A stretch of 64,000 nucleotides of DNA, from assembly GCA_919902985.1 (NCBI GenBank), contig CAKKSC010000021.1, positions 29,676-93,675 on the forward strand. Direction: 5' to 3'. Position numbers and translations under genes: made by a program. Under the pieces are notes generated by a model. It did no database searches. It saw nothing but the letters and a program-made list of their open reading frames with translations, and had not been told where the DNA came from. The DNA is from Desulfuromonadales bacterium. GTDB taxonomy: Bacteria > Desulfobacterota > JAENJC01. Below, one piece after another: positions 1 to 64,000 of this stretch. Position 1 is the first letter of the stretch, and every line of letters starts with the position of its first letter.

Positions 1-891
1 GCAGAAACAGAACTTGACAAGCATATAGTTGAAGAGCTGGCAAACCCCCTCATCCACATAATAAGGAACTCTCTTGATCACGGCATTGAAGCTGCGGAGG
101 AAAGAAGGAGGGCGGGTAAGAAGGAAAAGGGGCTGATAAAGGTCAGCGCCTCTCAGAAAGGAAGTCATGTTGTTATTACGGTGGAAGATGACGGCAGGGG
201 AATAGACCATGATATGGTGTTGCGTAAAGCTGTAGAACTGGGTCTGGCCGAGAAAGGGGCCGTTCTGAAGAGGGAGCAGATCCTTGATTTCATGTTTCTT
301 CCAGGCTTTAGTACAAAGGAGAAGGTTAGCGAGATATCAGGCCGAGGCGTGGGGATGGATGTGGTCAAGAAGAACATCACAGACCTGTCGGGAATGGTAG
401 AGATAGAGACGGAAAAAGGGAGAGGGACTACAGTTATGTTGATACTTCCTCTGACCCTGGCCATTGTTAAGGCGCTGATCGTGGAGGAGGCGGGCTCTGT
501 ATACGCAATTCCGCTGAATGCTATACTTGAGAATTTTGTCCTTGAACCATCTAAAATCGAAACGATTGAGACCAGTGAATTCGTCTATCTCCGGGACACA
601 ACCCTGCCCCTCATCAGGCTTTGCAAGTTTTTTCAGCTTTCCGATAACTGTAAAAATGGAAATTACGTGGTTGTGGTAGGACTTGCAGAAAAGAAACTGG
701 GACTTGTGGTGGACGGGCTCCGTGGGCAGCAGGATATCGTTATGAAGTCGGTGGGAAAGAGGTTAGAAGAGGTAAAAGGAATAGCCGGCGCCACTGACAT
801 TGGGCAGAAGACCATCCTGGTGCTGGATGTCGGAGACATAATGGATGAATGCATGAAGGGTCAGGGGGGCTCCAGACTGGCCAAAGGATAG
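1..891 (+). CDS. cheA: Chemotaxis histidine kinase CheA, C-terminal part (HATPase_c + CheW-like regulatory domain); 5' end lies outside the window
   Basis: Reading frame is open from base 1, so the gene is 5'-truncated. Translation shows the G1/G2 ATP-binding boxes (DDGRGID, GRGVGMD) followed by a CheW-like domain. It sits directly upstream of cheW. Confidence 0.85.
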   Translation, partial: AETELDKHIVEELANPLIHIIRNSLDHGIEAAEERRRAGKKEKGLIKVSASQKGSHVVITVEDDGRGIDHDMVLRKAVELGLAEKGAVLKREQILDFMFLPGFSTKEKVSEISGRGVGMDVVKKNITDLSGMVEIETEKGRGTTVMLILPLTLAIVKALIVEEAGSVYAIPLNAILENFVLEPSKIETIETSEFVYLRDTTLPLIRLCKFFQLSDNCKNGNYVVVVGLAEKKLGLVVDGLRGQQDIVMKSVGKRLEEVKGIAGATDIGQKTILVLDVGDIMDECMKGQGGSRLAKG

Positions 892-911
892 CGAAGGGGT
901 AAGGAGCTGTT

Positions 912-1703
912 ATGGATATAGCAGAGATAAGAGAGAAGGCGAAGCAGCTTAAGGACAGTGGAGAAGAACCTGCTTTAAGAAATGAAGAGGCTCTTTCCAT
1001 CAAGGAGGTCGAAATCCAGCCTGAACCGGTGCCACAGGTGGAGTTGCCGGAAGATAATGAGGCACAGCCTTCAACTGACGATGCTCCTGAGGTTGAGGTG
1101 CGGTCTAATAAGACGTTTTTTGATCTTGAAGAAGAGAATAGGGCAGGGGAGCAGATCTTGGAATCTTGGGAACAGAAACTCGTTCATGCGGCGCCGGAAA
1201 ATTTTGCGCCTATGGTTCCTGATCCTCTGAAGCCTGTGCCTTCTGCTGATGAAGAGGTAGACGAGAGCGACAACGAAGGAGCTGCTGAAGGGGAGGTAGA
1301 TGCCATTGTCTTTTCCCTTGACAATGAGGATTACGGTGTCGACATACGTCAGGTGAAGGAGGTGATAAAGGTCAGGGACCTGACCGAGGTCCCAAAGGCC
1401 CCGAGATATATCATGGGTGTAATATCTCTTCGAGGTGTTGTGATACCTGTGATGAACCTCAGAGGAAGATTTGGCATGCCGATAAAGAGCAGCGGTGAGC
1501 GGATTATCATAGTCAGGGACGGAACAGGTCTCCTTGGCCTCCTCGTTGATACCGTCAGGCATGTGGTAAGGGTCCCTGAAAAGAGCATAGAGCCTGCACC
1601 TTCGATTAACACCATAGATGGGGAATTCATCAGAGGGATAGGAAGGCATAAGGGCGGGATGTTTATACTGTTAGATATGCAGAAGATGCTGGAGTTAAAA
1701 TGA
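912..1703 (+). CDS. CheW-like coupling protein with a long acidic N-terminal extension
   Basis: RBS AAGGAG 5 nt upstream of the ATG. The C-terminal ~150 aa is a CheW domain (VDIRQVKEVIKV...IMGVISLRGVVIPVMNLR). The N-terminal ~110 aa is rich in Glu/Asp/Pro. Confidence 0.75.
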   Translation: MDIAEIREKAKQLKDSGEEPALRNEEALSIKEVEIQPEPVPQVELPEDNEAQPSTDDAPEVEVRSNKTFFDLEEENRAGEQILESWEQKLVHAAPENFAPMVPDPLKPVPSADEEVDESDNEGAAEGEVDAIVFSLDNEDYGVDIRQVKEVIKVRDLTEVPKAPRYIMGVISLRGVVIPVMNLRGRFGMPIKSSGERIIIVRDGTGLLGLLVDTVRHVVRVPEKSIEPAPSINTIDGEFIRGIGRHKGGMFILLDMQKMLELK

Positions 1704-2158
1704 GTAACGAGATACAGCTTGCCTGTTTTAAGGTCGGGGAAGAGAGATATGCGGCAGACATAATGATGATAAAGGAGATAATCCTTTACCACAAGGCGAC
1801 TCATATCCAAAAGGCCCCGGAATTCATAGAGGGGATCATTAACCTGAGGGAGAAGGTCATCCCTGTGATAAATATGAGGAAGAGGCTTGGGTTACATGCA
1901 ACAGAGCCGACCGCTGCAACAAGGATCATAATAACCAAGGTTGAGGGGAAGAATATAGGTTTAATTGTCGATTCTGTTCTTGGTATACTGAGAGTAGGGA
2001 AGGGAGATATCCAGCCTCCGCCCAGGATAATAAAAGGGATAGAGTCGGAATATCTGTCAGGAATAGTTAGAGACGGGGATGAGTTGATACTTATCCTTGA
2101 TATGGAACGTGTGTTGACCACTATTGAAAAGGTCCGGCTCGGGGAGTTCAGTGAATAG
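1700..2158 (+). CDS. cheW: CheW coupling protein
   Basis: 152 aa with a CheW domain (QLACFKVGEERYAADIMMIKEII...GIINLREKVIPVINMRKRLGL). Its ATG overlaps the stop of the preceding gene (ATGA). Confidence 0.8.
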   Translation: MSNEIQLACFKVGEERYAADIMMIKEIILYHKATHIQKAPEFIEGIINLREKVIPVINMRKRLGLHATEPTAATRIIITKVEGKNIGLIVDSVLGILRVGKGDIQPPPRIIKGIESEYLSGIVRDGDELILILDMERVLTTIEKVRLGEFSE

Positions 2159-2195
2159 TAACGACTATTTGCTGATTTCAGGGGGTAAATGAATT

Positions 2196-3116
2196 ATGAT
2201 TGCGGTATGTCCTAAGTGCAAGACGAGGTTTAAAATAGATGAGTCGAAGATGGCTGGGGCAGGGGTAAAGCTGAGGTGCTCCAAGTGCAGGACGGTATTT
2301 ACTGTAAGGAAGAAGGCAGCTGATCGTGAGACCAGAGCGCCTTCTGCAGCCGCCAAGTCTTACAAGGTACTCATAGCAAACAGCGATGAAGACATCTGCA
2401 GCAGAGTAGAGGAGATCCTTAAGAATGAGCATTTTGAAGTCTTCAAGGCCTATGATGGCGTTGACGCCCTTGCCATAATTGAGAAAAACAGGCCCAATGT
2501 AGCCATACTCGATGTGGCCCTTCCGATGAAGTACGGTTTTGAGGTTTGTGAGCATATCAAGGGTCACGTGGAACTAAAGGAGGCTGTCAAGGTCATCCTC
2601 ATGGCAGCCATTTACGACAAGACAAGGTATAAGAGGAATCCCACGTCGCTTTATGGGGCAGATGATTTTATAGAGATACACCACCTTCACGATGACATTG
2701 TCCCGAAGATAAACAGGCTCATATTGTCTTCAGAGCATGAGCCTGCCGCGGCTGGAGCGCCTGCGAAGGAGGCGGAAGAGGTGGTAACCCGGGAGGTAAA
2801 ACCAGAGGCGCCTAGCGGAAAAGATTTAGAGACATTGAGGGCCGGAGAGAAGGTGATTGACGATAAGGACAGGGATGTCCAGGAAAAGGCGAGACGTCTG
2901 GCCAGGATAATTGTATCGGACATTGCCCTTTATAATGAAGACCTGGTATCTGAAGGGGTAAGGAACAGCAACTTATATAAGCTCCTGAAGGACGATATAA
3001 AAGAGGGGCTGGAGCATTTTAAGAAAAAGGTTTCCCCATCCATATCTGCGGAGACTTACCTCAAGGAGGCCTTTCAGGATTTTATCTCCAAGAGGAAGCT
3101 GGAGATGGGGCTTTAA
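2196..3116 (+). CDS. MJ0042-type zinc-ribbon + CheY-like receiver domain protein with a C-terminal domain of unknown function
   Basis: The N-terminus has CPKC...CSKC double CxxC motifs. The receiver-like core is KVLIANSDED...ILDVALP, and the conserved Thr/Ser position is partly degenerate. It lies in the che operon. Confidence 0.55.
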   Translation: MIAVCPKCKTRFKIDESKMAGAGVKLRCSKCRTVFTVRKKAADRETRAPSAAAKSYKVLIANSDEDICSRVEEILKNEHFEVFKAYDGVDALAIIEKNRPNVAILDVALPMKYGFEVCEHIKGHVELKEAVKVILMAAIYDKTRYKRNPTSLYGADDFIEIHHLHDDIVPKINRLILSSEHEPAAAGAPAKEAEEVVTREVKPEAPSGKDLETLRAGEKVIDDKDRDVQEKARRLARIIVSDIALYNEDLVSEGVRNSNLYKLLKDDIKEGLEHFKKKVSPSISAETYLKEAFQDFISKRKLEMGL

Positions 3117-3153
3117 GGCTGTGTGAGATGTGAGATGTGAGACTCAAAATAAC

Positions 3154-3183
3154 CAAGGGCAGCCCTCTGTGGCTGCCTTATTT
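3154..3183 (+). terminator. Candidate Rho-independent terminator / attenuator hairpin
   Basis: Hairpin GGCAGCC-ctctgt-GGCTGCC followed by TTATTTGT. It sits between the Zn-ribbon/REC gene and the HEAT-repeat gene. Confidence 0.4.
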
Positions 3184-3199
3184 GTGAAGAGGTAGGACG

Positions 3200-5014
3200 A
3201 TGATTGAAGATATGAAGAAAAGGCTTCTGGAAGGTGACGAGGAAGAAAGGAGGGTGGCGGTGGAGGCCCTCGGCGGAGTGAGAGATAGGGAGGCTGTTCT
3301 ACTTCTTGTCTCAGCACTTGGAGACCAGAGCTGGAGGGTCAGGAAGACCGCTGAAGAAATACTGGAGGGTTTTACAGAGGAAGAGAGTCTGGTCCCGGCC
3401 CTTATAGGGTCCCTCAGGTCCGAAGACAATGCAGGGATGAGAAACTCCGCTGCCTCTGTTCTGGTGAGAATAGGGTGGTCTGCAATTCCATATCTGATAG
3501 AGACATTGAAGGATGCTGACAAAGATATAAGGAAGTATGCAGCAGACATACTGGGAGAGATAGGAGACAGGAAGGCAATCTCTCCTCTTATTAACGCCCT
3601 CAGGGATAGTGATGATAATGTCAGGTCTTCCGCCGCAGAGGCGCTTGGAAAGATAGGGGGTGATGAGGTTGTTAACTCCCTTGTCTATGTCCTGACGAAT
3701 ACGGAGGATGACATCTGGCTCCGCTATTCCGCCCTGGAGGCGCTGGGAAAAACCGGAAGCAGGATGCCTATTGGGCCCATTGTCACCTTGCTGGATGAAA
3801 AACTTTTAAGGAAAGCGGCAATGGATGCCCTTGCCAAAAGCCGCGATCCGCAGGCGGTCCCTCACCTGCTTGCAGGCCTGCACGATAAAAGCAGGGGCTG
3901 CCGGGAGGCAGCGGTGACAGGTTTGAACAATATATACAAGTCCCTGCCTTTTCAGGAGAGGTTGGCGGTTGATGAAGAGATAAGAGGCAATGTCGAGCCC
4001 GGTTTATTGACAGGGCTTCTGGACTCCCCGTCTATAGATATAAAGCAAGGCGCTGTTGTTGTCCTCGGGATTATGGGAGGAGGTGCAGATCCATCCATGA
4101 TACTGGACCTTGCTTCAGATGAAAGGATGCAGGATGCCGTTACGGACGCATTTATCAAGATGGGTGAGAAAGGCCTGGAAGTCCTGACAGAGACCTTTTC
4201 AGAGGCAGATGATAAAATGAGGTCGTATATATGCAGGCTCATTGGGAAGCTTGGCGATAAAAAAGGAGTAGGCACCCTTACGAGCGCCCTCTCAGACCCT
4301 TACGGACATACAAGACAGTCGGCAGCCTTGGCAATAGCGGAAATCGGGGCTATAGAAACCCTTCCATTACTGGTTCCTCTGCTGCTTGATGAATATGAGG
4401 ACGTTGAAGAGGCCGCAGTCCAGGCCATCATCAGGTTATCCAAAGAGTCTCAGGGAAAGGCCATAAGTAGTTTACTGGATGGCATGGCTTCAAGGGAGCC
4501 CCATCTAAGGAGAAACATAACGGCGATCATAGGTGGGATAGGGAGTAAAGATGCATTGCCTGCAATCATATCATCACTCAAGGATGAGGATAGCGATGTG
4601 CGAAAGGCTGCGGCGACAGCCATAGGAAACCTCATGCTGAAGGAGGGGATTGACCATCTGGCCATTGCTCTGGCAGACGAGGACAGTCAGGTGAGGGTAG
4701 CTGGGGTCAATGCCCTGAGCAGATTCCAGAGCATTGAGGCAGGCAGGCTCCTGGCTCTTGCTTCTGATGACACGGATATATGGGTAAGGTGCGCCGCCCT
4801 GAAAGGCCTTTCAAAGATAGGCGACGAAAATGCCGAAAAGATACTGAGCAGAGCGGTAATGGATGAAGTGGGAGTCGTTGCCATTACTGCCATAGAATCC
4901 CTTTTTGCAATGAAGGGGGTGGAAGCTGTCGAAACTATCAAGAAAGGACTCCGTCACAACAACCCCGATGTGGCATGGGCTGCAGAAAAGACATTAAGCA
5001 AGACTGCAAAATAA
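3200..5014 (+). CDS. HEAT / PBS-lyase-like repeat protein (chemotaxis-operon associated)
   Basis: 604 aa built of about 15 tandem ~30-aa repeats with the pattern ...VRxxAAxALGxIGdxxAvxxLxxaLxDxdxxVR..., typical of PBS-lyase HEAT-like repeats. Confidence 0.7.
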   Translation: MIEDMKKRLLEGDEEERRVAVEALGGVRDREAVLLLVSALGDQSWRVRKTAEEILEGFTEEESLVPALIGSLRSEDNAGMRNSAASVLVRIGWSAIPYLIETLKDADKDIRKYAADILGEIGDRKAISPLINALRDSDDNVRSSAAEALGKIGGDEVVNSLVYVLTNTEDDIWLRYSALEALGKTGSRMPIGPIVTLLDEKLLRKAAMDALAKSRDPQAVPHLLAGLHDKSRGCREAAVTGLNNIYKSLPFQERLAVDEEIRGNVEPGLLTGLLDSPSIDIKQGAVVVLGIMGGGADPSMILDLASDERMQDAVTDAFIKMGEKGLEVLTETFSEADDKMRSYICRLIGKLGDKKGVGTLTSALSDPYGHTRQSAALAIAEIGAIETLPLLVPLLLDEYEDVEEAAVQAIIRLSKESQGKAISSLLDGMASREPHLRRNITAIIGGIGSKDALPAIISSLKDEDSDVRKAAATAIGNLMLKEGIDHLAIALADEDSQVRVAGVNALSRFQSIEAGRLLALASDDTDIWVRCAALKGLSKIGDENAEKILSRAVMDEVGVVAITAIESLFAMKGVEAVETIKKGLRHNNPDVAWAAEKTLSKTAK

Positions 5015-5270
5015 TATACAACCTAATAACTGCAAACCACAGAGGCCACAGAGATAAATTTTGGGTATAACTTTTCAATACCATTTTCTTCTCTGTGTTC
5101 TCGTGAGGTTGATTTAAAAAAATATCGGGTTTTTAAAAGTCCCCCTTTGAGTGCACAGAGAAAAGATTGAAAACAAGTTTATTCTTTTGTTATTAAAGGG
5201 TTTTCTCCGCGTGTCTGTGGTTAGATTGCAGGATTTAGGTACAATAAAACTCTTATATGTGGCGCATAGA

Positions 5271-6125
5271 ATGTTTGAAAACAAAAATATGGTAGAGATG
5301 CATGATGAGGAGTTTCTTCTTATAAGAGACTTTATCTACGACCACTGCGGACTCTTCTTTGAGACCGACAGCAAATACCTTCTGGAAAAGAGGCTTTCCG
5401 GGAGGATTGCCCTGCACCAGATCTCCAGCTACAGGGACTACTATCTATACCTGAAATACGACAGGCTCAGAGATGAAGAACTCAGTACTGTTTTAGACCT
5501 CCTCACAACTAACGAGACCTATTTTTTCAGGGAAGGGTATCAACTGAAGGCCTTTACTGAAGAAATAGTCCCGGAGATAACCGGCAGGAAGAGAGAGAAG
5601 GTGCTGAGGATATGGAGCGCCGGCTGTTCTACCGGGGAGGAGCCATATACAATAGCCATGATGCTTGTTGATCTTATGAAAAACGGGGTCCTTAACGGAT
5701 GGCATATAGAGATACTTGGAAGTGATATCTCCCAGAGGGTCTTGGGAGTAGCCAGGAAGGGGGCATACAGTCCCTCTTCATTCAGGGAGACGGATAAAAG
5801 GTATATGTCATATTTTGAAGAGGATGATGGGAAAAAGAGGATAAAGGATGAAGTCAGAAAGCTGGTAACTTTTACTCACCTGAACCTTCTGGATTCAAGT
5901 AAGATAAGTCTGCTGAAGACAATGGACGTAATATTTTGCCGAAATGTCATAATATATTTCGACATCAAGGCAAAAAAGAGAGTTATGCAAGAGTTTTATG
6001 ATAGACTTGATAAAGGAGGTTATCTGCTGCTTGGACATTCGGAGTCATTGATGAACATATCTGCACTATTTGACCTGAAGCACCTGAAAAATGACATGGT
6101 GTACCAAAAGCCCTTTGCTGTGTAA
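5271..6125 (+). CDS. cheR: Chemotaxis protein methyltransferase CheR
   Basis: Shows the SAM-dependent methyltransferase motif LRIWSAGCSTGEEPYTIAMML and the CheR C-terminal region. The ORF is open from 5151, but the first plausible ATG (MFENKN...) is at 5271. Confidence 0.85.
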   Translation: MFENKNMVEMHDEEFLLIRDFIYDHCGLFFETDSKYLLEKRLSGRIALHQISSYRDYYLYLKYDRLRDEELSTVLDLLTTNETYFFREGYQLKAFTEEIVPEITGRKREKVLRIWSAGCSTGEEPYTIAMMLVDLMKNGVLNGWHIEILGSDISQRVLGVARKGAYSPSSFRETDKRYMSYFEEDDGKKRIKDEVRKLVTFTHLNLLDSSKISLLKTMDVIFCRNVIIYFDIKAKKRVMQEFYDRLDKGGYLLLGHSESLMNISALFDLKHLKNDMVYQKPFAV

Positions 6126-6211
6126 AACGATAGAAGGATGAAATTATGTAGAGATGCCCCGGTTGGGCGTCTAAGACGGGTCACCGACCCATCTATACGG
6201 AGGTTTTTCAG

Positions 6212-7267
6212 GTGGAAAAGATAATAAAGGTACTTGTCGTAGACGACTCTGCCTACAACAGGATGATAATAACGGACATGTTGGAGTCATCCCCTGTTGT
6301 TAAGGTGGTGGGGGTGGCATTGGATGGCGAAGACGCCATAAAGAAGGCCATTAACCTCAAGCCTGACATAATTACGCTGGACTTGGAGATGCCAAGGATG
6401 GACGGTTTTACCTTCCTCAGGATAATGGCAAGCAACTTTCCTATTCCGACCATAGTGGTCAGTTCTCGGAGCGACGATCCGAACGTGTTCAAGGCCCTTG
6501 AACTTGGCGCAGTGGATTTTATCGCAAAGCCGATCCACCAGGCATCCCGCGAGCTTTTGAAGATCAGGGATGAACTTATTTATAAGGTCGGGATGGCCGG
6601 CCAAGTGAGCATAGACAGGATAAAGACTTTGCAGGTACCTGCCGTCGCCAAGTCACCTGCGAAAGGGATTGTTCCGTCCACTGCGGGAACAGGGTTTCCC
6701 GTGGTACTTATAGGGGCATCTACCGGGGGTCCGTCGGCGCTTCAGGCTGTCTTATCGATGCTCCCGCCGGATATACCGTCTGCTGTCGCCATCTCCCAGC
6801 ATATGCCTCCGGGGTTTACAAAGACCTTTGCAGAGAGGCTCAACAAGTTGTCTCCATTTGAGGTGAAGGAGGCCGAGAATGGGGATATCATCCGTCCTGG
6901 AAGGGTGCTTATATCTCCCGGAGGATTCAATATGACCTTTATTAAAAAGGGGGCATCTGTGGCAGCCTGCCTTCTGCCTGGTGAGGATATGGACAGGTAT
7001 ATCCCGTCCATAAACAGGATGTTTGTGTCAGCCTCTGAGTTATTCGGCAGCAGGGCAGTAGCTGTTGTCATGACAGGGATGGGAAACGATGGAAAGGAAG
7101 GTGTAGTAAAGATAAAGAGTGCAGGGGGAAAGATCATTGCCCAGTCAGAGGATACATCGGTTATCTTCGGGATGCCGAGGGAGGCAATTGCAACAGGTAT
7201 GGTAGACGTGGTATTGCCACTCCAGGGAATTGCAAAGGGGATAGTGGCAATGTGCAAAACACAATAA
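6212..7267 (+). CDS. cheB: Protein-glutamate methylesterase/deamidase CheB (REC + methylesterase)
   Basis: GTG start with a GGAGG RBS. The N-terminal receiver has VLVVDDS...ITLDLEMPRMDG. The C-terminal CheB catalytic domain has VVLIGASTGGPSAL and ...GMGNDG... Confidence 0.9.
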   Translation: MEKIIKVLVVDDSAYNRMIITDMLESSPVVKVVGVALDGEDAIKKAINLKPDIITLDLEMPRMDGFTFLRIMASNFPIPTIVVSSRSDDPNVFKALELGAVDFIAKPIHQASRELLKIRDELIYKVGMAGQVSIDRIKTLQVPAVAKSPAKGIVPSTAGTGFPVVLIGASTGGPSALQAVLSMLPPDIPSAVAISQHMPPGFTKTFAERLNKLSPFEVKEAENGDIIRPGRVLISPGGFNMTFIKKGASVAACLLPGEDMDRYIPSINRMFVSASELFGSRAVAVVMTGMGNDGKEGVVKIKSAGGKIIAQSEDTSVIFGMPREAIATGMVDVVLPLQGIAKGIVAMCKTQ

Positions 7268-7268
7268 A

Positions 7269-7367
7269 CCCACCCTCACCTTAATCCTCTCCCTGAGGGA
7301 GAGGAAAGTCTTTTCTCCCCTTCAAGGGTTTATGCCCTGTGGGTAGAGGGTTAGGGTGGGGATGGGG
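7269..7367. repeat. ~100-bp GC-rich palindromic intergenic element; a second copy at 35261..35350 is in inverted orientation
   Basis: The reverse complement of 7269..7367 matches 35261..35350 at roughly 90% identity by eye. Shared blocks are ccccatcccc.ccct.accctctacccacagggcataaacccttgaagggga and tcctctcc.tcagggagaggattaaggtgagggt. Confidence 0.6.
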
Positions 7368-7419
7368 TAAATAAGGTATTTCTATGGCAAAAGAGTAAAA
7401 GGCAAAGCCAAGGGCAGTT

Positions 7420-9252
7420 ATGATTCAGGAGATAACCCTTCACGGGAGGGTTGAAAACAGTATAGAGTTCTATGCCACTATCGCCGGACGCGGACTGGTG
7501 TACAGCTATTTTTATGAACCCTCAGAAGGCTCTTCAGACAGGTTCTTTTTCGGAGGGAGAGAGTTTGTTATCGATAAGGAGGGGATAAGGCACAAAGGTA
7601 ACGGCGGCAGCGTTTGCGAATATATGTTCGGCGTTGAGCAGCCGTTGAAAGACATGGTAAGAAGGGACGTATTGAACCGGCTTGCCATGTATGGGGCCTT
7701 GTTTGATGACGAAACAGGAAAGGTGATATTCACAGACAAGACAGACGGGTATTGCATGTATGACAGGGTTTTTCTGGAGGGGAATGCCGTAAGCAACTAC
7801 TACTTCTTCATAGATATTGACCTGCGCGGAGATATTGGCTCCCAGCAGGAACAGATACTTAAACTTGTCGGAAAGACCCTCAAATACTCCCCTGCAGTAG
7901 GGAAGGGGGACGATGTTTCTCTTATGAGGGAATTGACCACAGACTTAGACGGCTATAACCCTGTCATATTTCTCTTCCGGCTTGTGAACCGCTACCACAA
8001 GAAGTACTACGACCTTTTCAGGGACCTTTATGCTGAGAAGAAGGAGATATCTCCGAAAGGTGAGAAGGTGCTGTCTTCTCTTGTGGAAGAGTTCAATATA
8101 GACCAGTATCAGCAGGAGAGGATAAAGATTGATGTCATATACAACCATCCGGAGAACAGGCGCGTTCTGGATGAGTACAAGGATATCCTCATCTCTCTGG
8201 AAAAAATGGAGGAGATAGACCATTCCTATATAACCTCCCTAAACAGGCTAAGATCGCTGGCCATGAAGAACAATATCCCTCTCTCCCTGTTTGATCTCCT
8301 GGATGAGCTTCTGCTTAAAGACAAGAAACTTCTCCAGGGTGAGGAGCCTGACTATATCAAGCACAGCAGGGCATTGCTGGACGGGCTGTTCATAATAGAA
8401 GGCGGGTTTGGAGCAATCCTGAGCAAGCAGGACCTTGTAAAACTCCTCTTTGACAAGAAGCGTTCCCTGGAAAACAGGGACCTGGCGTTTGACAGTCTTT
8501 TGCTGGATATAGGAAAGGCCTGTGACGACAGCTTTCAGAAGGGCGACTCGAGGGCCATGGAGAGGTTCAGTGAGCTCATCACATATTTCGATAGATTTGA
8601 TACTACATCTTCCATGATCAGCATGATGGCCTTTATGGATGAGGATATGCCGATAGAAAAACTGAGGAGTATACTTGGGAACAAAAGGGCCATTGAGGAA
8701 ATACAGGAAGGGCTCTTCGAGTCCCTTTTTATCTCGGACCTACTTAAAAATAAATATATTTCCTCTTCAGGCAGGAGGAAGGTCTTAATTCTGAGCAAGG
8801 GGCTTGATGATGTCGAGAAGGGGTATAAATCCCTGAATGAAATTACCAGCACTATCGCTCATATTAATGAAGAGGACAGGATATACCATCTTCTATACAG
8901 CACCGCAAGGGAGAAGCTGAAAAAGATACCAGGCGCTATGGAGGGGAAAGGAGATTCTGACAAGCTTCTAAAGGAGGTACTGAAAAATCTTCTTCATGAA
9001 GGCCCTATAAAAAGAATACCAAGGGAGATAATGAAGAGGGTCTTCATAGCGCTTAAAATGGAGATATTCTATGTCAATGATATATTGCCGAAGATAATGG
9101 ATACATTTGACATGAAGCCGAGGGGGGATTTCCTTCATAACAGCGGGTTTGACAGGTTCTACGTAGAGGATATAGAGAGGCAGTATATGGAAAAGTACGA
9201 TGTCCCCCCGGAGATAGCAAAGAGGTTCCGGGAGCTGGTTGAACAGGGGTAG
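7420..9252 (+). CDS. Uncharacterized 610-aa protein embedded in the chemotaxis operon
   Basis: Long ORF co-directional with cheB and the second cheR. I could not recognise any catalytic motif. It is rich in Lys/Glu helical repeats. Confidence 0.5.
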   Translation: MIQEITLHGRVENSIEFYATIAGRGLVYSYFYEPSEGSSDRFFFGGREFVIDKEGIRHKGNGGSVCEYMFGVEQPLKDMVRRDVLNRLAMYGALFDDETGKVIFTDKTDGYCMYDRVFLEGNAVSNYYFFIDIDLRGDIGSQQEQILKLVGKTLKYSPAVGKGDDVSLMRELTTDLDGYNPVIFLFRLVNRYHKKYYDLFRDLYAEKKEISPKGEKVLSSLVEEFNIDQYQQERIKIDVIYNHPENRRVLDEYKDILISLEKMEEIDHSYITSLNRLRSLAMKNNIPLSLFDLLDELLLKDKKLLQGEEPDYIKHSRALLDGLFIIEGGFGAILSKQDLVKLLFDKKRSLENRDLAFDSLLLDIGKACDDSFQKGDSRAMERFSELITYFDRFDTTSSMISMMAFMDEDMPIEKLRSILGNKRAIEEIQEGLFESLFISDLLKNKYISSSGRRKVLILSKGLDDVEKGYKSLNEITSTIAHINEEDRIYHLLYSTAREKLKKIPGAMEGKGDSDKLLKEVLKNLLHEGPIKRIPREIMKRVFIALKMEIFYVNDILPKIMDTFDMKPRGDFLHNSGFDRFYVEDIERQYMEKYDVPPEIAKRFRELVEQG

Positions 9253-9334
9253 CCTCTCGCCTTCCTTGACAAACTCAAAATCCGTGGTAAGTTTTGTCAT
9301 CTTCTAACGAGGTCAACAATGGCACGCATTTTGA

Positions 9335-9382
9335 ACTCACTCACTCACTCACTCACTCACTCACTCACTCACTCACTCACTC
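9335..9382. repeat. Perfect tetranucleotide microsatellite (ACTC)12
   Basis: actcactcactc... runs uninterrupted for 48 nt in the intergenic region, ~80 nt after the 610-aa gene and ~240 nt before the second cheR. Confidence 0.95.
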
Positions 9383-9576
9383 ATAAAATCCACTCCTTAT
9401 TCATAATGAATCGAAAAGTAATTATATTCACGAATGGCACGAAGAAAAGAAATATGTTTTTCTATATCTCCCCTGACCTTACCCTCCGGGCATAAACTCT
9501 TTTCCAAACAGGGGAATATCGAAGATCATAGTAGCGGTACTCTTTACGGTTGCTAATTTGTTGGTGCAGGTATAAT

Positions 9577-9605
9577 GTAGGGGCGGGTTTGAAACCAGCC
9601 CCTAC
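9577..9605. repeat. GTAGGGGCGGG-loop-CCAGCCCCTAC hairpin (REP-like) in the 5' leader of the second cheR; a sister copy is at 59956..59984
   Basis: A near-perfect palindrome sits immediately after a TATAAT hexamer (9571..9576) and before the AAGAGG RBS. The same arm sequence recurs between panC and panD. Confidence 0.5.
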
Positions 9606-9624
9606 GTGCGCCGCAAGAGGATGT

Positions 9625-10533
9625 ATGGATGATAAACTACTACACCTGTTCAGGCGGCTCATATCGAGGAAGACCGGGATAGTGGTAAGGACGGAAGACT
9701 TAACGGCATTGGAGAAATGCATCTCCGCCCGGATTGCACTGTTGAGACTTTTAGAGCCGGTAGACTATCTCCGCCTCCTATCCGGCGATACATATGTGAG
9801 CAGGTGCGAGTGGAAGGAGCTTATAATCCCCCTGACAATCGGGGAGTCATTCTTCTTCCCGGACAAGGGGCAGTTTGAGGTTCTTAAGGAGAGGATACTC
9901 CCTGAGTTGATAGAGAAGAGAAAGGATGTCCGCTCTCTGCGGATATGGAGCGCAGGATGTTCCCGCGGGGAGGAGCCGTATTCGTTGGCCATCCTGCTGG
10001 ATGGGCTTTTACCAGACAGGAGAGACTGGAACATATCCATCGTAGGAACCGATATAAACGAGGATACCTTGGGGAAGGCGAGACTCGGAGCATATACACA
10101 ATGGTCTTTTCGTATGGTGGAGCAGGAGGTGCAGGGGCGTTATTTCAAGAGACGCAGGGATGAATGGGAGATTGATGAAAGGATAAGGAATATGGTGACC
10201 TTCAGTTATGGGAACTTGATAGAAGAGGCTTTTCCTAATCATGAGATATGCAATATGGACCTGATCATGTGCAGGAATGTATTTATCTACTTCAAGGAGC
10301 TGGTATTAACACAGGCGCAACTCTATGACCTCAATACAAAGCTTGAGGAGAAGGTGAAGGAGAGGACTGCGGCGCTGAAGGCGGAGATCGAGCAGCGTAA
10401 GGCCACTGAGGAGTCCCTGAAGAAGAGCGACGAGGAGCTCCGCAAAAGCCTCGATGAGGTGGAAAGGCTCAACAGGCTGATGGTGAATGGTGAAGAGGGA
10501 GTTCAGGATAGAAGAGCTGAGGAAGGAGAATGA
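9625..10533 (+). CDS. CheR-family methyltransferase with C-terminal signalling-helix/coiled-coil extension; the tail is frameshifted by a 7-bp tandem duplication
   Basis: RBS AAGAGG 5 nt before the ATG at 9625. The CheR motif is LRIWSAGCSRGEEPYSLAILL, followed by an ERT signalling-helix motif (KVKERTAALKAE). The conserved terminal motif continues in the +1 frame at 10487..10576. Confidence 0.8.
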   Translation: MDDKLLHLFRRLISRKTGIVVRTEDLTALEKCISARIALLRLLEPVDYLRLLSGDTYVSRCEWKELIIPLTIGESFFFPDKGQFEVLKERILPELIEKRKDVRSLRIWSAGCSRGEEPYSLAILLDGLLPDRRDWNISIVGTDINEDTLGKARLGAYTQWSFRMVEQEVQGRYFKRRRDEWEIDERIRNMVTFSYGNLIEEAFPNHEICNMDLIMCRNVFIYFKELVLTQAQLYDLNTKLEEKVKERTAALKAEIEQRKATEESLKKSDEELRKSLDEVERLNRLMVNGEEGVQDRRAEEGE

Positions 10534-10600
10534 GAAGCTGAAGGAGAGGATTGAGGAGATGGAGGCGAAGGGATGAAGAATCACCAACAGGAGTTGGTTC

Positions 10601-11020
10601 CTACCGGCTTTCGATTATTATAGAGCTTATTTCATTTAGAACATCTTTTATAGATGGCATGGTTGCATCTATCACTTTGTTCTGAATGTGTTTATGGTGT
10701 GGGAATGAGCTGACTTCAGGATGATGTGAGGCATTGTCATAGCGGAAAATCATCTCTTTGTTCGAATTCATGTAGTGCAGGCGGTATTTAGTGATGACCA
10801 GGGCATTGCGAAAATTAGTGGCAAATATGGATATCTCAAGGGAAGAAGAATCGATAAATATGAGGTTCCCTTTTAGGTATACGGTGTTTCGAGGTCCGAA
10901 GTGTTTTTGGATGTTTGAGGATAAGACGATAGAGGAGGATGCAATGGTTTTATCTATTTCTTCTGCGAGCTTTTCAATCACCGTATTGCCGATTGAATGG
11001 CGGAACGGGTTTCCTGCCAT
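10601..11020 (-). CDS. Conserved hypothetical protein with an R-Y-D-N-A-x-H-H-P-E ... F-P-H-H-K-H motif (resembles DUF6516-type toxin-antitoxin-associated proteins)
   Basis: 139-aa ORF that overlaps the upstream 98-aa ORF by 43 nt. Family assignment is from memory of the motif only. Confidence 0.4.
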   Translation of the reverse strand: MAGNPFRHSIGNTVIEKLAEEIDKTIASSSIVLSSNIQKHFGPRNTVYLKGNLIFIDSSSLEISIFATNFRNALVITKYRLHYMNSNKEMIFRYDNASHHPEVSSFPHHKHIQNKVIDATMPSIKDVLNEISSIIIESR

Positions 11021-11274
11021 TCAGAAAGGAGTTTTGCGAAGGCATACCAGTCAAAGAAATCTGCTTCATCACCCATTTGGCCTGATTCAAACTTCTTCAG
11101 GAATGAAGGGGTGGTGAGATGGTATTTTTGCTCAAACTCTTTTACAGCCTTTTTGTAAAAGGCCATAGCGCTTGAATAGAGGCTGTATTCTCTCTTCAGG
11201 GAGGTTTTTATTTCATTTGTAAGCTGCATAATGAATTTATAGAGCAAATGGTCCGGCAAGTCAAGCAATAACAA
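10978..11274 (-). CDS. Small hypothetical protein, upstream partner of the 139-aa protein (possible two-gene addiction-like cassette)
   Basis: 98-aa ORF co-oriented with and overlapping the downstream gene. No recognisable motif. Confidence 0.3.
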   Translation of the reverse strand: MLLLDLPDHLLYKFIMQLTNEIKTSLKREYSLYSSAMAFYKKAVKEFEQKYHLTTPSFLKKFESGQMGDEADFFDWYAFAKLLSEWQETRSAIQSAIR

Positions 11275-11285
11275 ACGGAAGTTTT

Positions 11286-13019
11286 ATGCCATTCAAGATA
11301 CGGACAAAACTCATCTTTGCATTCCTTGCAATAATAATCCCGTACATGGTTATTTCAGGAACAATCTTCCTTTATAACATGAATATTATCTACAAGGGGG
11401 TCAACAAGGTTGAGGCCGTCGCCGGAGAGATGAAGAAGAGCTATAACCTTCAGCTTGCCCTGGATATGGCATTGATGCCTATCAACGACTACATAATCAC
11501 AGGCGAGAAGAGGTATATGGAAGAGTTTCGGAAGACATCTCTGGAAGTAGAGAGGTGGCTGAAGGAGTTGGAAGGGGAACTGGCCGGTCTGGAGGGGTTG
11601 TTCCCTGCCGAGGTAAAGGAGGAGAAGGAGATACTGAATGACATCAGGGCCTCATGGCAGAAGGTAAAGGAGATGTCGCTTGAGATATTTGCGATCCCAA
11701 ACCCGGTCGGCAATAGTGACGCCGCAAGGCTTATGGAGGATATGGACTATAAATTGGCTTACCCTGCCATAGAAAGGCTCAGGAGATGGCAGGAGATTGA
11801 TAAGGAGGAATACAGGGAGGCCCATGAAGAGTCTGAGAGGGCGTTGAGGCTGGTAGTGATAATCATGATTGCGGGCGGAGTCATATTGGCCTTCATCGGC
11901 GGCTTCTTTGCTATTTTCTATTCCAGGATGTTCGTCAGGCCGATAGAGACCATTCATGAAAGGGTAGACGCCATAGCCGGAGGGGATTTCAAGACGAGGC
12001 TAGATATAAAGACAGATGATGAGATTGAGCAGCTTGCAAACGCCGTGAACGAGATGGCCGCCCAGCTTGACTCTTTTACCTCAAACCTTCAGGGTATGAT
12101 TGAGGAGAGGACGGCGGAGCTGAGGGAGAGTGAGGAGCATTACCGGGGTGTTTTTGAAAAAACGCCAAATGCGATTGTGATTTTTGACGCAGAGACATTG
12201 CACTTTGAAAAGGTCAACCGCGGTGCAGTAGACCTTTATGGGTACACAGAAGAAGAGTTCCGCTCCCTGACCCCACCGGACGTCTCGGCGGAGGTGGAAA
12301 AGACCAGGAAAGCCGTACAAGACGGCCTTGCCGAGAAGTTTGCCCATGTCCCTGTACGGTATCATAAGAAGAAGGACGGGACGGTCTTCCCTATTGAAAT
12401 ATTCATGGGGACCTTTTTATCCAATGGACGCCAGAAGGGTTTTGCGGTCATAGTTGACCTTACAGCGATAAAAAAGAACGAGGAAATGTTAAAGGCGAGC
12501 GAGGAGCGGTTCCGCACCATTACAAATACCGCTGGCGATGCCATTATCTGTCTGGAGGCTCCCGGTAATATTAATTTATGGAATAAAAAGGCAGAGGAGA
12601 TGTTCGGATACACGGCAGATGAGGTGATGGGAAGGGATATGCATGACCTCATTGTCCCTGAAAAATACCGTGAAAAGGCCCGCGAGGGTTTGAAGGGATT
12701 TTTCCAGACAGGCGCAGGGCCTGTTGTCGGCAAGACCGTCGAGCTTACAGCCCTTCGTAAGGATGGGACGGAGTTCCCTATCGCCCTTTCCATCTCGGCA
12801 ATGAAGATACAGGAAGAGTGGCAGACCACAGGCATCATCAGGGACATCACCGAAAGGAAGAAGGCGGAGGATAAGATAAAGGAGCAGCTGGATCTCCTTA
12901 AACGGTTTGAGAAGGTGGCGATAGACAGGGAGTTCAGGATAAAGGAACTCCGGGATGAGAACGATTTGCTGAAAAAGAGGATTGGGGAGATGGAGAAAAG
13001 ATTCAAAACTAATGCATAA
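11286..13019 (+). CDS. Membrane-anchored sensor: TM helix - helical sensor region - HAMP - signalling helix - PAS - PAS - conserved C-terminal coiled-coil tag. No kinase, GGDEF or MCP output domain
   Basis: N-terminal hydrophobic helix and a second TM (VVIIMIAGGVILAFIGGFFAIFY). The HAMP region ends in DEIEQLANAVNEMA, followed by the ERT motif (IEERTAELRESEE). Two PAS folds follow. It ends in DREFRIKELRDENDLLKKRIGEME. Confidence 0.75.
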   Translation: MPFKIRTKLIFAFLAIIIPYMVISGTIFLYNMNIIYKGVNKVEAVAGEMKKSYNLQLALDMALMPINDYIITGEKRYMEEFRKTSLEVERWLKELEGELAGLEGLFPAEVKEEKEILNDIRASWQKVKEMSLEIFAIPNPVGNSDAARLMEDMDYKLAYPAIERLRRWQEIDKEEYREAHEESERALRLVVIIMIAGGVILAFIGGFFAIFYSRMFVRPIETIHERVDAIAGGDFKTRLDIKTDDEIEQLANAVNEMAAQLDSFTSNLQGMIEERTAELRESEEHYRGVFEKTPNAIVIFDAETLHFEKVNRGAVDLYGYTEEEFRSLTPPDVSAEVEKTRKAVQDGLAEKFAHVPVRYHKKKDGTVFPIEIFMGTFLSNGRQKGFAVIVDLTAIKKNEEMLKASEERFRTITNTAGDAIICLEAPGNINLWNKKAEEMFGYTADEVMGRDMHDLIVPEKYREKAREGLKGFFQTGAGPVVGKTVELTALRKDGTEFPIALSISAMKIQEEWQTTGIIRDITERKKAEDKIKEQLDLLKRFEKVAIDREFRIKELRDENDLLKKRIGEMEKRFKTNA

Positions 13020-13257
13020 GTAAGGCAAAAAGGAATGCAAGTTTTTCTCTTGAGATGCCTGCTTTTTTGAGGATGTTATGGAGGGTCCCTTTCTTAAGGG
13101 ACTTATTGGAGTGAACAGGGATGGGAATGGTTAAAGCGCCTTCTTCAGTCTGTTTCTGGTATATGCGGTGGCTGCCTGTCTGTCTCACAAAGACAAAGCC
13201 TTCTTTTTCAAGAGCCCTGCACAGTTCTTGTCCGCTGATTTGCGGCAACTTACCCAT
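13009..13257 (-). CDS. hicA: HicA-family mRNA interferase toxin
   Basis: 82 aa with the HicA hallmarks (ELCRALEKEGFVFVRQTGSHRIYQK...GTLHNILKKAGI). It overlaps the upstream hicB by 8 nt. Confidence 0.8.
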   Translation of the reverse strand: MGKLPQISGQELCRALEKEGFVFVRQTGSHRIYQKQTEEGALTIPIPVHSNKSLKKGTLHNILKKAGISREKLAFLFALLMH

Positions 13258-13477
13258 TTATGACAAGTTCCAGTTCCTTAACCTGATGCCCCTTGGCGAA
13301 ATGCGGTATATTTTCAAGGCCGACAACATCTACGTATCCATTTGCGGCGTCTTTGAGCATATAAACAGCCTCTTCAACGGTTTCGCCTTCTGTGGTGATG
13401 TCAAGTTCCGGGCAATATACAACGTAACCGCCTTCTTCAGCGGGGGTGAGCTCCGCAGTGATTTTTATCGTTGTCAT
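13250..13477 (-). CDS. hicB: HicB-family antitoxin (UPF0150-like)
   Basis: 75 aa (TIKITAELTPAEEGGYVVYCPELDITTEGETVEEAVYMLKDA), typical of the HicB N-domain. Lies immediately upstream of hicA. Confidence 0.75.
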   Translation of the reverse strand: MTTIKITAELTPAEEGGYVVYCPELDITTEGETVEEAVYMLKDAANGYVDVVGLENIPHFAKGHQVKELELVING

Positions 13478-13553
13478 AAAGACCTCCTGTTTCAGAGGAT
13501 AGCATTTTGCCGGATAAAGTCAAGTATTGAACTGGAACCGGGTGAGGGAAAGT

Positions 13554-15659
13554 ATGTCTAATGAGGTTCTTATATCAGAATTAGAGGCCGAAAACAAAAA
13601 GCTCAGGGCCGAACTTGAGAAGGCCCATGAGAAGGAGCAGGATGCTGAGAAAAGCAGTACGGCTACGCTCTTTATGCTGGAAGATATTGGAAGGTCACGT
13701 GACGAGATAGAGAGGAGTAAGAAGGAGTGGGAGGCGACATTTGACAGCATTTCTGATCCTCTTTTCATCCATGATAAAGAGATGAGACTTATAAGAGTGA
13801 ACAGGGCATACCTATTGGTTTCCGGCGAGGAAAAGTTCAAGAAGATAATCGGAAGGCCATATTACGAGGTCTTTCCGAAGATAGACGGGCCGTTCAAGAC
13901 ATGTCTGAAGGCATTTGAATTGCAGGAGGAGGAGCAGCAGGAGGTTTTACTGCCCTCTATAAACAAGGCCTTTAAGGTCAGGTTCTACCCCATAAAGGAT
14001 GAAAACGGCAGTCTCCTTTATTCCATCCATATCCTTGAAGACATAACAGAGGCGAAGAGGGCGGAGGAGAGGATAAAAGAGGAGATGGAGGTCACCACCC
14101 ATCTCCTTATGATCTCCGAGGCCACCGCCCATACAACAGATATAGACAAGCTCATGCAGCAGGTCGTCCACTGCGGCCACGAGATAATGAGGTGCGGTAT
14201 ATGCCTGTCATATCTCTATGATGAGGACTCAAGGGTATTCCAGCCATGTCAGGAGTTTGGTCTTTCTCATGAATTGATCCCGGTTTTCAGGACAGAGCCG
14301 ATAGATGAAGAGATGGAGTTTGTCAGAAAGGCGGTAAAGGGGAAGGAGCCGGCGGTAGATCAGGTAGGTGCGATTCATGAATCGCACCTACAATGGTTGC
14401 CCGACTTCAAAACCCTCGCTGTCATTCCACTTATTGGCAAGACCGGCCCCCTCGGCCTCATTGTCGGTATTTACAAAAGGCCAACCGAGACTACGGAAAG
14501 GGATAAAAAGATAATGGTGGGGATATCACAGCAGGTCTCTGTTGCTCTCGAGCAGGCAAGGCTTTACAAGGAGTCTATAGACAAAACTCTGGAGCTTTCC
14601 CACAAGATAGAGACGATAAGGGTGATGAACGAGATAGACAGGTCTATCCTCTCGACCCTGAAGGCGGATGAACTGCTTGAGACTGTGACGAGACTTATTT
14701 CAAAGGTGATCCCCTGTGACCGGGCGACAGTCTCACTTGTTGACAGGGAGAGGGGCGGGTTCATATACAAGGCCGGTTTTGGGACAGCAGTGGTCCAAAA
14801 GGGTGCCTTTGTCTCCTTTGCCGATATGTCTGCCAGGGGAATTGTTGAGACAGGCAGAACGGAGTGCGTTAACAACCTCTCGGAGATGACGCCGCTTCTA
14901 CCCATAGAGAAGAGATTTCTTGATGAAGGGTTTCTATCCCACATAAGGGTCCCCATAACGATAAAGGGGAATGTGGCCGGGATATTGACGGTTGGCGCAA
15001 AGAGGGTTGCGGCCTTTACAAAGGAAAATCTCTCGACCCTCGAATATCTCTGCTCCCAGATAGGCGTTGCCCTGTCCAATGCAGGGCTTATATCAGACCT
15101 TGAGGAGCTTTTTGTCGGTGTGGTAAAGTCACTGTCCTCCGCCATAGACGCCAAGTCACCGTGGACAGCCGGTCATTCGGAGAGGGTCACGAAATATGCC
15201 CTTGATATTGCGAAGCAGATGGGCTTGCCTGAGAAGGAGCTTAAAGACCTTGAGCTTGCCGGACTCCTGCACGACATCGGGAAGATAGGGACTTACGAGT
15301 CCATACTCGATAAACCTGCAAAGCTTAACGATGAGGAGCAGGCCGTGATGAGGCAGCATCCTGTAATGGGCGCTGAGATACTTGCTCACATTAGACAATT
15401 GAAAGATATTATCCCTGGAGTGAAATACCACCATGAATTCTATGACGGGACGGGTTACCCTGAAGGGCTCAAGGGAGAGGCTATACCGTTACACGCACGA
15501 ATCCTCACCGTTGCCGATACCGTAGACGCGATGGGTGCGGACAGGCCTTACAGGGAGGGGATGACAATGGATGTTATCATTGCAGAGCTGAAGAGATGCT
15601 CCGGGACGCAGTTTGATCCTAAGGTGGCGGAGGCGTTTCTGGAAGTGATTGGAACATAG
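13554..15659 (+). CDS. Coiled-coil - PAS - GAF - GAF - HD-GYP c-di-GMP phosphodiesterase-type protein
   Basis: HD motif in LAGLLHDIGKIG and GYP motif in HHEFYDGTGYPEGL. The ORF is open from 13527, but GAGGGA lies 4 nt before the ATG at 13554. Confidence 0.8.
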   Translation: MSNEVLISELEAENKKLRAELEKAHEKEQDAEKSSTATLFMLEDIGRSRDEIERSKKEWEATFDSISDPLFIHDKEMRLIRVNRAYLLVSGEEKFKKIIGRPYYEVFPKIDGPFKTCLKAFELQEEEQQEVLLPSINKAFKVRFYPIKDENGSLLYSIHILEDITEAKRAEERIKEEMEVTTHLLMISEATAHTTDIDKLMQQVVHCGHEIMRCGICLSYLYDEDSRVFQPCQEFGLSHELIPVFRTEPIDEEMEFVRKAVKGKEPAVDQVGAIHESHLQWLPDFKTLAVIPLIGKTGPLGLIVGIYKRPTETTERDKKIMVGISQQVSVALEQARLYKESIDKTLELSHKIETIRVMNEIDRSILSTLKADELLETVTRLISKVIPCDRATVSLVDRERGGFIYKAGFGTAVVQKGAFVSFADMSARGIVETGRTECVNNLSEMTPLLPIEKRFLDEGFLSHIRVPITIKGNVAGILTVGAKRVAAFTKENLSTLEYLCSQIGVALSNAGLISDLEELFVGVVKSLSSAIDAKSPWTAGHSERVTKYALDIAKQMGLPEKELKDLELAGLLHDIGKIGTYESILDKPAKLNDEEQAVMRQHPVMGAEILAHIRQLKDIIPGVKYHHEFYDGTGYPEGLKGEAIPLHARILTVADTVDAMGADRPYREGMTMDVIIAELKRCSGTQFDPKVAEAFLEVIGT
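15134..15640. repeat. ~500-bp block almost identical to 18418..18924 (HD-GYP domain-encoding 3' ends of two paralogues)
   Basis: By-eye alignment shows only a handful of substitutions (for example atgacaatgg/atggcgatgg, gcagagctg/gcggaactg, and the last ~15 nt). Upstream of the block the paralogues are much more diverged at nucleotide level. Confidence 0.85.
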
Positions 15660-15725
15660 GTCCCTTGCATACATTCTACTTGCTGGTAAAATTTAACAGA
15701 TAATCAATATCTAAGGAGGTATTTT

Positions 15726-16280
15726 TTGGCTAATATCAGTGTATTAATTGTTGAAGATGAGGAGTTTTTTGCAAGCGAAGTCCAAGATATATTGAATAAG
15801 CTAGGATACGATGTCTTAGGTATCGCTTCGACTGGAGAGGATGCCGTTAAGATGACGGAAGAGACCCACCCTGATCTGGTCCTCATGGATATTGTCCTTA
15901 AAGGGGAAATGGATGGTGTTACAGCTGCTGAACAGATCCATGAACGTCTCGATATACCTGTCATATATCTTACCGGTCTTACAGGTGACCAGATAACGGA
16001 GAGGGCAAAAACAACAGAACCTTTCGGATATATCCTGAAACCTTTTCAGGAAAGGGAATTGCATGTTGCGATAGAGATAGCCCTTTATAGGCATAAGATG
16101 GAGAAGAAGTTTAGGGAGATTTCAGAAGAGCGTGAAAAATATACCGCCGATCTGGAAAGGATGAATAAGCTGATGATAGGACGGGAATTAAAGATGGAGG
16201 AGCTTAAGAAGAAAAATGAGAGGTTGAAGGAGTTGGTTGAGGAACTGGAAAGCAAAATCAGGGCAGGAGAAAGACCGTGA
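15726..16280 (+). CDS. Single-domain response regulator (REC) with conserved C-terminal coiled-coil tag
   Basis: TTG start with an AAGGAGG RBS. REC motifs VLIVEDEE...LVLMDIVL...IYLTG...K are present. The C-terminus is IGRELKMEELKKKNERLKELVEELES. Confidence 0.75.
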   Translation: MANISVLIVEDEEFFASEVQDILNKLGYDVLGIASTGEDAVKMTEETHPDLVLMDIVLKGEMDGVTAAEQIHERLDIPVIYLTGLTGDQITERAKTTEPFGYILKPFQERELHVAIEIALYRHKMEKKFREISEEREKYTADLERMNKLMIGRELKMEELKKKNERLKELVEELESKIRAGERP

Positions 16281-16302
16281 AGAAGGTCCAACGGTAAGGC
16301 TT

Positions 16303-18954
16303 ATGGGAAACAACCCCGAAATCGAAAGACTCGAAGTTGAGGTAAGCAGGCTCAAATTGGACCTTGAAAAGGCCCAAGAACGTGAGGAGCTTGCCGAGGT
16401 GTCCCGAAGGATTATCCTCAACATGATGGAGGAGGTGAATGAGTCTGCCGAAAACATAGAGAAGGGAAAGCGGGAGTGGGAGGCGACCTTTGATGCCATC
16501 TCAGAGCCACTCTTCATCCATGATAAAGAGATGAGGATAATCAGGGCGAACAAGGCATATCTTAGTGCATCCGGCGAGGGCGGGTTCGAGCATATAATCG
16601 GCAGACCGTATTACGAGGTCTTCCCCAAGAGGGATGGTCCTTTCAGGATGTGCTCGAAGTCATTGGAATTGCGGGAGGAGGTGGAGGAGGTTTCTCTTCC
16701 AGCTACAGGCAAGGTTTTCAGGGTAAGGTTTTATCCAGTCCAAGGTCCGGCCAAAGAATCCCTTTACTCCATTCATGTCATGGAGGACATAACCGATTCA
16801 AAGAGGGAAGAGGAGAAGCGTAAGATACTGTATGAGTTTAGCAATAGAATGATCGCCAGTATGGACCTTGATTACAGGTTGAACCACATCTGTTCAACGA
16901 TAGTTGATTTCGGTTATAGAATGGCCTGGATAGGCACCTTGAGAGATGATACCAAAGAGGTGGTCCCCAGGTCCCAGGCTGGATTTGAGGAGGGGTACAT
17001 ATCCACCGTCAGGGTAAGATATGACGACTCACCTTTAGGGCAGGGGCCAACGGGGATAGCGATTAAGAGTAAGAAGCCTGAATTTCAGAACCACATTGCA
17101 ACAGATCCGAGGTATGGGCCTTGGAGAGAGGCTGCCTTGAAAAGAGGGTATGGTTCTTCGGCTGCCTTCCCTATCATGCACGAAAACAAGGTCATTGCCG
17201 TACTTAATATATACAACTCGAATGAGACCTTCCCGGAGAAGGAGATAAATTTCCTTCAGACCTTCGCCAATCAGACTGGAACGGCCCTGAGAAATGCCCA
17301 GCTGTTTGAGGAGGTTAAGGGATCGGCTGAAAGGATAAGGCAGGAGATGGAGGTGACGACCCATCTCCTGATGATCGCGGACGCCGTTGCCGGGACGACG
17401 GATATAGACAGGCTCATGGAGCAGGTTGTTCACTGCGGGCACAAGATCACAGGCTGTGATATCTGTCTTTCATACCTATGGGACAAGGACTTAAATGCCT
17501 TTCAACCATGCCAGGAGTTTGGCCTGCCTAAAGAATTACTTCCCATCTTCAGGACGGAACCGTTGGGCATTAAGGCAGAGTTTGTCAAACAAGCTCTAAC
17601 GAAGAAGGCCCCGGTGATAGAAAAGGTAGGGGCGGTCTGCGAACCCACCCTACAGTGGATTGCCGACATTAACACCATTGCCGTAATTCCCCTGACAGGC
17701 AAGAAGGATTATCTCGGCCTGATAGTAGGCATCTATCAGGCAGGGAAGGGTTTGAAATCCGCCCTTACGGAATTCACAGAAAGGGACATAAATCTTATGC
17801 AGGGGATCTCCCACCAGGTCTCAGTTGCCCTTGAGGAGGCAAGCCTTTACAAGGAATCCACCGACAGGGCCATGGAGCTTTCCCATAAGATTGAGACCAT
17901 AAAGGTGATGCATGAGATAGACAGGAGCATCCTCTCGACCCTGGCATCTACTGAGATACTTGAGACCGTTACCAGGATGATTGGTAGGTTGATCCCCTGC
18001 GACAGGGCAACCATTGCCCTTGTGGATAAGGAAAGAGAGGGGTTTATCTATGAGGCAGGTTTTGGGTTGATATTTATCCAGAAGGGGGCGCTGGTACTTT
18101 TTGCTGAGACATCGGCAACAGAGGTGGTAACGACAGGTAGGCCTCAATACATCCAGGATCTTGAGATAGTCAATGAACCGCTGCCTTTTGAGCAGAGGCT
18201 CCTCAAAGATGGTTTCCTTTCACATATCAGGCTCCCCCTCGCAGTAAAGGGTGAGGTAGTGGCGGTCTTAAACGTTGGTGCAAAGAGGTCCGCCGCATTT
18301 ACAAAGGAAAACCTGTCTACTCTTGAGTATCTTGCATCCCAGATAGGCGTTGCCCTCTCAAATGCAGGTCTTGTATCAGACCTTGAGGGGCTTTTCATAG
18401 GAGTGGTCAAGTCCCTCTCCTCCGCCATAGACGCCAAGTCACCGTGGACAGCCGGTCATTCGGAGAGGGTCACGAAATATGCCCTTGATATTGCGAAGCA
18501 GATGGGCTTGCCTGAGAAGGAGCTTAAAGACCTTGAGCTTGCCGGACTCCTGCACGACATCGGGAAGATAGGGACTTACGAGTCCATACTCGATAAACCT
18601 GCAAAGCTTAACGATGAGGAGCAGGCCGTGATGAGGCAGCATCCTGTAATGGGCGCTGAGATACTTGCTCACATTAGACAATTGAAAGATATTATCCCTG
18701 GAGTGAAATACCACCATGAATTCTATGACGGGACGGGTTACCCTGAAGGGCTCAAGGGAGAGGCTATACCGTTACACGCACGAATCCTCACCGTTGCCGA
18801 TACCGTAGACGCGATGGGTGCGGACAGGCCTTACAGGGAGGGGATGGCGATGGATGTTATCATTGCGGAACTGAAGAGATGCTCCGGGACGCAGTTTGAT
18901 CCTAAGGTGGCGGAGGCGTTTTTAAAGGTTTTACCTCAAAAAGATATTGTCTAA
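16303..18954 (+). CDS. Coiled-coil - PAS - GAF - GAF - GAF - HD-GYP protein (paralogue of 13554..15659)
   Basis: Same architecture as the paralogue plus an extra GAF domain. The HD-GYP domain is near-identical to the paralogue's. The ORF is open from 16237 (overlapping the preceding gene); by homology to the paralogue's N-terminus, M at 16303 is the likely start. Confidence 0.8.
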   Translation: MGNNPEIERLEVEVSRLKLDLEKAQEREELAEVSRRIILNMMEEVNESAENIEKGKREWEATFDAISEPLFIHDKEMRIIRANKAYLSASGEGGFEHIIGRPYYEVFPKRDGPFRMCSKSLELREEVEEVSLPATGKVFRVRFYPVQGPAKESLYSIHVMEDITDSKREEEKRKILYEFSNRMIASMDLDYRLNHICSTIVDFGYRMAWIGTLRDDTKEVVPRSQAGFEEGYISTVRVRYDDSPLGQGPTGIAIKSKKPEFQNHIATDPRYGPWREAALKRGYGSSAAFPIMHENKVIAVLNIYNSNETFPEKEINFLQTFANQTGTALRNAQLFEEVKGSAERIRQEMEVTTHLLMIADAVAGTTDIDRLMEQVVHCGHKITGCDICLSYLWDKDLNAFQPCQEFGLPKELLPIFRTEPLGIKAEFVKQALTKKAPVIEKVGAVCEPTLQWIADINTIAVIPLTGKKDYLGLIVGIYQAGKGLKSALTEFTERDINLMQGISHQVSVALEEASLYKESTDRAMELSHKIETIKVMHEIDRSILSTLASTEILETVTRMIGRLIPCDRATIALVDKEREGFIYEAGFGLIFIQKGALVLFAETSATEVVTTGRPQYIQDLEIVNEPLPFEQRLLKDGFLSHIRLPLAVKGEVVAVLNVGAKRSAAFTKENLSTLEYLASQIGVALSNAGLVSDLEGLFIGVVKSLSSAIDAKSPWTAGHSERVTKYALDIAKQMGLPEKELKDLELAGLLHDIGKIGTYESILDKPAKLNDEEQAVMRQHPVMGAEILAHIRQLKDIIPGVKYHHEFYDGTGYPEGLKGEAIPLHARILTVADTVDAMGADRPYREGMAMDVIIAELKRCSGTQFDPKVAEAFLKVLPQKDIV
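18418..18924. repeat. Second copy of the near-identical HD-GYP-encoding block (see 15134..15640)
   Basis: See the paired feature. Even antisense ORFs translate identically (15156..15434 and 18439..18717). Confidence 0.85.
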
Positions 18955-19006
18955 ATCCCTTCTTTCTGATAAATTCCAATCATAACTAATTTTTCGGAGG
19001 TATGTT

Positions 19007-20791
19007 TTGGCAGAATCGCTGGAAGGATGGAAGAGGAGCAATAGTTGCGGAGAGCTTAATTCCTCGTATATTGATAAGGATGTTCTTCTGATGGGCTGGG
19101 TACAGAGAAGAAGGGACCATGGTGGTCTTATATTCATAGACCTTCGGGACAGGGAAGGGCTTACACAGGTCGTCTTTAACCCGGAATCCGGGGCTGCATC
19201 CCATGCAAAGGCCCATTCCCTTAGAAGCGAGCATGTTGTTGCCATAAAGGGAAAGGTCTCCAAAAGACCGGAAGGGACTGTGAACCCCAATCTGAAGACA
19301 GGTGAGATAGAGGTCATAGCCGATTCACTTAAGCTGCTTAACGAATCTAAGACACCGCCCTTTGCAATAGAGGACGACCTCGATGCTGCTGAGACCCTGA
19401 GGCTCAGGTACCGTTACCTGGATCTGAGGAGGCCATTAATTCAGAGCAAGATCATTCTCCGCCACAAGGTAGTGCAGAAGTTCAGAGGGTTTCTAAGCAA
19501 CAACGGTTTTCTTGAGATAGAGACACCTATGCTCACAAAGAGCACGCCTGAAGGGGCAAGGGACTTCCTTGTCCCGAGCAGACTCAGCCCTGGTGCGTTC
19601 TATGCACTCCCGCAGTCCCCGCAACTGTTTAAACAGATCCTGATGGTTTCAGGGTTTGATAAATATTATCAGGTTGTAAGGTGTTTCAGGGACGAGGACC
19701 TCCGGGCAGACAGGCAGCCTGAGTTCACCCAGATAGATATTGAGATGTCCTTTATTGATATGGATGATCTCATGGGTCTGATGGAGGAGATGATCGGAGA
19801 TGTTTTCCACGAGGCCAGGGGGGTCAGACCAAACACCCCCTTCTCACGGCTCACATACAAAGAGGCTATTGACAGGTTCGGTCTTGATGCCCCTGATACA
19901 AGGTTTGGGATGGAGTTAAATGACATATCGGATGTGGTGAAGAACTCCTCATTTAAGGTCTTTGCAGACCCACTTTCAAAGGGCGGGGTTGTAAAGGTAA
20001 TTAATGTCAGGGGCGGAGGTTCCATGTCCAGGGCAGAGATAGATCTACTTACGGAATTTGCAAGGTCCCACGGCGCAAAGGGTCTTGCATGGGTCAAGGT
20101 GACGGCAGAAGGCTGGCAGTCGCCGATCGCAAAGTTCCTTACAGAGGATGAGATAAAGGGGGTAAATGAGAAGTCAGGCGCCGAAATTGGAGATATCCTC
20201 CTGTTCGCTGCTGATAGCTACAAGGTTGCAAATACGCTCCTCGGCAGGCTGAGGGTGCATCTCGGTCATAAGCTTGGGCTGATAGACAAGGCTATCTTTA
20301 ACTTTGTTTGGGTGACTGAGTTTCCTCTGCTTGAATTTGACGAGGCAGAAAAGAGGTATGTAGCTGTTCATCATCCTTTTACAGCTCCTATGGACGAGGA
20401 CATGCCGCATATTTCGGACCAGCCTGAAAAGGTCAGGGCAAAGGCCTATGATCTTGTTCTGAACGGCACCGAGATTGGTGGAGGGAGTATCAGGATACAC
20501 CGCCAGGACATACAGTCTATGATTTTTACCAAGCTTGGGATAACCGAGGAGGAGGGGAGGGAGAAGTTCGGTTTCCTCCTGGAGGCCCTTGAATACGGCG
20601 CCCCGCCGCATGGAGGAATAGCATTCGGACTCGACAGGCTTATTGCGATACTAACAGGCTCCGACTCCATCAGGGATGTCATCGCGTTCCCCAAGACACA
20701 GAAAGGGACGTGCCTCATGACCGATGCACCTTCAAAGGTCGGGAAGAGGCAGTTAGATGAGCTTTCTATAAAGGCGAATATAGTTGAGTGA
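19007..20791 (+). CDS. aspS: Aspartyl-tRNA synthetase
   Basis: TTG start 6 nt after GGAGG. The class II aaRS AspRS signature runs throughout (anticodon-binding OB fold, [33 protein letters not shown]). Confidence 0.9.
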
Positions 20792-20798
20792 TGGCTGC

Positions 20799-21947
20799 TT
20801 ATGCCGGAGGTATGATAAAGCTTATCCTTGTTCCTTTACCGTATTCACTTTCGATACTTAACTTCCCACCCATTGATGCTACAAGATGCTTTACAATGGC
20901 AAGTCCCAGGCCGGTTCCGCCCAGTTCTCTTGAGCGGGCAGGGTCAACCCTGTAGAAGCGCTCACCGAGCCTCGGGATATCCTTTGGCGGTATTCCGGTC
21001 CCGGTGTCAGTGACGGAGATTTGTACTAACGCCCCAGAAGTTAAGAGGTTAAGAGGTTGAGAGGTTATTATTCGTGCGTTGATTCTCACTGACCCTTTCT
21101 CTGTGAACTTTATCCCGTTGTCTACGAGATTTAAAAGTATCTGAGCCAGCCTGTCCTTGTCAGAAAGGGCATGGACCCCTTTTTCAATATCCAGTTCAAG
21201 GTTTAGCCCCTTGGCCTTTGCCTTAGGTTCCAGGGTTGAAATAACCATTCTTGCCACTTCTTCGATCTCCACAGCCCTTATATCAAAGCTTACCTTACCG
21301 AGTTCGATGTTGGACAGGGTCAGGAGGTCTTCCACAAGCCTTGAGAGCCTGTCGGCATTCTCCTTTATTATATCAACAAACCTGGCGGCGTGTTCCTTGT
21401 CGTTAATGGCCCCTTCCTTCAACGTCTCAGCAAACCCTTTAATGGCGGTCAGCGGGGTCTTTAGCTCGTGGGATACATTGGCCACAAAGTCTATCCTCAT
21501 TGTCTCAAGTTTTTTGAGCAGGGTTATCTCATGGAAGACTATGACCGAACCGAGTCTTTCAGTATTGCGAATGAGAGGGGTCATTGTCACTGAGAGGCTT
21601 ACGGAATTAGGGGCAGCAATAGTTATTTCTCCGGTTACCGTCTCTCCCTTTTTACTCCCCTCCTCAATGATCCTGTGAAGCTCAGGGTTTCTTGATATCT
21701 CAACAACTCTTTTCTCAAGGAGTTCTTTGCCGAAAAGCTCTTCAGCCTTCCTGTTGGCCATTGTCACGTTCCCTTTGGGGTCCGTAACTATGACCCCCTC
21801 TTCCATACTGGCAAGGATGGCCTCTCTCTGCTCTTTTTCGTCTTTAAGCTTTTCCAGAGTGACCCTTAGTTCAGATGAGAGCCTGGAAAGCTCGGAATCT
21901 GGTTCTTTTTTTCCTGATGGGAAGAGCTTGGTAAACATATCTTTCAA
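20799..21947 (-). CDS. PAS-domain sensor histidine kinase (PAS - HisKA - HATPase_c), PhoR-like core
   Basis: H-box VANVSHELKTPLTAIKGF. N, G1 and G2 boxes are present (NLVDNGIKF, DTGTGI, GTGLGLAIV). Convergent with aspS with only a 7-nt gap. Confidence 0.85.
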   Translation of the reverse strand: MKDMFTKLFPSGKKEPDSELSRLSSELRVTLEKLKDEKEQREAILASMEEGVIVTDPKGNVTMANRKAEELFGKELLEKRVVEISRNPELHRIIEEGSKKGETVTGEITIAAPNSVSLSVTMTPLIRNTERLGSVIVFHEITLLKKLETMRIDFVANVSHELKTPLTAIKGFAETLKEGAINDKEHAARFVDIIKENADRLSRLVEDLLTLSNIELGKVSFDIRAVEIEEVARMVISTLEPKAKAKGLNLELDIEKGVHALSDKDRLAQILLNLVDNGIKFTEKGSVRINARIITSQPLNLLTSGALVQISVTDTGTGIPPKDIPRLGERFYRVDPARSRELGGTGLGLAIVKHLVASMGGKLSIESEYGKGTRISFIIPPA

Positions 21948-22191
21948 AAATATACCTTCGTCGGTTTTTTATGAAACTTGACAGTCATATTAATAACAGC
22001 TTTCCGTCCGCCGATTCTAAGTAGACTTTAGAGAATAAAGCATACTCTGTCAAGAAAAATGAACTGAAAAATGAGCTGAATTGTACTCCTGTTTCAGGGT
22101 AAATTTATCAACTTACCCACTTTGCAAAATTCCGCACCCGTGCTAAGCTTTCTCTGTAAAACTGGAGAAACAGTTATGGCACCTACCTTGC

Positions 22192-22230
<39 letters not shown>

Positions 22231-22334
22231 TTTGCCCTAGCGGCAAGTCTGTTGCGGATTTTGGAAATTCAAAAACCTCGGTTTCACCGGAGCAGCGGTG
22301 GCCGGGGTTTTTGTTTTTTAGGGCGGAGGGGTAC

Positions 22335-23987
22335 ATGAGCGTCAGGACGAAATTGATCTTAATGTTTGCGGGCATTGCTATGCTTGTCGGTATTGGCGCC
22401 TCCTTCTACGTCATATATGACCATTGGATAGAAGCCGATGAGCACGCTGCACGCCATGCTGAAGGCTCCGCCAGAGCCTTTGCCTTTGCCATGGTCTCCG
22501 AGGATCTATCAGCAAACTCCACACCCATATATAAATCTCCAGTGCAGCTACAGAATTTCATTACCGATCTGCACGCGAAACTCAAACAAGATATTGAGTT
22601 GGTGGATACCCAAAAGAAGATACTCGGAGACGCAATCCCCGAAGATGTGGGCACAGTACTTGACCATGATAGTAATGACGAAGTGGGGCAGACGATAAGG
22701 GACGGCATCACCAGGACGCTGATTGAAACAAGCGCGGATTATCCCCAGGGGATTCGTCAGATCGCAGTCCAGGTCAAGACGAAACAGGGGGAAGTAGTTG
22801 GCGCCCTCCTCCTTGAGTACACAAATGTTTATGACGAACACATTGCCGATGCAAAAAGAGAGATGCTCTATTTTTACATGGAAGCACTCATCTCGGTATT
22901 CATGGTCAGCCTGATCGGGTTTTGGTTCGCCAGAAGCATCACCAATCCGATTCTGAAGTTGGCCAAGGCGAGCGGCGAGATGGCAGCAGGCAATCTTGAT
23001 GTAATAGTGGAGGTTGCATCGAAGGACGAGATTGGCGACCTCGCCACGGCCTTTAACAATATGGTGGAATCGAGGAAGTTGGCAGAGAAAAAGGCAAGGG
23101 AGAGCGAAAACCGCTTCAGGAAACTCTTTGAAAACTCCAACGACGCCATCTTCATCAATGATGCAGAAACGAGCCGTATTCTCGATGTCAACGAGCGGGT
23201 GCTGAAAAACCTGGGATATACCAGGGAAGAATTACTGGCGATGAGGGTCACCGATATCGAGGCTACCCTGCCGGATAAATTCTCATGGGAAAACCACATG
23301 AGGGAACTCGACGCAGCGGGTTTCATGCTCCTCGAAGGCCGACACAGGAGAAAGGATGGCGTCGTATTCCCCGTTGAGATCAGTGTAAGGAACATTCAGG
23401 CGGAAGAGAAAAAGTTCAATCTTGCCATCGTCCGCGACATCACCGAGCGGAAAAAGGCGGAGGAAAAGCTATTGGAGAGCAGGAAGACGATAGAATCTGT
23501 CCTGAACGCTACCACTGACGCGCTGTTTCTGATAGATGCCGCAGGGAATATCCTTGCATTGAATGAAACAACCGCCGGGAGGCTTGCTAAAAAACCAGGG
23601 GAGCTTATCGGTTCCTGCATATATGACCATCTGCCTCCCGCTATTGCGCAGGCAAGGAAGGCGTATGTTGATGAGGCGATGCGCACCGGCAAAACCGTAA
23701 GGTTTGAAGATGAACACAATGGAGAGTGGCTGGACAACAGTATATTCCCTATCTCTGATGAACAGGGAAAGCTTGTAAGGGCTGTCATTTATGGCCACTA
23801 CATCACAGACCGCAAGAACGCGGAGAAGGAGCTTAAGGAAAAGTCCGCAAATCTTGAGAGGTTCAACAGGCATATGGTCGGCAGGGAGATGCGTATGCTT
23901 GAGATGAAAAAAGAGGTGAACGACCTCCTTGAGAGGCTGGGAGAGCCGAAGAGGTATGAATGGACGAAAGAGGGGGAATCTTCATGA
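22335..23987 (+). CDS. Membrane sensor: TM - periplasmic-type sensor region - TM - HAMP - PAS - PAS - conserved C-terminal coiled-coil tag. No enzymatic output domain
   Basis: GGAGGG RBS 4-5 nt before the ATG at 22335 (MSVRTKLILMFAGIAML...). The second TM is followed by HAMP (ITNPILKLAKASGEMAAGNLD...EIGDLATAFNNM). Two PAS folds follow. It ends in GREMRMLEMKKEVNDLLERLGE. The ORF is open from 22122. Confidence 0.7.
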   Translation: MSVRTKLILMFAGIAMLVGIGASFYVIYDHWIEADEHAARHAEGSARAFAFAMVSEDLSANSTPIYKSPVQLQNFITDLHAKLKQDIELVDTQKKILGDAIPEDVGTVLDHDSNDEVGQTIRDGITRTLIETSADYPQGIRQIAVQVKTKQGEVVGALLLEYTNVYDEHIADAKREMLYFYMEALISVFMVSLIGFWFARSITNPILKLAKASGEMAAGNLDVIVEVASKDEIGDLATAFNNMVESRKLAEKKARESENRFRKLFENSNDAIFINDAETSRILDVNERVLKNLGYTREELLAMRVTDIEATLPDKFSWENHMRELDAAGFMLLEGRHRRKDGVVFPVEISVRNIQAEEKKFNLAIVRDITERKKAEEKLLESRKTIESVLNATTDALFLIDAAGNILALNETTAGRLAKKPGELIGSCIYDHLPPAIAQARKAYVDEAMRTGKTVRFEDEHNGEWLDNSIFPISDEQGKLVRAVIYGHYITDRKNAEKELKEKSANLERFNRHMVGREMRMLEMKKEVNDLLERLGEPKRYEWTKEGESS

Positions 23988-24005
23988 AATATGGAGGGTT
24001 TTTAA

Positions 24006-25265
24006 ATGCTTAATACGGTAAAGGTCCCGGAACAGCTTGCGCCTCTGTTTGAAAAGGCCCAGGAGTACGTCGGGAGGTATTTTCAGGAAAGGAAGGAGGA
24101 CCCGTCTAAGGGGACTATCGAGATATTCGGGGAGCGGTACATACTTGTAAGGGCTGCCTCCATGTCCGTGGATTTTTTTGAGACTGTTTCAAAGCTGTAT
24201 GAAAAGGAGGGGGAAGAAGAGGGAAGAAATATTGCAAGGCAACTCCTTTTTGATATAGCCCATGCCATAGGCAAACAGGACGCCCGAAACTTCCATAAAA
24301 AGATGGAGCTGAAAGACCCCATCGAAAAGCTGTCTGCGGGGCCTATCCATTTTTCCCATACTGGTTGGGCCTTTGTTGATATCTTTGCGGAATCCAGACC
24401 TTCCTCAGACGAAGATTATTACCTCATCTATGACCATCCTTATGCCTTTGAGTCTGCCGCATGGATTGCATCGGGGAAAAAGAGCGACTTCCCTGTCTGT
24501 GTGATGAACGCGGGTTACTCATCAGGATGGTGCGAGGAGAGCTTCGGCATCCCCCTTGTGGCCTCGGAGATCATGTGCACGGCAAAGGGGGATGAAGCCT
24601 GCCGGTTTATCATGGCGCCGCCGTCAAGGATCGAAGGGCATATAGCAGACTACATGAAAAGGGAGCCGGAACTGGCAAAGAAGATCACAAGATACGAGGT
24701 GCCCGGTTTCTTCAAGAGAAAGGAGATGGAAGACGAACTGAAAAAGGCATACGAGTTTATGAACGCCATTATAAACGCCATCCCTTCGCCTTTTTACGTC
24801 ATAGATGCAGATGATTACAAGGTCAAGCTGGCCAACGCGGCATTTGGTCCAAGAGATGGATGGGAGGGGAAGACCTGTTATGATGTTACTCATCATAGGG
24901 ATGAACCCTGCACCGGCGAGCATGTATGCCCTCTCGCTGAGGTAAAGAGGACAAAGAGACCTGTGGTAGTCGAGCATATTCATTACGACGAGGACGGCAG
25001 GCCAAGACTATACGAGGTACACGGGTCTCCCATATTAGACAAAGACGGCAATGTCGTCCATATGATTGAGTACAATCAGGACATTACAGAGAGGAAGAAG
25101 ATGGAGGAATCTTTGAAAAAGGCCAATAAGGAGCTTCTGGATAAGACCACCCGTCTTGAGATGTTCCAGAAGATGACTATGGGGAGGGAGCAGAGGATAA
25201 TGGAGTTGAAGAAGGAAGTGAACGAGCTCCTTGAAAGGCTTGGCGAGCATAGGAGATATGAATAG
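24006..25265 (+). CDS. V4R-like (4-vinyl-reductase-type) ligand-binding domain - Cys-rich PAS domain - conserved C-terminal coiled-coil tag
   Basis: The N-terminal ~200 aa resembles the V4R/XylR-N fold (ERYILVRAASM...GWCEESFGIPLVASEIMCTAKGDEACRF). The PAS region carries a CxxxxxxxxCxxxxxC cluster (CYDVTHHRDEPCTGEHVCP). It ends in GREQRIMELKKEVNELLERLGE. Confidence 0.55.
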   Translation: MLNTVKVPEQLAPLFEKAQEYVGRYFQERKEDPSKGTIEIFGERYILVRAASMSVDFFETVSKLYEKEGEEEGRNIARQLLFDIAHAIGKQDARNFHKKMELKDPIEKLSAGPIHFSHTGWAFVDIFAESRPSSDEDYYLIYDHPYAFESAAWIASGKKSDFPVCVMNAGYSSGWCEESFGIPLVASEIMCTAKGDEACRFIMAPPSRIEGHIADYMKREPELAKKITRYEVPGFFKRKEMEDELKKAYEFMNAIINAIPSPFYVIDADDYKVKLANAAFGPRDGWEGKTCYDVTHHRDEPCTGEHVCPLAEVKRTKRPVVVEHIHYDEDGRPRLYEVHGSPILDKDGNVVHMIEYNQDITERKKMEESLKKANKELLDKTTRLEMFQKMTMGREQRIMELKKEVNELLERLGEHRRYE

Positions 25266-25353
25266 GGTTCTTTTTCATTCCAAATGGGTGATCTTTGGAT
25301 GTTAGTGTTTGAAATTCCTCCCCCCAGCGGGGGGAGGTTGGGAGGGGGGAAAG

Positions 25354-25821
25354 ATGGGGGAATTTACCACCGGCAATTCAGTAAAAAAGCTTTTTATTCC
25401 CCAGCCTGTGCCTGCTCCCCTTCTTGAGGCTGCCCGTAATATGAGAAAGGGGATGACAGATGCGAAGCAACTGTTATGGTTCTGCCTGCGCCGCAAGCAG
25501 ATTGGCGGGTTCAGATTTCGCAGGCAGCATCCGTTTGAGCGATTTGCCCTTGACTTCTACTGCTGCGAAGCAAAACTTGCGATGGAGCTTGACGGCGGGC
25601 ATCACAATGAAGTCGGCGTCCATGCCCGCGATAATGAGAGGACCGCAATCCTTGAGCATCATGGCATTAAGGTAATCAGATTCTGGAATAACGAGGTTTT
25701 TCGCAATATGGAGGGCGTATTGCAAACAATTTATGATACGTTGCTGGAGAGAACGACAAAGAACCCCCTCCCCGACCCTCCCCCGCTTGGGGAGGGAAAT
25801 GCATTTCCCCACTTTAAATGA
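25354..25821 (+). CDS. DUF559 / Vsr-like endonuclease-domain protein
   Basis: Has the pattern ARNMRKGMTDAKQLLW...FRFRRQHPFERFALDFYC...LAMELDGGHH...ILEHHGIKVIRFWNNEV. It is flanked on both sides by CCCCCTCC/GGAGGGGG-type GC-rich hairpins. Confidence 0.6.
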   Translation: MGEFTTGNSVKKLFIPQPVPAPLLEAARNMRKGMTDAKQLLWFCLRRKQIGGFRFRRQHPFERFALDFYCCEAKLAMELDGGHHNEVGVHARDNERTAILEHHGIKVIRFWNNEVFRNMEGVLQTIYDTLLERTTKNPLPDPPPLGEGNAFPHFK

Positions 25822-25855
25822 GAAAGAACTTGAATAGTCTAAAAAGGAGGCGGTC

Positions 25856-26398
25856 ATGAAAGGGATAGTCTTTAACCTGCTTGAGGAGTTCATCACTTCG
25901 ATGCTTGGCGAGGAGAAGTATGAGGAGATAGTTGCCGGATGCGACCTGAAGACAAAGGAGCCGTTTGTCGGCCCGGGCACATATCCCGACGAGGACCTGT
26001 TTGCAATCGTGGGCAAGACGGTTGCGGTAAGCGGGATTGCACTGCCTGATGCACTTCGTGGATTCGGCAGATTTTGTTTTCCGAGGCTGGCTGAAAAGTT
26101 CCCGGTGTTTGTGACTGCCCATAATCATCCGAAACCGTTCCTCAAAAGCGTGGAGACCGTAATACATGTTGAGGTAAAAAAACTCTATCCTGATGCAGTG
26201 CTGCCCTCTTTCACCTATGACAACCCTGCCCCTGATAGGCTCATCATGAGATATTCATCTAAAAGGAGGCTCTGTCATCTCATGGAAGGGTTGATTGACG
26301 GAGTCGCCGAATATTACAAAACCCCAATCAGGCGCAGGCAGACAAAGTGTCTGCTGGAAGGGGGGAATGAGTGCGAGTTTGAGCTGAGCTTTGGTTAA
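25856..26398 (+). CDS. Stand-alone H-NOX (heme nitric oxide/oxygen-binding) sensor domain protein
   Basis: AAGGAGG RBS. The N-terminus MKGIVFNLLEEFI matches the H-NOX start. A proximal His-Pro pair is in VETVIHVEVKKLYPDAVLP. The heme-propionate-binding Y-x-S-x-R motif is present as RYSSKRR. Confidence 0.8.
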   Translation: MKGIVFNLLEEFITSMLGEEKYEEIVAGCDLKTKEPFVGPGTYPDEDLFAIVGKTVAVSGIALPDALRGFGRFCFPRLAEKFPVFVTAHNHPKPFLKSVETVIHVEVKKLYPDAVLPSFTYDNPAPDRLIMRYSSKRRLCHLMEGLIDGVAEYYKTPIRRRQTKCLLEGGNECEFELSFG

Positions 26399-26562
26399 AT
26401 CTAAAAAGAACATTTAACCGCAGAGGGCGCAGAGGGAACTCTAATACTCCCCTCCCCTGGCGGGAGGGGATTGAGGGGAGGGGGAACGTGTTATAAGTCT
26501 AAGGGAACAGCATTGGGGTTAGGGGGCGCTATGAGGGACTATTTCCGCAGCAGAGAGAAAAG

Positions 26563-27849
26563 ATGAAAGAGGAAATCCTTGAAAAGAAGTTGGAGAGGGA
26601 GCGGCAAAAGGTCAATATCCTCGAGAAGATGATAGAGGACAGGACCCGCGAACTCTACATCGTCAATGAATATCTCCAGAACATCAACAACTCTATGGCG
26701 GACACCCTTATCGTCGTCAACCCGGACGGCACGATAAGGAGCGCCAACCGCGCCGCCCTTAATATGCTCGGATACACTGAAGATGAACTGAGGGGAAAAG
26801 ATATTGAGACCCTTTTCGAGAAAGGAGTGGGAACCGGGCCTTCCGGTTTCGGCAGACAAGACTCCGCCGCGAGGAGCGAGACGACCTGCGTCACAAAGGC
26901 CGGAAGGAATATCCCTGTCATACTCTCACGCTCGACAATGAAAGACCTGGACGGGGCCGTCCTTGGCGTCGTATGCCTGGCCCTTGATATCTCGGAACGC
27001 AAAAAAACTGAGGAAAAACTCAGGAAGGCATACGATGAAATCAAGGCGACCCAGGACGCAAGCCTCAGCATCATGGAGGACATGGAGATCCAGAGGAAGA
27101 AGCTGGAGGCAACCGTCAGGGAGAAGGACGCCCTAATGAGTCAGGTTGAAAGGGCCAACAAGGAGCTGCAGGACTTTGCATATATCGTCTCCCACGACCT
27201 CAAGGCCCCGCTCCGTGCCATAGGCACAATTTCAAGCTGGATAGCGGAGGACTATAAGGACAAACTTGACGATGCAGGCAGGGAACAGCTCTTCGTCCTC
27301 CTCCAGAGGACGAAGAGGATGCACGATATGATAGAGGGAATACTCCAGTATTCGAGGGTGGGGAGGATAAAGGGGACGCCTGAGACAATAGACACGGGGA
27401 AGGTTGCGGAACAGGTGAGAGAGGCGCTTTCTTCGCCTGCCAATATGCAAATCAAAATTCATGCGCCGATGCCTGCTATTTTCATAGATCCTGTCCAGAT
27501 AAACCAGATCATCCAAAACCTGATAAGCAACGCAATCAAATATATGGACAAGCCGGAGGGTCTGGTAGAGGTGGGTTGCAGGGATGCAGGAGAGTTTTGG
27601 GAGTTCTATGTTAAGGACAACGGCCCCGGCATAGAAGAAAAGCACTTTGAACGGATATTCCAGATATTCCAGACCCTGAAGGCGCGCGACGAGTTTGAGA
27701 GCACGGGGATAGGTCTGACGATAGTAAAGAAGATAATAGAGCAGAGCGGCGGAAGGGTTTGGGTGGAATCGGAGGTCGGGAATGGGAGCACGTTTAAATT
27801 TACAATACCGAAAGGTACAACGCCCCCGACTTCGTTACCCCCTCTTTAG
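26563..27849 (+). CDS. PAS-domain sensor histidine kinase, a candidate H-NOX partner kinase
   Basis: PAS fold (SMADTLIVVNPDGTIRSAN...). HisKA H-box FAYIVSHDLKAPLRAI. N, G1 and G2 boxes of HATPase_c (ISNAIKY, DNGPGI, GIGLTIVKKI). Confidence 0.85.
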   Translation: MKEEILEKKLERERQKVNILEKMIEDRTRELYIVNEYLQNINNSMADTLIVVNPDGTIRSANRAALNMLGYTEDELRGKDIETLFEKGVGTGPSGFGRQDSAARSETTCVTKAGRNIPVILSRSTMKDLDGAVLGVVCLALDISERKKTEEKLRKAYDEIKATQDASLSIMEDMEIQRKKLEATVREKDALMSQVERANKELQDFAYIVSHDLKAPLRAIGTISSWIAEDYKDKLDDAGREQLFVLLQRTKRMHDMIEGILQYSRVGRIKGTPETIDTGKVAEQVREALSSPANMQIKIHAPMPAIFIDPVQINQIIQNLISNAIKYMDKPEGLVEVGCRDAGEFWEFYVKDNGPGIEEKHFERIFQIFQTLKARDEFESTGIGLTIVKKIIEQSGGRVWVESEVGNGSTFKFTIPKGTTPPTSLPPL

Positions 27850-27891
27850 TAAAGAGGGGGTTGGGGGGAGTTGAAAGGGGGAGGGTTTTAA

Positions 27892-28815
27892 ATGGGAGAG
27901 CGTATCCGCATTCTCCATATAGAAGACGATGAGGTGGTTCAAATGGCAGTAAAAAGGAAGGTAAAGGTCGACGGCCTTCCATACGATATTGACGTAGCGC
28001 CGACCCTCGCTGCGGCATTGGAGCTTTTTGGAAAGAAGAGGTATGACATTGCGGTTCTCGACTATATGCTCCCGGACGGGACAGGACTTGACCTGCTTCC
28101 GAAGATAAAAGGGGTTCCGGCCATTTTTGTGACCGGAAGCGGGGATGCCACTGTGGCTGTTAAAGCTTTAAAGGGCGGGGCTTATGATTATCTTATAAAG
28201 GATGCAGGGAATGAATATATAGAACTCCTTCCTGCGACTATAGAAAAGGTCTTGCGCACCTTTAGTTTGGAGCAGGAGCACATAAAGGACGAGGAGCAGA
28301 TTCGCATATTGAACAAAGAGTTGTCAAAGATGTACGAAGAGGCCAGGGAATGTTCACTCCACGATCCGCTCACCGGGCTTGCCAACAGGCGCCTCATGGA
28401 AATTAACCTTAAGCGGGATATTGAAAGGACAAAGAGGACAGACGGGCGGCTTTCCGTATTAATGCTGGACATTGACTATTTCAAAAAATACAACGACACG
28501 CACGGTCATCCGGCAGGGGACAGGCTCCTTGCCGCAATAGCAAAGGTGCTGACCGAGGAGGTAAGGGGGGCGGACCTTGTTGCGAGGTACGGCGGGGAGG
28601 AGTTCTTTGTACTCCTTCCTGACACAAACCTTGACGGAGCGCTGAATACGGCCGAAAGAGTAAGGAAGGCTGTCTCCGGGAGTCTTGGCGTCACCATTAG
28701 CATCGGAGCGGTTTCATACAGAAAGGAAGAGAAGATGGAGGAGTTCATAAACAGAGCGGATGCGGCGCTTTATAGGGCAAAAGAGGGCGGGAGAAACAGG
28801 GTGGAGGAGGGTTAA
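27892..28815 (+). CDS. Response regulator - diguanylate cyclase (REC-GGDEF, PleD/WspR-like)
   Basis: REC motifs ILHIEDDE...AVLDYMLPDGTG...FVTG...K. The GGDEF domain has HDPLTGLANRR and an intact active site RYGGEEF. Confidence 0.85.
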   Translation: MGERIRILHIEDDEVVQMAVKRKVKVDGLPYDIDVAPTLAAALELFGKKRYDIAVLDYMLPDGTGLDLLPKIKGVPAIFVTGSGDATVAVKALKGGAYDYLIKDAGNEYIELLPATIEKVLRTFSLEQEHIKDEEQIRILNKELSKMYEEARECSLHDPLTGLANRRLMEINLKRDIERTKRTDGRLSVLMLDIDYFKKYNDTHGHPAGDRLLAAIAKVLTEEVRGADLVARYGGEEFFVLLPDTNLDGALNTAERVRKAVSGSLGVTISIGAVSYRKEEKMEEFINRADAALYRAKEGGRNRVEEG

Positions 28816-28882
28816 AGAAGCCGTCAGCGGTCAGCAGAATCTTTGGCTGAAAACTGAAAGCTGATAGCTGTTTGGAGGTTTT

Positions 28883-29314
28883 ATGCGCAATAACATACCT
28901 ATTTTGCTGCTTGAGGACGACCGGGTGGACGTGATGACGGTCCGGAGGGCATTTAAGGTGAATAAGATAGCAAACCCGCTCTTTGTCGTCCAGAATGGGG
29001 AGGAGGGCCTGAAATTCCTGCGGCATCAGGACGGGTTCAGCGACCCTGAAAAATCGCCGAAGCCGGGGATAATGCTCCTTGACCTGAACATGCCTCTAAT
29101 GAACGGGATAGAGTTCCTGAAGGTCGTTAAGTCTGATGACGATTTGAAACGTATTCCGGTTGTCGTCCTTACTACTTCAAAGGTCGATGAAGACAGGGTC
29201 GAGAGCTTCAATCTAAGCGTTGCGGGCTACATAATAAAGCCTGTGGAGTTTGAAAAGTTCGTGGAGGCGGTAAAGCTCATTGATCTTTACTGGACGCTGA
29301 GCGAGTTGGGTTGA
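28883..29314 (+). CDS. Single-domain CheY-like response regulator
   Basis: 143 aa with the REC signature (ILLLEDD...MLLDLNMPLMNG...VVVLTTS...K). Confidence 0.8.
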   Translation: MRNNIPILLLEDDRVDVMTVRRAFKVNKIANPLFVVQNGEEGLKFLRHQDGFSDPEKSPKPGIMLLDLNMPLMNGIEFLKVVKSDDDLKRIPVVVLTTSKVDEDRVESFNLSVAGYIIKPVEFEKFVEAVKLIDLYWTLSELG

Positions 29315-29338
29315 TATCTATGTTTAAAGGAGGCAGTT

Positions 29339-29881
29339 ATGGAAGAGAAACGTATCAAGATACTGAATATTGAGGACGAGGACATTGACCATCTGGCATT
29401 GATGAGAATGGTGAAGGAAAAGGGCCTTCTTTATGAGGTGGAGAGGGCGGCCAATCTTGCAGGGGCATTAAAGCTCCTTGGAGAGAAGAAGTATGACGTT
29501 GCCCTGATAGACTACAGGCTTCCGAACGGGACAGGCCTTGACATCCTGGATAAACTTAAAGGGACAGCCTCAATCTTTGTTACCGGAAGCGGGGATGAAA
29601 GGGTGGCTGTGAAGGCGATGAAGGGCGGGGCAAATGACTACATCATAAAAGACCCGAATGGGGCATATCTGGAGATGCTTCCGGCAGTGGTTGACAAGGC
29701 TATGGAGGCGGTCAGCCTGAAGAAGGAAAAGGAAGAGGCTGAAAGGAAGCTCAGGGAGAAGCTGGACACAGAAGAACGATTGAATAAACTGCTGCTCAAA
29801 AGGGAGTTCAGGATAAAGGAGCTCAGGGATGAGAACGACAAGTTGAAGGAGAGGATCGGAGAGCTTCAGAAGAAGCTGTAG
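29339..29881 (+). CDS. Response regulator (REC) with conserved C-terminal coiled-coil tag
   Basis: REC signature (ILNIEDED...ALIDYRLPNGTG...FVTG...K). It ends in KREFRIKELRDENDKLKERIGELQKKL. Confidence 0.75.
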   Translation: MEEKRIKILNIEDEDIDHLALMRMVKEKGLLYEVERAANLAGALKLLGEKKYDVALIDYRLPNGTGLDILDKLKGTASIFVTGSGDERVAVKAMKGGANDYIIKDPNGAYLEMLPAVVDKAMEAVSLKKEKEEAERKLREKLDTEERLNKLLLKREFRIKELRDENDKLKERIGELQKKL

Positions 29882-29896
29882 AGACGTTGTCTCTGC

Positions 29897-30580
29897 TTAT
29901 TCCATTGAGAACCTGTATCCAGTGCCTCTTACGGTCTTTATCAACCTTGCCCCCTCGGGCTCTATCTTTTCCCTGAGCCTTCTTATGTGGACATCAACGG
30001 TCCTCGGCTCTACAAACGCCTCATCTCCCCATACAAGGTCAAGGAGCTGGTCCCTGTTGTACACCCTTTCCTGATGGGTGATGAAGAACTTTAAAAGCCT
30101 GAATTCGAGGGGGCTCAGCGTTATAACCCTTCCATTCAGTTTGACCTCGTGGGTTGAGAGGTCTGCATGGAGCCCTTCGAAGTCATAGACCTCATTCCCA
30201 GCGCCCTCCTTACTGGTTCTCCTGAGCAACGCCCTGACCCTTGCGGTAATCTCCCTTACGCTGAACGGTTTTGTCACATAGTCGTCTGCGCCGGTTTCCA
30301 GCCCGGTTATCTTATCGGTCTCCTGTCCCCTGGCAGTAAGCATGATTATCGGTATCAACGCAGTTTTGGGGTCTTTCTTCAATATCCCGCATAGCTCCAG
30401 TCCGTCAATCCCTGGAAGCATGAGGTCGAGGATTATAAGGTCTGGATTTGAATTCCTGGCCGCTTCTTTCCCGCTTATTCCATCTTTGGCGGTAAGGATG
30501 GAAAACCCTTCTTTCTTAAGGTTGTAGGAGAGAAGGTCCAGGATATCCTGTTCGTCATCTATTATAAGGATAGTGGGCAT
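29897..30580 (-). CDS. phoB: OmpR/PhoB-family response regulator (REC + winged-helix); last gene of the pst-phoU cluster
   Basis: REC motifs ILIIDDEQD...IILDLMLPGIDG...IIMLTARG...K. The C-terminal trans_reg_C part has VHIRRLREKIE...IKTVRGTGYRF. Synteny is with phoU-pstBACS; no phoR is adjacent. Confidence 0.75.
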   Translation of the reverse strand: MPTILIIDDEQDILDLLSYNLKKEGFSILTAKDGISGKEAARNSNPDLIILDLMLPGIDGLELCGILKKDPKTALIPIIMLTARGQETDKITGLETGADDYVTKPFSVREITARVRALLRRTSKEGAGNEVYDFEGLHADLSTHEVKLNGRVITLSPLEFRLLKFFITHQERVYNRDQLLDLVWGDEAFVEPRTVDVHIRRLREKIEPEGARLIKTVRGTGYRFSME

Positions 30581-30590
30581 AGTTACATCC

Positions 30591-30649
30591 GGGGACAGTC
30601 CCTATTCTACGACTTCGCTGCGCTTCGTCCGTAAATAGGGACAGTCCCC
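30591..30649. repeat. 59-bp REP-like element, copy 1 of 3 (GGGGACAGTCCC...core...GGGACAGTCCCC)
   Basis: Each end is a GGGAcagTCCC mini-hairpin flanking a 35-nt core (tattctacgacttcgctgcgcttcgtccgtaaat). Lies between phoB and phoU. Confidence 0.8.
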
Positions 30650-30655
30650 TCCGGT

Positions 30656-31342
30656 TCACGGATTTTCCTGCTGCGGCTTTATATGCCTTATCACCTTTCC
30701 CTTGACCATGAAGACCACCATTTCTGCGATGTTTGTGGCGTGGTCTGCAATGCGTTCAAGGTATTTAGAGATGAAAAGGATCTTCATTGCCCTTGATATG
30801 GTGTTGGGGTCCTCCATCATGAATGTCAGGAGTTCCCTGAATATCTGCCTGTTTAGGTCGTCCACAAAGTCATCCTCTGCAAGGACCCTTGTGGCCAGGT
30901 CGGTGTCTCCGTTTACAAAGGCGTCAAGGCTCTCTTTCAGCATCCTCTGGGCGGCCTCGGCCATTCGCGGTATATCTATGTAAGGCTTCAGAGGAGCCTC
31001 CTCGTTAAGCTCAAGGACCCTTTCACAGACGTTTACAGCCATGTCCCCGATCCTTTCAAGGTCGGTGATTATCTTTATGGCTGTTGTGATGAGCCTCAGG
31101 TCTGAAGCAGCAGGTTGACGCAGTGCCAGTACCTTGAGGCAGAGCTCGTCAATCTCAACCTCCAGACCGTTCACCACATGGTCATTCTCAATGGTACTTT
31201 CGGCCAATTGCGTATCCCTTTCCACCAGGGCCTTTATGGAATTAGCAATCCCTTCCTCGACAAGGCCGCCAAGCCGGAGGACCTTCTCCTTGATCAACCT
31301 CAGTTCTTCTTCGTACTGCTTTATTATATGTGTCTCGGACAT
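30656..31342 (-). CDS. phoU: Phosphate-transport system regulatory protein PhoU
   Basis: Two PhoU repeats with the conserved ...LERIGD... motifs. Sits downstream of pstB. Confidence 0.85.
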   Translation of the reverse strand: MSETHIIKQYEEELRLIKEKVLRLGGLVEEGIANSIKALVERDTQLAESTIENDHVVNGLEVEIDELCLKVLALRQPAASDLRLITTAIKIITDLERIGDMAVNVCERVLELNEEAPLKPYIDIPRMAEAAQRMLKESLDAFVNGDTDLATRVLAEDDFVDDLNRQIFRELLTFMMEDPNTISRAMKILFISKYLERIADHATNIAEMVVFMVKGKVIRHIKPQQENP

Positions 31343-31371
31343 ATTTCCTCCAAGTGGCTGATTTCAATACC

Positions 31372-31430
31372 GGGGACAGTCCCTATTCTACGACTCCGTT
31401 TCACTCCGTCCGTAAATCGGGACAGTCCCC
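31372..31430. repeat. 59-bp REP-like element, copy 2 of 3
   Basis: Same termini as copy 1. The core is cgactccgtttcactccgtccgtaaatc, with a few substitutions. Lies between phoU and pstB. Confidence 0.8.
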
Positions 31431-31431
31431 T

Positions 31432-32202
31432 CTATCCAAACCTTCCTGTTATGTAATCTTCTGTAAGTTTGTGAGACGGGACTGTGAAGACCTTTTCCGT
31501 TTTATCGAATTCGATTAGCTCTCCTATATACATGAATGCCGTGTAGTCTGAAACCCTCGCAGCCTGTTGCATATTGTGGGTTACAATTAATATGGTTACT
31601 TCTTTCTTCAACTCAAGTATCAGTTCTTCTATCTTTGCCGTAGCTATTGGGTCAAGGGCCGATGTAGGTTCATCAAATAAAAGTATCTCAGGATCGGTAG
31701 CAAGGGCCCTTGCTATGCAGAGTCTCTGCTGCTGACCACCGGACAGGTTAAAGGCCAGGTCATGGAGCCTGTCCTTTGCCTCTTCCCATATGGCGGCGCC
31801 CCTGAGTGACTTTTCAACTCTTTCATCCAGTTCACTCCTCCTCCGTATCCCCCTCACCTTTGGTCCATAGGCTACGTTTTCGTAAATAGATTTTGGGAAA
31901 GGGTTAGGCCTCTGGAATACCATACTGATCCGCATCCTTACCTCTATGGGGTCGATATCGGGGCCGGCGATATTAAGAGCGTCCGGGTGCAGGATTATCT
32001 CTCCTTCGTACCGGTTGTTAGGGTAAAGGTCATGCATCCTGTTGAAACACCTGAGATAAGTAGTCTTTCCGCAACCGGACGGGCCAATCAGCGCTGTAAC
32101 CTTTTTCTCGGCAATATTGAGATTTATATCTTTTAATGCCTTCACCGAACCGTAATAAAAATTCAGGTTCCTGACCTCTGCCTTGATTTTTTCATCTACC
32201 AT
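31432..32202 (-). CDS. pstB: Phosphate ABC transporter ATP-binding protein PstB
   Basis: Walker [13 protein letters not shown] signature LSGGQQQRL, Walker [13 protein letters not shown]. The N-terminal pattern is typical of PstB. Confidence 0.9.
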
Positions 32203-33122
32203 TTTATCCTCTTTCTGAATCTGTATCTTATGTAAATAGCTATTCCATTCATTATGAGCGTCATGACCAGGAGGATTACTCCGGCAGCAGCTGCATTATG
32301 TTGAAACGCTGCCTCTGGACGGGATGTCCAGTTAAACATCTGTATGGGCATCACAGTAAAAGGATCCATCAGCCACCTGAAGGATACGAAGGGGAAAACG
32401 TCGCTGAAAGGAGACTGCGGCAAGAACGCTATGAATGTCAGAGCGCCGATGGTGATGACAGGGGCGGTCTCTCCTATTGCCCTTGACAGTCCCATTATAG
32501 TTCCCGTAAGTATCCCGCCAAGGGAATACGGCAGGACATGGTCCCTTACCGTCTGCCATTTGGTAGCGCCTAAGGCGTAGGCCGCCTCCCTTATGCTCCC
32601 CGGAACAGCGCGGATGGCCTCCCTTGCAGACACTATGACAATCGGCAATATCAGGAGGGCAAGTGTGAGACCGGCAGAAAGGATGCTCTGCCCGAAGTCA
32701 AGTTTATAGACAAATAACCCCAACGCCAGCAGGCCGTAAACAATGGACGGCACGCCTGCCAGGTTTGTCACATTTATTTCAATTATGGCGGTAAGCCAGT
32801 TTTTTCGGGCATATTCCTCAAGATAGACGGCTGATGCTACGCCGAGGGGAACGGCGGAAGCGGCCGTAACCAGCATGATCAGGGTGGTGCCTACCCATGC
32901 GGAAAGTATCCCTGCTTTTTCCGGGTGACGGGAAGGGAAGGAAGTAAATAACTTCCAGCCTATACGCGGCGCCCCTTCAATTGCCAGTTCCGTAAATAAT
33001 GCCAGTAAGGTCAGAATCCCAACCATGAGTGAGAGGATGCCTACTATGGCGAATATGTGGTCCCAAAGCTTGTGCCGGGCAATCATTCTGCGGATATGGT
33101 CAATGGACTGCTCAGGCATCAA
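32196..33122 (-). CDS. pstA: Phosphate ABC transporter permease PstA
   Basis: Polytopic permease with the [15 protein letters not shown]-loop motif. Overlaps pstB and pstC. Confidence 0.85.
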
Positions 33123-34039
33123 TAAACCTCCCTGAATCGTTTCGCCAGGAAGTAGCCGAGAATATTAAAGATCAGGGTGATCAGCATAAGTGACAGGCCC
33201 GCGACGAATATGGTCTGATACCCGATGCTTCCGTGTGGCAGGTCTCCCAGGCTGACCTGGACAATATATGCGCTAATGGTTGCTGCCGGTTCCATGGGGT
33301 TCAATGTCAGGTTCGGCTGCTGACCTGCGGCTATGGCCACGATCATTGTTTCTCCGACTGCGCGGGATATGCCGAGTATATAGGCGGAGGCAATGCCTGA
33401 AAAAGCGCTTGGTATAATCACCCTGACAGCGGTCTGGAACCTCGTTGCTCCCATGGCATAAGAACCTTCAAGGATGTGTTTCGGAACTGCATGCATGGCA
33501 TCCTCGCTCACTGATGCGATATAAGGCACGATCATTATACCCATAACCAGTCCGGCGCTCAACATATTAAATCCAGGTAAGCCAGGGATGAGCTTTTGCA
33601 TGATAGGGGTCACGAAGATAAGGGCAAAATATCCGAATACAACGGTAGGGACGGCGCCCAGCAGTTCGAGAAATGGTTTTATGATTTCACGCACACGGTG
33701 CGGGGCGAATTCACAAAGATATATAGCAATGGTAGTGCCCAGAGGGATGGCAACCAGCAATGCCACGCCGGTTGTCACAAGGGTGCCTGCCATGAGGGGC
33801 ATGATGCCGTAATGGGCGTCGTCAAACAGCGGCGTCCACTGAATGTCTGTAAGAAAAACAAGCAGCGGGACATGCCTGAAAAACGGGATGGACTCGATGA
33901 CAAGTATTGAGACAATTGCGAATGTGGTGGCTACCGATGACAGAGCGGCAAGGAAAAGGATTGATTCAATAATAAATTCGCGCACACGCCGCAAACGGCT
34001 GCGGCCTGAGTATTTATTGTTAGCTTTGTTTGATGGCAA
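33119..34039 (-). CDS. pstC: Phosphate ABC transporter permease PstC
   Basis: Polytopic permease with the EGSYAMGATRFQT EAA-loop. Sits between pstS and pstA. Confidence 0.85.
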   Translation of the reverse strand: MPSNKANNKYSGRSRLRRVREFIIESILFLAALSSVATTFAIVSILVIESIPFFRHVPLLVFLTDIQWTPLFDDAHYGIMPLMAGTLVTTGVALLVAIPLGTTIAIYLCEFAPHRVREIIKPFLELLGAVPTVVFGYFALIFVTPIMQKLIPGLPGFNMLSAGLVMGIMIVPYIASVSEDAMHAVPKHILEGSYAMGATRFQTAVRVIIPSAFSGIASAYILGISRAVGETMIVAIAAGQQPNLTLNPMEPAATISAYIVQVSLGDLPHGSIGYQTIFVAGLSLMLITLIFNILGYFLAKRFREVY

Positions 34040-34140
34040 GAATTAACACCTTAAGAACATTTATTAAAACAATGGAGTCAAAAAAGACCACCCTTAATCC
34101 CCTCCTTGACAAGGAGGGGAATGGGAAGGTGGCCCGTTTT

Positions 34141-35154
34141 TTAATATATCCCTTCTCTCTTCAGAAGGTCCTTGATCAGCACGCCAACCTCAGCAACGCC
34201 GCCAAAGCCGGTGCCGAGCTTCTTCTTGCCAAATGCCTCTATAACCAGTTTGAAATCTTCCTCAGGGATCGGCACATACTGTACCTCTTTTACCAGTTTT
34301 GCCGCATGTTTGAGGTAGAATTCAACGAACTCCTTGACCTCCGGCTTATTCACGGACTTGGCATTGATGTAGATGAAGATCGGGCGCGCCAGCGGCTGGT
34401 ATGTCCCGTTCATTACCGTTTCGAAAGAAGGAGAGACTGCCGGTTTACCTTCCTTTTCCACTATAGGAACGGCCTTCAGCTTTTCTGTGTTTTCGGCATA
34501 GTAGGCATAACCAAAGTAACCAAGGGCATTGACATCGCGGCTTACGCCCTGGACCAGGACGTTATCGTCCTCGCTTGCAGTGAAATCGCCCCTGCTTGAC
34601 TTGGCCTTGCCAACAATGGCCTCGGTAAAGTAGTCAAAGGTGCCGGAATCGGAGCCGGCGCCGAAAAGGTTCAGCGGCGCATCAGGCCATGCAGGGTTGA
34701 CCTGGTTCCACTTCGTTATTTTACCCTGGGCGGCAGGTTCCCATATCTTCTTGAGTTCAGCAACGGTCATGCTTTTGATCCAGTCGTTCTTCGGGTTTAT
34801 CACTACTGTAAGAGCGTCGTATGCCACAGGCAGCTCAATATATTGAATGCCCGCCTGCTTGCATATCTCCATCTCCTTTGTGAGTATCGGGCGCGAGGCG
34901 TCCTGAATATCGGTTTCGCCGCGGCAGAACTTTTTAAAACCGCCTCCTGTCCCGGATATTCCTACCGTGACCCTGGCAGAGCCTCTCTTTTCCTTCTGAA
35001 ACTCCTCGGCGACAGCCTCGGTTATCGGATACACGGTGCTTGAACCGTCAATCTTTATGACTGGAACAGCAGCATGAGCTGTAACAGTGAACGTTGAATA
35101 GTAAATAGTGAATAGTGAAACCAGAAGCAGTAAGTGTAGCTTTGAAATTTTCAT
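34141..35154 (-). CDS. pstS: Phosphate ABC transporter substrate-binding protein PstS
   Basis: Signal peptide, then the PstS/PBP fold (IDGSSTVYPI...ISGTGGGFKKF...). The ORF is open to 35175, but the GGAGG RBS fits the ATG at 35154 (MKISKLHLL). Confidence 0.85.
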   Translation of the reverse strand: MKISKLHLLLLVSLFTIYYSTFTVTAHAAVPVIKIDGSSTVYPITEAVAEEFQKEKRGSARVTVGISGTGGGFKKFCRGETDIQDASRPILTKEMEICKQAGIQYIELPVAYDALTVVINPKNDWIKSMTVAELKKIWEPAAQGKITKWNQVNPAWPDAPLNLFGAGSDSGTFDYFTEAIVGKAKSSRGDFTASEDDNVLVQGVSRDVNALGYFGYAYYAENTEKLKAVPIVEKEGKPAVSPSFETVMNGTYQPLARPIFIYINAKSVNKPEVKEFVEFYLKHAAKLVKEVQYVPIPEEDFKLVIEAFGKKKLGTGFGGVAEVGVLIKDLLKREGIY

Positions 35155-35202
35155 TTTTCCTCCATTTGCTAACATTTTACCAGCAGAGTATGCCAGAGAA
35201 AT

Positions 35203-35235
35203 GTTACAGTTATATTACAGTTCCCTTAAAATTGT
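35203..35235 (-). promoter_or_regulatory. Pho-box-like array upstream of pstS: GTTACA / ATTACA / CTTAAA hexamers at exact 11-bp phasing
   Basis: On the plus strand the hexamers start at 35203, 35214 and 35225. Read on the gene's coding strand they are TGTAAC-type repeats 49-80 nt upstream of the pstS ATG. This resembles PhoB/PhoP boxes (E. coli CTGTCAT-N4 repeats; B. subtilis TT(A/T/C)ACA repeats). Confidence 0.6.
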
Positions 35236-35260
35236 CAAGCCGTGCTTCTACCCCATCCCC

Positions 35261-35350
35261 GCCCTGACCCTCTACCCACAGGGCATAAACCCTTGAAGGG
35301 GAGGAACTTTTTTCCTCTCCATCAGGGAGAGGATTAAGGTGAGGGTAGGG
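35261..35350. repeat. ~100-bp GC-rich palindromic element, inverted copy of 7269..7367
   Basis: See the paired feature. Located between the porin gene stop and the pstS promoter. Confidence 0.6.
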
Positions 35351-35356
35351 TAATCT

Positions 35357-36601
35357 TTAGAAGTACAACTGGGCCTGTACCTGATAGACATCTTTTTTGG
35401 CTGCATCCGCTAAATAGCCGCTCGCGTTTTTGCCGTAGGATGAATTTACCCAGTTGGCGCCAATCTTGAAGCTGTGGCCTTTGCCGTACCAGTTTACACC
35501 TATGGTGGTGTCCTTTTCCTCAGTGTCATCCGCACCGGCGGCCGCATTGGAGTTGTGGTCATAGATTTCATACCTTACAACAGGCTCAAGGTTTATGCCG
35601 GGGATGAAGTAACCTGCCTGCGCATACCAGCCCGTCGGCTCCTTGTCACTTGTTGCTGCATTGCTGTAATCGATCTTCCATGCCGTATATTCGCCCTGAA
35701 GGGTAAGGCCTCCAAAGTGGGCCGAGATGTCCACTCCCATAAGGGTCCTGCTCTCGCTGTCGCCGCTGGCGCCTGTGTATTCTATGGAGCCCTGTGATGC
35801 AGTGCTGAAGCCGAGGGTTACATGCTGTCCTTCTCCAAGATGAGCGTCGCTCTTACCCTTCTCCACAAATCCAGGAGGTGAGACCTCTACCCTTCCCATA
35901 AAGACCGGGTTGGACTTTTGGACTTTTACATCTGTAGAGGTTGTAGTAACAACACCAGTTGTGAGGTCTGCAGTAGATGTGCTTGTTCCTGTTTTAATTA
36001 TGTTCTTGTTCTCCCATCCGTCTGCCGTTGCCAGATTGTAAGATATCATCCCTTCCGCAATGCTGCCGTGGAGCATGGCATTGGTCTGGTAGTAGTCATC
36101 GAAAAGCTTCTTTGCCGCCTCTGTGGATACCGGCCTCTCAATCAGGAGCTGCTTTGATGAAGAGGTGAGGGATATCCTTGAGTATGGAAGCTTTGCCTTC
36201 CCGAAGCGGAGGTTAGCGGTATCCGCAAACTTATAGTCAAGATATGCATACAGCACCTTGACTTCATTTGCAGCGGATGCACTGGTGCTCCCACTCTTGC
36301 CGTTCTTGTCCATCTCCAGGGTCAGGTTGTACTTCAACTCCTTTGTAAGCTTTCCGTCCATCTCAAGGCGGAGCCTCCTGAGATACATATCCGTTTCGGA
36401 CTCATAGGACTTCCCGTCCTTGCTTGTTATCAGGTCGCCCATATCAAACCTCGGCTGCATGCGGGTCCTGATGCTGAAGTCGGTATCATCGCTGATCTTT
36501 ACCTTAAGTCCCTTTGTCTCCTCGCCCATTGCAAAATCCTGAGCAAATGCCGGCGCGGTCATTGAGAGCGCCAGAGTTAATGCTAATAACGTTTTTTTCA
36601 T
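35357..36601 (-). CDS. Outer-membrane beta-barrel porin, probably a phosphate-selective porin O/P family member
   Basis: Signal peptide (MKKTLLALTLALSMTAPAFA). Alternating amphipathic beta-strand character and a C-terminal ...QAQLYF aromatic terminus. Adjacent to the pst operon. Confidence 0.55.
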   Translation of the reverse strand: MKKTLLALTLALSMTAPAFAQDFAMGEETKGLKVKISDDTDFSIRTRMQPRFDMGDLITSKDGKSYESETDMYLRRLRLEMDGKLTKELKYNLTLEMDKNGKSGSTSASAANEVKVLYAYLDYKFADTANLRFGKAKLPYSRISLTSSSKQLLIERPVSTEAAKKLFDDYYQTNAMLHGSIAEGMISYNLATADGWENKNIIKTGTSTSTADLTTGVVTTTSTDVKVQKSNPVFMGRVEVSPPGFVEKGKSDAHLGEGQHVTLGFSTASQGSIEYTGASGDSESRTLMGVDISAHFGGLTLQGEYTAWKIDYSNAATSDKEPTGWYAQAGYFIPGINLEPVVRYEIYDHNSNAAAGADDTEEKDTTIGVNWYGKGHSFKIGANWVNSSYGKNASGYLADAAKKDVYQVQAQLYF

Positions 36602-36655
36602 CTGTTTTTCTCCTTTTTTATTTGATTTTACATCTTACGTCTTTCGTCTAACGTC

Positions 36656-37009
36656 TCACTTGGTCTCATGCCTCTTGTCATATTCCTTCTGTGCCAGTTC
36701 AGACTCGAAGATCACGGTTTCGCTGTTCGGGCCATAACCGAAACCGCTTACAGGCTTTCCGCCGAGCTTCCCTGTATTTTCCCATGCAGCCTTTGCCTTA
36801 GGCGAGACGAAGACATAAATCTTTTCGTCCTTTGGCACCTCAAAGTAGGCATTTGCTTTTTCTTTGCCCGGAACGAGCTTACCGCCATCCAGCTTGAAGT
36901 ATTCGACAGTCGGTTCTGCCGGCGCCTTGGCTGTCTGTGAAGTTGCGCAGCCGCTGATCAGCCCGGCCACGAGCAATCCAATTAAAGTGATGTATCTTTT
37001 AACCCTCAT
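36656..37009 (-). CDS. Small lipoprotein of unknown function
   Basis: Signal peptide with lipobox LISGC. 117 aa. Lies immediately upstream of, and co-directional with, the porin gene. Confidence 0.5.
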   Translation of the reverse strand: MRVKRYITLIGLLVAGLISGCATSQTAKAPAEPTVEYFKLDGGKLVPGKEKANAYFEVPKDEKIYVFVSPKAKAAWENTGKLGGKPVSGFGYGPNSETVIFESELAQKEYDKRHETK

Positions 37010-37059
37010 TTATTCACCCCCTTTCATTTAAGATTTTTCTGTTTTTCATCTCTGATGAA

Positions 37060-37190
37060 GTCGTAAAAAGTCCGAGAAATACTTTTTTTTCGTCATTCCG
37101 GCGAAAGCCGGAATCCAGTGATTTTAAATAGTTATAAAAATCCTGGACACCGGTTTTCACCGGCGAGACGACTTTTTACGAGACCATCAT
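37060..37190. repeat. Structured ~130-nt element bounded by a perfect 12-bp inverted repeat (TCGTAAAAAGTC / GACTTTTTACGA) containing two internal hairpins
   Basis: Internal hairpins are TTCCGGCgaaaGCCGGAA and CACCGGttttCACCGG. It lies in the long leader between a Pho-box-like array (37323..37361) and the lipoprotein gene. Confidence 0.4.
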
Positions 37191-37322
37191 CTCTAACACA
37201 GCCACCCTACTTCCTTTTACCCCGAACTTTATTTGTCCCTCCTGCCTCATCCTGCCGGTAGCATCGGCAAGAGGAAGCAGAAGGAAACGGCGGGTAGAAC
37301 GAGGCCAGTATAGTTTAGGATT

Positions 37323-37361
37323 GTTACGGTGTTATTACGGGAATATTAAGATTAGGTTACA
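37323..37361 (-). promoter_or_regulatory. Pho-box-like array: GTTACG / ATTACG / ATTAAG / GTTACA at 11-bp phasing
   Basis: Hexamers start at 37323, 37334, 37345 and 37356. It lies ~310 nt upstream of the lipoprotein-porin unit and just 3' of the response-regulator gene stop. Confidence 0.5.
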
Positions 37362-37719
37362 ATAGGTATGTGGCTACCTTCCTCTTTAAATCAAAGATGT
37401 CTCCTTTGCATATATATCCCTTTACCCTGCACTCTGCCACCGCTCTCCTCAGGCTGTCCTCATCATTGGAGGAATGAAAGACGATAGGCACATCACACCT
37501 TTGAAGCACCAGCTTTGCGAGGTTGTCACCGGAGAGGGCGGGCATGTTTATATCAAGCAGGACAATATCCGGCCGGGATGTGGTGATGCGATTTATGACT
37601 CCAAATCCGCTGACATGGGTGGCTACATCATATCCCTCAGCAGTCAACAACTCCTTCGTTGCCATTAGCAGCATCTCATCATCATCTACAACAAGAATCT
37701 TCTTTTTAAACTTTTCCAT
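37357..37719 (-). CDS. Single-domain CheY-like response regulator
   Basis: REC signature (ILVVDDDE...VLLDINMPALSG...IVFHSS...K). 120 aa. Confidence 0.8.
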   Translation of the reverse strand: MEKFKKKILVVDDDEMLLMATKELLTAEGYDVATHVSGFGVINRITTSRPDIVLLDINMPALSGDNLAKLVLQRCDVPIVFHSSNDEDSLRRAVAECRVKGYICKGDIFDLKRKVATYLL

Positions 37720-38905
37720 GATCTATTACCTCCTCTTTTGAGTTTTTTATCGGCAGATGGACTTCAAACGAAGTCCCCTCCCCGAACCTGCTTGATACCG
37801 AAATAGAGCCTCCCAACAAATCCACAAGGTTTTTTGTTATTGTCAGGCCGAGTCCTGTCCCTTCATGCCTTTTTGTCTTTGCATCCTCAACCTGGCTGAA
37901 CGCCGTGAAGAGCTTGTCGAGGTCTGCCTCTTTTATCCCTATTCCCGTATCCTTGACAGATATCGCAACCATCTCTTCCCCAGCGGTCACTGCCAGTGTC
38001 AATCTTCCCTTGTCTGTGAATTTTGCCGCATTGCTTGTAAGATTTATCAGTATCTGACGGACTTTGATGGGATCGGAGACCGTAAATACGGGGCCGTCGT
38101 GGGCAACCACCTCAACATCGACCGGCTTGTTCCCTACGAGAATCCTTGCAGTCTCCGCCACTTCCCGAAGAAGAGGTATAATGTCAAAAGTCTCAAGGAA
38201 GACGTCCATCTTTCCCGCCTCAATCTTGGAAAGGTCGAGGATGTTGGTAATAATGGTCCTCAGATGGGTTGCGCTTGACATCATGACGGACAGGCGGTCC
38301 CTCAGTTGGCCTATGTCGCTTTTTTCGGAAGAAATCCTCATCAGTTCCGCCAGACCGATGATGGCGTTCACCGGCGCCCTTAGCTCATGTGTGACATGGG
38401 CAATAAACTGGGACTTCACCTGATTCACTTTTTCAAGTTCCTTCGCCCTCTCCCGCGCCATCTCTTTCTGAACAACGCTGTTTGCAAGGGCATGGCTCTG
38501 GTGGATCACCATCTGCTTCACTGATAGAAGCCCCTTGTAACGGTTGTCCCAGTCCACCAGCATGATTTCGTCATAGATGTCCTGGTCAGGCCTTGACAAT
38601 GCCCTGTCTATGGCGATGTCAAGCTTTTCGTCTTCTCTCATAATGAGGGGATTTGTGTCCGCAATAGCAATGATGGGCTTTTTGCCGAAAAGTTCAAACC
38701 CGAACCTTCGGAACAATGTAAACAGGAGCTTGGGCCTTGTAACGAGCCCCACAGGTCTTCCATCATCAACCAGAGCTACGGCGTCAAGGGTGGTAGATTG
38801 GTAAAACCTGTCTGCCACGTGGCCGGTAAGCGTGGTCGGAGAGAGCCATTCTTTTGATGTAATAAGGCTTCCGATAGGTTGCGAATCGGTCTGTAATGGT
38901 TCCAT
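37706..38905 (-). CDS. Sensor histidine kinase with N-terminal CBS-pair-like domain (HisKA + HATPase_c)
   Basis: H-box FIAHVTHELRAPVNAI. N, G1 and G2 boxes (LTSNAAKFT, DTGIGI, GTGLGLTITKNL). The ORF is open to 38995, but a GGAGA RBS precedes the ATG at 38905. Overlaps the RR gene by 14 nt. Confidence 0.75.
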   Translation of the reverse strand: MEPLQTDSQPIGSLITSKEWLSPTTLTGHVADRFYQSTTLDAVALVDDGRPVGLVTRPKLLFTLFRRFGFELFGKKPIIAIADTNPLIMREDEKLDIAIDRALSRPDQDIYDEIMLVDWDNRYKGLLSVKQMVIHQSHALANSVVQKEMARERAKELEKVNQVKSQFIAHVTHELRAPVNAIIGLAELMRISSEKSDIGQLRDRLSVMMSSATHLRTIITNILDLSKIEAGKMDVFLETFDIIPLLREVAETARILVGNKPVDVEVVAHDGPVFTVSDPIKVRQILINLTSNAAKFTDKGRLTLAVTAGEEMVAISVKDTGIGIKEADLDKLFTAFSQVEDAKTKRHEGTGLGLTITKNLVDLLGGSISVSSRFGEGTSFEVHLPIKNSKEEVIDHGKV

Positions 38906-39032
38906 ATCTTTCTCCGGCAAAGTCCCCGTGTATTGGGAATTTATTCTTGTTCTTCCCCCGCCCGATCTACCGGTAGCAGGGCCGCCGGGCCGCACATACC
39001 AATGGTCAGGTCTTGAAAAATCAGTCAGCCTG

Positions 39033-39515
39033 TCAAACCAGCTCCAATCGCCCCTTCGTAAATCCCCCTTTGCCCACTTTGTAAAGGGGGGTAATGGTTA
39101 AGAGTTTTTCCGCGAAAAAGGATAAGAGCCTATCCTTTATCTCATCCCGCACATGGCGGAATTCATACATAATCTCCTCTTCGCTGCCAATAGCGCCTGC
39201 CGGGTCCGAAAAGCCTATATGGGTTATCTCCACCCCGCCGAAAAAGTAGGGACATGTCTCATGAGCGCTGTCGCACAGGGTGATGACGTAATCGAAGGTT
39301 TGATCTTGAAATTCAGACATCTCTTTTGAGCGATGTCCGGAGATGTCTATCCGTATCTCCTTCATGACTGCGATCGCACGGGGATTGACGTAAGTCGCCC
39401 TGGTCCCTGCTGAAAAGGCCTCTATCCTGTCTCCCAGGAAGTGGTTTACAATCCCCTCAGCCATCTGGGAACGGCATGAGTTTGCGGTGCAAAGGAATAG
39501 TACTCGTTTTTTCAT
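39033..39515 (-). CDS. Low-molecular-weight phosphotyrosine phosphatase / ArsC-type arsenate reductase family protein
   Basis: P-loop signature LCTANSCRSQMAEG (C-X5-R) near the N-terminus, typical of LMW-PTP/ArsC (Trx-type). Confidence 0.7.
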   Translation of the reverse strand: MKKRVLFLCTANSCRSQMAEGIVNHFLGDRIEAFSAGTRATYVNPRAIAVMKEIRIDISGHRSKEMSEFQDQTFDYVITLCDSAHETCPYFFGGVEITHIGFSDPAGAIGSEEEIMYEFRHVRDEIKDRLLSFFAEKLLTITPLYKVGKGGFTKGRLELV

Positions 39516-39708
39516 CTTATGCTCAATTCAGCGAAATATTTATTCACTGGTCCTCTTGAGAAGAGCAAGCCTTTCCAGGACTATTTCTATTATCCTGAAA
39601 GTCTTAGCGACAACTTGTTTCGGGAACCTTCCTGGTCTCGTCAGGCGATACCTCCACACCAGCAGGCCGTTTCTGATCCTGTCATCTGCCATATTTCTAA
39701 ATATCTGT

Positions 39709-40731
39709 CTATATCTTTTTAACATCGATTCTCTTCCGCACAGCCTCACGGAGCGAATCCATTGTCGGGCATAGCTCCGCAAGATTCTTTCTGCTCAAAA
39801 AGGTCATATTCTCTGTCTCAGGGCCGGGAAGGGGAGGGCGGCAGGCTATCATTGGCAAACCCTTTACCAGGCATTCTGCTACCGTAGCCCCTCCCGGCTT
39901 TGTAATGCAGAGATCACTTATATCCATCAGCTCGTACATATTCTCAATATAGCCAAATACAAAGAGACGAGGATAGTTTTGTTTTAACAGGTCGAGCCTC
40001 TGCCTCAGCTTTTCATTTCTGCCTGTCACTATGAGGCACTGAACTGGAAACTCCTTTAAGACCTTGACAACATCTTCTATCCTCCCCAGCCCCTCTCCGC
40101 CTCCCAGGACAAGCACTGTATAAGTTTCAGGTTTCAGGTCCGGATCAATTTTCCTGCAGAGCTCTTTTCTGTTCCCCTTTCTGTGAAAAACCTGTCTTAC
40201 AGGAAAGGGCTTCACCACTATAGTCATTTCCGGTACGCCGTTCAGTATCATCCTCTCTCTCAGTTCTTCAGTGGCCACAGAAAAGCAGTCCAGGCGGCAG
40301 GTGTTCCAGTATGTGTCGTCAAGGAAATCGGTCAGGACTCCATGAACGGCCTTTATTGATGGGTATCTCGCTTTTAATTCGGATGAAGCCATGGCGCAGA
40401 AGACATGCGTGGATATGATCAGGTCCGGCGAAAAGTTGTTGACAAACTTTTCCATCTTCTTTAGATAAGGCCTGAAGAGAAGATTCGAGAACCATTTATA
40501 TTCGGCAAACCTTTGATAAAAGAAGTGGTACGCGCCAGGTGTAAATCTGATTGTTGAAAAATAGAAGGCGCTCCTTAGTTTGTCTCTCAGCCCTCCGTCA
40601 TAACTCAAAAAATCCACAACCCGGACATCCGCGCCTGGGAAGTCACGACAGACAGATTCAGCCAGTGCCTCTGCCGCCATATTGTGGCCTGAACCGTAGC
40701 CGATGGTCGCGATCAATATTTTTTTATACAT
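39709..40731 (-). CDS. GT28-family glycosyltransferase (MGDG-synthase / processive diacylglycerol glycosyltransferase-like), a candidate glycolipid synthase
   Basis: The N-terminus IATIGYGSGHNMAAEAL and overall length match bacterial/plant MGDG-synthase-like (UgtP/MGD) enzymes. Co-operonic with the PAP2 and DAG-kinase-like genes. Confidence 0.6.
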   Translation of the reverse strand: MYKKILIATIGYGSGHNMAAEALAESVCRDFPGADVRVVDFLSYDGGLRDKLRSAFYFSTIRFTPGAYHFFYQRFAEYKWFSNLLFRPYLKKMEKFVNNFSPDLIISTHVFCAMASSELKARYPSIKAVHGVLTDFLDDTYWNTCRLDCFSVATEELRERMILNGVPEMTIVVKPFPVRQVFHRKGNRKELCRKIDPDLKPETYTVLVLGGGEGLGRIEDVVKVLKEFPVQCLIVTGRNEKLRQRLDLLKQNYPRLFVFGYIENMYELMDISDLCITKPGGATVAECLVKGLPMIACRPPLPGPETENMTFLSRKNLAELCPTMDSLREAVRKRIDVKKI

Positions 40732-41259
40732 CTACCCGATCACCCATATCAGGGTGCTGGACACCCCTATCCCTATGAGGCCCCCGACGATGACATCGGT
40801 CGGATAATGGAGCGACAGAAAGACCCTGGAGATGGCAATTAGGGACGCCATGACGAAAAGCGGAATAAACAGTAGCGGGAAGAACCAGGCCGCTGCCGTT
40901 GCAATGGCAAAGGCGTTTATTGAATGACCGGATGGGAATGAGTATTCATCAGGCGGTGGAAGGATAAACTCCATGTCTACGTAAGTCTCAAAGGGCCTCT
41001 TTCTTGTAGTGCTGTGCTTGATGGCCTTAAATACCGCCACGCACAGGATGACCGATATGATTCCTATTAATACAGCTTTCTGCCCGTCACTGCCCCCAAA
41101 TATGAGCAAAGACAGGCTCAGGAAGAGCCATATTGGGCCGTCCCCCAGCTTGCTTGAAATGACCATCAGGTCGCTTAGCCACCGGTGCGACTTGAGGTCC
41201 CCCAGACGGTAACTTATGAGAGAGTCGTATTTATATATTGTTTCCATAATTACTGCCAT
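40732..41259 (-). CDS. PAP2-family (type 2 phosphatidic acid phosphatase) membrane phosphatase
   Basis: All three PAP2 motifs are present: KxxxxxxRP (KHSTTRKRP), PSGH (FPSGHS) and SRxxxxxHxxxD (SRVFLSLHYPTD). Confidence 0.75.
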   Translation of the reverse strand: MAVIMETIYKYDSLISYRLGDLKSHRWLSDLMVISSKLGDGPIWLFLSLSLLIFGGSDGQKAVLIGIISVILCVAVFKAIKHSTTRKRPFETYVDMEFILPPPDEYSFPSGHSINAFAIATAAAWFFPLLFIPLFVMASLIAISRVFLSLHYPTDVIVGGLIGIGVSSTLIWVIG

Positions 41260-41279
41260 ATATTCCTCCTTAACTATTC

Positions 41280-41338
41280 GGGGACAGTCCCTATTCTACG
41301 ACTTCGCTGCGCTTCGTCCGTAAATTGGGACAGTCCCC
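41280..41338. repeat. 59-bp REP-like element, copy 3 of 3
   Basis: The core is identical to copy 1 (tattctacgacttcgctgcgcttcgtccgtaaat) with the same GGGACAGTCCC termini. Lies between the PAP2 and DAG-kinase-like genes. Confidence 0.8.
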
Positions 41339-42208
41339 ATCTTTCGGAAGGATTACTGTTATGCCTTCCTCTGCTGTTGAAAACTCAGCGGGCAACTGCC
41401 CCACCACATCCCCGTCAGCCTGTATGTAAGTCTTTCCTTTTGATGTTATCTTTAGACTCTTTACCGTGTGATATTCAACATCAGGGTACGTCAGATGCCT
41501 GTTTCGCATGACGCCCCATGTATACCTAAGTATGTTCCCGAACCCCTTGCTCTTGAATATGCATACATCCAGATCATTTCGTTCCATATCCGCAAAGGGG
41601 GTTATAGATATGGTCCCGCCATAATATTTCATATTCCCAACTACTGTCCCGTAACCATTGATCTTCTTGCCGCTGTCAAGCTCTATCTCCAGAGGGGAGG
41701 ACCGATAGGTCAACCCCCTCCCTAGTGCGGTCAGGAGATAAGACAGCCTTCCTGAGAGCCGCTTGAGCCTGACATCAAGGCCGTAAACCACATATGCATC
41801 AAACCCGACGCCCCCCATCAGGAGAAAATAGCGGCCGTTGACCCTTCCAAGGTTTAGCTTTCTTGGCAAACCTTCAAGAATGATGTTGCAGGCCCCTACA
41901 GGGTCCATAGGGATGCCAGTTTCAAGGGCGAATACGTTGACAGTCCCCAGAGGGATGACGCCAAGCGGAATGTCCGAGCCTGCAAGACCGTTTATGATCT
42001 CATTTATGGTCCCGTCCCCGCCTGCGCCTACCACAATATCAACATTTTGGCAGCGAGCATCCCTTGCTGCCTGAAGGGCATCCCCCCTCTTGCTTGTCTC
42101 ATAGAGGTGGACCGTTGCGCCTCTTAGTCTCAAATATGCCCTGACCTGCAGGATGATGTCCTTACCGCCTCGTCCTGCAGTAGGGTTTGCAATAAGTTTA
42201 ATAACCAT
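41291..42208 (-). CDS. Diacylglycerol-kinase catalytic-domain lipid kinase (YegS/BmrU family)
   Basis: Has the GAGGDGT-type motif in IVVGAGGDGTINEIINGL and the overall DAGK_cat layout. Confidence 0.75.
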   Translation of the reverse strand: MVIKLIANPTAGRGGKDIILQVRAYLRLRGATVHLYETSKRGDALQAARDARCQNVDIVVGAGGDGTINEIINGLAGSDIPLGVIPLGTVNVFALETGIPMDPVGACNIILEGLPRKLNLGRVNGRYFLLMGGVGFDAYVVYGLDVRLKRLSGRLSYLLTALGRGLTYRSSPLEIELDSGKKINGYGTVVGNMKYYGGTISITPFADMERNDLDVCIFKSKGFGNILRYTWGVMRNRHLTYPDVEYHTVKSLKITSKGKTYIQADGDVVGQLPAEFSTAEEGITVILPKDGDCPNLRTKRSEVVE

Positions 42209-42407
42209 AAGAAACCGATTCCATTACCCTGGAAATCGTCCGGCTCCTGAACTCGTTCCGAAAGAGATGGGCCAGGAGTATAGGGCAATTGGAGTGGTCC
42301 TCTGACTCGCAGTATTTCACCAGGTCAGAGAGATCTGGAGTCAGCTGGCCCAAAGAGGCCTGACAAAAAGATTTGTGTTCTTTATGCCCAAGATATATAC
42401 AGGTCAT
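42198..42407 (-). CDS. Small Cys4-His protein, paralogue of 55176..55379; first gene of a Pho-box-preceded operon
   Basis: 69 aa with the pattern C-x-Y-L-G-x9-C-x-A-S...Y-C-x-x-E-x-H-x-x-C-P-x-L-L-x-H, shared with the paralogue. Overlaps the DAGK-like gene start by 11 nt. Confidence 0.45.
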   Translation of the reverse strand: MTCIYLGHKEHKSFCQASLGQLTPDLSDLVKYCESEDHSNCPILLAHLFRNEFRSRTISRVMESVSYGY

Positions 42408-42460
42408 CTACATTACCTTCTGATTTGGAATTATATATGATGAGATTTTAACAGGCAGAT

Positions 42461-42499
42461 GTTACGGAATAGTTACAGGGAAATTAAGATTTGGTTACA
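42461..42499 (-). promoter_or_regulatory. Pho-box-like array: GTTACG / GTTACA / ATTAAG / GTTACA at 11-bp phasing
   Basis: Hexamers start at 42461, 42472, 42483 and 42494. The nearest repeat is 54 nt upstream of the small Cys-protein ATG (42407). A TATATAAT-like -10 hexamer lies between the array and the ATG. Confidence 0.6.
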
Positions 42500-42527
42500 A
42501 TTCGCATGTTTTTTATAGATCGAACTT

Positions 42528-43568
42528 CTATACCCTGTCTTTGTGGATATGGAAGGTGATGGTGGAGCCTGTGATAGTGCTGCGGCCGGTATGGATAAAG
42601 ACAGCCATCCATAAGATTATCAGGGAGTATAAAACTGGCGGCGTCAATGAGGCGAGGCCGAGGGTTACGCTTTCCGTCCCCGAAACCCGTGAATTGAACA
42701 AAAGGGATACAGCAGCAGCCAATATGATGGAGATTATCGCCATGATCTGGTACGAGGAAATCTGTCTTTCCCCCCTGTAATCGGCCCTCAATATCTCTGA
42801 GAATGTCCTCCATCCCTGGGTTACGGCGATGGTCAGCATAAAGGCGAGTGTAAAATGAGACATCAGGAACAGAAGAGTAGCGGCTATGCCTGTAACACAG
42901 TAAAGCAGCGCGGTAATTGCCTGAATGGGAACGACTTTGACTCCGTCCAAGCCTCTTTCGTATGCGATCTTCTTGGTTTTACCGATAAAAATAAAGGAGT
43001 ATCTGCCGAAGCACCTTTGAAATAGCGGATGCGTATCGGCCAGTGCCCTTCCATAACAGCAGCCAAAGCTGATGCATGCGAGGCGTCCTGTCCCTTCTCC
43101 GAGTGTGTACGATATGGCAATGGCAGTCATGGCCGGAACTATAGGGATATTGCTGTTTAAGATACGGTTTATAAGGAGGATGGCTGCGGGGGCCATTATT
43201 ATGCCCACGAAAGATGCCCCTCCGACCGTAAATGTATGCCTCTTTTTCTCCACAATAATTGCCACTATCCTTGATGCAGGCACACAGATCAAAAGTATGG
43301 AGAGCGTCATAATCGCAGTTCCTTCAAGCGGGACATGAATGGCCTCCATAAGGACCAGGAACACGGCCACCGCAATAACATAGGCATTTGCCGTCAGCAG
43401 GCCGTAGTACGTGAGATTAATTCCTCTCCATTCGCCTGATATGTTCTTGGATACAGGCAGTGAAGCTATAATCTGCCACTCCTCTCCAGGCAGCGTACGG
43501 AACCCCCATCTGAGGAGGAGCAACAGCATCAATGCAAGCGTTGAAACAAAGATCATTTCATTTGACAT
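42528..43568 (-). CDS. Polytopic membrane protein, possibly prolipoprotein diacylglyceryl transferase (Lgt)-like
   Basis: At least seven TM segments. GEGTGRLACISFGCCYGR resembles the Lgt region GLGAGRLGNFINGELWGR. The match is weak. Confidence 0.35.
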   Translation of the reverse strand: MSNEMIFVSTLALMLLLLLRWGFRTLPGEEWQIIASLPVSKNISGEWRGINLTYYGLLTANAYVIAVAVFLVLMEAIHVPLEGTAIMTLSILLICVPASRIVAIIVEKKRHTFTVGGASFVGIIMAPAAILLINRILNSNIPIVPAMTAIAISYTLGEGTGRLACISFGCCYGRALADTHPLFQRCFGRYSFIFIGKTKKIAYERGLDGVKVVPIQAITALLYCVTGIAATLLFLMSHFTLAFMLTIAVTQGWRTFSEILRADYRGERQISSYQIMAIISIILAAAVSLLFNSRVSGTESVTLGLASLTPPVLYSLIILWMAVFIHTGRSTITGSTITFHIHKDRV

Positions 43569-43608
43569 AACCTCTCCTTATATATTTGTCCCGAAAATAG
43601 CCGTTCTT

Positions 43609-43672
43609 TTGTAGGGGAGGGGCTTGTCCCCTCCAGATTATTCGGGCGGTCGCAAGGGACCACCCCTACGGA
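43609..43672. repeat. GTAGGGGAGGGGCTTGTCCCCTCCAG...GCAAGGGACC.CCCCTAC REP-like element; a second copy at 56649..56708
   Basis: The two copies share ttgtaggggaggggcttgtcccctccag and caagggacc(a/g)cccctac blocks. Both lie between co-directional minus-strand genes. Confidence 0.7.
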
Positions 43673-43675
43673 GCT

Positions 43676-44680
43676 TCAAGATTTTTTTGCTATTGACGAA
43701 CGCACCTTGACGTCGGTCTCTACGAGTGGAACCCCAAACCCTTTTGAGAAGCGGCTTTGCACGTCCTGACGTCTCATGTTCCCGACAATGTCTTCATCAA
43801 AACGAACACATCCTTTCTGAAATATCAGCAGATCTGTACTGCTGCCAGGACGGTACAGGCTCTTGGGCTGCCCCTTTTTAAGAAACATGCCGGGGACCAC
43901 AGGTTGCGGAGATTCATACCGTTCCCCGGAATAGCACTGGATTATCTCCCCTATCATAAGGGCCACTACTTCGATCATTGCCACCAACCCGATCCCAGTC
44001 CCCCCTGGGACATCGGTATCCATTACAGTGACAATCCTCTTGTTCTTTGAATAAGGAGTCACTACCTTCACAACCGCACCGGGGTTGCACGCATGATATG
44101 TCCCGTCTATCTCGTATATATCCCTGACCAGGCCGTCAACGGGAATATGGTTGTAATGATATTGTTCCGGCGTCAGGCGGAACAGGGCGAAATCGCCTTC
44201 TTTAAACGCCTCAAGCCACTCTTCTTTGTTGCGCCCCAACAGTTCCTCATAAACAAAGAACTTGTCCTTTAAGAATAAGGACAGGCCGTCAAAGGAGCCC
44301 ACCAGGACCTTTGAATCCGCTGGAGAAACGATTACAGAGCGGTCATCCGGCATGGGACGGCAATCCCAGTATCGTATCTTTCTTTCAAAGAAATGTCTTG
44401 GTGTTTTGAGGATTTCCGGGCTGTCCAGGCATTCATTCAGGTCAATCCCAGGGGTACTCAGCAACCATTTGGTAAATCCTGCTCCTGAACCCGGATAATC
44501 TCCGTAATTAATGAGTCCAATCAGGTCGGACGCCCAGGCGCTGGTCAGTCCCCTGAAGAGCGCAGGCATCTTCTCCCTTACTGAGGAATAAAGGAAGCTG
44601 ACGGGTCCGTCCTTATACAGCGGCTCTGTACATATCCTGTTCGTACTGCGTTCTAAATACTGATGTTTTATCGTAAACAT
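43676..44680 (-). CDS. Phosphatidylserine decarboxylase-family protein (Psd-like)
   Basis: PSD hallmark LTPEQYHYNHIPVDG (Y-H-x-x-H-x-P). A C-terminal G-S-S/T self-cleavage-type site (LYRPGSSTDLL). Length ~330 aa. Confidence 0.55.
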   Translation of the reverse strand: MFTIKHQYLERSTNRICTEPLYKDGPVSFLYSSVREKMPALFRGLTSAWASDLIGLINYGDYPGSGAGFTKWLLSTPGIDLNECLDSPEILKTPRHFFERKIRYWDCRPMPDDRSVIVSPADSKVLVGSFDGLSLFLKDKFFVYEELLGRNKEEWLEAFKEGDFALFRLTPEQYHYNHIPVDGLVRDIYEIDGTYHACNPGAVVKVVTPYSKNKRIVTVMDTDVPGGTGIGLVAMIEVVALMIGEIIQCYSGERYESPQPVVPGMFLKKGQPKSLYRPGSSTDLLIFQKGCVRFDEDIVGNMRRQDVQSRFSKGFGVPLVETDVKVRSSIAKKS

Positions 44681-47102
44681 AGTTTTCCTTGTCCATTATT
44701 TTCTCATATTGGCAGGCATCGTGATCGACGGAGGCAATGATTATACATATGAGCCTGATTATCTCTTCTATCGGCGCCGTCTCATCAAGTACCGCTTCCC
44801 GCATCCTGTCGAGAAACCTCTTAGGGTCTTCTCCCCCAAGTATTTTACCAAGCGCCGCCAGATGATCTGAACTCCCCTCTTTGAATAAGCTCTGAAGGTC
44901 TTCCTTAAGCATCATGAAGGATTCGGCGATATGAAGCTTCCTGAGGTCTTCCCTGTAATATCTCTCAGCTGAAAGATTGAACTCCTCAGCCTCAATGTTC
45001 ATGGGAGAGCGGGTGTTTAATTTCCCCATGATTCCGCTGGTCAACTTAGCTGAAACTGAATATTTCCGGGGATCGAATATCCGCTCCTTCAGGTCTGCCA
45101 CGGTCTCCTGCAAGTTCAGCATTTCTATCAGGTCTGCCGCATCTTCCTGTAGAATGCTTACTAATGTCTTACGGTACTGATCAATGCAGATACGCAGATA
45201 TCCGGGGTATCTGCGGCTATGCCGCACCGCTTTGGTCTTCTCCACTATCCTCTTGAGGAAAAGGTTGCCGGTGTCGCTCTTCACAAAAAAGGTGGGTATG
45301 TCTGTGGCTGCACAGAAGAATATCTGGCGGCGCTCACTTTCAACAGCCGGGTCATCAGGTATGTGCGAGTGAGTGAGCTTTCCCTCCGCCATATATTTGA
45401 ATGCCAATGCATTCAAAAGGTTTTGCAGGTTGGCGGCCTTCCCCATATCTTCCTCGATACTGGAGAAAAGACTGTAATAGCGCCCCTCAAAGCCGGAAAA
45501 CCCCATCTTTTCAAACTCCCTGAGCTTGTAGAGCAGATAAAGGGACATCTTGGAATCAAATATCCCCAGGTCAGCCAGGTCTTTTTTCAGGCGCAAATCG
45601 TTGCCGGGAGAGCCGTCAAGGGCGTTGCACTGATCTGTACTCATAAGAGATACAAGGTAATCGATAAGGCGCATATCAGGGACAAAATCCCCTCTGAGCC
45701 CCAATATATTCCTGATCGGGTTATCCAGCCATACCGGCCCGAACGGACTAATTGTCTGTCCCATGAATCTCAACCGTGCCTTGCTCTTCCATTTGCGCCA
45801 GATCATCCTGAGGTGTGTATAGTCAAGTTCATGAGGGAGGAACCCCAAGGCCTTTTCCGGGCGAAAGTCCGTAAAGTCGAGACGGTGAGGCGCTGCGCTG
45901 TATGTCCCTACGAATAAGGGCAGGAAATGCTCCACCATCTTGATTGACAGGTCGCCAAGGTACTTTTCGTGCGCCGCTGTAAACCCGGATGACTTGTCCT
46001 GGAGGTGATCCGACAATCTGATGCTCCCAAGGCTTATGTGCGTGCCGTTATTGGCAAGGCTGATGTTTGAAGTATTCGGCAATACAACCAGGTTGTTAGT
46101 GATGATCTCAGCGTCCCTAAGTTTGGCGACGCCGTTTAGCTGGCTTCTACTCAGGACCTGGTGACAGAGGTGCATATAGTTGTACTTTTCCTCCCCCCTG
46201 TCCCACCCTGAAAGGCAGGGGTTCATGAACAACTCTCTGTAAAAGGAGTCTGAGATGATCCCGTTCAACTGTTTCTGCCTGACCGGCGGAAGGGAGGAAA
46301 AATATACCTTTACCTTCTGTCCGTTTTCTCTGAGCATGAATTTGTTGTTTGCGTAGGCAGTTAGAAGCTGTGTAAGGAGGAACCTCTTTGAGCTTTCCTT
46401 TGCAACAGCCCTTCCCATGCCTGTTGCAGACCTCAGAGGCACGACATAAAAGGAGAATGTCTCCGGGGATGTGTTGTCGTTGAGAAAGTGGTCAAGCAGC
46501 CGCTCCCCCCTGTGTAAGACGAGTCCGGGACTGCTTCCCTGTGAGGCCATTGCATCGGCCAGGGAAAGTTTTAGAAGATAGCTGACAGGGATGCGGATAA
46601 ACTCCCTGCCATGTTCATAGAGGAAAAACCTGTCCTTGTCGCTCCTGGAACTGCTGAAAGGATTTTTCTTGTCGGCTCGGAGGTCCGAGATGAAGAGGTT
46701 GTAGACCTGCCGTGACAGGGTCTCCCTTGGGAATCTGACCCAACTGTTTTCCCATACATTGTCGGCGTTATCGTTGAGGAACCTCTCAAGCTCTGAAATC
46801 ACTTTTTTGGGCGCCACGCCGGATGAGGCCCTCCTGATGATGTTCCTGAAGTAGTTGGACTCCCTTATAGTCAGGGGGAGGTCGACGTTGTCGGCTGTGC
46901 CTTCAACCGCAACCTGAAGCTCGTTTTCAGAACCGGAGGTAGTGTCGTTCAGGGAAAAGGGGAGCGCCTCGACAGGCAGCCGGGATGTCCCAAGATCAAT
47001 CCCGAGCAGTTCAAGCATCTTCCTTGGGTCATCTGGCAGGCTTCCGCTTCTCCCCCAGTCATATGATAGCCGGTCATTCGTAAGCGCCATAAGCCTGCTC
47101 AT
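44613..47102 (-). CDS. Uncharacterized 829-aa protein, translationally coupled to the downstream Psd-like gene
   Basis: Long ORF that overlaps the Psd-like gene's 5' end by 68 nt. I recognised no known catalytic motifs. A Pho-box-like array lies ~200 nt upstream. Confidence 0.5.
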   Translation of the reverse strand: MSRLMALTNDRLSYDWGRSGSLPDDPRKMLELLGIDLGTSRLPVEALPFSLNDTTSGSENELQVAVEGTADNVDLPLTIRESNYFRNIIRRASSGVAPKKVISELERFLNDNADNVWENSWVRFPRETLSRQVYNLFISDLRADKKNPFSSSRSDKDRFFLYEHGREFIRIPVSYLLKLSLADAMASQGSSPGLVLHRGERLLDHFLNDNTSPETFSFYVVPLRSATGMGRAVAKESSKRFLLTQLLTAYANNKFMLRENGQKVKVYFSSLPPVRQKQLNGIISDSFYRELFMNPCLSGWDRGEEKYNYMHLCHQVLSRSQLNGVAKLRDAEIITNNLVVLPNTSNISLANNGTHISLGSIRLSDHLQDKSSGFTAAHEKYLGDLSIKMVEHFLPLFVGTYSAAPHRLDFTDFRPEKALGFLPHELDYTHLRMIWRKWKSKARLRFMGQTISPFGPVWLDNPIRNILGLRGDFVPDMRLIDYLVSLMSTDQCNALDGSPGNDLRLKKDLADLGIFDSKMSLYLLYKLREFEKMGFSGFEGRYYSLFSSIEEDMGKAANLQNLLNALAFKYMAEGKLTHSHIPDDPAVESERRQIFFCAATDIPTFFVKSDTGNLFLKRIVEKTKAVRHSRRYPGYLRICIDQYRKTLVSILQEDAADLIEMLNLQETVADLKERIFDPRKYSVSAKLTSGIMGKLNTRSPMNIEAEEFNLSAERYYREDLRKLHIAESFMMLKEDLQSLFKEGSSDHLAALGKILGGEDPKRFLDRMREAVLDETAPIEEIIRLICIIIASVDHDACQYEKIMDKENYVYDKTSVFRTQYEQDMYRAAV

Positions 47103-47298
47103 ATTTCTTCCTCATTGGATATCTGTGGTTATAGTCAATAGCAAACTTGCGTAAACAATATCTTCACTTAAGACCGGCCATAAGTTTGCAGCTTCGATAT
47201 AAAAACTTTCTGATGGCAGTCTATGGCCTTTTCGCCTCGTTCGGCAGTGGGGTTTGCAATGACCTTGGTCCTCACACTGGCAACTATAAATACTTTAT

Positions 47299-47337
47299 GT
47301 TACAGGGATGTTAAGGTTGTGTTAAGAATTGGTTAAT
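47299..47337 (-). promoter_or_regulatory. Pho-box-like array (variant): GTTACA / GTTAAG / GTTAAG / GTTAAT at 11-bp phasing
   Basis: Hexamers start at 47299, 47310, 47321 and 47332. It sits upstream of the 829-aa/Psd-like operon. Confidence 0.5.
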
Positions 47338-47357
47338 TTTTTGGGGAGAGAGATGGT

Positions 47358-47651
47358 TTACCCGTTAAGACCTTCAATAAAGCCCATCACCTCTTCATTT
47401 GAAGCCATATCGGAGATCATGGAGTCGATGAACTTCATGATGTCTATCTCACTGGGCTTATAAAGGAGTGTAAGGCTTCCTGTCATAGGGTTAGTCTGGA
47501 TGTCTATTATTGACGGGGGGAATGTGACAAAGGAAAAGTTTCTGATGACCTCTGGGATATCTTCGACCTTGACGGAGGAAAGTCTCTTAATAAAGGGGAC
47601 ATCAAGTCTAATGCGTCCAGGGATATGATGGGCAACTTTGTAGGTAATCAT
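47358..47651 (-). CDS. Small HMA-like domain protein with conserved basic motif H-H-I-P-G-R-I-R-L (CoBaHMA-like, tentative)
   Basis: 97 aa (MITYKVAHHIPGRIRLDVP...NPMTGSLTLLYK). It shares the H-x-x-PGR-[IL]-R ... NP[LM]TGS[IL] pattern with 54785..55156, 53996..54454 and the N-terminus of the P-type ATPase. Confidence 0.45.
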   Translation of the reverse strand: MITYKVAHHIPGRIRLDVPFIKRLSSVKVEDIPEVIRNFSFVTFPPSIIDIQTNPMTGSLTLLYKPSEIDIMKFIDSMISDMASNEEVMGFIEGLNG

Positions 47652-47655
47652 CTGG

Positions 47656-47889
47656 CTATCCTATTTGTCTGAAATGAAGTCTTGCTGTCAGAACGTATTT
47701 TACCTTTCTGGGGACGAGTATGGGAAGATAGTCCTTAACCTTTGCCCCTTTCCTGGTCTTATCTAAGGCAACTTCATAGAGGAGTGCGACGTCGTCAAAA
47801 GGTATCCCCGTATCGTTGGCGATTGACTCAATATTATGAAGATGCTGCTTTTTTTCCTTTTCGTTGCCATAGAGTGCGGTTTTGTCCAT
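47656..47889 (-). CDS. Small hypothetical protein
   Basis: 77-aa ORF between the HMA-like gene and the CDF gene. No recognisable motif. The ORF is open to 47925. Confidence 0.3.
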   Translation of the reverse strand: MDKTALYGNEKEKKQHLHNIESIANDTGIPFDDVALLYEVALDKTRKGAKVKDYLPILVPRKVKYVLTARLHFRQIG

Positions 47890-47942
47890 AGAGATGCCCT
47901 TTTTATATAAGAATGATCGTAACAATGACGAAATCTACCAGC

Positions 47943-48803
47943 TTATCCCTCTTCATAAATCTCAACATAGACATCATGGAAACCGAACTTGCTCTCCAAT
48001 CTTTTCTTCAAGGCCTTTATCTCATCCCTGCTGCAAACCTGCCCATCTGTCCTTACCCTTGCAGCCATTATTGTCTTTTCTGGGGTTAATACCCAGACAC
48101 GCAGGTCTTTCACCTGCTTTATGCAGTCAAGACCGTTCCCTATAAATCTTCTTACTCCCTCAATGTCCATCCCGACAGGAGTCCCCTCCATGAGTATCCC
48201 AATGCTGCCTTTCAATAAACTGTATATTGGATATGCCACCAGGAGACCTATAAAGATACTTGTTACTGCATCCATCACGTAAAGACCGGTGAGTTGAATT
48301 ATCACTGAGGATACGATGACTCCCACGGAACCCAGGGCATCATTCAGAATGAGGATATAAGCCCCTTTTATGTTTATATCCCCGGAGCTTTTGTAGAGTT
48401 TGAGCAAGCCAAAACCGTTTACCAGAAGACCGAGAAGCGCTATGTAAAACACCTTCCCTGCATCCAATGCTTGGGGATTTCTTATCCTGTTGTAGGAATC
48501 GACCAGAACAAAAAAAAGCACAAAACCCACCAGCATTCCGTTAAAGAGCCCGGACAGGACCTTGGCCCTTTCATAGCCGAATGTATTGTTATTGTCCGCA
48601 GGCCTTTTGCTGAGTTTCGCGACATAAAGGACTATCAACTGGCCTGTTATGTTAATCGCCATGAATGACGCGTCTGTAAGCAGGGCAAGACTGTTATAAT
48701 AGAGCCCTCCAAGCAGTTCTATAAAAAAGTAACCTATTGTTAATATAAAGACAGTGCCCAGGTTGTAGGTCATTGTTTGCTCCGAAAATAGTTTTTTAAC
48801 CAC
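47943..48803 (-). CDS. Cation diffusion facilitator (CDF) family divalent-cation efflux transporter
   Basis: Six TM helices with the CDF signature region (SLALLTDASFMAIN in TM2, ILNDALGSVGVIV in TM5) and a C-terminal cytoplasmic domain. Confidence 0.8.
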   Translation of the reverse strand: MVKKLFSEQTMTYNLGTVFILTIGYFFIELLGGLYYNSLALLTDASFMAINITGQLIVLYVAKLSKRPADNNNTFGYERAKVLSGLFNGMLVGFVLFFVLVDSYNRIRNPQALDAGKVFYIALLGLLVNGFGLLKLYKSSGDINIKGAYILILNDALGSVGVIVSSVIIQLTGLYVMDAVTSIFIGLLVAYPIYSLLKGSIGILMEGTPVGMDIEGVRRFIGNGLDCIKQVKDLRVWVLTPEKTIMAARVRTDGQVCSRDEIKALKKRLESKFGFHDVYVEIYEEG

Positions 48804-48879
48804 CCCACCGAACCTCCCCTTACCAAGGGGAGGAATTAAATATTCCCCTCCTTGGCAAGGAGGGGCTAGGAAGGTGGTT
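48804..48879. repeat. GC-rich CCCCTCC...GGAGGGG hairpin cluster (REP-like), one of about seven similar hairpins in the window
   Basis: ccaccccacc...cccttaccaaggggagg...cccctccttggcaaggagggg...ggtgg. Similar CCCCTCCC/GGGAGGGG hairpins occur near 25316, 25770, 26446, 27836, 52868 and 62935. Confidence 0.6.
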
Positions 48880-50073
48880 CTAAAGCATCCCTGCCTTATC
48901 CGTAAGTTCCCACGGAAGCCCTATATCCATCCTCCCCACATGGCCATAGGCAGCCAGTTTTCTGTAAAAGCCCCCCTTATTGCTGGATGGCAAGTGCCTG
49001 AGATTGAATTGTCTTATTATTCCGGCAGGCCGAAAGTCGAAATGTCTTTCAATCCGAGAGGCTATTTCTTTATCCGGCATCTTCCCTGTTCCGAAGGTCT
49101 CAACTTGAATGCTTACGGGCCTTGAAAGGCCGATAGAATAGCTTAACATTACTTCACATTCGTCAGCCAGCCGGGCTGCCACAACATTCTTGGCGGCATA
49201 ACGGGCTGCATAGGCCCCGATCCTGTCGATACGCGATGGATCCTTGCCGCTCAAGGCTGCTCCGCTGTGTCTTGAATATTCTCCGTAAGTGTCTATGGCG
49301 TTCTTCCTTCCGGTCAGGCCCGAATGGATCGCAGGTCCTCCCAGGATAAAAGGCCCGTCGGGGTTGACGAATATCCTTGTATCGTTATCCGGTTTTATCT
49401 CTTCATCCTGAAACACGGAGTTGATGAGTGCTTCCCTTATATCCTCCTCAAGCTTATTCAAGCCTGGCCCTCCTGATGAGGCAACTATATTCTGGCTTGC
49501 GATCACTGTTATGCTATGGATCCTGAACGGCCGCCCATCTTTATATTCAACTCCTACCTGGGTCTTGCCGTCAGGGGCAAGGTATGGAAGCGTCCTTTGA
49601 AGTCTGGCTGACGTAAGCTTCCTTGAAAGCTTGTGAGCAAGCCAGATCGGGAGCGGCATAAGGGAAGGGGTCTGGTTGCAGGCAAAGCCGAAGACCGTAA
49701 CCTGGTTCTTGGCCTGGATGCGCTCAATATCATCATCGGAAAGGTTCTTCTCATCAAAAAAATCCTGTCCGTCATAAGGCTGTTCCCTGAGGCTCGTAAT
49801 TATACTGCACGTCTTAGAGTTAAAGGCGTTCTGGTCATAACCTATCTGGCTTATCACCTGCCTTGCAACGTTTGAAAAATCTATAATTGCCCTTGACTCA
49901 AAGCGGGCTGCGATAAAAACAATGGCGGTAGAGAGGGCACACTCCGCAATGACCTTTGAATAAGGGTCCTGCTGGAGAAAGTGATCGACAACGGCGTCGC
50001 TGATAATGTCGCAAAGCTTGTCAGGATGCCCTTCTGTTACCGACTCGGATGTAAACATAAAGTCCTGTTTCAT
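48880..50073 (-). CDS. S-adenosylmethionine synthetase (MetK)-like protein, divergent
   Basis: FTSESVTEGHPDKLCDIISDAV matches the MetK N-terminal motif. GGPAIHSGLTGRKNAIDTYGEYSRHSGAALSGKDPSRIDRIGAYAARYAAKNVVAARLA matches the MetK C-terminal P-loop region, but the usual GGGAFSGKD appears as SGAALSGKD. Overlaps the ATPase stop by 4 nt. Confidence 0.65.
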   Translation of the reverse strand: MKQDFMFTSESVTEGHPDKLCDIISDAVVDHFLQQDPYSKVIAECALSTAIVFIAARFESRAIIDFSNVARQVISQIGYDQNAFNSKTCSIITSLREQPYDGQDFFDEKNLSDDDIERIQAKNQVTVFGFACNQTPSLMPLPIWLAHKLSRKLTSARLQRTLPYLAPDGKTQVGVEYKDGRPFRIHSITVIASQNIVASSGGPGLNKLEEDIREALINSVFQDEEIKPDNDTRIFVNPDGPFILGGPAIHSGLTGRKNAIDTYGEYSRHSGAALSGKDPSRIDRIGAYAARYAAKNVVAARLADECEVMLSYSIGLSRPVSIQVETFGTGKMPDKEIASRIERHFDFRPAGIIRQFNLRHLPSSNKGGFYRKLAAYGHVGRMDIGLPWELTDKAGML

Positions 50074-53000
50074 TGTTTCACCTCGCTTTTTGTCGCCTCA
50101 TTTACCACCAGCGGAAGAAATGCGCTCCCCCCGATAACAAGACCGTCAACAATGCTTAACGGAGCAATTCCAAGGAGACCTCGCAACCCCGGCACTACAA
50201 GGGTCAATCCCTGCAATGCAAAGGAACCGGCCAGGGCGGCGTTCAGATAGCCGTTGGACTGCATGCCCGATCCGGGGGCACTATCGAAGATCCCATGTGT
50301 CTCCGACCTGCAGCTTAACGCATGAAGAAGCTGTCCGGAGGTCAGACTCATAAATGCCATGGTGCTTGCCTGCGGCCCAATTCCATACCTCATAATGCCG
50401 TATCCATATGCGCTGAGGGCCCCGGCTGAAAGCACTGAGGACTCGAAGAAAATCCGCTTGAAATCAGAACTCTTTACAATCGGCTCATCGGGGTCCCTTG
50501 GGGGGCGTGTAAGAACGTCCGGTTCCGGCGGCTCCATTGCCAGGGCAAGGCCTGGCGCTATATCGGACATGATATTGATCCATAAGAGCTGAATTGCGCT
50601 CAACGGCTCTCCAAAGCCTCCGGCGATAGATGTGAACATGACCGTTATCTCACTGATATTCGTGGAAAGAAGGAAATGGACAGACTTCCTTATGTTGTGG
50701 TAGATGGTCCTCCCCTGACTTATGGCAATGATCATGGTTTCAAGGTTGTCATCCTCAATCACGACATCCGCAACCTCGCGGGCTACATCGGTTCCGGTCT
50801 GCCCCATGGCTATCCCCACGTCTGCTGCTTTCAAAGCCGGGCCGTCGTTAATCCCGTCACCCGTCATGGCGACAACCTTGCCGGCCCTTTGAAAGGACTG
50901 GACTATCTGGAGCTTATGGGCCGGACTGACCCTGGAGAAGACCCGGACCCTCTCGCACAGGGCCGTCAACACCTTGGGATCCATTTCTTTCAGGTGGGAA
51001 GAGTCAAGTATCTCAAGCTGCTCCTCCATGCTGAGATTCAACTCTTTCCCGATAGAGTAGGCGGTGGGGCTCTGGTCGCCGGTGATCATGACCGTATCAA
51101 TACCTGCTGCATGGAATTTGCCTATCAGTTCTTTAACGCCTTTACGGACAGGGTCTGCCATGCCTACAAGGCCCAGCCATATAAGGTCGTATGAGGTCGA
51201 GAGGTCGAGAGGTTGAGAGGTTGAGAACTCCTCATCATCACAGATTCTCAACTTCTCATCTTCTGAATGAGTATAAGCCATGCCGAGAACCCGCAATGCA
51301 TCCCCTGCCATGCGCTCATTCACAGTCTCTATAGAGAAACGGTCGTTGTCGGTCAAAGGAAGTTTTTGGCCGTCTTTTATAAACCAGTTACATTGAGAGA
51401 GCACCTCATTGGGGCTCCCCTTTACCGCCGCCAAAAGTCTCTGTCCACCTGTCCCTTCTGCTGATGCATGATAGGAAACCATGTAGTTGCGGTTTTCGGA
51501 GCGGTGGACCATCCTGGTCAGCGGAAATTTCTTCCTTAGGCGGTCTATATCAACGCCGGTGCTGATTGCCATATGCAGCAGCGCATTCTCGGTAGACGAA
51601 CCGTTCAGGATGTATTCTCCATCGTTCATGGTTACCTCACTCTCATTGCACAGTACTGATATATGAATTAACCTGAGCAATTCGTCGTTGGAGTAAGGAT
51701 TTACGATGCCGTTTCCGGAAACAAAATTATTTTCAGAGATCCTTATATGTTTCATTCCGGTGTGTATTGCAACAACCGACATCCTGTTCATGGTAACGGT
51801 CCCTGTCTTGTCAAGGCAGATGGTCTGGACCGCACCCAGCGCCTCCACAGCGTCAAGATGCCTTATCAGGACGTTGTGTCTGCGCATCTTTCGAATGCCT
51901 AAAGCCAGGGTGGTTGTTGCGACCGTTGGAAGACCTTCCGGAACTGCGGCAACGGCCAGGGATATGGCAGACTTAAACATATGAAGAAAACCGTATCCTC
52001 TAAGAATGCCTGCAATGAATACTATGCCGCACACACCGCCGCAGATAAGCACTATTTGAGTGCCTATAGTATCAAGTTGTTTTTCCATGGGAGTTTGAGG
52101 AGGCCTTGTCCCGCCGACCAGGATTTGAATCATCCCTATCTCTGTATATCTGCCGGTGGCAATAATCACAGCCAGCCCCTGTCCGCCGGTAACGAGGGTC
52201 CCCATGTAGACGATGTTCGTCCTGTCCGCAAGAGGGATATTCTCGTCGGATGCAATAATTTCAGCCGTCTTGATAGCAGGCATACTTTCGCCTGTGAGGG
52301 CCGATTCGTCGACGCTTAAGTGTGTGGCCTCTATAAGTCTGGCATCTGCTGCCACATAACTTCCAGGTCTAAGGACAATAATGTCGCCAGGCACAAGTTT
52401 ACCGGCATTTATATTAGTGTAAAGGCCGTCTCTTATAACAATGGCTGACGGTCTGACAAGGCTCTTAAGGGAATGGATCGTCCTTTCCGTCTGCATTTCG
52501 GTAAAATACCCTATGGCCGCATTTATGCCTACTACACCAATTATAACCGCCGCATCAGCCACTCCTCCGGTAAAAATGGATATGCCAGCGGCCACTCCCA
52601 GGAGCGCTACAGGCAAAGATTTAAACTGTTCAAACAGCACGCTGAGCCCGGAGCGCGGGACAGACTCAGGGAGAAGATTCGGGCCGAATCTTTTTGTCCT
52701 GTCACTGACCGATTCAACAGTTAATCCGTTTTTCCGGTCAGTACCCATCAGATCAAGGACCTGGGCAGTACCCATAAGGTGCCAGGCTTCTACCGGCTGT
52801 TCCTGAGCACTGTTAATCAGCTTTCTGAGGGCCGGTCTGCCTGTTATCGGGGAGAAGCCAACTAACTTTTCCCCCCCTTTAGAAAAAGGGGGAGAGGAGG
52901 GGTTTGGTGTCTCAGGATTACTATTGTTGAAATAATCAATTACTACGCTTTCAAGGAGAGATGCAATGTCATTGGATGTATTCCCGGAGTTGAAGAGGAC

Positions 53001-53159
53001 AAGGACGTTGCCGGTCAGAGTATTAATGGCAACGTATGAAATCTCCTGCCTGTGTGAGAACCTTGCCTCTATATATTCCCTCAGGGGCTCCGAACGGTAA
53101 AGCCCTTTTACCTTATATCGAGCCCTTCCGCTTACAGCGGTGTTTATAGTCTGAACCAT
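50070..53159 (-). CDS. P-type cation-transporting ATPase (type II, Ca2+/cation-ATPase-like) with an extra N-terminal HMA-like (CoBaHMA-like) domain
   Basis: Phosphorylation site CLDKTGTVTMN; TGDQ (MITGDQ); hinge GDGINDGPALKAADVGIAMG; a Cation_ATPase_N-like segment (AWHLMGTAQVLDLMGTDRKNGLTVESVSDRTKRFGPN). The first ~60 aa (RARYKVKGLYRS...AINTLTGNVLVLFN) resemble the small HMA-like proteins. Confidence 0.85.
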   Translation of the reverse strand: MVQTINTAVSGRARYKVKGLYRSEPLREYIEARFSHRQEISYVAINTLTGNVLVLFNSGNTSNDIASLLESVVIDYFNNSNPETPNPSSPPFSKGGEKLVGFSPITGRPALRKLINSAQEQPVEAWHLMGTAQVLDLMGTDRKNGLTVESVSDRTKRFGPNLLPESVPRSGLSVLFEQFKSLPVALLGVAAGISIFTGGVADAAVIIGVVGINAAIGYFTEMQTERTIHSLKSLVRPSAIVIRDGLYTNINAGKLVPGDIIVLRPGSYVAADARLIEATHLSVDESALTGESMPAIKTAEIIASDENIPLADRTNIVYMGTLVTGGQGLAVIIATGRYTEIGMIQILVGGTRPPQTPMEKQLDTIGTQIVLICGGVCGIVFIAGILRGYGFLHMFKSAISLAVAAVPEGLPTVATTTLALGIRKMRRHNVLIRHLDAVEALGAVQTICLDKTGTVTMNRMSVVAIHTGMKHIRISENNFVSGNGIVNPYSNDELLRLIHISVLCNESEVTMNDGEYILNGSSTENALLHMAISTGVDIDRLRKKFPLTRMVHRSENRNYMVSYHASAEGTGGQRLLAAVKGSPNEVLSQCNWFIKDGQKLPLTDNDRFSIETVNERMAGDALRVLGMAYTHSEDEKLRICDDEEFSTSQPLDLSTSYDLIWLGLVGMADPVRKGVKELIGKFHAAGIDTVMITGDQSPTAYSIGKELNLSMEEQLEILDSSHLKEMDPKVLTALCERVRVFSRVSPAHKLQIVQSFQRAGKVVAMTGDGINDGPALKAADVGIAMGQTGTDVAREVADVVIEDDNLETMIIAISQGRTIYHNIRKSVHFLLSTNISEITVMFTSIAGGFGEPLSAIQLLWINIMSDIAPGLALAMEPPEPDVLTRPPRDPDEPIVKSSDFKRIFFESSVLSAGALSAYGYGIMRYGIGPQASTMAFMSLTSGQLLHALSCRSETHGIFDSAPGSGMQSNGYLNAALAGSFALQGLTLVVPGLRGLLGIAPLSIVDGLVIGGSAFLPLVVNEATKSEVKQ

Positions 53160-53225
53160 GACAGAACTGGTTTCCTTTCTAACTTCTACAGGAGTGACAG
53201 CTTTTACAAGACCTTATTAGTGTCT

Positions 53226-53948
53226 TTATCGTTTATTAATAGGATATTTGCCCTGTTTCCCTTTTACCCTGCCGGCAGCCTCAGGCTCCTCAATTTCTTC
53301 CTTTACCGGAAAGACCCTTTCTTCCAGAGTGGCTGCAGCAGCCGTCCTCGGCTCCGGCAGGGCAGCACATGCGATGTCCTTAATGCCGCCAACCACACCG
53401 ACCAGTATGTCTTTAACCGACCTGACGGCTGTGTTTCCGATATCGCCGGCCGCCTCAATGGCGCTACTGACAGCGACAGCAGCCACCTGTCCCACATTTC
53501 CACCTACTTCCCTTGTTGCCTCTATGACGCCGTCAACTGTCCTTCTGGCGACCATGGCCACATCGGCCCCGATCTCAGCTGCTCCATTGACAGCGCCTTT
53601 TACCGTCTGTCCAGCAGCAGTAATCACGTCTCCGCCCACATCGCTCACACCCATTACGACCCCCTTTGCCACACTCTTGGTGCTAAGGGTGAGCCCTGTG
53701 CCTACCTCCTCAGTTGCGGCTATTGCCCCCTTAATGACATCTTTTGTAATGTTTACGGTTTCGCCCGCCACGTCGCCTGTTGTCCGCAGGGCATTGGAAA
53801 CAGTGGCCCTCACAAGGCCCACGATCTCCGCCTGGATTTCATTTATTCCTTTCAGGCTTCCTACGATACCTTCCTTAACCGAGTTGCCTGTGCTGCTTAA
53901 TCCTACTTTGATTGTTGTCCCGCTTGTTTCTGTTGTTTCGGTGATCAT
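53226..53948 (-). CDS. Repeat-rich amphipathic protein (Val/Gly/Ala/Thr-rich ~11-residue periodic repeats)
   Basis: AAGGAGG RBS 7 nt before the ATG at 53948. The sequence is dominated by repeats such as TVKGAVNGAAEIGADVAMVARRTVDGVIEATREVGGNVGQVAAVAVSSAIEAAGDIGNTAV. The opposite-strand ORF is low-complexity and rejected. Confidence 0.45.
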   Translation of the reverse strand: MITETTETSGTTIKVGLSSTGNSVKEGIVGSLKGINEIQAEIVGLVRATVSNALRTTGDVAGETVNITKDVIKGAIAATEEVGTGLTLSTKSVAKGVVMGVSDVGGDVITAAGQTVKGAVNGAAEIGADVAMVARRTVDGVIEATREVGGNVGQVAAVAVSSAIEAAGDIGNTAVRSVKDILVGVVGGIKDIACAALPEPRTAAAATLEERVFPVKEEIEEPEAAGRVKGKQGKYPINKR

Positions 53949-53995
53949 TTTATTCCTCCTTTGAATTTTTACCACAAAGCCTTGCGGGTTAATTT

Positions 53996-54454
53996 TTATG
54001 CTCCTTTGAGAAAGATGTTCATCCCGTACCAGATAGCTGTATACCAGGGGATTGAAGCCGCGTTTCCAATACTGATCTGGTATAGACCCGCAGCCAAAAG
54101 TATTAGAAAGGCCAGGGTTGAGATATCCAGTTCATGGCCTGTTAACCTTTTAACCTGCGTATTGAAGTCATTGAAAGTAGTTTTTATCCCTGCAGCCACA
54201 GTAGGGGTCTGATTTGCTCCGTTAAGCCTGAAGAGCTTATTGGTTTCAGCAATTTTCATTACCGATGTAGAGTTTCCTGAATGGATTATCAGTATACTCC
54301 CGGTCAGTGGATTGACCTCTGTCCGGTCTATTCCCTTATGTTGCTGCAATAAGGCGTTGGCGTTCTTAAAGTAACTATCATCGCCCTTTTTGGATGGAAT
54401 TTTTACCCGTATTCTTCCAGAGGTCTGATGGCTGAGGTACGCATCAGGCAGCAT
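53996..54454 (-). CDS. HMA-like (CoBaHMA-like) domain protein with C-terminal hydrophobic segment
   Basis: MLPDAYLSHQTSGRIRVKIP...NPLTGSILIIHS, then a predicted TM helix (ISTLAFLILLAAGLYQI). The ORF is open to 54535. Confidence 0.4.
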   Translation of the reverse strand: MLPDAYLSHQTSGRIRVKIPSKKGDDSYFKNANALLQQHKGIDRTEVNPLTGSILIIHSGNSTSVMKIAETNKLFRLNGANQTPTVAAGIKTTFNDFNTQVKRLTGHELDISTLAFLILLAAGLYQISIGNAASIPWYTAIWYGMNIFLKGA

Positions 54455-54755
54455 TAACAGCGCCCTCCTGAGCGATGCCGGCTGTTTGCACGACCTCCTG
54501 CTGGGGCTCGGCCAGCTCGGATTTCGACTCGGCAATAAGGTCTTCGACTACCTCCTGCATCTCGGCCATTACCTCTTTTCCTTTTTCAAAGACGATGAGT
54601 CCCCCCTTGATTGCGCCCTTGGCCAGGGGCTTTGCGACCGCTGCCGCAATAGGTATAACGATAGGCGCCAGTATTGCAGCGCCCAGACCTATTACAAGCA
54701 TAGGTACGATGTTGCTCCCTTTTAGAACGCCTGTGATGTCATCAAACAGTGCCAT
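54444..54755 (-). CDS. Small membrane-associated protein resembling the DUF5132 family (tentative)
   Basis: 103 aa: MALFDDITGVL...PMLVIGLGAAILAPIVIPIAAAVAKPLAKGAIKGGLIVFEKGKEVMAEMQEVVEDLIAE. One hydrophobic helix followed by an amphipathic acidic tail. Confidence 0.4.
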   Translation of the reverse strand: MALFDDITGVLKGSNIVPMLVIGLGAAILAPIVIPIAAAVAKPLAKGAIKGGLIVFEKGKEVMAEMQEVVEDLIAESKSELAEPQQEVVQTAGIAQEGAVNAA

Positions 54756-54784
54756 TTGTCCTTTACCTCCTGATTTGAAATAGG

Positions 54785-55156
54785 CTATATGAGTATAGCC
54801 AAATATGATAAAGCGCTTCCTTCAAATGCCTTCTCTACAAATGTCCCGAAAAGGGCTTTTTTAACGACATGTCCTGCCTTTGTAACAGCAGAGTGTATAT
54901 ACTGGTCGTTTGTTATGGCCCTTGAAGGATCAAAATAGCTGGCCCTTCTGAGAACGCCTAATATCTCCCTGGAATGAACAGTCCTTGGATCATAGTTGAT
55001 TACAATGCTTCCAGTAATAATATTAATTTCGGTAGACAATATTCCCTTGATTTGCCGGAGCAGACCCCCAACCTCCTCAGCTATCCAACCTTTCCCTTTA
55101 ATCGCTGGATTTTTAACCCTTAATCTACCAGGGACATCGTGAATATAATGATCCAT
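54785..55156 (-). CDS. Small HMA-like (CoBaHMA-like) domain protein
   Basis: GGAGGTG RBS 8 nt before the ATG at 55156. MDHYIHDVPGRLRVKNPAIK...NIITGSIVINYDP. The ORF is open to 55189. Confidence 0.45.
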   Translation of the reverse strand: MDHYIHDVPGRLRVKNPAIKGKGWIAEEVGGLLRQIKGILSTEINIITGSIVINYDPRTVHSREILGVLRRASYFDPSRAITNDQYIHSAVTKAGHVVKKALFGTFVEKAFEGSALSYLAILI

Positions 55157-55175
55157 CCAACTCACCTCCACTTTT

Positions 55176-55379
55176 TTATTTAAAAGCAAAGTCGTTATAT
55201 CTTTGTCCGTGATTTAAGCCATGCACCATGAGTAGTGGACAGCGGTGATGCTCTTCGGTTTTGCAGTACCTTTCAAGTTCAAAGGCGCTTGGAGTCATAT
55301 GAAATGTAGAGGCATTACACATCTTATTTTTTTTGATAGTTCCTAAATACGGGCAATCGCCTATTTCACTTGGCTTCAT
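55176..55379 (-). CDS. Small Cys4-His protein, paralogue of 42198..42407; first gene of the cation-cluster operon
   Basis: 67 aa: CPYLGTIKKNKMCNASTFHMTPSAFELERYCKTEEHHRCPLLMVH, with the same Cys/His spacing as the paralogue. Confidence 0.45.
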   Translation of the reverse strand: MKPSEIGDCPYLGTIKKNKMCNASTFHMTPSAFELERYCKTEEHHRCPLLMVHGLNHGQRYNDFAFK

Positions 55380-55422
55380 AAAAACCCCCTCATTTTGATC
55401 TGCTACACTTTAAACTATAAAT

Positions 55423-55461
55423 ATTACAAGATTGTGACAGTTGCATTAAGATTTGGTTACA
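55423..55461 (-). promoter_or_regulatory. Pho-box-like array: ATTACA / GTGACA / ATTAAG / GTTACA at 11-bp phasing
   Basis: Hexamers start at 55423, 55434, 55445 and 55456. The nearest repeat is 44 nt upstream of the ATG at 55379. A TATTTATAG -10-like element follows. Confidence 0.6.
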
Positions 55462-56512
55462 GTTGAGCCTTTCTGAACGATACTGTAAAGGTGCTTCCGA
55501 CTCCCTCTTTGCTTTTTACCGAGATACTGCCGCCCATTGCATCCATAAGCAATCCGACAATATAAAGGCCCAGTCCGGTCCCTTGTGCCCGTTCGCTGCC
55601 TTTAGCACGAAAAAACTTTTCAAATATCTTTGGCAATTCATCCTCAAAGATTCCGTATCCTGTATCCTTGACAGAGACCTCAATGCCGTTGGATATATTG
55701 TTGGTATATATCCAGATATTCCCATTTTTCCTGTTATATTTAACGGCATTGGATAAGAGGTTTATCAGTACCTGTCTTATCGCAACGGTATTACCGCCGA
55801 CCACACAGGGCTGGTCGTTTATGAGATGGATATCTATCTCCTTACTCACCGTATTGGCACTGACTGTGTTTATTGCCCAGTTAAGCTGCTCGGAAATGTC
55901 GACATTTTCCAAAGGAAATAAACCATCGCCTTTCTCAAGTTTAGACAAGAGAAAGGCATCGTTTAAAAGGCTGTCCATATGGTTGGCGCTGGAATTTACG
56001 TAATACAGGTATTTGCCGTTATCTCCATTCTCCATTGCCAGCTTGCTGAAGCCTCCAACAGTAGTAAGAGAGTTTTTCAGCTCATGGACCAGATATTGAA
56101 GGGAGTCATGCCCTTCTTTCTCTTTTCTTTTAAGGGTTTTTATAGTCTTTTCTTTTTCCAGAAGCCTCTTTACCCTGAGCATCAGTTCCTTTACTGAAAA
56201 CGGCTTCGAAAGGTAATCATCAGCGCCAATGGTTAGACCCTTAATCTGTTCCTCCTTTGTAGACAGGGCAGTGAGCATGATTATAGGTATAGTCATACCT
56301 TTAGAACGCAAGGCTTCACAAGTTTCCCATCCGTTAAGACCTGGGAGCATTATGTCCAAAAGTATGAGATCGAGGTTATGCGTCTGTAAAGCAATTATAG
56401 CCTCTTCCCCGTTTTGGGCAGTCACGGTGCTGTACCCTTCCTTGTGGAGGTTGTACCTGAGCAGCTCAATAGTGTCCTTTGTGTCCTCAACGATTAAGAC
56501 CGTTTCATTCAT
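55457..56512 (-). CDS. Hybrid response regulator - histidine kinase (REC - HisKA - HATPase_c)
   Basis: N-terminal REC (VLIVEDTKD...ILLDIMLPGLNG...IIMLTA...K). H-box LVHELKNSLTTV. N, G1 and G2 boxes (LLSNAVKYN, DTGYGI, GTGLGLYIV). Confidence 0.8.
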   Translation of the reverse strand: MNETVLIVEDTKDTIELLRYNLHKEGYSTVTAQNGEEAIIALQTHNLDLILLDIMLPGLNGWETCEALRSKGMTIPIIMLTALSTKEEQIKGLTIGADDYLSKPFSVKELMLRVKRLLEKEKTIKTLKRKEKEGHDSLQYLVHELKNSLTTVGGFSKLAMENGDNGKYLYYVNSSANHMDSLLNDAFLLSKLEKGDGLFPLENVDISEQLNWAINTVSANTVSKEIDIHLINDQPCVVGGNTVAIRQVLINLLSNAVKYNRKNGNIWIYTNNISNGIEVSVKDTGYGIFEDELPKIFEKFFRAKGSERAQGTGLGLYIVGLLMDAMGGSISVKSKEGVGSTFTVSFRKAQL

Positions 56513-56648
56513 CTCGGCATCCAGTGGAATATGGCTGTCACTATCCCGACAACTGTAATGGCTGCCAGAAACATTTCTATTACCTTCTGTGATTCGTCGT
56601 TAAACATCTTCCCCTCCTTTTTGTTTCCGAAAATAATACCCGCCGTTT

Positions 56649-56708
56649 TGTAGGGGAGGGGCTTGTCCCCTCCAGTTGCGGGGGGGCACAAGGGACCGCC
56701 CCTACATG
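56649..56708. repeat. Second copy of the GTAGGGGAGGGGCTTGTCCCCTCCAG...CCCCTAC REP-like element
   Basis: See 43609..43672. The 69-aa ORF 56509..56718 is largely a translation of this repeat. Confidence 0.7.
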
Positions 56709-57130
56709 GATGTTTCAATTATTTTACCTGGAGACCTTGTAATAGCCATGAGTCTCAACCCTCCAAGCGCTGTAATCAAAAGGGACATGGCAATCAGTTC
56801 CTGCCACTCAAGTCTGTGTTGATAGAGCGCTATCATTAGTTCCCTCATGATAAAGACCAGGGTCATGTCTGCGATAAGGGTTATCCTGACCCTGTGGAGC
56901 TCAAAGTATTCCAGGAGTCCCTTGAAAAGCTCCAGGACAACAATCATCCCAAGGATGTCCGAGACCAGCGTATTAAACCCGACCTCTATGCTTGCACTGA
57001 ATATCTTTCCCATGTCGAGAAAAATCCTGGCAGTGCCGATCACGAGGGCAAGGATGACAAACAGGGTAAGTGTCTTGAACACAGTATCTGTTGCGACCTG
57101 CGAGGCCTTCTTAAAATCAACATTTATCAT
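56702..57130 (-). CDS. Small 4-TM membrane protein resembling the phosphate-starvation-inducible PsiE family (tentative)
   Basis: 142 aa with four hydrophobic helices and a central ...LELFKGLLEYFELHRVRITLIADMTLVFIMREL... region similar in layout to PsiE. Preceded by a Pho-box-like array. Confidence 0.4.
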   Translation of the reverse strand: MINVDFKKASQVATDTVFKTLTLFVILALVIGTARIFLDMGKIFSASIEVGFNTLVSDILGMIVVLELFKGLLEYFELHRVRITLIADMTLVFIMRELMIALYQHRLEWQELIAMSLLITALGGLRLMAITRSPGKIIETSM

Positions 57131-57177
57131 ACGTTTATCTCCTTTTTATGATTTCAGATGGAGTTTAACAAAGGATT

Positions 57178-57216
57178 GTTACGGGTTTATGACGGATAGG
57201 TTAAGATTTAGTTACA
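57178..57216 (-). promoter_or_regulatory. Pho-box-like array: GTTACG / ATGACG / GTTAAG / GTTACA at 11-bp phasing
   Basis: Hexamers start at 57178, 57189, 57200 and 57211. The nearest repeat is 48 nt upstream of the PsiE-like ATG (57130). It lies in the intergenic region shared with the divergent intI gene. Confidence 0.55.
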
Positions 57217-57243
57217 ATTTTAATTAAAAGGATTTTCTGTGTT

Positions 57244-58293
57244 ATGATGAAATACAAAGGGGATATGAAATGGTCAAGATTGAAGGGCGGCAGTCGTTTC
57301 AATGAATGGCGATGCCTTGATAAGTCCGGTTCCCCGGACTGGGACAAGATAATAGAAGACCTTGCTGCTGAGATCAAGACCCGTCACTATTCCCGGAAGA
57401 CCCTAAAGACTTATGCGGACTGGTGCCGAAAGTTTCAGAAATTCCTGAAAAACAAGCCTACAGAGGCATTGACATCGGATGATGTGAAGGCATATCTCAC
57501 CTATCTTGCCGTGAAGCGCAAGGTTGCCGCATCTACTCAGAACCAGGCTTTCAATGCTCTATTGTTTTTATACCGGCATATCCTGAAGCAGGATTTTGGC
57601 GTCCACAAGGACATCCCACGCGCCAAGAGATCGAGATATATTCCGGTGGTGCTATCGCGTCAGGAGATTGAGGCCGTGCTGAATCATCTCGATCATCCTT
57701 ACAGCCTTGCGGTTAAGCTGCTGTATGGTTGCGGACTCCGTCTTTTTGAATGTGTGAACCTGAGGGTGAAGGATTTTAATTTCGATGCCCGGGTACTTAC
57801 AGTCCGCGGAAAAGGGAATAAAAGCAAGACCGTGCCTATCCCGAAAAAGATAGTACAGGAACTGACAGCCCAGCTTGAGGCTGTAAAAAGGCTCCACGAC
57901 GAAGATTTGGCGGCGGGGTTTGACGGCGTTTTTTTAGATGACCAACTCGAAAAGAAATATCCGAGGGCCGCGAAGGAGTTTATCTGGCAATGGTTCTTCC
58001 CTCAGAAATCATTGACTCTTGTTGATGAAACTAAGGAGCGGAGACGGTATCATCTTCATGACTCACACGTCCAGCAGGCGTTGTACGAGTCGGTAAGACT
58101 GGCAAAACTCACGAAGCGGGTCACCTGTCACACCTTCCGCCACTCTTTTGCCACTCACCTATTGCAGGCCAATTACGATATCCGTACCATACAGGTGCTT
58201 CTCGGCCACAGCGATGTGCGGACGACTATGATATATACCCACTGTGTGCCAAGCAGGACTGTGAAGGAGGCGAAGAGTCCGCTGGATTTCTGA
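57244..58293 (+). CDS. intI: Integron-type tyrosine recombinase (IntI)
   Basis: Tyrosine recombinase boxes (R...HxxR...Y: TFRHSFATHLL...IRTIQVLLGHSDVRTTMIYTHC). The IntI-specific additional domain is LEKKYPRAAKEFIWQWFFPQ...RRRYHLHDSHVQQA (compare IntI1 [21 protein letters not shown]...RRHHMYDQTFQRA). Confidence 0.8.
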   Translation: MMKYKGDMKWSRLKGGSRFNEWRCLDKSGSPDWDKIIEDLAAEIKTRHYSRKTLKTYADWCRKFQKFLKNKPTEALTSDDVKAYLTYLAVKRKVAASTQNQAFNALLFLYRHILKQDFGVHKDIPRAKRSRYIPVVLSRQEIEAVLNHLDHPYSLAVKLLYGCGLRLFECVNLRVKDFNFDARVLTVRGKGNKSKTVPIPKKIVQELTAQLEAVKRLHDEDLAAGFDGVFLDDQLEKKYPRAAKEFIWQWFFPQKSLTLVDETKERRRYHLHDSHVQQALYESVRLAKLTKRVTCHTFRHSFATHLLQANYDIRTIQVLLGHSDVRTTMIYTHCVPSRTVKEAKSPLDF

Positions 58294-58401
58294 AGTTGTG
58301 ATAAAGGCCCGGCAAATTTCCTTACTGACTGAAATCTCCGTTTGTAAAAAAGTTCAATTTAAAATATAATCGAAAACCGTAAATGTGCGGAGGACTTTTA
58401 A

Positions 58402-58737
58402 ATGAACCCAAAAGTAAGAAACGCCGTTACAGACTTTGTAAAGATGGTAAAAGAAGGGGATGTGGCCTCAAAAATAGATTTTATAAGGCTCTATGGTTCA
58501 GCATTGGGCGATGAATACAAGCCGGAAAAAAGCGATGTGGATTTATTCATTGTCTCTGCCGATAAGGGTGTCTATGAAAGGATACTCGATTATCAGAATG
58601 AAGTGGGGCTCAAATACGGCATTCCTCTTTCTATTGTTTTTGATACAGAGGACGAGTTTGAGAAAGAAATGTCATACGGCTCCTCTTTTTTGAAGAATGT
58701 CATTAACAGCGGGGAGCTGCTATATGGGCGAGGCTGA
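58402..58737 (+). CDS. Minimal nucleotidyltransferase (MNT) domain protein, antitoxin-like partner of the HEPN gene
   Basis: GSxxxG...D-x-D motif in LYGSALGDEYKPEKSDVDLFIV. 111 aa. Immediately followed by a HEPN-domain gene. Confidence 0.7.
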   Translation: MNPKVRNAVTDFVKMVKEGDVASKIDFIRLYGSALGDEYKPEKSDVDLFIVSADKGVYERILDYQNEVGLKYGIPLSIVFDTEDEFEKEMSYGSSFLKNVINSGELLYGRG

Positions 58738-59114
58738 TGTTCAGCTAAAGATAGCTGAAAATGCTTGCTGATGCAAAGCTTCTGTATGAGCAGAAACGGT
58801 ACAGGTCGGCGGCAAGCAGGGCATATTATGCCATCTTTCACGCGGCGAAGGCCTTGCTTAACCAAGTTGGTCAAAGCTGCCAGTCTCACGGTGGCGTCAT
58901 AAGCAGGTTTGGGCAATATGTCGTGAATACGGGCCTTATGGATAAAGACTTTTCATAATTTTTTGGCCGCGCATATAACCTTAGAGAGAAAAGCGATTAC
59001 GGACTTCTATTTGAGGGTATAGAGGAAGAGGTTGGAAGAGTGGTTTCAGATGCTGAAAAGTTTATTGACGAGGCGACAAAGGTTTTGCACCAACTGCAAA
59101 GTAAACTAAAATGA
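58724..59114 (+). pseudogene. HEPN-domain toxin-like gene, disrupted (N-terminal frameshift and an in-frame TAA)
   Basis: Three collinear pieces rebuild a complete HEPN domain: MGEADVQLKIAENA (frame of 58724); MLADAKLLYEQKRYRSAASRAYYAIFHAAKALL...GLMDKDFS then TAA at 58959; then FFGRAYNLREKSDYGLLFEGIEEEVGRVVSDAEKFIDEATKVLHQLQSKLK in the same frame, ending at the TGA overlapping the panC ATG. Confidence 0.55.
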
Positions 59115-59959
59115 AGGTCATTGAATACATTCATGAGATGAAAGAGGCATCTCAGGCCTTGAGAGCTGAGGGTAACAAGATATCCTTTGTCCCTACAATG
59201 GGCTATCTTCACCAGGGTCATCTGAGCCTGTTGAAGAAGGGGAGAGATGTTGGTGATCTCCTTGTTATGAGCATATTTGTAAACCCTGCCCAGTTTGCCA
59301 AAGGCGAAGACTTTGAACGATATCCCAGGGATTTTGAGAGAGATAAAAAGATGTGCGAAAGCGAATCTGTAGATATCCTCTTTCTTCCTAACGCCAGAGA
59401 GATATACCCTGATGGATATCAGACATATGTTGAAGTTGAGGGGGTCACAAAAAACCTTTGTGGAACCTCAAGACCTGGGCACTTCAGGGGCGTGGCAACT
59501 GTGGTGACTAAGCTGTTTAATATCGTCAGGCCGCATTATGCGATATTCGGGGAGAAGGACTTTCAGCAGTTAGTTACGATAAAGAGGCTTGCACTCGACC
59601 TGGATATGGATGTGGATGTCATCGGGATGCCGATTGTCAGGGAGGCCGACGGCCTTGCAATGAGTTCCAGGAACAGTTATTTGGGCCAGGAAGAGAGGGC
59701 GGCAGCCGGAAGCATCTACAGGGCTATTCAGCGGTCAAAAGAGGTGTTTGATGAAGGGGAAAGGTCTGCCGGGATACTCTTGAACGAGGCCAGGAAAGTG
59801 GTGGAAATCAGTCCCCTTATCGAGCCGGAATATGTTAAACTGGTAAATATGGGGACAATGGAAGAGGTAGACAGGGTTGAGAATGAGGCCCTGCTGGCCA
59901 TTGCTGTGAGGATTGGGAAGACAAGGCTGATAGATAATATTATATTACGGAAGGCGTAG
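59111..59959 (+). CDS. panC: Pantoate--beta-alanine ligase (pantothenate synthetase)
   Basis: HIGH-like motif VPTMGYLHQGHLSLL and overall PanC pattern. 282 aa. Confidence 0.9.
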   Translation: MKVIEYIHEMKEASQALRAEGNKISFVPTMGYLHQGHLSLLKKGRDVGDLLVMSIFVNPAQFAKGEDFERYPRDFERDKKMCESESVDILFLPNAREIYPDGYQTYVEVEGVTKNLCGTSRPGHFRGVATVVTKLFNIVRPHYAIFGEKDFQQLVTIKRLALDLDMDVDVIGMPIVREADGLAMSSRNSYLGQEERAAAGSIYRAIQRSKEVFDEGERSAGILLNEARKVVEISPLIEPEYVKLVNMGTMEEVDRVENEALLAIAVRIGKTRLIDNIILRKA

Positions 59960-59984
59960 GGGCGGGTTTCAAACCCGCCCCTAC
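59956..59984. repeat. Perfect 12-bp-stem hairpin GTAGGGGCGGGT-ttcaa-ACCCGCCCCTAC overlapping the panC stop codon (REP-like; sister of 9577..9605)
   Basis: The palindrome is read directly from the sequence. No U-tract follows it, so it is not a canonical intrinsic terminator. Confidence 0.6.
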
Positions 59985-60003
59985 AATTCATGGAGGGGTA
60001 GAA

Positions 60004-60366
60004 TTGCAAAGAATAATGCTGAAATCTAAGATACACAGGGTCACGGTGACTGACGCCAACCTTGAATACGAGGGAAGCGTAACTATTGACGAGACACTCA
60101 TGAAAGAGGCGGACATTATTCCGTTTGAACAGGTTCGGATATACAACATCTCCAACGGCAACCGCTTTGAGACGTATGCTATAAAGGGGAAGAAGGGGTC
60201 GGGGACAATCTGTCTCAATGGTGCGGCTGCCAGAAAAGCCCACAGGGGGGACCTTCTTATAATTGCAACATATGTCTCTATAGAGGACAAAGAGTTAAAG
60301 GGGTTCACTCCAAAACTCGTGCTGGTTGATGATAGAAACAAGATGATAAAGAAAGGAATGAAATGA
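60004..60366 (+). CDS. panD: Aspartate 1-decarboxylase
   Basis: MLKSKIHRVTVTDANLEYEGSVTID... with the G-S self-processing site and PanD length (120 aa). Confidence 0.9.
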   Translation: MQRIMLKSKIHRVTVTDANLEYEGSVTIDETLMKEADIIPFEQVRIYNISNGNRFETYAIKGKKGSGTICLNGAAARKAHRGDLLIIATYVSIEDKELKGFTPKLVLVDDRNKMIKKGMK

Positions 60367-62078
60367 AAAGAATACCCAAACTGTTGATAATAATGCCGCT
60401 ACTGCTTTCAGCATGCGCAACGCCCACGGTAAAAATGTCCCTTGTCAAGACAGAAGTTTTGACGGAGCCGGAAGGGAAGATCTCGCCGGCAAAGGCTTAT
60501 CTCCATTTCACCCAGGCCGAGCTTATGCTACTGGAGGGCAACATCGACGGCGCCATTGATGAACATAAAAAGGCACTTTTTTATGATCCGAAGTCCTCAT
60601 TCCTCCATAGAAGCCTGGCCGGCCTTTATGCGAGGAAAGGGACAATTGAGGATGCAATAAGGGAGGCTTCGGTTGCGGTCTCTCTGGATCCCTATTCTCT
60701 TAATGCACGGATGCTCCTGGGTGGACTCTATTCAGTGACTAAGAACAGCATCAAGGCCCTGGAAGAATATAAAACCGCCATATCTATAGATCCTGAGAAA
60801 CCGGATGCTTATTTTTACATGGGAACCATATACGCGGATATAGGGGAGTTAGATAAGTCGCTGGAGATAATGAATAAACTTCTTAAAATTGACCCTAACT
60901 CACTCCTTGGCAACTACTACATAGGAAGGATATATGCTAATAAGAAACTCTTTTCCGAGGCGGAGGTTTATTTCAAAAAGGCGCTGGAAATCAAGCCCCA
61001 CTTTGATTCCGCCATAGTAGACCTTGCCCTTGTATATGAGATAGAGGGTAAAATCGACAAGGCAATTGACCTGTACAAGGAGATGCTGGCATTCCAGGGT
61101 CACAATCCGAAGATTAGAGGCAAGCTTGGGGAACTTTATATAAGACAACAGAAGCTGGGAGAGGCCTTGGGAGAGTATAAGGAGATAGAGAAGTTTGAGG
61201 CGGGAAATTTAGATGCCAGGTTAAAGATAGGGCTTATCTATCTGGAGCAGGATAAGCTTAATGAGGCTATAGCTGAGTTTCAGCTTATCCTGTCGGCAAA
61301 CCCTGAACTTCACAGGATAAGGTATTACCTCGCCATGGCCTATGGTGAAAAAGAGGACATGGAAAAGGCAATAGAAGAGCTAAAGAAGATACCTGAGGGT
61401 GCGGATGTCTATACAGATTCCATGATGTATCTGGCCTCATCCCTTGCCCAGAAGAAGAAGTTTGATGAGGCCATAGGTTATATAAAAGAGGTTCTCAGGA
61501 TTGAGCCTGAGCTGGTGGCAGCCTGGTCGATGCTGGGGACACTCTATCAGGAGAAAAAGGATTACAAGAATTCTGTAGACGCTTTTAGAGAGACTGTAAG
61601 GCTGGAACCTCAGAATGCGGGGAACTATTTCAGCCTTGGCGCGGCATACGACAAGCTGGAGAGGTTTGATGACATGGTCTCTGCCATGAAAAAGGCCATA
61701 GAGCTTCATCCCAATCATGTCGGCGCCCTTAACTACCTGGGCTATTCATATGCTGACAGGGGGATCGAGCTGGATGAGGCAGAGGTGCTGATAAGGAAGG
61801 CCCTGGAACTCAAACCAGGGGATGGATATATCACTGACAGTTTAAGCTGGGTGCTTTTTAAAAAAGGGAGCATGAAGGAGGCCCTTGAAGCGATAAAGGA
61901 GGCGGTCCGTATTGTCCCTGATGATGCGGTAATAATTGAACATGCAGGCGACCTCTATTCAGCCATGAACGAGAAAACAGCGGCCTTGGAGTTTTATCAG
62001 AAGGCCATTGACCTTGATCCGAATAATGTGAAACTGATGGAAAAGGTCGAGAAGCTGATAAAAGAGATGGGGAAGTGA
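60363..62078 (+). CDS. TPR-repeat lipoprotein
   Basis: Signal peptide with lipobox LLSAC. About 13 TPR units (W-LG-Y...A...F...A...P pattern) across 571 aa. Confidence 0.7.
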   Translation: MKRIPKLLIIMPLLLSACATPTVKMSLVKTEVLTEPEGKISPAKAYLHFTQAELMLLEGNIDGAIDEHKKALFYDPKSSFLHRSLAGLYARKGTIEDAIREASVAVSLDPYSLNARMLLGGLYSVTKNSIKALEEYKTAISIDPEKPDAYFYMGTIYADIGELDKSLEIMNKLLKIDPNSLLGNYYIGRIYANKKLFSEAEVYFKKALEIKPHFDSAIVDLALVYEIEGKIDKAIDLYKEMLAFQGHNPKIRGKLGELYIRQQKLGEALGEYKEIEKFEAGNLDARLKIGLIYLEQDKLNEAIAEFQLILSANPELHRIRYYLAMAYGEKEDMEKAIEELKKIPEGADVYTDSMMYLASSLAQKKKFDEAIGYIKEVLRIEPELVAAWSMLGTLYQEKKDYKNSVDAFRETVRLEPQNAGNYFSLGAAYDKLERFDDMVSAMKKAIELHPNHVGALNYLGYSYADRGIELDEAEVLIRKALELKPGDGYITDSLSWVLFKKGSMKEALEAIKEAVRIVPDDAVIIEHAGDLYSAMNEKTAALEFYQKAIDLDPNNVKLMEKVEKLIKEMGK

Positions 62079-62896
62079 AAACAGGTCAGCTATCAGCAGT
62101 CAGTTGTCAGCAGTTGTTGTTCACTATTATTCACTCTTCACTATTCACTGTTCTCTTAATTACCGGCTGTGCCGCCAGGCAGGAGATCAAGCCTTCAAAA
62201 ACACTTCCTGCAGCCGGTGAAATCATCAGGCATATAGAAGAGAGACGTGGAAAGGTATATTCCCTGAAGGGTATGGCAAATATCAAGGGAACCTATAACG
62301 GCAAGGACAGTAACTTCAAAGAGGTATTGGTCGTAAAAAGACCTTCAAAGATAAGAGCTGAGACTGTTGGCCTGTTTGGTAATCCAGTGTTTACCCTTGC
62401 CCTTGACGGACCGGCTCTCAGCATTTACAAACCCGAGGAAAACATCTTTTATAAAGGGAGTATCTCCTCCCATGAGATACGGCTTCCAATCCCTCTGAAC
62501 GAGTTGGGGGGTGAGGAACTGGCCAATATCCTTCTGGGCGGTATCTCACTGATTGAATACAGTAACAATAACATCGAGTTTTCGGAAGCCAAAAATAGTT
62601 ATATACTCACCCTACGGTCACCGGATGGATTCAAGAAACAGATTATCACAACAGACACCAGGAACCTGCGGCTCAAGAAGAGCGAGACAATAGATGATGA
62701 AAGGAGAATGACATTATCCGCCACATTCGACAACTATCAGGATATTGGCAGTCTCTCTTTTCCAAAGGAGATAAAGATACAGTTCTCCAACAGGCCTGAT
62801 ACCCTACAGATCAACTATGAGGATATAGATCTGAATACAGATTTGCCGGATGAACTGTTTGTCTTGACACCGCCTGAAAGTAACAATAAACAATAA
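62075..62896 (+). CDS. Lipoprotein, LolB/DUF4292-like outer-membrane lipoprotein (tentative)
   Basis: Lipobox ITGCAA after a hydrophobic signal peptide. Size and beta-rich composition are consistent with the LolA/LolB-like fold. Its start overlaps the TPR gene stop. Confidence 0.4.
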   Translation: MKTGQLSAVSCQQLLFTIIHSSLFTVLLITGCAARQEIKPSKTLPAAGEIIRHIEERRGKVYSLKGMANIKGTYNGKDSNFKEVLVVKRPSKIRAETVGLFGNPVFTLALDGPALSIYKPEENIFYKGSISSHEIRLPIPLNELGGEELANILLGGISLIEYSNNNIEFSEAKNSYILTLRSPDGFKKQIITTDTRNLRLKKSETIDDERRMTLSATFDNYQDIGSLSFPKEIKIQFSNRPDTLQINYEDIDLNTDLPDELFVLTPPESNNKQ

Positions 62897-63013
62897 GAGA
62901 TAATTGATGGGAGTCTCCACTTTGAAGCTATTATATCCCCCCTCCCGCAAGGGGAGGTTATTGATCTAATGTACCAACAAATTTGTCGTAGACCATATGT
63001 TAAGGAGCAATCG

Positions 63014-64000
63014 ATGAGCTTCATAAATGTATTACTATTGGCATTTGTTCTTTTTTCCTTTACCGGATGCAAGAAGGCGGAGGCCCCGCCTACGGCCCAA
63101 AAGACTGAAGAGCCCCCGGCCTATGGCGACACCATAGTCGTAGGTTCCATTGGAGATGCCTCCAACCTTATCCCCCTTCTGGCATCTGACAGCGCATCCC
63201 ACGATATTGCAGGGCTTATCTACAACGGGCTTGTCCGATACGACAAGAACCTTAATCTGGAAGGAGACCTGGCTGAGTCATGGGAGGTCTCGAAGGACGG
63301 CCTTGAAATAACCTTTCATCTCAGAAATGGTGTTAAATGGCATGACGGCGCTGATTTTACCGCTGATGACGTCATCTATACATACAAGGTGACCATAGAC
63401 CCCAAGACGCCGACCGCTTATTCAGGCGACTTCCTCATGGTAAAGAAGGCAGAGGTATTGGACAAATATACATTCAGAGTGACCTATCCCAGGCCGTTCG
63501 CCCCTGCCCTTGCATCCTGGGGGTCAGCAATTTTGCCTAAGCACCTCCTTGAAGGGAAGGAGATAGCGAAGTCTGAACTGGCAAGGCATCCCATCGGTAC
63601 CGGCCCATATAAGTTCGTAGAATGGAAGACCGGTGAAAAGATTGTCCTTGAGGCAAACACTGAATACTGGGAGGGGAGACCTTACATAGAACGTTATATA
63701 TACAGGATAATCCCTGACCAGGCCACACTCTTCCTGGAGCTGAAATCCGGTGGAGTGGATTATACCGGACTGACTCCGTTACAGTATGCGAGACAGACAG
63801 AGTTTTCGGAGTTCAAGAAGAACTTCAACAAGTATAAATACCTTGCCTTTGCGTATACATATATGGGGTACAACCTGACAAACCCGGTATTTCAGGACAA
63901 GAGGGTGAGGAAGGCGATGTCTTACGCCATAGACAAGCAGGAACTGGTGGACGGCGTGCTGTTGGGGCTTGGAAAGTCGGCTTCCGGGCCTTATAAGCCA
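63014..64000 (+). CDS. ABC transporter substrate-binding protein, family 5 (peptide/nickel/opine-type), 3' end outside the window
   Basis: TAAGGAG RBS. Signal peptide with lipobox FTGC. The region DTIVVGSIGDASNLIPLLASDSASHDIAGLIYNGLVRYD...YTFHLRNGVKWHDGADFTADDVIYTY is typical of the SBP_bac_5 N-lobe. No stop codon before position 64000. Confidence 0.7.
   Translation, partial: MSFINVLLLAFVLFSFTGCKKAEAPPTAQKTEEPPAYGDTIVVGSIGDASNLIPLLASDSASHDIAGLIYNGLVRYDKNLNLEGDLAESWEVSKDGLEITFHLRNGVKWHDGADFTADDVIYTYKVTIDPKTPTAYSGDFLMVKKAEVLDKYTFRVTYPRPFAPALASWGSAILPKHLLEGKEIAKSELARHPIGTGPYKFVEWKTGEKIVLEANTEYWEGRPYIERYIYRIIPDQATLFLELKSGGVDYTGLTPLQYARQTEFSEFKKNFNKYKYLAFAYTYMGYNLTNPVFQDKRVRKAMSYAIDKQELVDGVLLGLGKSASGPYKP

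What the first reader, a model, noticed from the sequence alone, without database searches (positions are those of the whole stretch)
9335..9382. Perfect (ACTC)12 tetranucleotide tract in the regulatory region of the second CheR
Seen in sequence: there are twelve uninterrupted ACTC units (the complement reads GAGT/AGTG). They lie between the 610-aa gene stop and the promoter-like TTGCTA-15-TATAAT at 9552..9576 of the second CheR.

Established knowledge: perfect tetranucleotide tracts of this length are hypermutable by slipped-strand mispairing. They are classic contingency-locus switches (for example AGTC, CAAT and GACA tracts in Haemophilus and Neisseria), and they are rare in bacterial genomes by chance.

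Inference: repeat-number changes could modulate transcription of the second CheR or read-through from the upstream operon.
Basis: partly seen in the sequence, partly recalled or inferred. Interest (0 to 1): 0.55.

Follow-up and report, generated by a model that had tools for sequence, protein, structure and literature searches.

The report
Repeat tract fused to sigma-54 promoter
A perfect 12-unit ACTC repeat starts directly after a sigma-54-type promoter motif in front of a chemotaxis methyltransferase gene. The same promoter-plus-repeat arrangement occurs a second time in this window and in 52 other bacterial genomes, and I found no description of it in the searchable literature.

Summary
In detail: (ACTC)12.25 lies at 9335-9383, and nothing like it appears in shuffled sequence.

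The only other microsatellite in the window, (ACAG)9.75 at 22192-22230, begins at the same offset after TGGCACCTACCTTGC.

A scan of 185,579 species genomes for this motif followed by (ACNN)n gave 70 loci where about 4 are expected. Sixty-nine are simple-sequence repeats, from 52 genomes in several phyla. Motif positions the search left free follow the sigma-54 consensus.

The true orthologue, a cheR-TPR operon at 77% protein identity, keeps the same cassette. There it has TGGTAT at -24 and only 3.5-4.5 ACTC units, 52 nt before the start codon. An independent assembly of the same population differs from the window by exactly one ACAG unit across 4.65 kb.

Best reading: the tract is the first transcribed sequence of a sigma-54-type cheR2 promoter, a hypermutable 5' leader. 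The promoter assignment rests on sequence only. The -12 element is GA rather than GC, and no rpoN or activator gene lies in the window. A sigma-70-like promoter plus small upstream ORF is a serious rival. What the repeat does to expression is unknown.

The parts
9266..9293 (+). Sigma-70-like promoter: TTGACA, 16 nt, then TGgTAAGTT (extended -10).
   Evidence: Read. The paralogous ACAG locus has TTTGCA-N17-TGcTAAGCT, and the 14-nt motif CCGTGNTAAGNTTT matches exactly only at 9282 and 22138. The orthologue keeps it as TTTACA...TGaTACGTT. The -10 hexamer matches TATAAT at only 3 of 6 positions, so the scan tool does not list it.
9309..9321 (+). GAGG Shine-Dalgarno-like motif plus ATG 9319. This would start a 58-codon upstream ORF (9319-9495) that runs through the tract and overlaps the TGG of the sigma-54 motif.
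   Evidence: ORF list and translation MARILN(SLTH)4.... The orthologue has GAGG and GTG at the same place. SD-like motifs are enriched only in a subset of tetranucleotide loci.
9320..9334 (+). Sigma-54-type -24/-12 promoter motif TGGCACGCATTTTGA (GG at -24, GA instead of GC at -12).
   Evidence: Pattern search. It differs by one base from the Salmonella intergenic sigma-54 ChIP site STM0649.S, TGGCACGCCTTTTGA (PMC3844500). The orthologue has TGGTATGCATTTTGA. The same motif precedes repeats in 69 other loci.
9335..9383 (+). (ACTC)12.25 perfect tetranucleotide tract. It would span about -11 to +38 of the predicted sigma-54 promoter.
9384..9624 (+). Remaining leader before cheR2. About 190 nt are absent from the orthologue.
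   Evidence: The predicted fold of 9346-9640 is not exceptional (z = -1.7), and no terminator was found.
9577..9605 (+). GC-rich palindrome GTAGGGGCGGGTTTGAAACCAGCCCCTAC, REP-like, just upstream of the cheR2 ribosome-binding site.
   Evidence: Inverted-repeat search. A second copy lies at 59956-59984.
9625..10533 (+). cheR2: a 302-aa CheR-family methyltransferase lacking the TPR domain of its orthologues.
   Evidence: Pfam CheR. It is 100% identical to NCBI 'MAG: CheR family methyltransferase [Deltaproteobacteria bacterium]' and 77-82% identical to 475-480-aa CheR-TPR proteins over 79% of its length.
22177..22191 (+). Second sigma-54-type motif, TGGCACCTACCTTGC, a perfect match to the search pattern.
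22192..22230 (+). Sister tract (ACAG)9.75, starting at the same offset from its motif.
   Evidence: An independent assembly (L218) has exactly one unit fewer, with 0 mismatches over 4,653 nt.
22231..22319 (+). Body of the ACAG transcript: one hairpin that pairs the last repeat units with AGUCUGUUG, then an intrinsic terminator (about 22264-22319). The T-run ends about 16 nt before ATG 22335.
   Evidence: RNA fold of 22203-22320 gives -46.8 kcal/mol, z = -5.6, with 0 of 200 shuffles as stable. Terminator criterion met.
22335..23987 (+). HAMP-PAS-PAS signalling protein directly downstream of the ACAG element.
   Evidence: Pfam.

Best explanation
The ACTC tract is the initial transcribed region of a sigma-54-type promoter that serves cheR2.

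Proposed steps (all inferred unless marked otherwise):
- RNA polymerase with sigma-54 would bind TGGCAC-N5-TTGA at 9320-9334.
- After activation by an enhancer-binding protein that has not been identified, it would start about 12 nt downstream of the -12 element, near 9345-9347, inside the tract.
- The RNA would therefore begin with about 9-10 ACUC units. This is a G-free tail that does not pair with itself, followed by a roughly 240-nt leader and cheR2.
- The tract starts at -11. Gain or loss of units by slipped-strand mispairing therefore leaves the -24/-12 spacing and the sequence around the start site unchanged. Only the length of the single-stranded 5' tail changes.
- I infer that this tunes transcript fate in a graded, heritable and reversible way, through 5'-end-dependent decay, Rho or RNA-binding-protein access, or sRNA pairing. 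It would not act as an on/off switch.

Shown here: the exact juxtaposition, its recurrence, the conserved link to cheR genes, and unit-number variation in the sister tract and in homologues.

Inferred: sigma-54 dependence, the start site, and any effect of unit number on expression.

The element is one of two in this window and belongs to a recurrent architecture seen in several phyla: sigma-54 motif, then a perfect AC-initiated repeat, then either a terminator (34 loci) or a gene.
For: 1. Both microsatellites in the 64 kb begin one base after a sigma-54-type motif. These are the only two + strand matches at one mismatch or fewer.
2. A scan of 596 Gb of species-representative genomes for TGGCAC-N5-TTG-N-(ACNN)4-AC gave 70 loci. 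About 4 are expected from 1.2e12 positions times 4^-19. Sixty-nine are simple repeats starting right after the motif, with units AC, ACTC, ACAG, ACCT, ACCG, ACTG, ACGC, ACTT, ACCC and ACCA. The one non-repeat hit is in an actinomycete. Two more, (ACAT)n and (ACGG)n, turned up in viral contigs.
3. Positions the pattern left free follow the sigma-54 consensus YTGGCACGr-N3-TTGCW: T before TGGCAC in 40 of 70, G after it in 44, a purine next in 60, and C completing TTGC in 61. For the consensus and real examples, including a TTGA site, see PMC3844500.
4. No other simple repeat of 18 nt or more exists in the roughly 0.5 Mb of loci plus window. None of 139 (ACTC)>=7 tracts from eukaryote-dominated metagenome contigs has the motif within 120 nt.
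5. The orthologous cheR-TPR/cheW/MCP/cheA operon (77% identity) keeps the cassette at about 84% identity over 75 nt. Its -24 element is TGGTAT, the -12 region is identical, the tract is (ACTC)3.5 or 4.5, and the ATG follows 52 nt later. A cheR-TPR gene in L060 (57% identity, E = 2e-91) has motif, (ACAG)11 and a terminator. Other downstream genes include an MCP (L066) and a CheW (L046).
6. Unit number varies. ACAG is 9.75 versus 8.75 units with 0 mismatches in 4.65 kb. All 13 homologous locus pairs differ in unit number.
7. Thirty-four loci have a hairpin plus T-run 46-213 nt (mostly under 130 nt) after the tract. The window's ACAG RNA folds with z = -5.6.
Against: - The -12 element is TTGA, not TTGC. 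Only 2 of the 70 tallied sites, one of them this tract, have A there.
- No rpoN, no GAFTGA-type activator and no obvious upstream activator site lies in the 64 kb. Activator genes are adjacent in only 2 of 70 loci.
- There are no transcript data, so the start site is unproven.
- A sigma-70-like extended -10 promoter, an SD-like GAGG and an ATG/GTG overlapping the motif are conserved in both window loci and in the orthologue. The 25 nt between that -10 and the sigma-54 motif are almost invariant. A pure sigma-54 model does not explain this.
- The genome scan fixed both the zero spacing and the AC start. Their generality rests only on the two window loci and the orthologue.
- The ACTC tract itself shows no length difference between the two assemblies that span it.
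- Close relatives of the upstream gene lack the element entirely. cheR2 here is truncated and relocated, so relaxed selection could explain the expansion.
- All 52 genomes are metagenome-assembled or from enrichments.
Confidence: 0.5

Rival explanations
1. The tract lies inside a small upstream ORF. A sigma-70-type promoter (9266-9293) gives a transcript starting near 9299. GAGG (9309-9312) and ATG 9319 start a leader peptide, MARILN(SLTH)n. Each 4-nt unit change shifts the frame and moves the stop codon. This would alter translational coupling, or ribosome-dependent melting of downstream hairpins or terminators, and so switch expression of the downstream gene. Under this reading the sigma-54-like motif is coding sequence in this lineage.
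For: - The -35 and extended -10, an SD-like motif and an ATG or GTG are present at both window loci and in the orthologue. The spacer sequence differs between the paralogues, yet the SD motif is retained.
- SD-like motifs are enriched before the NTG in 10 of 26 tetranucleotide loci, against 12% in control windows.
- In the orthologue the 14-codon uORF stops (TAA) immediately before a hairpin, GGCCU-UCGG-AGGUC, that sequesters the cheR SD.
- In the window, ATG 22176 is in frame through the ACAG tract and the terminator into the HAMP-PAS gene. The one-unit variant in L218 breaks that frame.
Against: - Across all 70 loci the base before TGG is T in 40, A in 14, G in 8 and C in 8. TTG would then be the commonest start codon, which is implausible.
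- Dinucleotide-repeat loci, including Bacteroidales and Treponema, show no clear SD enrichment.
- After most tracts no frame stays open for long, and many loci end in a terminator 60-90 nt later.
- The peptide is not conserved between window and orthologue (MAR versus VVC), whereas both versions keep TGGYAY as sigma-54 requires.
- In the window all three uORF frames stop at least 130 nt before the cheR2 ribosome-binding site, so coupling is not possible there.
Confidence: 0.25
2. Neutral microsatellite expansion. A short proto-repeat, (ACTC)3-4, in the ancestral cheR promoter grew by slippage after the cassette and a truncated cheR were relocated next to the che cluster. Under this reading the tract has no function of its own.
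For: - The orthologue has only 3.5-4.5 units.
- cheR2 in the window has lost the TPR domain and its cheW/MCP/cheA partners and sits at a synteny break.
- The leader has gained about 190 nt, including a REP-like palindrome.
Against: - Long perfect tracts at exactly this promoter position recur in 52 genomes and in multi-copy families that keep the same unit. Drift alone would not produce this.
- The window contains no other microsatellite apart from the sister tract in the same configuration.
- The cheR2 ORF is intact and identical across several samples.
Confidence: 0.12
3. The tract lies upstream of the real cheR2 promoter (TTGCTA-15-TATAAT, 9550-9576). It modulates that promoter, or read-through from the upstream che operon, through its length.
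For: The two hexamers exist. The tract lies between the upstream gene and cheR2 on the same strand.
Against: - The tract ends 167 nt upstream of that -35. This is too far for a spacing effect, and no operator or activator site is evident.
- The hexamers lie in leader sequence that the orthologue lacks, and the 15-nt spacer is poor.
- The conserved signals are all upstream of the tract.
- Synteny with the upstream operon is not conserved.
Confidence: 0.08

Closest known systems
Moraxella catarrhalis uspA2 (AGAT)n tract in the 5' untranslated region (Attia and Hansen 2006, cited in PMC4679880; PMC7302503)
   Same: A perfect tetranucleotide repeat lies between promoter and start codon. It is transcribed, its copy number differs between strains (6-23), and expression changes gradually with unit number rather than switching on and off.
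   Different: That system has a sigma-70-type promoter, sits in a host-adapted pathogen and controls a surface protein. Its tract is not fused to the promoter element. Here the tract starts at -11 of a sigma-54-type motif, in a groundwater MAG labelled 'Deltaproteobacteria bacterium' by NCBI, in front of a chemotaxis methyltransferase gene. No expression data exist.
Helicobacter pylori tlpB leader G-repeat targeted by the sRNA RepG (PMC8295292)
   Same: A length-variable simple repeat lies in the mRNA leader of a chemotaxis gene, and its length sets the level of post-transcriptional regulation gradually (abstract listed).
   Different: That repeat is a homopolymeric G tract recognised by a C/U-rich sRNA. 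Here the window holds no RNA complementary to (ACUC)n beyond chance, and the promoter type differs.
Haemophilus influenzae 5'-UTR simple-sequence-repeat phase variation involving RNase III (PMC12721329)
   Same: An intergenic repeat acts through transcription, 5'-UTR structure and mRNA processing (abstract listed).
   Different: The unit size, promoter class and organism differ. That mechanism depends on a structured UTR element, whereas the ACUC tail here is predicted to be unstructured.
Sigma-54-dependent small RNAs (Qrr1-5, GlmY/GlmZ; PMC3045617)
   Same: A sigma-54 promoter drives a short transcript that ends at an intrinsic terminator. For glmY/glmZ this is combined with a sigma-70 promoter. 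The window's ACAG element and 34 other loci have this outline.
   Different: Known sigma-54 sRNAs have no simple-sequence repeat at their 5' end. Their activator genes and binding sites are known and often adjacent. No Rfam family matches here.
Intergenic TAACTGA heptamer repeats of marine Beggiatoaceae (PMC4679880)
   Same: Arrays of short direct repeats lie upstream of many genes in environmental bacteria, with a proposed post-transcriptional role.
   Different: That is a single fixed heptamer in a few lineages with no link to a sigma-54 motif. Here the units are diverse and share a fixed promoter junction.

Membership tests
Simple-sequence-repeat contingency or rheostat locus | A perfect short-unit tandem tract long enough to slip (about 5 or more tetranucleotide units) | tested here: met
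   12.25 perfect units.
Simple-sequence-repeat contingency or rheostat locus | Unit number differs between otherwise near-identical genomes or reads | tested here: inconclusive
   ACTC tract: 12 units in the window and 12 plus one stray C in the error-prone long-read assembly L210. Short-read contigs break inside the tract. The sister ACAG tract has 9.75 versus 8.75 units with 0 mismatches in 4.65 kb. The orthologue has 3.5 or 4.5 units.
Simple-sequence-repeat contingency or rheostat locus | Unit number changes expression of a linked gene | not testable with these tools
   Needs reporter fusions or expression data.
Sigma-54-dependent promoter | GG at -24 and GC at -12 with fixed spacing (TGGCAC-N5-TTGC) | tested here: inconclusive
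   TGGCACGCATTTTGA has a perfect -24 element and correct spacing, but GA instead of GC at -12. A Salmonella intergenic ChIP site has the same TTGA. The sister locus matches perfectly.
Sigma-54-dependent promoter | The genome encodes RpoN and at least one enhancer-binding protein, usually with an upstream activating site | tested here: inconclusive
   None is encoded in the 64 kb. The rest of the genome could not be fetched. All taxa carrying the module belong to groups that I recall commonly encode rpoN; this was not checked here.
Sigma-54-dependent promoter | Transcription starts about 12 nt downstream of the -12 element and depends on rpoN | not testable with these tools
   No transcript data.
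Leader peptide (uORF) with a frame-shifting repeat | Start codon with a Shine-Dalgarno motif and a promoter upstream of it | tested here: met
   TTGACA-N16-TGgTAAGTT, GAGG and ATG 9319. The orthologue keeps the equivalents.
Leader peptide (uORF) with a frame-shifting repeat | One reading frame links uORF translation to the downstream start (coupling) or encodes a conserved peptide | tested here: not met
   In the window all three frames stop at 9385-9495, at least 130 nt before the cheR2 ribosome-binding site. The peptide differs from the orthologue (MAR versus VVC).
Terminated small RNA gene | Promoter, short transcript and an intrinsic terminator | tested here: not met
   No terminator lies between 9384 and 9624. 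The sister ACAG element does meet this feature.
RepG/tlpB-type sRNA-targeted leader repeat | A trans-acting RNA complementary to the repeat | tested here: inconclusive
   Sites complementary to (ACUC)3 or (ACAG)3 outside the tracts occur at about chance level in the window. The rest of the genome was not searched.
Any Rfam RNA family | A match at the family's gathering score | tested here: not met
   No match in the window. In 20 related loci the only matches were tRNA, tmRNA and one neighbouring TD-2 RNA.

The most novel reading that the evidence does not exclude
A sigma-54 -24/-12 element fused at -11 to a perfect, hypermutable AC-initiated repeat may be a distinct and widespread genetic module. 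It is seen here in 52 genomes of Bacteroidota, Spirochaetota, Desulfobacterota, Nitrospirota, Planctomycetota, Pseudomonadota and other phyla.

Under this reading the module produces RNAs with a repeat at the 5' end, either small terminated transcripts or mRNA leaders. The number of repeat units is heritably adjustable while the promoter itself is protected from the instability.

The module also occurs inside restriction-modification genes of three unrelated families. This raises a further possibility: sigma-54 holoenzyme sitting in its stable closed complex, which distorts DNA at -12/-11, might itself nucleate or maintain repeat expansion immediately downstream.
Probability: 0.35. Interest if true: 0.85.

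Novelty: new variant of a known kind. Interest (0 to 1): 0.72.

Why it matters
Repeat-driven contingency loci are known almost entirely from host-adapted pathogens and from sigma-70 promoters or coding regions. Here the same kind of hypermutable tract is joined, base for base, to a sigma-54-type promoter in free-living and gut bacteria of several phyla. It sits in front of chemotaxis genes, surface-protein genes and small-RNA-like transcripts.

If confirmed, three things follow:
- It would add a heritable, reversible tuning layer to a promoter class usually regarded as tightly signal-controlled.
- It would define a class of RNAs whose 5' domain is a repeat array.
- It would give a simple sequence rule (TGGCAC-N5-TTGC followed by a repeat) for finding such loci in metagenomes.

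It would also pose a mechanistic question that can be tested directly: why does the repeat begin exactly where sigma-54 starts to melt DNA?

Tried and rejected
1. Length polymorphism of the ACTC tract.
- A metagenome scan for both flanks with 7-14.5 units between them found nothing.
- Logan short-read contigs from at least 7 runs all end inside or next to the tract.
- The 120-kb Hainich contig that shows the ACAG variant was never returned for genes near the ACTC tract.

2. Orthologues of the upstream TIGR04442 gene at 63-82% identity (L082-L087, L208, L209). None has cheR2, a repeat or a sigma-54 motif downstream. The upstream gene is therefore not the conserved partner.

3. An unbiased repeat-to-promoter test. 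These are dominated by eukaryote-like compound microsatellites, and 0 of 139 tracts have the motif. This serves only as a negative control.

4. Rfam: no family matches.

5. Activator genes next to the module: only 2 of 70 loci.

6. Trans targets complementary to the repeats within the window: at chance level.

7. A gap-tolerant scan of viral contigs for the motif followed by (AC)9: no hits. How general the zero offset is remains untested.

8. Literature: eight full-text searches combining sigma-54 or RpoN with repeats, microsatellites, contingency loci or small RNAs found no description of this arrangement.

9. An assembly artefact or host-microsatellite chimera is rejected. Flanks downstream of the tracts are conserved among paralogues and orthologues. 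Long-read chromosomes are among the hits. Independent assemblies of the window's population agree.
Full report
**Observation**

The window contains (ACTC)12.25 at 9335-9383, perfect and without indels. Even four units with one mismatch never arise in 100 dinucleotide-preserving shuffles.

The tract is intergenic. Upstream, a che cluster runs HEAT-repeat protein, CheR, CheB and a 610-aa TIGR04442-family protein that ends at 9252. Downstream lies a second CheR-like gene, best started at ATG 9625 (302 aa; CheR SAM-binding domain only).

Short-read Logan contigs from several sequencing runs reach the tract from both sides and stop inside it. A long-read assembly spans it. The tract is therefore real.

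Tandem Repeats Finder reports only one other microsatellite in the 64 kb: (ACAG)9.75 at 22192-22230, also intergenic and on the + strand.

A search for the sigma-54 core TGGCAC-N5-TTGC with one mismatch allowed gives just two + strand hits:
- 9320-9334, TGGCACGCATTTTGA
- 22177-22191, TGGCACCTACCTTGC

Each ends exactly one base before a tract begins. Sigma-54 promoter elements are centred at -24 and -12 relative to the start site (PMC3844500). The tracts would therefore span about -11 to +38 (ACTC) or +28 (ACAG), and transcripts would begin inside them.

**Is the juxtaposition general?**

I scanned one genome from each of 185,579 prokaryotic species with TGGCAC-N5-TTG-N-(ACNN)4-AC. About 4 matches are expected by chance (1.2e12 positions times 4^-19). 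Seventy loci were found.

- Sixty-nine are simple-sequence repeats that start right after the motif. Units are AC, ACTC, ACAG, ACCT, ACCG, ACTG, ACGC, ACTT, ACCC and ACCA, with 4.5 to 55 units.
- The single non-repeat hit is in an actinomycete.
- The 69 loci come from 52 genomes: Bacteroidales, Treponema, Desulfovibrio and other 'Deltaproteobacteria', Nitrospirota (including Ca. Magnetobacterium casense), Brocadiales, Phycisphaerae, marine Pseudomonadales, WOR-3, Sumerlaeota and Clostridiales.
- Two further cases, (ACAT)n and (ACGG)n, are in viral contigs.

Positions the pattern left free follow the sigma-54 consensus:
- T before TGGCAC in 40 of 70
- G after TGGCAC in 44 of 70
- a purine next in 60 of 70
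- C completing TTGC in 61 of 70

The window's TTGA variant differs by one base from the Salmonella intergenic sigma-54 ChIP site STM0649.S.

The roughly 0.5 Mb of fetched loci plus window contains no other repeat of 18 nt or more. None of 139 (ACTC)>=7 tracts from a metagenome scan has the motif within 120 nt; those tracts are mostly eukaryote-like compound microsatellites.

Limits of this survey:
- The pattern imposed both the zero spacing and the AC start. Their generality rests on the two window loci and the orthologue described below.
- All hits are MAGs or enrichment genomes.

**What lies downstream**

In 34 loci a hairpin plus T-run follows the tract, 46-130 nt downstream in most of them.

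The window's ACAG transcript (22203-22320) is predicted to fold far better than shuffles (z = -5.6). Its repeats form a single-stranded 5' tail. One hairpin pairs the last units with AGUCUGUUG. A long terminator follows, and its T-run ends about 16 nt before the ATG of a HAMP-PAS gene.

The ACTC leader (9346-9640) has no terminator and an unremarkable fold (z = -1.7). It carries a REP-like GC palindrome at 9577-9605, which has a second copy at 59956-59984.

Downstream genes elsewhere include an MCP (L066), a CheW (L046), surface or secreted proteins, an ECF sigma factor and an ABC ATPase.

**Link to cheR**

L060 (Deltaproteobacteria bacterium GWC2_42_11) carries TGGCACTAACCTTGC, then (ACAG)11, then a terminator. 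A CheR-TPR gene follows that is 57% identical to cheR2 (E = 2e-91), then CheW, a binding protein and an MCP.

The closest full-length relatives of cheR2 are 475-480-aa CheR-TPR proteins at 77-82% identity. Seven contigs carrying one of them, P0123, show the true orthologue of the window's cassette:

TTTACA...GTGaTACGTT ttgtcatcttctgacgaggtcaaggg TGGTATGCATTTTGA ACTCACTCACTCAC

The cheR-TPR ATG follows 52 nt later, and then cheW, an MCP and cheA.

- Identity to window 9260-9334 is about 84%.
- The two changes in the -24 element (CAC to TAT) keep the sigma-54 form TGGYAY.
- The tract has 3.5 units in six contigs and 4.5 units with one interruption in the seventh.

The cassette is therefore the promoter and leader of a cheR operon. 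The window's lineage has expanded the tract to 12 units, gained about 190 nt of leader, and carries a truncated, relocated cheR. Relatives of the upstream TIGR04442 gene at 63-82% identity lack the cassette altogether.

**Hypermutability**

For the ACTC tract, I obtained only one other assembly that spans it. It also has 12 units, plus a stray C in an indel-rich long-read assembly.

For the sister tract, a 120-kb SPAdes contig from another Hainich groundwater sample is identical to window 20831-25487 except for one 4-nt gap. That is 8.75 against 9.75 ACAG units.

All 13 pairs of homologous loci in other genomes differ in unit number, for example 12/21/23, 9/11/14 and 18/32.

**Mechanism**

The best-supported reading is as follows. 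The tract is the initial transcribed region of a sigma-54-type promoter. Because the repeat begins at -11, slippage changes neither the promoter spacing nor the sequence around the start site. It changes only the length of a G-free, unstructured 5' tail of the RNA.

By analogy with two known systems, I infer a graded effect on RNA fate rather than an on/off switch:
- M. catarrhalis uspA2, which has an (AGAT)n tract in its 5' UTR
- H. pylori tlpB, whose leader G-repeat is targeted by the sRNA RepG

That step is inference. Sigma-54 dependence and the start site are also inferred.

Evidence against this reading:
- The -12 element is GA.
- The window holds no rpoN, activator gene or upstream activator site.
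- Activator genes are adjacent in only 2 of 70 loci.

**The main rival**

Both window loci and the orthologue also keep three other features:
- a sigma-70-like promoter (perfect -35 in the window, TG-extended weak -10) about 30 nt upstream of the sigma-54 motif
- an almost invariant 25-nt segment between the two
- an SD-like GAGG/GGAG and an ATG or GTG that overlaps the TGG of the motif

This defines a small upstream ORF that runs through the tract (MARILN(SLTH)4..., 58 codons), whose frame would shift with every unit.

In the orthologue its stop codon abuts a hairpin that sequesters the cheR SD. In the window's ACAG locus it is in frame through the terminator into the downstream gene, and the one-unit variant breaks that frame.

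Against this as the general explanation:
- TTG would be the commonest start codon across the 70 loci.
- SD-like motifs are enriched only in a subset, 10 of 26 tetranucleotide loci.
- Most loci have no long open frame after the tract.
- The peptide is not conserved, while the sigma-54 form of the motif is.
- In the window, none of the three frames ends near the cheR2 ribosome-binding site.

The two models are not mutually exclusive. glmY and glmZ combine sigma-70 and sigma-54 promoters (PMC3045617).

**Comparison with what is known, and novelty**

Tetranucleotide tracts that tune expression from a 5' UTR are known, as are sigma-54-dependent small RNAs. Eight full-text searches and two Rfam scans found no description of a repeat fused to a sigma-54 motif.

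I rate it a new variant of a known kind. Its distribution outside pathogens and its fixed junction make it more interesting than an ordinary contingency locus.

An unexpected extra: five of the motif-plus-repeat hits lie inside restriction-modification ORFs of three unrelated families (type ISP, HsdS, N6/N4 methylase), all in the same frame. This suggests that the link between motif and repeat operates at the DNA level. It leaves open the possibility that bound sigma-54 holoenzyme promotes repeat formation.

**Verdict**

The regulatory-region placement and probable hypermutability hold. The promoter assignment and the geometry do not.
- Interest is 0.72. Confidence in the sigma-54 leader model is 0.5.

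Noticed in passing
window 22177-22319: A second module of the same kind: a sigma-54-type motif, (ACAG)9.75, a structured RNA body and a terminator, directly before a HAMP-PAS gene. An independent assembly (L218) has one unit fewer.
   Followed up: yes
window 9577-9605 and 59956-59984: Two copies of a 29-nt GC-rich palindrome, GTAGGGGCGGGTTT(G/C)AAACC(A/C)GCCCCTAC. One sits just upstream of the cheR2 ribosome-binding site and the other just after the pantoate ligase stop. It looks like a REP-type element (0.18 matches expected by chance).
   Followed up: partly
window 9275-9286 and 9323-9334: A 12-nt inverted repeat, TCAAAATCCGTG / CACGCATTTTGA (11 of 12 complementary). It ends just before the sigma-70-like -10 hexamer and overlaps the sigma-54 motif. 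In the orthologue L234, the two C-to-T changes in the second arm would still allow G-U pairs. Its meaning is unknown.
   Followed up: partly
L015, L053, L069, L028, L063 (genome-contig loci): The same motif plus repeat lies inside restriction-modification ORFs of three unrelated families: type ISP (ISP_coupler/N6_Mtase/Type_ISP_C), type I HsdS, and an N6_N4 methylase. All are in the same reading frame (xxT GGC ACx xxx xTT GCA C..).
   Followed up: partly
L012-L081 as a set: None of the 52 genomes carrying the module is a cultured isolate. All are MAGs, apart from the enrichment genome of Ca. Magnetobacterium casense. Several genomes hold families of 3-5 copies with the same unit, for example Desulfovibrio Md513_bin130 with (ACCT)n four times.
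   Followed up: no
L014, L025, L034, L048, L057, L060, L062, L081 and both window loci: A purine-rich Shine-Dalgarno-like motif lies 5-12 nt upstream of the NTG that overlaps the sigma-54 motif. It is present in 10 of 26 tetranucleotide loci, against 12% in control windows. The sigma-54 model does not explain it.
   Followed up: partly
L037 2443-2530 (-): An Rfam TD-2 RNA (RF03162, 51.1 bits) lies about 100 nt upstream of the Treponema sigma-54 motif plus (AC)26 module.
   Followed up: no
window 21036-21067 and 51193-51226: Imperfect period-8 tandem repeats lie inside ORFs: (AGAGGTTA)4 in a histidine kinase gene and (GAGGTCGA)4.2 in a P-type ATPase gene. A period of 8 is unusual for coding sequence.
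   Followed up: no
window 10601-11274 and 13009-13477 (- strand): Two toxin-antitoxin-like pairs, a TumE toxin with a 98-aa partner and a HicA-like toxin with a 75-aa partner, flank the HAMP-PAS gene next to cheR2. This fits a recently rearranged region.
   Followed up: no
window 24006-26398: A XylR_N-V4R-PAS protein lacks the AAA+ sigma-54-activation domain usually attached to these sensor domains. It is followed by a DUF559 endonuclease-like gene and an HNOB-V4R protein. No complete enhancer-binding protein is encoded in the window.
   Followed up: partly
L024, L030, L054: Compound tracts: (AC)n runs directly into (TC)n or (CT)n after the sigma-54 motif.
   Followed up: no

What the first reader, a model, noticed from the sequence alone, without database searches (positions are those of the whole stretch)
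10480..10576. Exact 7-bp tandem duplication (ATGGTGA ATGGTGA) frameshifts the conserved C-terminal tag of the second CheR
Seen in sequence: 10480..10486 and 10487..10493 are both atggtga. The annotated frame then reads ...LMVNGEEGVQDRRAEEGE and stops. The +1 frame from 10487 reads MVKREFRIEELRKENEKLKERIEEMEAKG and stops at 10574. This is an almost exact match to the tag of the REC protein 29339..29881 (ERLNKLLLKREFRIKELRDENDKLKERIGE). Removing one 7-bp copy restores ...ERLNRLMVKREFRIEEL... in frame. This is either a recent inactivating duplication of the tag (the CheR domain itself stays intact), a slippage-prone switch, or an assembly error.
Basis: seen in the sequence. Interest (0 to 1): 0.55.

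Follow-up and report, generated by a model that had tools for sequence, protein, structure and literature searches.

The report
Frameshifted tail of a dead CheR remnant
A real 7-base tandem duplication knocks a conserved C-terminal signalling tag out of frame, but the gene it hits was already a broken leftover of a chemotaxis methyltransferase gene, so this is ordinary gene decay and not a switch or an assembly error.

Summary
ATGGTGA occurs twice in tandem at 10480-10493. Frame 0 then stops at 10533, and the +1 frame (10487-10576) encodes the rest of a C-terminal tag. A six-frame scan with a family model finds the tag split across the two frames exactly at the repeat.

It is not an assembly error. 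All nine independent public assemblies examined, from at least nine samples or runs, carry the same two copies. No single-copy allele was found in the protein collection.

The claim that the CheR domain stays intact is wrong:
- DNA homology to intact CheR-TPR orthologues (90% and 85% identical) stops abruptly at 10295.
- The last ~45-55 residues of the methyltransferase fold and the whole TPR domain are missing. An unrelated coiled-coil-plus-tag tail replaces them.
- The catalytic arginine (R98 of Salmonella CheR) is a proline.
- The CheW, MCP, CheA and CheB genes that follow this gene in relatives are gone.

The duplication is therefore one more lesion in a chimeric pseudogene left by the collapse of a second chemosensory operon. 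No signal for recoding or phase variation was found.

The by-product is more interesting than the finding. The tag belongs to a large family (over 9,000 clusters) with no Pfam, NCBIfam or PDB match, found at the C-terminus of sensor-only proteins.

The parts
9625..10295 (+). 5' part of a CheR-TPR gene (codons 1-223, ending ...CRNVFIYF). This is the only part homologous to CheR.
   Evidence: It is 90.5% identical in DNA to L014 and 84.7% to L010, and both alignments end at 10295. Pfam CheR matches positions 3-152 of 195. PDB CheR alignments end at this point.
9859..9861 (+). Codon CCG (Pro79) in place of the catalytic Arg (R98 of S. typhimurium CheR).
   Evidence: L014 has CGG and L010 has AGG. 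Arg is present in 118 of 119 homologues and Pro in none. The residue aligns to the R of FFRE in 1BC5. R98 and Y235 are described as catalytic, and R98A cells fail to swarm (PMC3447774).
10296..10479 (+). Foreign tail: an S-helix-like LEEKVKERTAAL segment plus coiled coil, and the first half of the tag (…ERLNRLMV), in frame 0.
   Evidence: It has no similarity to CheR-TPR orthologues after 10295. It is 44% identical over 50 aa to the REC-to-GAF linker of the L010 HD-GYP regulator. Tag model positions 3-27 match here.
10480..10493 (+). Exact 7-bp tandem duplication ATGGTGA ATGGTGA, which adds 7 nt (a +1 frameshift).
   Evidence: It is identical in loci L001-L009.
10487..10576 (+). Second half of the tag, readable only in the +1 frame (29-codon ORF MVKREFRIEELRKENEKLKERIEEMEAKG).
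   Evidence: Tag model positions 23-49 match at 28.8 bits. Pipelines call it as a separate 29-aa protein, P0283.
10531..10533 (+). Premature TGA stop of the frameshifted frame 0.
   Evidence: ORF 9550..10533. The deposited 302-aa protein P0001 / MEK6725752.1 ends here.
10583..10611 (.). Terminator-like hairpin between the tag stop and the convergent TumE-like toxin gene.
   Evidence: This is a consensus match only.
10296..14054 (.). A 3.76-kb segment that replaces about 7.4 kb of the ancestral operon. It holds the tail, a TumE-type toxin-antitoxin pair, a HAMP-PAS-PAS-tag gene, a HicA-type pair and the N-terminal PAS part of an HD-GYP gene.
   Evidence: L010 1400-2118 matches window 9577-10295, and L010 9553-11138 matches window 14055-15640. 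CheW, MCP, CheA and CheB of the second operon have no counterpart after CheR2.

Best explanation
The gene at 9625..10576 is a chimeric pseudogene, and the 7-bp duplication is one of at least three lesions in it. The ancestor was a CheR-TPR methyltransferase gene that headed a second chemosensory operon of the alternative-cellular-function type: CheR-TPR, CheW, MCP, CheA-REC, CheB and a REC-GAF-HD-GYP regulator. In this lineage a rearrangement removed everything from CheR codon 224 to the regulator's REC region. That event joined the 5' two-thirds of cheR, in frame, to the 3' end of another signalling gene consisting of an S-helix, a coiled coil and the C-terminal tag. The catalytic Arg also mutated to Pro. 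A 7-bp tandem duplication then added 7 nt inside the tag; it most likely arose by slipped-strand mispairing during replication (inferred). Translation therefore leaves the tag after ...RLMV, reads 17 unrelated codons and stops at 10533. Shown: the duplication, the breakpoint, the missing fold elements, the R-to-P change, the lost operon genes, and fixation of the duplication in every sampled assembly. Inferred: the order of events, the slippage mechanism, and that the product has no function.
For: - Split tag: the tag-family HMM matches frame 0 at model positions 3-27 and the +1 frame at positions 23-49. The repaired tag scores 53.9 bits against 27.1 as it stands and aligns without gaps to the five paralogues.
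- Fixation: the two copies are identical in nine assemblies from ENA and Logan, covering samples ERZ2470813, ERZ1286166, ERZ1292617, ERR3858110/127/128/129, ERR3654041 and SRR32696696.
- Breakpoint: homology to orthologues ends at 10295. The closest homologues, P0002 (82%) and P0003 (77%), are 475-480 aa CheR-TPR proteins.
- Synteny: it is conserved upstream, where the L014 upstream gene is 92% identical to window 7420-9252. It resumes downstream in the HD-GYP gene at 78%.
- Lost operon: the operon genes are present in relatives and absent here.
- Truncated fold: Pfam positions 3-152 of 195, NCBIfam CheR positions 29-238 of 287, and PDB alignments that stop 43-54 residues before the chain ends.
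- Catalytic residue: R79P at the catalytic Arg.
- Relaxed constraint (weak): 16 window-specific amino-acid changes against 8, and a branch non-synonymous:synonymous ratio of 13:7 against 7:10.
- Independent parallel: locus L023 holds another CheR-TPR remnant (residues 1-70, then a TPR fragment) fused to a tag that belongs to the gene upstream of an HD-GYP gene.
- Not a natural architecture: none of 119 CheR-TPR homologues carries a tag, and CheR is not among the 25 commonest Pfam partners of 97 tag proteins.
Against: The tag in the +1 frame shows no decay; it scores as well as the intact paralogues. Either the duplication is recent or something still preserves the tail. The excess of non-synonymous change on the window branch is not significant (Fisher p = 0.19, binomial p = 0.15), and pairwise dN/dS is still 0.32. 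The donor of the tail was not found, so the fusion event is reconstructed, not observed. Assemblies give consensus sequence only, so a minority single-copy allele cannot be excluded. NCBI annotates the 302-aa product as an ordinary CheR-family protein.
Confidence: 0.8

Rival explanations
1. Assembly or sequencing artefact: the true genome has one ATGGTGA copy.
For: The window comes from a metagenome-assembled genome. Single-base differences from another assembly exist elsewhere, at 5201 and 5283.
Against: Nine independent assemblies from at least nine samples or runs all carry two copies. Their contig naming points to several different pipelines, and one of them has many single-base indels. 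A 7-bp non-homopolymer duplication is not a typical error of either read type (general knowledge).
Confidence: 0.02
2. Reversible switch or recoding site: slippage between one and two copies, or a programmed +1 ribosomal frameshift, decides whether the tag is attached.
For: Gain or loss of one unit toggles the frame. The tag in the +1 frame is undegraded. The genome has truly variable repeats nearby: the (ACTC) tract has 12, 7 or 6 copies in different loci.
Against: There are only two units of a 7-mer, and no length variation in nine assemblies or in the protein collection. The +1 frame has a TGA at 10484-10486, so a shift would have to occur within AAT GGT GAA GAG. That stretch has no slippery codon, no in-frame stop and no Shine-Dalgarno-like stimulator at the right place (read). 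The protein it would regulate lacks a catalytic residue and part of its fold.
Confidence: 0.04
3. The present arrangement is functional. A tag-less CheR-like scaffold of 302 aa acts as an adaptor or decoy, possibly together with a free 29-aa tag peptide translated from the ATG created by the second repeat copy.
For: The ORF is kept identical in all samples. dN/dS of 0.32 is below 1. The N-terminal domain and Y235-equivalent are retained. The second copy supplies an in-frame ATG. Gene callers report the 29-aa ORF.
Against: The samples are nearly clonal, so identity says little. The fold is truncated inside the Rossmann-type domain. No good ribosome-binding site lies 5-10 nt before ATG 10487. 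The cognate receptor, CheW, CheA and CheB genes are gone. No homologue with this architecture exists.
Confidence: 0.08
4. The duplicated 7-mer is a footprint: a target-site duplication left when a transposable element inserted and was later lost. It did not arise by replication slippage.
For: The surrounding segment is a mosaic with two toxin-antitoxin modules and repeat elements.
Against: No element remnant or inverted repeat lies at the site. Clean loss that leaves only the target duplication is uncommon in bacteria (general knowledge). The consequence for the gene would be the same.
Confidence: 0.04

Closest known systems
CheR-TPR methyltransferases of alternative-cellular-function chemosensory clusters (WspC / FrzF type; PMC3447774)
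   Same: Residues 1-223 are 77-82% identical to 475-480 aa CheR-TPR proteins that head CheR-TPR/CheW/MCP/CheA/CheB/REC-output operons. Upstream synteny is conserved.
   Different: It lacks the last ~45-55 residues of the methyltransferase fold, the linker and all TPRs. The catalytic Arg is Pro. The operon partners are deleted.
Frameshifted pseudogenes created by short tandem duplications (slipped-strand mispairing)
   Same: An exact head-to-tail duplication of a non-multiple of three, a premature stop 17 codons later, and homology that continues in another frame.
   Different: Nothing essential. The hit gene was already a fusion remnant.
Phase-variable contingency loci with simple-sequence repeats
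   Same: A change in repeat number would toggle the reading frame.
   Different: Contingency loci have long tracts of short units and show length polymorphism. Here there are two 7-mers and no variation. The nearby (ACTC) tract fits that class better.
Programmed +1 ribosomal frameshifting (prfB type)
   Same: The downstream domain is in the +1 frame.
   Different: There is no slippery codon, no in-frame stop at the shift site, no correctly placed Shine-Dalgarno-like stimulator and no conservation (no orthologues of the chimera).
Unnamed C-terminal tag family (consensus ...LERFNxLMVGRELRMIELKKEVNxLLxxLGExxxY, with a variant REFRIKELRDENxxLKKRIxE)
   Same: The repaired tail matches the family model at 53.9 bits, lies at the very C-terminus and follows a coiled coil, as in other members.
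   Different: Here it is out of frame and attached to a CheR fragment. Family members are attached to PAS, REC, GAF, HAMP or Cache sensor domains. The family has no Pfam, NCBIfam or PDB counterpart.

Membership tests
CheR protein-glutamate O-methyltransferase | Complete SAM-binding alpha/beta domain (Pfam PF01739, 195 positions) | tested here: not met
   Only positions 3-152 of 195 match. NCBIfam CheR matches 29-238 of 287. Alignments to 5FTW, 5XLY and 1AF7 end 43-54 residues before the chain ends.
CheR protein-glutamate O-methyltransferase | Catalytic Arg (R98 of S. typhimurium CheR, FFRE motif) | tested here: not met
   Pro79 aligns to that Arg. Arg is present in 118 of 119 homologues. Its role comes from PMC3447774.
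CheR protein-glutamate O-methyltransferase | Catalytic Tyr (Y235, IYF motif) | tested here: met
   CRNVFIYF is retained and aligns to CRNVMIYF of 1BC5. Mapping Y235 onto this motif uses the chain offset inferred from that alignment and my recollection of the sequence numbering.
CheR protein-glutamate O-methyltransferase | N-terminal all-alpha domain (PF03705) | tested here: inconclusive
   There is no Pfam CheR_N hit at E <= 0.01. However, PDB and NCBIfam alignments extend to residues 7-10, and most close homologues also lack the Pfam hit.
CheR-TPR fusion proteins (ACF-type clusters) | C-terminal TPR domain | tested here: not met
   No TPR hit. Homology to CheR-TPR stops at 10295.
CheR-TPR fusion proteins (ACF-type clusters) | Location in a cluster with CheW, MCP, CheA, CheB and a multidomain response regulator | tested here: not met
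   The cluster is present in L010-L016. In the window only the HD-GYP part of the regulator survives downstream.
C-terminal tag family (unnamed) | Full-length match to the tag profile in one reading frame, ending near the stop codon | tested here: not met
   The match is split: model positions 3-27 in frame 0 and 23-49 in frame +1. It is met only after removing one 7-mer.
C-terminal tag family (unnamed) | Attachment to a sensor or receiver domain (PAS, REC, GAF, HAMP) | tested here: not met
   Partners in 97 members: PAS 83, REC 19, GAF 17, HAMP 5. CheR is not among the 25 commonest. None of 119 CheR-TPR homologues carries a tag.
Phase-variable simple-sequence contingency locus | Repeat-number polymorphism among closely related genomes | tested here: not met
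   There are two copies in all nine assemblies, and no single-copy product in the collection. Read-level frequencies are not testable with these tools.
Programmed ribosomal frameshift site | Slippery sequence with a stimulatory element, conserved in orthologues | tested here: not met
   No such motif lies in 10486-10497. No orthologue of the chimera exists to test conservation.
Pseudogene | Disrupted relative to intact homologues by truncation, frameshift and loss of an essential residue | tested here: met
Pseudogene | Relaxed selective constraint (dN/dS near 1) | tested here: inconclusive
   The branch non-synonymous:synonymous ratio is 13:7 against 7:10, p = 0.19. Pairwise dN/dS is 0.32 against 0.15.

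The most novel reading that the evidence does not exclude
The two-copy 7-mer is a reversible on/off site, through replication slippage or rare ribosomal frameshifting. It would control whether a catalytically dead CheR-like scaffold carries the C-terminal tag. Because the second copy creates an ATG, it might alternatively release a free 29-residue tag peptide that competes in the interaction network of a large, undescribed family of tagged sensor proteins.
Probability: 0.04. Interest if true: 0.6.

Novelty: new member of a known kind. Interest (0 to 1): 0.2.

Why it matters
For the finding itself, very little. It is a documented example of how a chemosensory operon collapses, and it shows that a protein deposited as a 'CheR family methyltransferase' (MEK6725752.1) is a triple-lesion remnant that should be flagged as a pseudogene. 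It is also a caution: an apparently clean 'tag lost by frameshift' can hide a deeper truncation that only comparison with orthologues reveals.

The useful by-product is the tag. It is a roughly 45-residue C-terminal module present six times in this window and in more than 9,000 protein clusters. It is almost always the only thing that follows PAS, REC or GAF sensor domains, and it has no family assignment or solved structure. If it is an output or partner-binding element, it would explain how thousands of 'output-less' sensor proteins signal.

Tried and rejected
- **Donor of the tail.** I searched the 91-aa repaired tail against 5.8 billion proteins and got no hit at E <= 0.001. JGI metagenome contigs gave one generic PAS-linker match, L017. 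GTDB genomes gave only distant CheR homologues at 35-39% and not the window's own species. Inside the window the other tags are only 75-82% identical in DNA, so none is a recent source.
- **Tail derived from the REC-to-GAF linker of the ancestral regulator.** The match is 44% over 50 aa plus 25 of 29 nt. I kept this as a lead only, because the LNxxLExxVxERTxxL motif is generic.
- **Known identity for the tag.** Pfam at E <= 10 gave only sub-threshold generic coiled-coil matches. NCBIfam gave nothing on the tag. PDB profile search gave a best E of 0.03 to Vipp1/PspA coiled coil. Literature string searches gave nothing relevant.
- **A natural 'tagged CheR' architecture.** P0281 (TPR fragment plus tag) looked like one. 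It turned out to be a second deletion remnant.
- **Selection analysis.** The direction fits relaxation, but it is not significant.
- **Structure prediction.** I did not run it. It would not test foldability of the truncated domain, and a monomer model of a coiled-coil tag would say little.

Full report
**1.
Window 10480-10493 is ATGGTGA twice in tandem. The match runs one base further, so the repeat register is ambiguous by 1 nt. Frame 0 (ORF 9550..10533; the real start is ATG 9625, as in orthologues) reads ...ERLNRLMVNGEEGVQDRRAEEGE and stops. The +1 ORF 10487..10576 reads MVKREFRIEELRKENEKLKERIEEMEAKG.

A 7-bp exact tandem repeat is not remarkable in itself. The window has about ten such loci, several inside intact genes, against about 4.9 register hits in simulated sequence. 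The frame logic is what matters:
- I built a model of the tag from independent proteins and scanned all six frames of the window.
- It finds five complete tags, each at the C-terminus of an ORF (11286..13019, 15726..16280, 22122..23987, 24006..25265, 29339..29881).
- It finds one split tag: model positions 3-27 in frame 0 and positions 23-49 in the +1 ORF.
- Removing one 7-mer gives a gap-free alignment to the other five tags, 55% identical to the REC protein 29339..29881.
- It also raises the family score from 27.1 to 53.9 bits, within the range of the intact tags, 44.5-87.6 bits.

**2. It is not an assembly error.**
The deposited 302-aa product (P0001, NCBI MEK6725752.1, 'MAG: Deltaproteobacteria bacterium') is recorded on 14 contigs. 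I retrieved nine loci from ENA and Logan assemblies of at least nine samples or runs. All have the identical two-copy sequence. The loci are 99.4-100% identical to the window. One of them (L002) carries many single-base indels, as expected of error-prone (possibly long) reads, and still has the duplication.

The 90%-identity cluster holds only duplication-bearing members, and the repaired 314-aa sequence is absent from the 15-billion-protein collection. Two copies are therefore the fixed state in every sampled population. Minority alleles cannot be seen in consensus assemblies.

**3. The gene is not an intact CheR.**
- Pfam matches only positions 3-152 of the 195-position CheR model, with no TPR. 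NCBIfam CheR matches positions 29-238 of 287.
- Alignments to solved CheR structures stop at 213/256 (5FTW), 227/281 (5XLY) and 229/274 (1AF7).
- The closest homologues (82% and 77% identical over the shared part) are 475-480 aa CheR-TPR proteins.
- At DNA level the window is 90.5% (L014) and 84.7% (L010) identical to their genes up to base 10295 exactly. After that, similarity drops to noise. The protein switches from ...CRNVFIYF to KELVLTQAQLYDLNTKLEEKVKERTAAL..., which is an S-helix-like segment, a coiled coil and the tag.
- Among 58 columns that are at least 90% conserved in 119 homologues, the window protein departs at two. One is a tolerated Tyr-to-Phe change (Phe occurs in 8% of homologues). 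The other is Pro79 where 118 of 119 have Arg and none has Pro. It is a single-base change: CCG here, CGG or AGG in the orthologues.
- That Arg aligns to the R of FFRE in S. typhimurium CheR. PMC3447774 describes R98 and Y235 as the catalytic residues, reports that R98A cells fail to swarm, and states that both residues are conserved in CheR-TPRs with a C-terminal TPR. The Tyr (IYF) is kept, and the break lies immediately after it.

**4. The context shows a collapsed operon.**
In relatives, CheR-TPR is the first gene of a cluster: CheR-TPR, CheW, MCP, CheA-REC, CheB and REC-GAF-HD-GYP. This is the type PMC3447774 assigns to pathways with alternative cellular functions.
- Upstream synteny is conserved. 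The gene before L014's cheR is 92% identical to window 7420..9252.
- Homology resumes downstream. L010 9553-11138 matches window 14055-15640 at 78%, inside the HD-GYP gene.
- In between, about 7.4 kb of the relatives is replaced by 3.76 kb. The lost part is the 3' third of cheR-TPR, CheW, MCP, CheA, CheB and the REC part of the regulator. The replacement holds the tail, a TumE-type toxin-antitoxin pair, a HAMP-PAS-PAS-tag gene, a HicA-type pair and a PAS N-terminus.
- No remnant of the four core genes follows CheR2.
- The window lineage has 16 private amino-acid changes in the CheR part, against 8 in its sister. Its non-synonymous:synonymous ratio is 13:7 against 7:10. The direction fits relaxed constraint, but it is not significant (p = 0.19).

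**5. An independent parallel supports decay.**
A search with the tag profile found P0281, an 86-aa 'TPR protein' ending in a tag. Its locus (L023, labelled Nitrospinota, with the same Hain_ sample prefix) has three parts:
- an ORF encoding CheR residues 1-70;
- in another frame, a TPR fragment fused to a tag;
- an overlapping start of a PAS-GAF-HD-GYP gene, exactly as the REC-tag gene 15726..16280 overlaps 16237..18954 in the window.

A CheR-TPR gene has therefore been reduced at least twice by deletion onto the tag-bearing 3' end of a downstream gene. None of 119 CheR-TPR homologues has a tag, and CheR is not among the 25 commonest Pfam partners of 97 tag proteins. 'Tagged CheR' is therefore an accident of deletion, not an architecture.

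The donor of the window's tail was not found. Its first 50 residues resemble the REC-to-GAF linker of L010's regulator at 44%. Short HAMP-S-helix-tag proteins also exist (P0305, P0309, P0211). These are leads, not proof.

**6. Mechanism and rivals.**
The best explanation (confidence 0.8) is that a slipped-strand tandem duplication added 7 nt inside the tag of a gene that was already, or soon became, non-functional. The result is a 302-aa product with a truncated, Arg-less methyltransferase domain, a coiled coil and 17 nonsense residues.

The order of the three lesions is unknown. The undegraded tag in the +1 frame suggests the duplication is the most recent (inference).

A switch or recoding site is unlikely:
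- There are two units only and no polymorphism.
- The +1 frame is closed by TGA at 10484-10486, so a shift would have to happen within AAT GGT GAA GAG.
- That stretch lacks any slippery codon, stop or correctly placed stimulator.

A functional tag-less scaffold, or a free 29-aa tag peptide, cannot be excluded. It has no positive support, and no good ribosome-binding site precedes ATG 10487.

**7. Comparison with what is known, and novelty.**
The feature is a new instance of a well-known kind: a frameshifted, chimeric pseudogene. It is derived from the CheR-TPR family but fails the defining tests for CheR (complete fold, catalytic Arg) and for CheR-TPR (TPR domain, operon context).

The tag is the part that lies outside current catalogues:
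- A profile of the six window tags finds 9,140 cluster representatives at E <= 0.001, and 90 at E <= 1e-10.
- The match lies at or near the C-terminal end in nearly all of the best 150.
- Partner domains in 97 members are PAS in 83, REC in 19 and GAF in 17. HisKA and HisKA_3 occur in one member each, and no other catalytic output domain is among the 25 commonest families.
- There is no Pfam, NCBIfam or PDB match, and no literature hit on the motif strings.

**8. Verdict.**
- Observation: confirmed.
- Interpretation: partly supported. The lesion is real and disconnects the tag, but the CheR domain is not intact, it is not an artefact, and there is no evidence for a switch.
- Interest for the finding itself: low, 0.2.
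- The tag family and the variable (ACTC) repeat upstream are better subjects for follow-up.

Noticed in passing
window 12927-13019, 16153-16280, 23850-23987, 25120-25265, 29789-29881 (plus the split copy at 10430-10576): Six copies of a roughly 45-residue C-terminal tag sit on proteins that otherwise contain only sensor or receiver domains. There are two flavours: REFRIKELRDENxxLKxRIxE and GREMRMxELKKEVNxLLERLGExxRYE. A profile finds 9,140 cluster representatives, almost all with the match at or near the C-terminal end. Partners are PAS, REC and GAF, and output domains are almost absent (HisKA and HisKA_3 in one member each). There is no Pfam, NCBIfam or PDB match. It is possibly an undescribed output or partner-binding module.
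   Followed up: partly
window 9335-9383; L014 2391-2418; L015 1052-1079; L016 2112-2135: A perfect (ACTC)12 microsatellite lies in the intergenic region upstream of the CheR2 remnant. The same tract upstream of the intact CheR-TPR orthologue has 7, 7 and 6 copies in three contigs that encode the identical P0002 protein, so it varies in length. Several Logan contigs begin inside it. It is a better candidate for slippage-based regulation than the 7-mer.
   Followed up: partly
window 22192-22230: A second perfect tetranucleotide repeat, (ACAG)9.8, lies at the 5' end of the ORF 22122..23987 (HAMP-PAS-PAS-tag), where it is translated as ...RQTDRQTDRQTD.... It probably lies upstream of the real start.
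   Followed up: no
L023 1458-1953 (ENA ERZ1292639 Hain_H51 contig; also NCBI GCA_038068675.1 JBBTLO010000379.1): This is a second, independent CheR-TPR gene remnant. CheR residues 1-70 sit in one frame, and a TPR fragment fused to a tag sits in another. The tag ORF overlaps the start of a PAS-GAF-HD-GYP gene.
   Followed up: yes
window 9577-9605: A 14-nt-arm palindrome, GTAGGGGCGGGTTT / AAACCAGCCCCTAC, lies just upstream of the CheR2 start. It is conserved in the orthologous loci L010 and L014 and is translated by gene callers as 'VGAGLKPAPT'. It looks like a REP-type element or a conserved 5' hairpin.
   Followed up: no
window 7286-7375 and 35250-35332; L010 2300-2390: A repeat element of about 90 nt (80-82% identical) occurs twice in the window. 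It also occurs inside the linker-coding region of the L010 CheR-TPR gene, where it is translated in frame.
   Followed up: no
window 13527-15659 and 16237-18954 (3' ends 15,0xx-15,659 vs 18274-18921): Two paralogous PAS-GAF-HD-GYP genes share a 3' segment that is 93% identical over about 650 nt. The only substitutions that separate the window from assemblies L001 and L002 cluster at 15328-15506 inside this segment. That suggests gene conversion between the paralogues or chimeric assembly.
   Followed up: no
window 10601-11274 and about 13007-13475: Two toxin-antitoxin modules, both on the minus strand, bracket the HAMP-PAS-PAS-tag gene inside the 3.76-kb replacement segment. One is a TumE-type toxin plus a 98-aa partner, and the other is a HicA-type toxin plus a 75-aa partner. 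They may mark how the segment arrived.
   Followed up: no
window 5201 and 5283: The window has two extra single bases relative to assembly L001 just upstream of the first cheR (5151..6125). These extend the apparent ORF upstream, so they may be polishing errors in one of the assemblies.
   Followed up: no
L002 1-3245 (ENA ERZ1286166 contig_4132): Upstream of window position 6868, this assembly does not align with the window, and its cheB and CHP04442 genes are fragmented by indels. It is either a structural variant or a noisy assembly.
   Followed up: no

What the first reader, a model, noticed from the sequence alone, without database searches (positions are those of the whole stretch)
15134..18924. 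Two PAS-GAF-HD-GYP paralogues share a ~500-bp near-identical 3' block, indicating recent gene conversion
Seen in sequence: 15134..15640 and 18418..18924 differ at only a few positions by eye, roughly 98-99% identical. The more 5' parts of the two genes are similar at protein level but clearly diverged at DNA level. The block covers the whole HD-GYP catalytic core (HDIGKIG...HHEFYDGTGYP).

Inference: concerted evolution keeps the catalytic module identical while the sensory PAS/GAF modules diverge (one GAF domain extra in the longer paralogue). This gives two inputs with the same output. The identical block is also a substrate for recombination that could delete the intervening REC gene and the 5' half of the second paralogue.
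Basis: seen in the sequence. Interest (0 to 1): 0.5.

Follow-up and report, generated by a model that had tools for sequence, protein, structure and literature searches.

The report
Gene conversion between neighbouring HD-GYP genes
Two neighbouring signalling-enzyme genes of an uncultured groundwater bacterium carry an almost identical 504-base catalytic segment because one gene's copy was pasted over the other by homologous recombination; this is a real but ordinary kind of event, and the near-perfect identity in this window is probably exaggerated by short-read assembly.

Summary
Window 15135..15638 matches 18418..18921: 504 bp, 4 mismatches (99.2%), including a perfect 429-bp run. The rest of the two genes is about 66% identical, with saturated synonymous sites (pS 0.62-0.77, against 0.027 in the block).

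Orthologue comparisons and trees show a non-reciprocal replacement. Gene A (PAS-GAF-GAF-HD-GYP) keeps its own block. Gene B (PAS-GAF-GAF-GAF-HD-GYP) carries an A-lineage block, although its sensor half and the upstream REC gene are orthologous to loci that have a different, B-type block.

B is a three-part chimera: a B-type sensor, an A-type catalytic block, and a short tail shared with the aspS-adjacent HD-GYP genes of two relatives.

Five other assemblies of the same population differ from the window almost only inside the blocks. A Nanopore-style assembly places 15 further differences between the copies, giving 96.2% identity. The pattern fits k=55 bubble collapse, so the perfect run is probably partly an assembly artefact.

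Verdict: a genuine interlocus gene conversion between paralogues 3.3 kb apart. It is a new example of a known phenomenon and of modest interest.

The parts
13554..15659 (+). Gene A: PAS-GAF-GAF-HD-GYP protein of 701 aa. It is the donor lineage of the block.
   Evidence: Pfam PAS_4, GAF_3, GAF_2 and HD_5 hits. The same gene call is made in an independent assembly. It clusters with the A-type orthologues L007 and L001 both upstream and in the block.
15135..15638 (+). Block copy 1, the HD-GYP catalytic domain of A (residues 528-695).
   Evidence: pS against the A orthologue L007 is 0.39 in the block and 0.42 upstream, so the block is native to A.
15328..15506 (+). Span holding the 15 sites where independent assemblies of the same population disagree with the window: V1 (15328, 15329, 15340, 15347) and V2 (11 third-codon positions, 15452-15506). 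The same sites in copy 2 are 18611-18789.
   Evidence: The long-read-style L050 has A = alt and B = ref at all 15 sites. The window has ref in both copies.
15639..15706 (+). Native A tail (EVIGT, then stop) and its 3' flank.
   Evidence: This stretch aligns with the tail and downstream intergenic region of the A orthologue in L007.
15707..16280 (+). Ribosome-binding site and REC (stand-alone receiver) gene, 15726..16280. The junction with the A flank lies at 15706|15707.
   Evidence: Homology to the rnr-REC loci L047, L091 and L092 begins exactly at 15707. Pfam Response_reg hit.
16303..18954 (+). Gene B: PAS-GAF-GAF-GAF-HD-GYP protein of 883 aa. It is a chimera and the recipient of the block.
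   Evidence: The 5' 2.1 kb is orthologous to L047 (pS 0.198), but the block is not (pS 0.693).
16816..17340 (+). Extra GAF domain, present only in B.
   Evidence: The A/B protein alignment has an insertion of about 172 aa here. Pfam GAF_2 matches residues 210-351 of the 905-aa ORF.
18282..18417 (+). Mosaic 5' transition zone, where A-lineage and B-lineage alleles are interleaved.
   Evidence: Lineage-informative sites from the four-way alignment of winA, winB, L007 and L047.
18418..18921 (+). Block copy 2, an A-lineage HD-GYP domain inside gene B.
18922..18990 (+). B tail (KVLPQKDIV, then stop) and the start of the intergenic region. It belongs to the aspS-adjacent locus, not to A and not to B-type genes.
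   Evidence: 94-100% identical to the corresponding stretch of L055 and L074, both of which are followed by aspS. B-type genes end in KTLQNKP and are followed by ubiB.
19007..20791 (+). aspS (aspartyl-tRNA synthetase), the conserved anchor downstream.
   Evidence: Pfam hits. 93-94% aa identity to the aspS of L055 and L074.

Best explanation
Genes A and B are old paralogues encoding cytoplasmic sensor phosphodiesterases. Each has a PAS-GAF input array coupled to an HD-GYP cyclic-dinucleotide phosphodiesterase output.

In this lineage a rearrangement placed REC-B immediately downstream of A, with the junction at 15706|15707. The two HD-GYP modules then lay 3.3 kb apart in direct orientation. Non-reciprocal homologous recombination (interlocus gene conversion, presumably RecA-dependent) then copied A's HD-GYP-coding segment over the corresponding segment of B.

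The tract runs from a fuzzy 5' edge (about 18282-18417, in the conserved GAF-to-HD-GYP linker) to 18921, where homology between the genes ends. B therefore now couples a B-type sensor array to an A-type catalytic domain, which differs at 42 of 168 residues from the B-type domain kept by its closest orthologue.

What is shown:
- the identity of the two blocks;
- homogenised synonymous sites;
- the direction of transfer (A lineage into B);
- the junctions;
- that the repeat is real.

What is inferred:
- the recombination mechanism;
- that there were one or several events;
- that the perfect 429-bp run in this window is partly a short-read assembly collapse, and that the real copies differ at about 19 sites (96.2%).
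For: - Identity: 99.2% in the block against 66% in the flanks; pS 0.027 against 0.62-0.77.
- A is the donor: winA against the A orthologue L007 gives pS 0.42 upstream and 0.39 in the block.
- B is the recipient: winB against the B orthologue L047 gives pS 0.198 upstream and 0.693 in the block.
- Lineage-informative sites switch from B-like to A-like across 18282-18417 and stay A-like up to 18921.
- In NJ trees winB sits in the B clade for the GAF region and beside winA and L007 for the block.
- The window blocks are 96-99% identical to each other but only 85-89% identical to the nearest other A-type blocks.
- The repeat is real. Five other assemblies of the same population carry the same chimeric B. 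One of them has only homopolymer and dinucleotide-repeat indels (Nanopore-style) and spans both copies. Two short-read contigs break 51-55 nt inside the repeat.
- The HD and HHEFYDGTGYP motifs are intact. The best solved relatives are the HD-GYP enzymes V-cGAP3 and PmGH.
Against: - B's tail and aspS context are not B-native. B could therefore have been assembled by grafting REC plus the B sensor half onto an existing A-like 3' end, rather than by a two-ended conversion tract.
- In the long-read haplotypes the differences between the copies are clustered. V2 has 11 differences in 55 bp (pS 0.63), and both V2 alleles are A-lineage-like. V1 in copy A carries states not seen in the A orthologue L007. 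One simple A-to-B event does not explain this pattern.
- No reads were available, so which alleles sit in which copy in the genome behind this window is an inference.
- The trees have no bootstrap support values.
Confidence: 0.72

Rival explanations
1. Graft rather than conversion. An aspS-adjacent HD-GYP gene with an A-like block already lay next to A. It might have been a partial duplicate of A's 3' end or an L055-like hybrid. REC plus the B sensor half then integrated by homology-facilitated illegitimate recombination, with one homologous end in the linker/block region and one illegitimate end at 15706|15707. On this reading the two blocks are similar by descent from a duplication, with at most later small conversions.
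For: - B's tail and aspS context are shared with L055 (A-type 5' half) and L074 (a third type of 5' half).
- The native context of B-type genes is rnr...B-ubiB, with a different tail.
- The left junction at 15706|15707 is non-homologous and the right junction is a mosaic inside homologous sequence.
Against: - It needs an extra unobserved intermediate, a duplicated A 3' end carrying a different tail.
- L055's tail is derived rather than ancestral. The tails of L007, L062 and window A are of the KIEGKLER type.
- It still needs recent homogenisation to explain 405 of 504 bp being perfectly identical in every assembly while the flanks are saturated.
Confidence: 0.18
2. Ongoing concerted evolution with real strain-level variation. 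The different combinations of V1 and V2 alleles seen in the assemblies would be true haplotypes of co-existing strains. These would be produced by frequent short-tract conversion in both directions, and the window's 99.2% identity would be real for its strain.
For: In two assemblies the two copies carry the same allele at V1 and V2, but a different V2 allele in each assembly (window: ref/ref; L048: alt/alt). This is what within-genome homogenisation predicts.
Against: - Almost every difference between assemblies over 8-14 kb lies inside the blocks (1-2 substitutions elsewhere), so the 'strains' would be otherwise clonal.
- The sites that vary among assemblies are exactly those more than 55 nt from any copy-specific site (15506 to 15564 is 58 nt). 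The sites within 55 nt (15564-15587) are always assigned the same way.
- Contig ends fall 55 nt inside the repeat.
- All observed combinations are reproduced by collapsing two true haplotypes, A = alt and B = ref, which are the ones the long-read-style assembly gives.
Confidence: 0.2
3. The whole feature is an assembly artefact. The real B would have its own divergent HD-GYP block, and the assembler threaded A's block into B.
For: The source is a metagenome-assembled genome, and short-read assemblies visibly mishandle this repeat.
Against: - Six assemblies from different samples and assemblers give the same chimeric B. One of them is a Nanopore-style contig spanning both copies.
- The copy-specific sites at 15564-15587 and the distinct tails are reproduced in all of them.
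- The 5' boundary is a graded mosaic, not a sharp k-mer switch.
Confidence: 0.02
4. The identity reflects purifying selection or nucleotide-level constraint on the HD-GYP domain, not recombination.
For: The HD-GYP core is the most conserved part of the protein family.
Against: - Orthologues show ordinary synonymous divergence inside the same block: pS 0.39 against L007 and 0.69 against L047.
- P(<=3 synonymous differences in 113 sites at pS 0.68) is about 3e-50.
Confidence: 0.01

Closest known systems
Campylobacter jejuni group A chemoreceptors Tlp2/Tlp3/Tlp4: identical signalling domains with divergent dCache sensor domains. Tlp genes also bound invertible chromosome segments.
   Same: Paralogous sensor proteins within one genome share an identical C-terminal output module while the N-terminal sensor modules are only about 30% identical (PMC9769880). 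The shared 3' halves also act as substrates for homologous recombination that rearranges the chromosome (PMC6433261).
   Different: The output module here is an HD-GYP phosphodiesterase, not an MCP signalling domain. There are only two copies, they are adjacent and in direct orientation, and the recipient's tail comes from a third source. No literature on gene conversion between HD-GYP genes was found.
Classical bacterial interlocus gene conversion, such as tufA/tufB and rRNA operons. This comparison rests on my own knowledge plus the general reviews listed.
   Same: Non-reciprocal homologous recombination homogenises DNA between paralogues. The signs are near-zero synonymous divergence in the tract and disagreement between tract and flank phylogenies.
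   Different: In those cases whole genes or operons with identical function are homogenised over long periods. Here only one domain-sized segment of a multidomain gene is affected, and the closest sister lineage (L047) is unconverted.
HD-GYP phosphodiesterases with solved structures: V-cGAP3 (5z7c), PmGH (4mcw) and PA4781 (4r8z).
   Same: The block matches them at E = 4e-51, 1e-36 and 5e-21. The HD motif and the HHE..DG.GYP motif are conserved.
   Different: The sensor architecture differs: PAS plus 2-3 GAF domains here, against REC or tandem HD-GYP domains in the solved proteins. The substrate (c-di-GMP or 3'3'-cGAMP) is untested.

Membership tests
HD-GYP domain phosphodiesterase (Pfam HD_5, PF13487) | A significant match to the HD_5 profile above the gathering score | tested here: met
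   A scores 136.2 bits and B 133.8 bits, against a cut-off of 27.2. Both cover profile positions 3-170 of 170.
HD-GYP domain phosphodiesterase (Pfam HD_5, PF13487) | Catalytic HD dyad and the HHExxDGxGYP motif | tested here: met
   LLHDIGK and KYHHEFYDGTGYP are present in both proteins. They align with the same motifs of V-cGAP3 and PmGH.
HD-GYP domain phosphodiesterase (Pfam HD_5, PF13487) | Hydrolysis of c-di-GMP or another cyclic dinucleotide | not testable with these tools
   This needs an enzyme assay. The best solved relative is specific for 3'3'-cGAMP and the next ones act on c-di-GMP.
Interlocus (ectopic) gene conversion | A tract of near-identity bounded on both sides by diverged paralogous sequence within the genes | tested here: met
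   15135-15638 equals 18418-18921 at 99.2%. The 5' flank is 60-80% identical and the 3' tails are unalignable.
Interlocus (ectopic) gene conversion | Homogenisation at synonymous sites, so not explained by selection on the protein | tested here: met
   pS is 0.027 in the block and 0.62-0.77 upstream. Using the long-read haplotypes it is still only 0.132.
Interlocus (ectopic) gene conversion | Phylogenetic conflict: the tract groups by genome and the flanks group by paralogue | tested here: met
   NJ trees of the GAF region and of the block, and lineage-informative sites. No bootstrap values were computed.
Interlocus (ectopic) gene conversion | The orthologue of the recipient keeps the unconverted sequence, and the donor is unchanged (non-reciprocity) | tested here: met
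   L047, L091 and L092 keep a B-type block (pS 0.69 to the window block). A's block is as close to L007 as A's upstream part is.
Interlocus (ectopic) gene conversion | Both copies really exist in one DNA molecule, so the repeat is not an assembly product | tested here: met
   The Nanopore-style contig L050 spans both copies. Short-read contigs L051 and L093 break 51-55 nt inside the repeat. The exact identity level stays uncertain.
Long-term concerted evolution of the output module | Repeated homogenisation over time or in several lineages | tested here: inconclusive
   For: the patchy differences, the mosaic 5' zone, and the half-A-like block of L074. Against: the closest B lineage, L047, is unconverted. 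No second genome with both genes side by side was found.

The most novel reading that the evidence does not exclude
In this clade of groundwater Deltaproteobacteria the conserved HD-GYP-coding segment may act as a recurrent recombination anchor. At one fixed chromosomal site, upstream of aspS, the same tail and 3' context is joined to three different sensor halves in three lineages: B-type with REC in the window, A-type with HAMP-PAS in L055, and a third type in L074. Every one of these breakpoints lies within or at the edge of the HD-GYP block. If this is right, homologous recombination at a shared output domain is a natural mechanism for rewiring which signals control a cyclic-dinucleotide phosphodiesterase. 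The identical blocks in the window would be the footprint of the latest such exchange.
Probability: 0.3. Interest if true: 0.55.

Novelty: new member of a known kind. Interest (0 to 1): 0.3.

Why it matters
Biologically, this is a clean natural example of a domain-sized gene conversion. It re-couples a sensor array (PAS plus three GAF domains) to a different catalytic module, changing 42 of 168 residues in one step, in a second-messenger enzyme family where such events seem not to have been described. The relatives suggest that the conserved output domain is where sensor modules get exchanged.

Practically, it is a caution. In short-read metagenome assemblies a 0.5-kb intragenomic repeat can be collapsed, so paralogues look more identical than they are. 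That changes three amino acids in the deposited gene A. It also makes a conversion look 'recent' when it need not be.

Tried and rejected
- A protein search with the 168-aa block alone, meant to find a third paralogue or donor, returned only short fragments at 86% identity or less. It did not even list A or B, so it is uninformative.
- Exact look-ups of the window's own A and B proteins found no contig on record. I reached the same population through near-identical cluster members instead.
- A literature search for gene conversion in HD-GYP genes returned only irrelevant Borrelia papers.
- A search for a paper describing the Hainich groundwater MAGs found nothing useful.
- The hicAB pair upstream of A was tested as a shared derived marker linking L055 to the window. 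It is absent from L055, L052 and L064 and present in much more distant loci, so it does not discriminate.
- The rnr gene that flanks REC in relatives is not in the window.
- The 146-aa ORF at 13121..13561 (+) is most likely spurious. It is the antisense of hicA/hicB.
- Recent whole-gene duplication is rejected because synonymous sites in the flanks are saturated and both paralogue types have separate orthologues.
- No tRNA genes were found in the window.
- One malformed DNA search failed.
Full report

Yes, with a 1-base correction. At offset 3283 it is 98.8%. The shared block is window 15135..15638 = 18418..18921. It is 504 bp long with 4 mismatches (15564, 15566, 15584, 15587), which is 99.2%, and it includes a perfect run of 429 bp.

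The repeat finder and a self-BLAST show the two genes are paralogous over about 2 kb, at 72-79% identity. In a codon alignment, the aligned sequence outside the block is 66.4% identical. Four or fewer mismatches in 504 bp then has P of about 4e-82. Synonymous divergence is saturated upstream (pS 0.62-0.77) and 0.027 in the block.

**2. What the genes are**

- Gene A (13554..15659, 701 aa) is PAS-GAF-GAF-HD_5.
- Gene B (16303..18954, 883 aa) is PAS-GAF-GAF-GAF-HD_5. It carries an insertion of about 172 aa that forms the extra GAF domain.
- A 184-aa stand-alone receiver (REC) gene (15726..16280) lies between them.
- aspS follows B.

The block coincides almost exactly with the HD_5 (HD-GYP) domain. 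The HD and HHEFYDGTGYP motifs are intact. The best solved relatives are V-cGAP3 (5z7c, E = 4e-51), PmGH (4mcw) and PA4781 (4r8z). Both proteins are therefore predicted cytoplasmic cyclic-dinucleotide phosphodiesterases. Activity and substrate are untested.

The organism is an uncultured deltaproteobacterium from groundwater. NCBI names the proteins 'MAG... [Deltaproteobacteria bacterium]'. Sister assemblies come from Hainich well H52.

**3. Direction and nature of the event**

The nearest A orthologue is L007 (91% aa identity). It is as close to window A in the block (pS 0.39) as it is upstream (pS 0.42).

The nearest B orthologue is L047, a Logan contig carrying rnr-REC-B. It is close to window B upstream (pS 0.198; REC pS 0.254), but at paralogue-level distance in the block (pS 0.693).

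Lineage-informative sites in window B behave as follows:
- B-like up to about 18273;
- mixed across 18282-18417;
- uniformly A-like from 18418 to 18921.

NJ trees agree. In the GAF region winB groups with the B clade (P0002, P0129, P0003). In the block it sits beside winA, within the A clade next to L007.

The block in B is therefore A-lineage sequence, and A's own block is native. The block differs from the B-type domain of L047 at 42 of 168 residues. Other A-type blocks are only 85-89% identical to the window's. The last homogenisation was therefore between the two neighbours themselves. This is the signature of non-reciprocal interlocus gene conversion from A into B.

**4. B is a three-part chimera**

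- A's tail and about 50 nt of its 3' flank (15639-15706) are homologous to those of L007.
- Homology to REC loci (L047, L091, L092) starts exactly at 15707. This defines a non-homologous junction just upstream of the REC ribosome-binding site.
- B-type genes in relatives sit in an rnr-REC-(HK-REC-REC/PAS)-B-ubiB context and end in KTLQNKP.
- Window B ends in KVLPQKDIV and is followed by aspS. That same tail is 94-100% identical at DNA level in two relatives at aspS pS of about 0.36. There it precedes aspS in genes with other 5' halves: L055 has HAMP-PAS plus an A-type gene, and L074 has a third sensor type whose block is A-like only in its 3' half.

The 3' boundary at 18921 is therefore simply where homology among these genes ends. 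The HD-GYP segment has been a recombination junction more than once in this clade. L055 has exactly the architecture expected from a deletion between the two blocks. However, its A gene is closest to L007, which has the native A context. An independent recombination between A and the aspS-adjacent gene is therefore at least as likely.

**5. How identical are the copies really?**

The same population was assembled at least five more times: L048, L049, L050, L051 and L093. These loci match the window at 99.7-99.8%.

Almost all base differences between the assemblies fall inside the blocks. Only 1-2 substitutions lie elsewhere: 14405 in L049 and one unlocated substitution in L050. The differing sites are V1 (15328, 15329, 15340, 15347) and V2 (11 third-codon positions at 15452-15506), or their equivalents in copy 2.

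L050 differs from the window otherwise only by homopolymer and dinucleotide-repeat indels, which is Nanopore-style, and it spans both copies. It has the alternative allele at all 15 sites in A and the window allele in B. That makes 19 differences in 504 bp, or 96.2%, with pS 0.132.

| Assembly | V1 | V2 |
|---|---|---|
| Window | ref in both copies | ref in both copies |
| L048 | ref in both copies | alt in both copies |
| L049 | alt in both copies | A = alt, B = ref |
| L050 | A = alt, B = ref | A = alt, B = ref |
| L051 | A = alt (B not covered: contig ends 55 nt into B's block) | A = alt (B not covered) |

L051 stops exactly 55 nt into B's block. L093 covers 15509-18468, starting 55 nt before the first copy-specific site and ending 51 nt into the second block.

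The sites that are always assigned consistently (15564-15587) lie within 55 nt of copy-specific sequence. The last site of V2 is 58 nt from the nearest such site.

All of this is what a k=55 de Bruijn assembly would give: bubbles are popped and the resolved repeat is then pasted into both places. I therefore think the perfect 429-bp run in the window is partly an artefact (about 70% confidence), and that the deposited gene A is wrong at up to 15 bases, affecting 3 amino acids. The alternative is real strain haplotypes generated by frequent conversion. Without reads this cannot be excluded.

**6. Residual structure**

With the long-read haplotypes, the 19 differences fall in three patches separated by perfectly identical stretches of 193, 104, 57 and 51 bp. 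The probability of this by chance is below 1e-3.

V2 differs at 11 of 55 bp, yet both alleles look A-lineage: 48-49 of 55 match L007, against 38-39 of 55 for L047. At V1, copy B matches L007 at all 20 positions, and copy A carries states seen in other family members.

A single clean A-to-B event does not explain this. Possible explanations are patchy mismatch repair, several overlapping conversions, or later import of short patches into A. I could not separate these.

**7. Comparison with what is known**

The phenomenon is ordinary interlocus gene conversion restricted to a shared output domain. The closest described parallel is C. jejuni Tlp2/3/4. Their signalling domains are identical while their sensor domains are about 30% identical (PMC9769880). 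Tlp genes also bound invertible chromosome segments (PMC6433261). I found no report of this for HD-GYP genes.

It is a new member of a known kind. Interest is modest. The two points worth keeping are the hint that the HD-GYP module serves as a recombination anchor for exchanging sensor halves at the aspS locus, and the demonstration that short-read assemblies over-homogenise such repeats.

Noticed in passing
window 13009..13257 (-) and 13250..13477 (-): A hicA toxin and hicB-like antitoxin pair sits between the HAMP-PAS gene and gene A. The same pair (80-83% aa identity) lies upstream of A-type HD-GYP genes in much more distant relatives (L004, L005, L070, L071, L075). It is absent from closer ones (L055, L052, L064). 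The 146-aa + strand ORF at 13121..13561 is its antisense and is probably spurious.
   Followed up: partly
window 10601..11020 (-) and 10978..11274 (-): A second small two-gene module, a TumE-family (PF20126) protein plus a 98-aa partner, lies just upstream of the HAMP-PAS gene. Two toxin-antitoxin-like pairs therefore flank that gene.
   Followed up: no
window 11286..13019 (+) and 22122..23987 (+): Two HAMP-PAS proteins have no recognisable output domain. The first is conserved upstream of A-type HD-GYP genes in many relatives, which suggests a functional pairing. Segments of about 60-70 nt at 10493-10564, 12927-12997 and 29798-29871 are 80-85% similar to each other.
   Followed up: no
window 30587..30649, 31370..31432, 41276..41338: Three copies (90-97% identical) of a 63-bp intergenic palindromic element, GGGGACAGTCCCTATT...AATAGGGACAGTCCCC, which looks REP-like.
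   Followed up: no
window 7269..7369 and 35249..35349: A 101-bp inverted repeat at 91% identity, with the copies 28 kb apart. It was not examined.
   Followed up: no
window 14364..14391: A perfect 28-bp palindrome inside gene A, in the GAF region. It is conserved in all assemblies of the population.
   Followed up: no
L074:880-1530 and L055:3828-3961 (both correspond to window ~18990): At the same point between the HD-GYP tail and aspS, L074 carries an insertion of about 650 bp. It encodes a GIY-YIG-like small protein flanked by GGCACGCAGGAATGACA repeats. L055 carries an insertion of about 134 bp that looks REP-like. The window has neither.
   Followed up: no
L091 and L092 (ENA ANAN16-1 scaffolds): In these relatives the REC gene orthologous to window 15726..16280 is separated from the B-type HD-GYP gene by a histidine kinase, a REC gene and a REC-PAS gene. 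The order is rnr-REC-HK-REC-REC/PAS-HD-GYP-ubiB. In some homologues a REC domain is fused to the HD-GYP protein (for example P0098). This suggests that REC and B belong to one phosphorelay.
   Followed up: partly
window 15726 (REC start): The REC gene starts with TTG in the window, where the orthologue in L047 has ATG. The start lies 19 nt downstream of the rearrangement junction at 15706|15707.
   Followed up: no
window ~1..11000 and 20799..~33000: The locus sits in a dense signalling island. Upstream are CheB, two CheR genes and a CHP04442 protein. Downstream are a PAS histidine kinase on the minus strand, V4R-PAS, HNOB-V4R, PAS-HK, REC-GGDEF and further REC genes.
   Followed up: no
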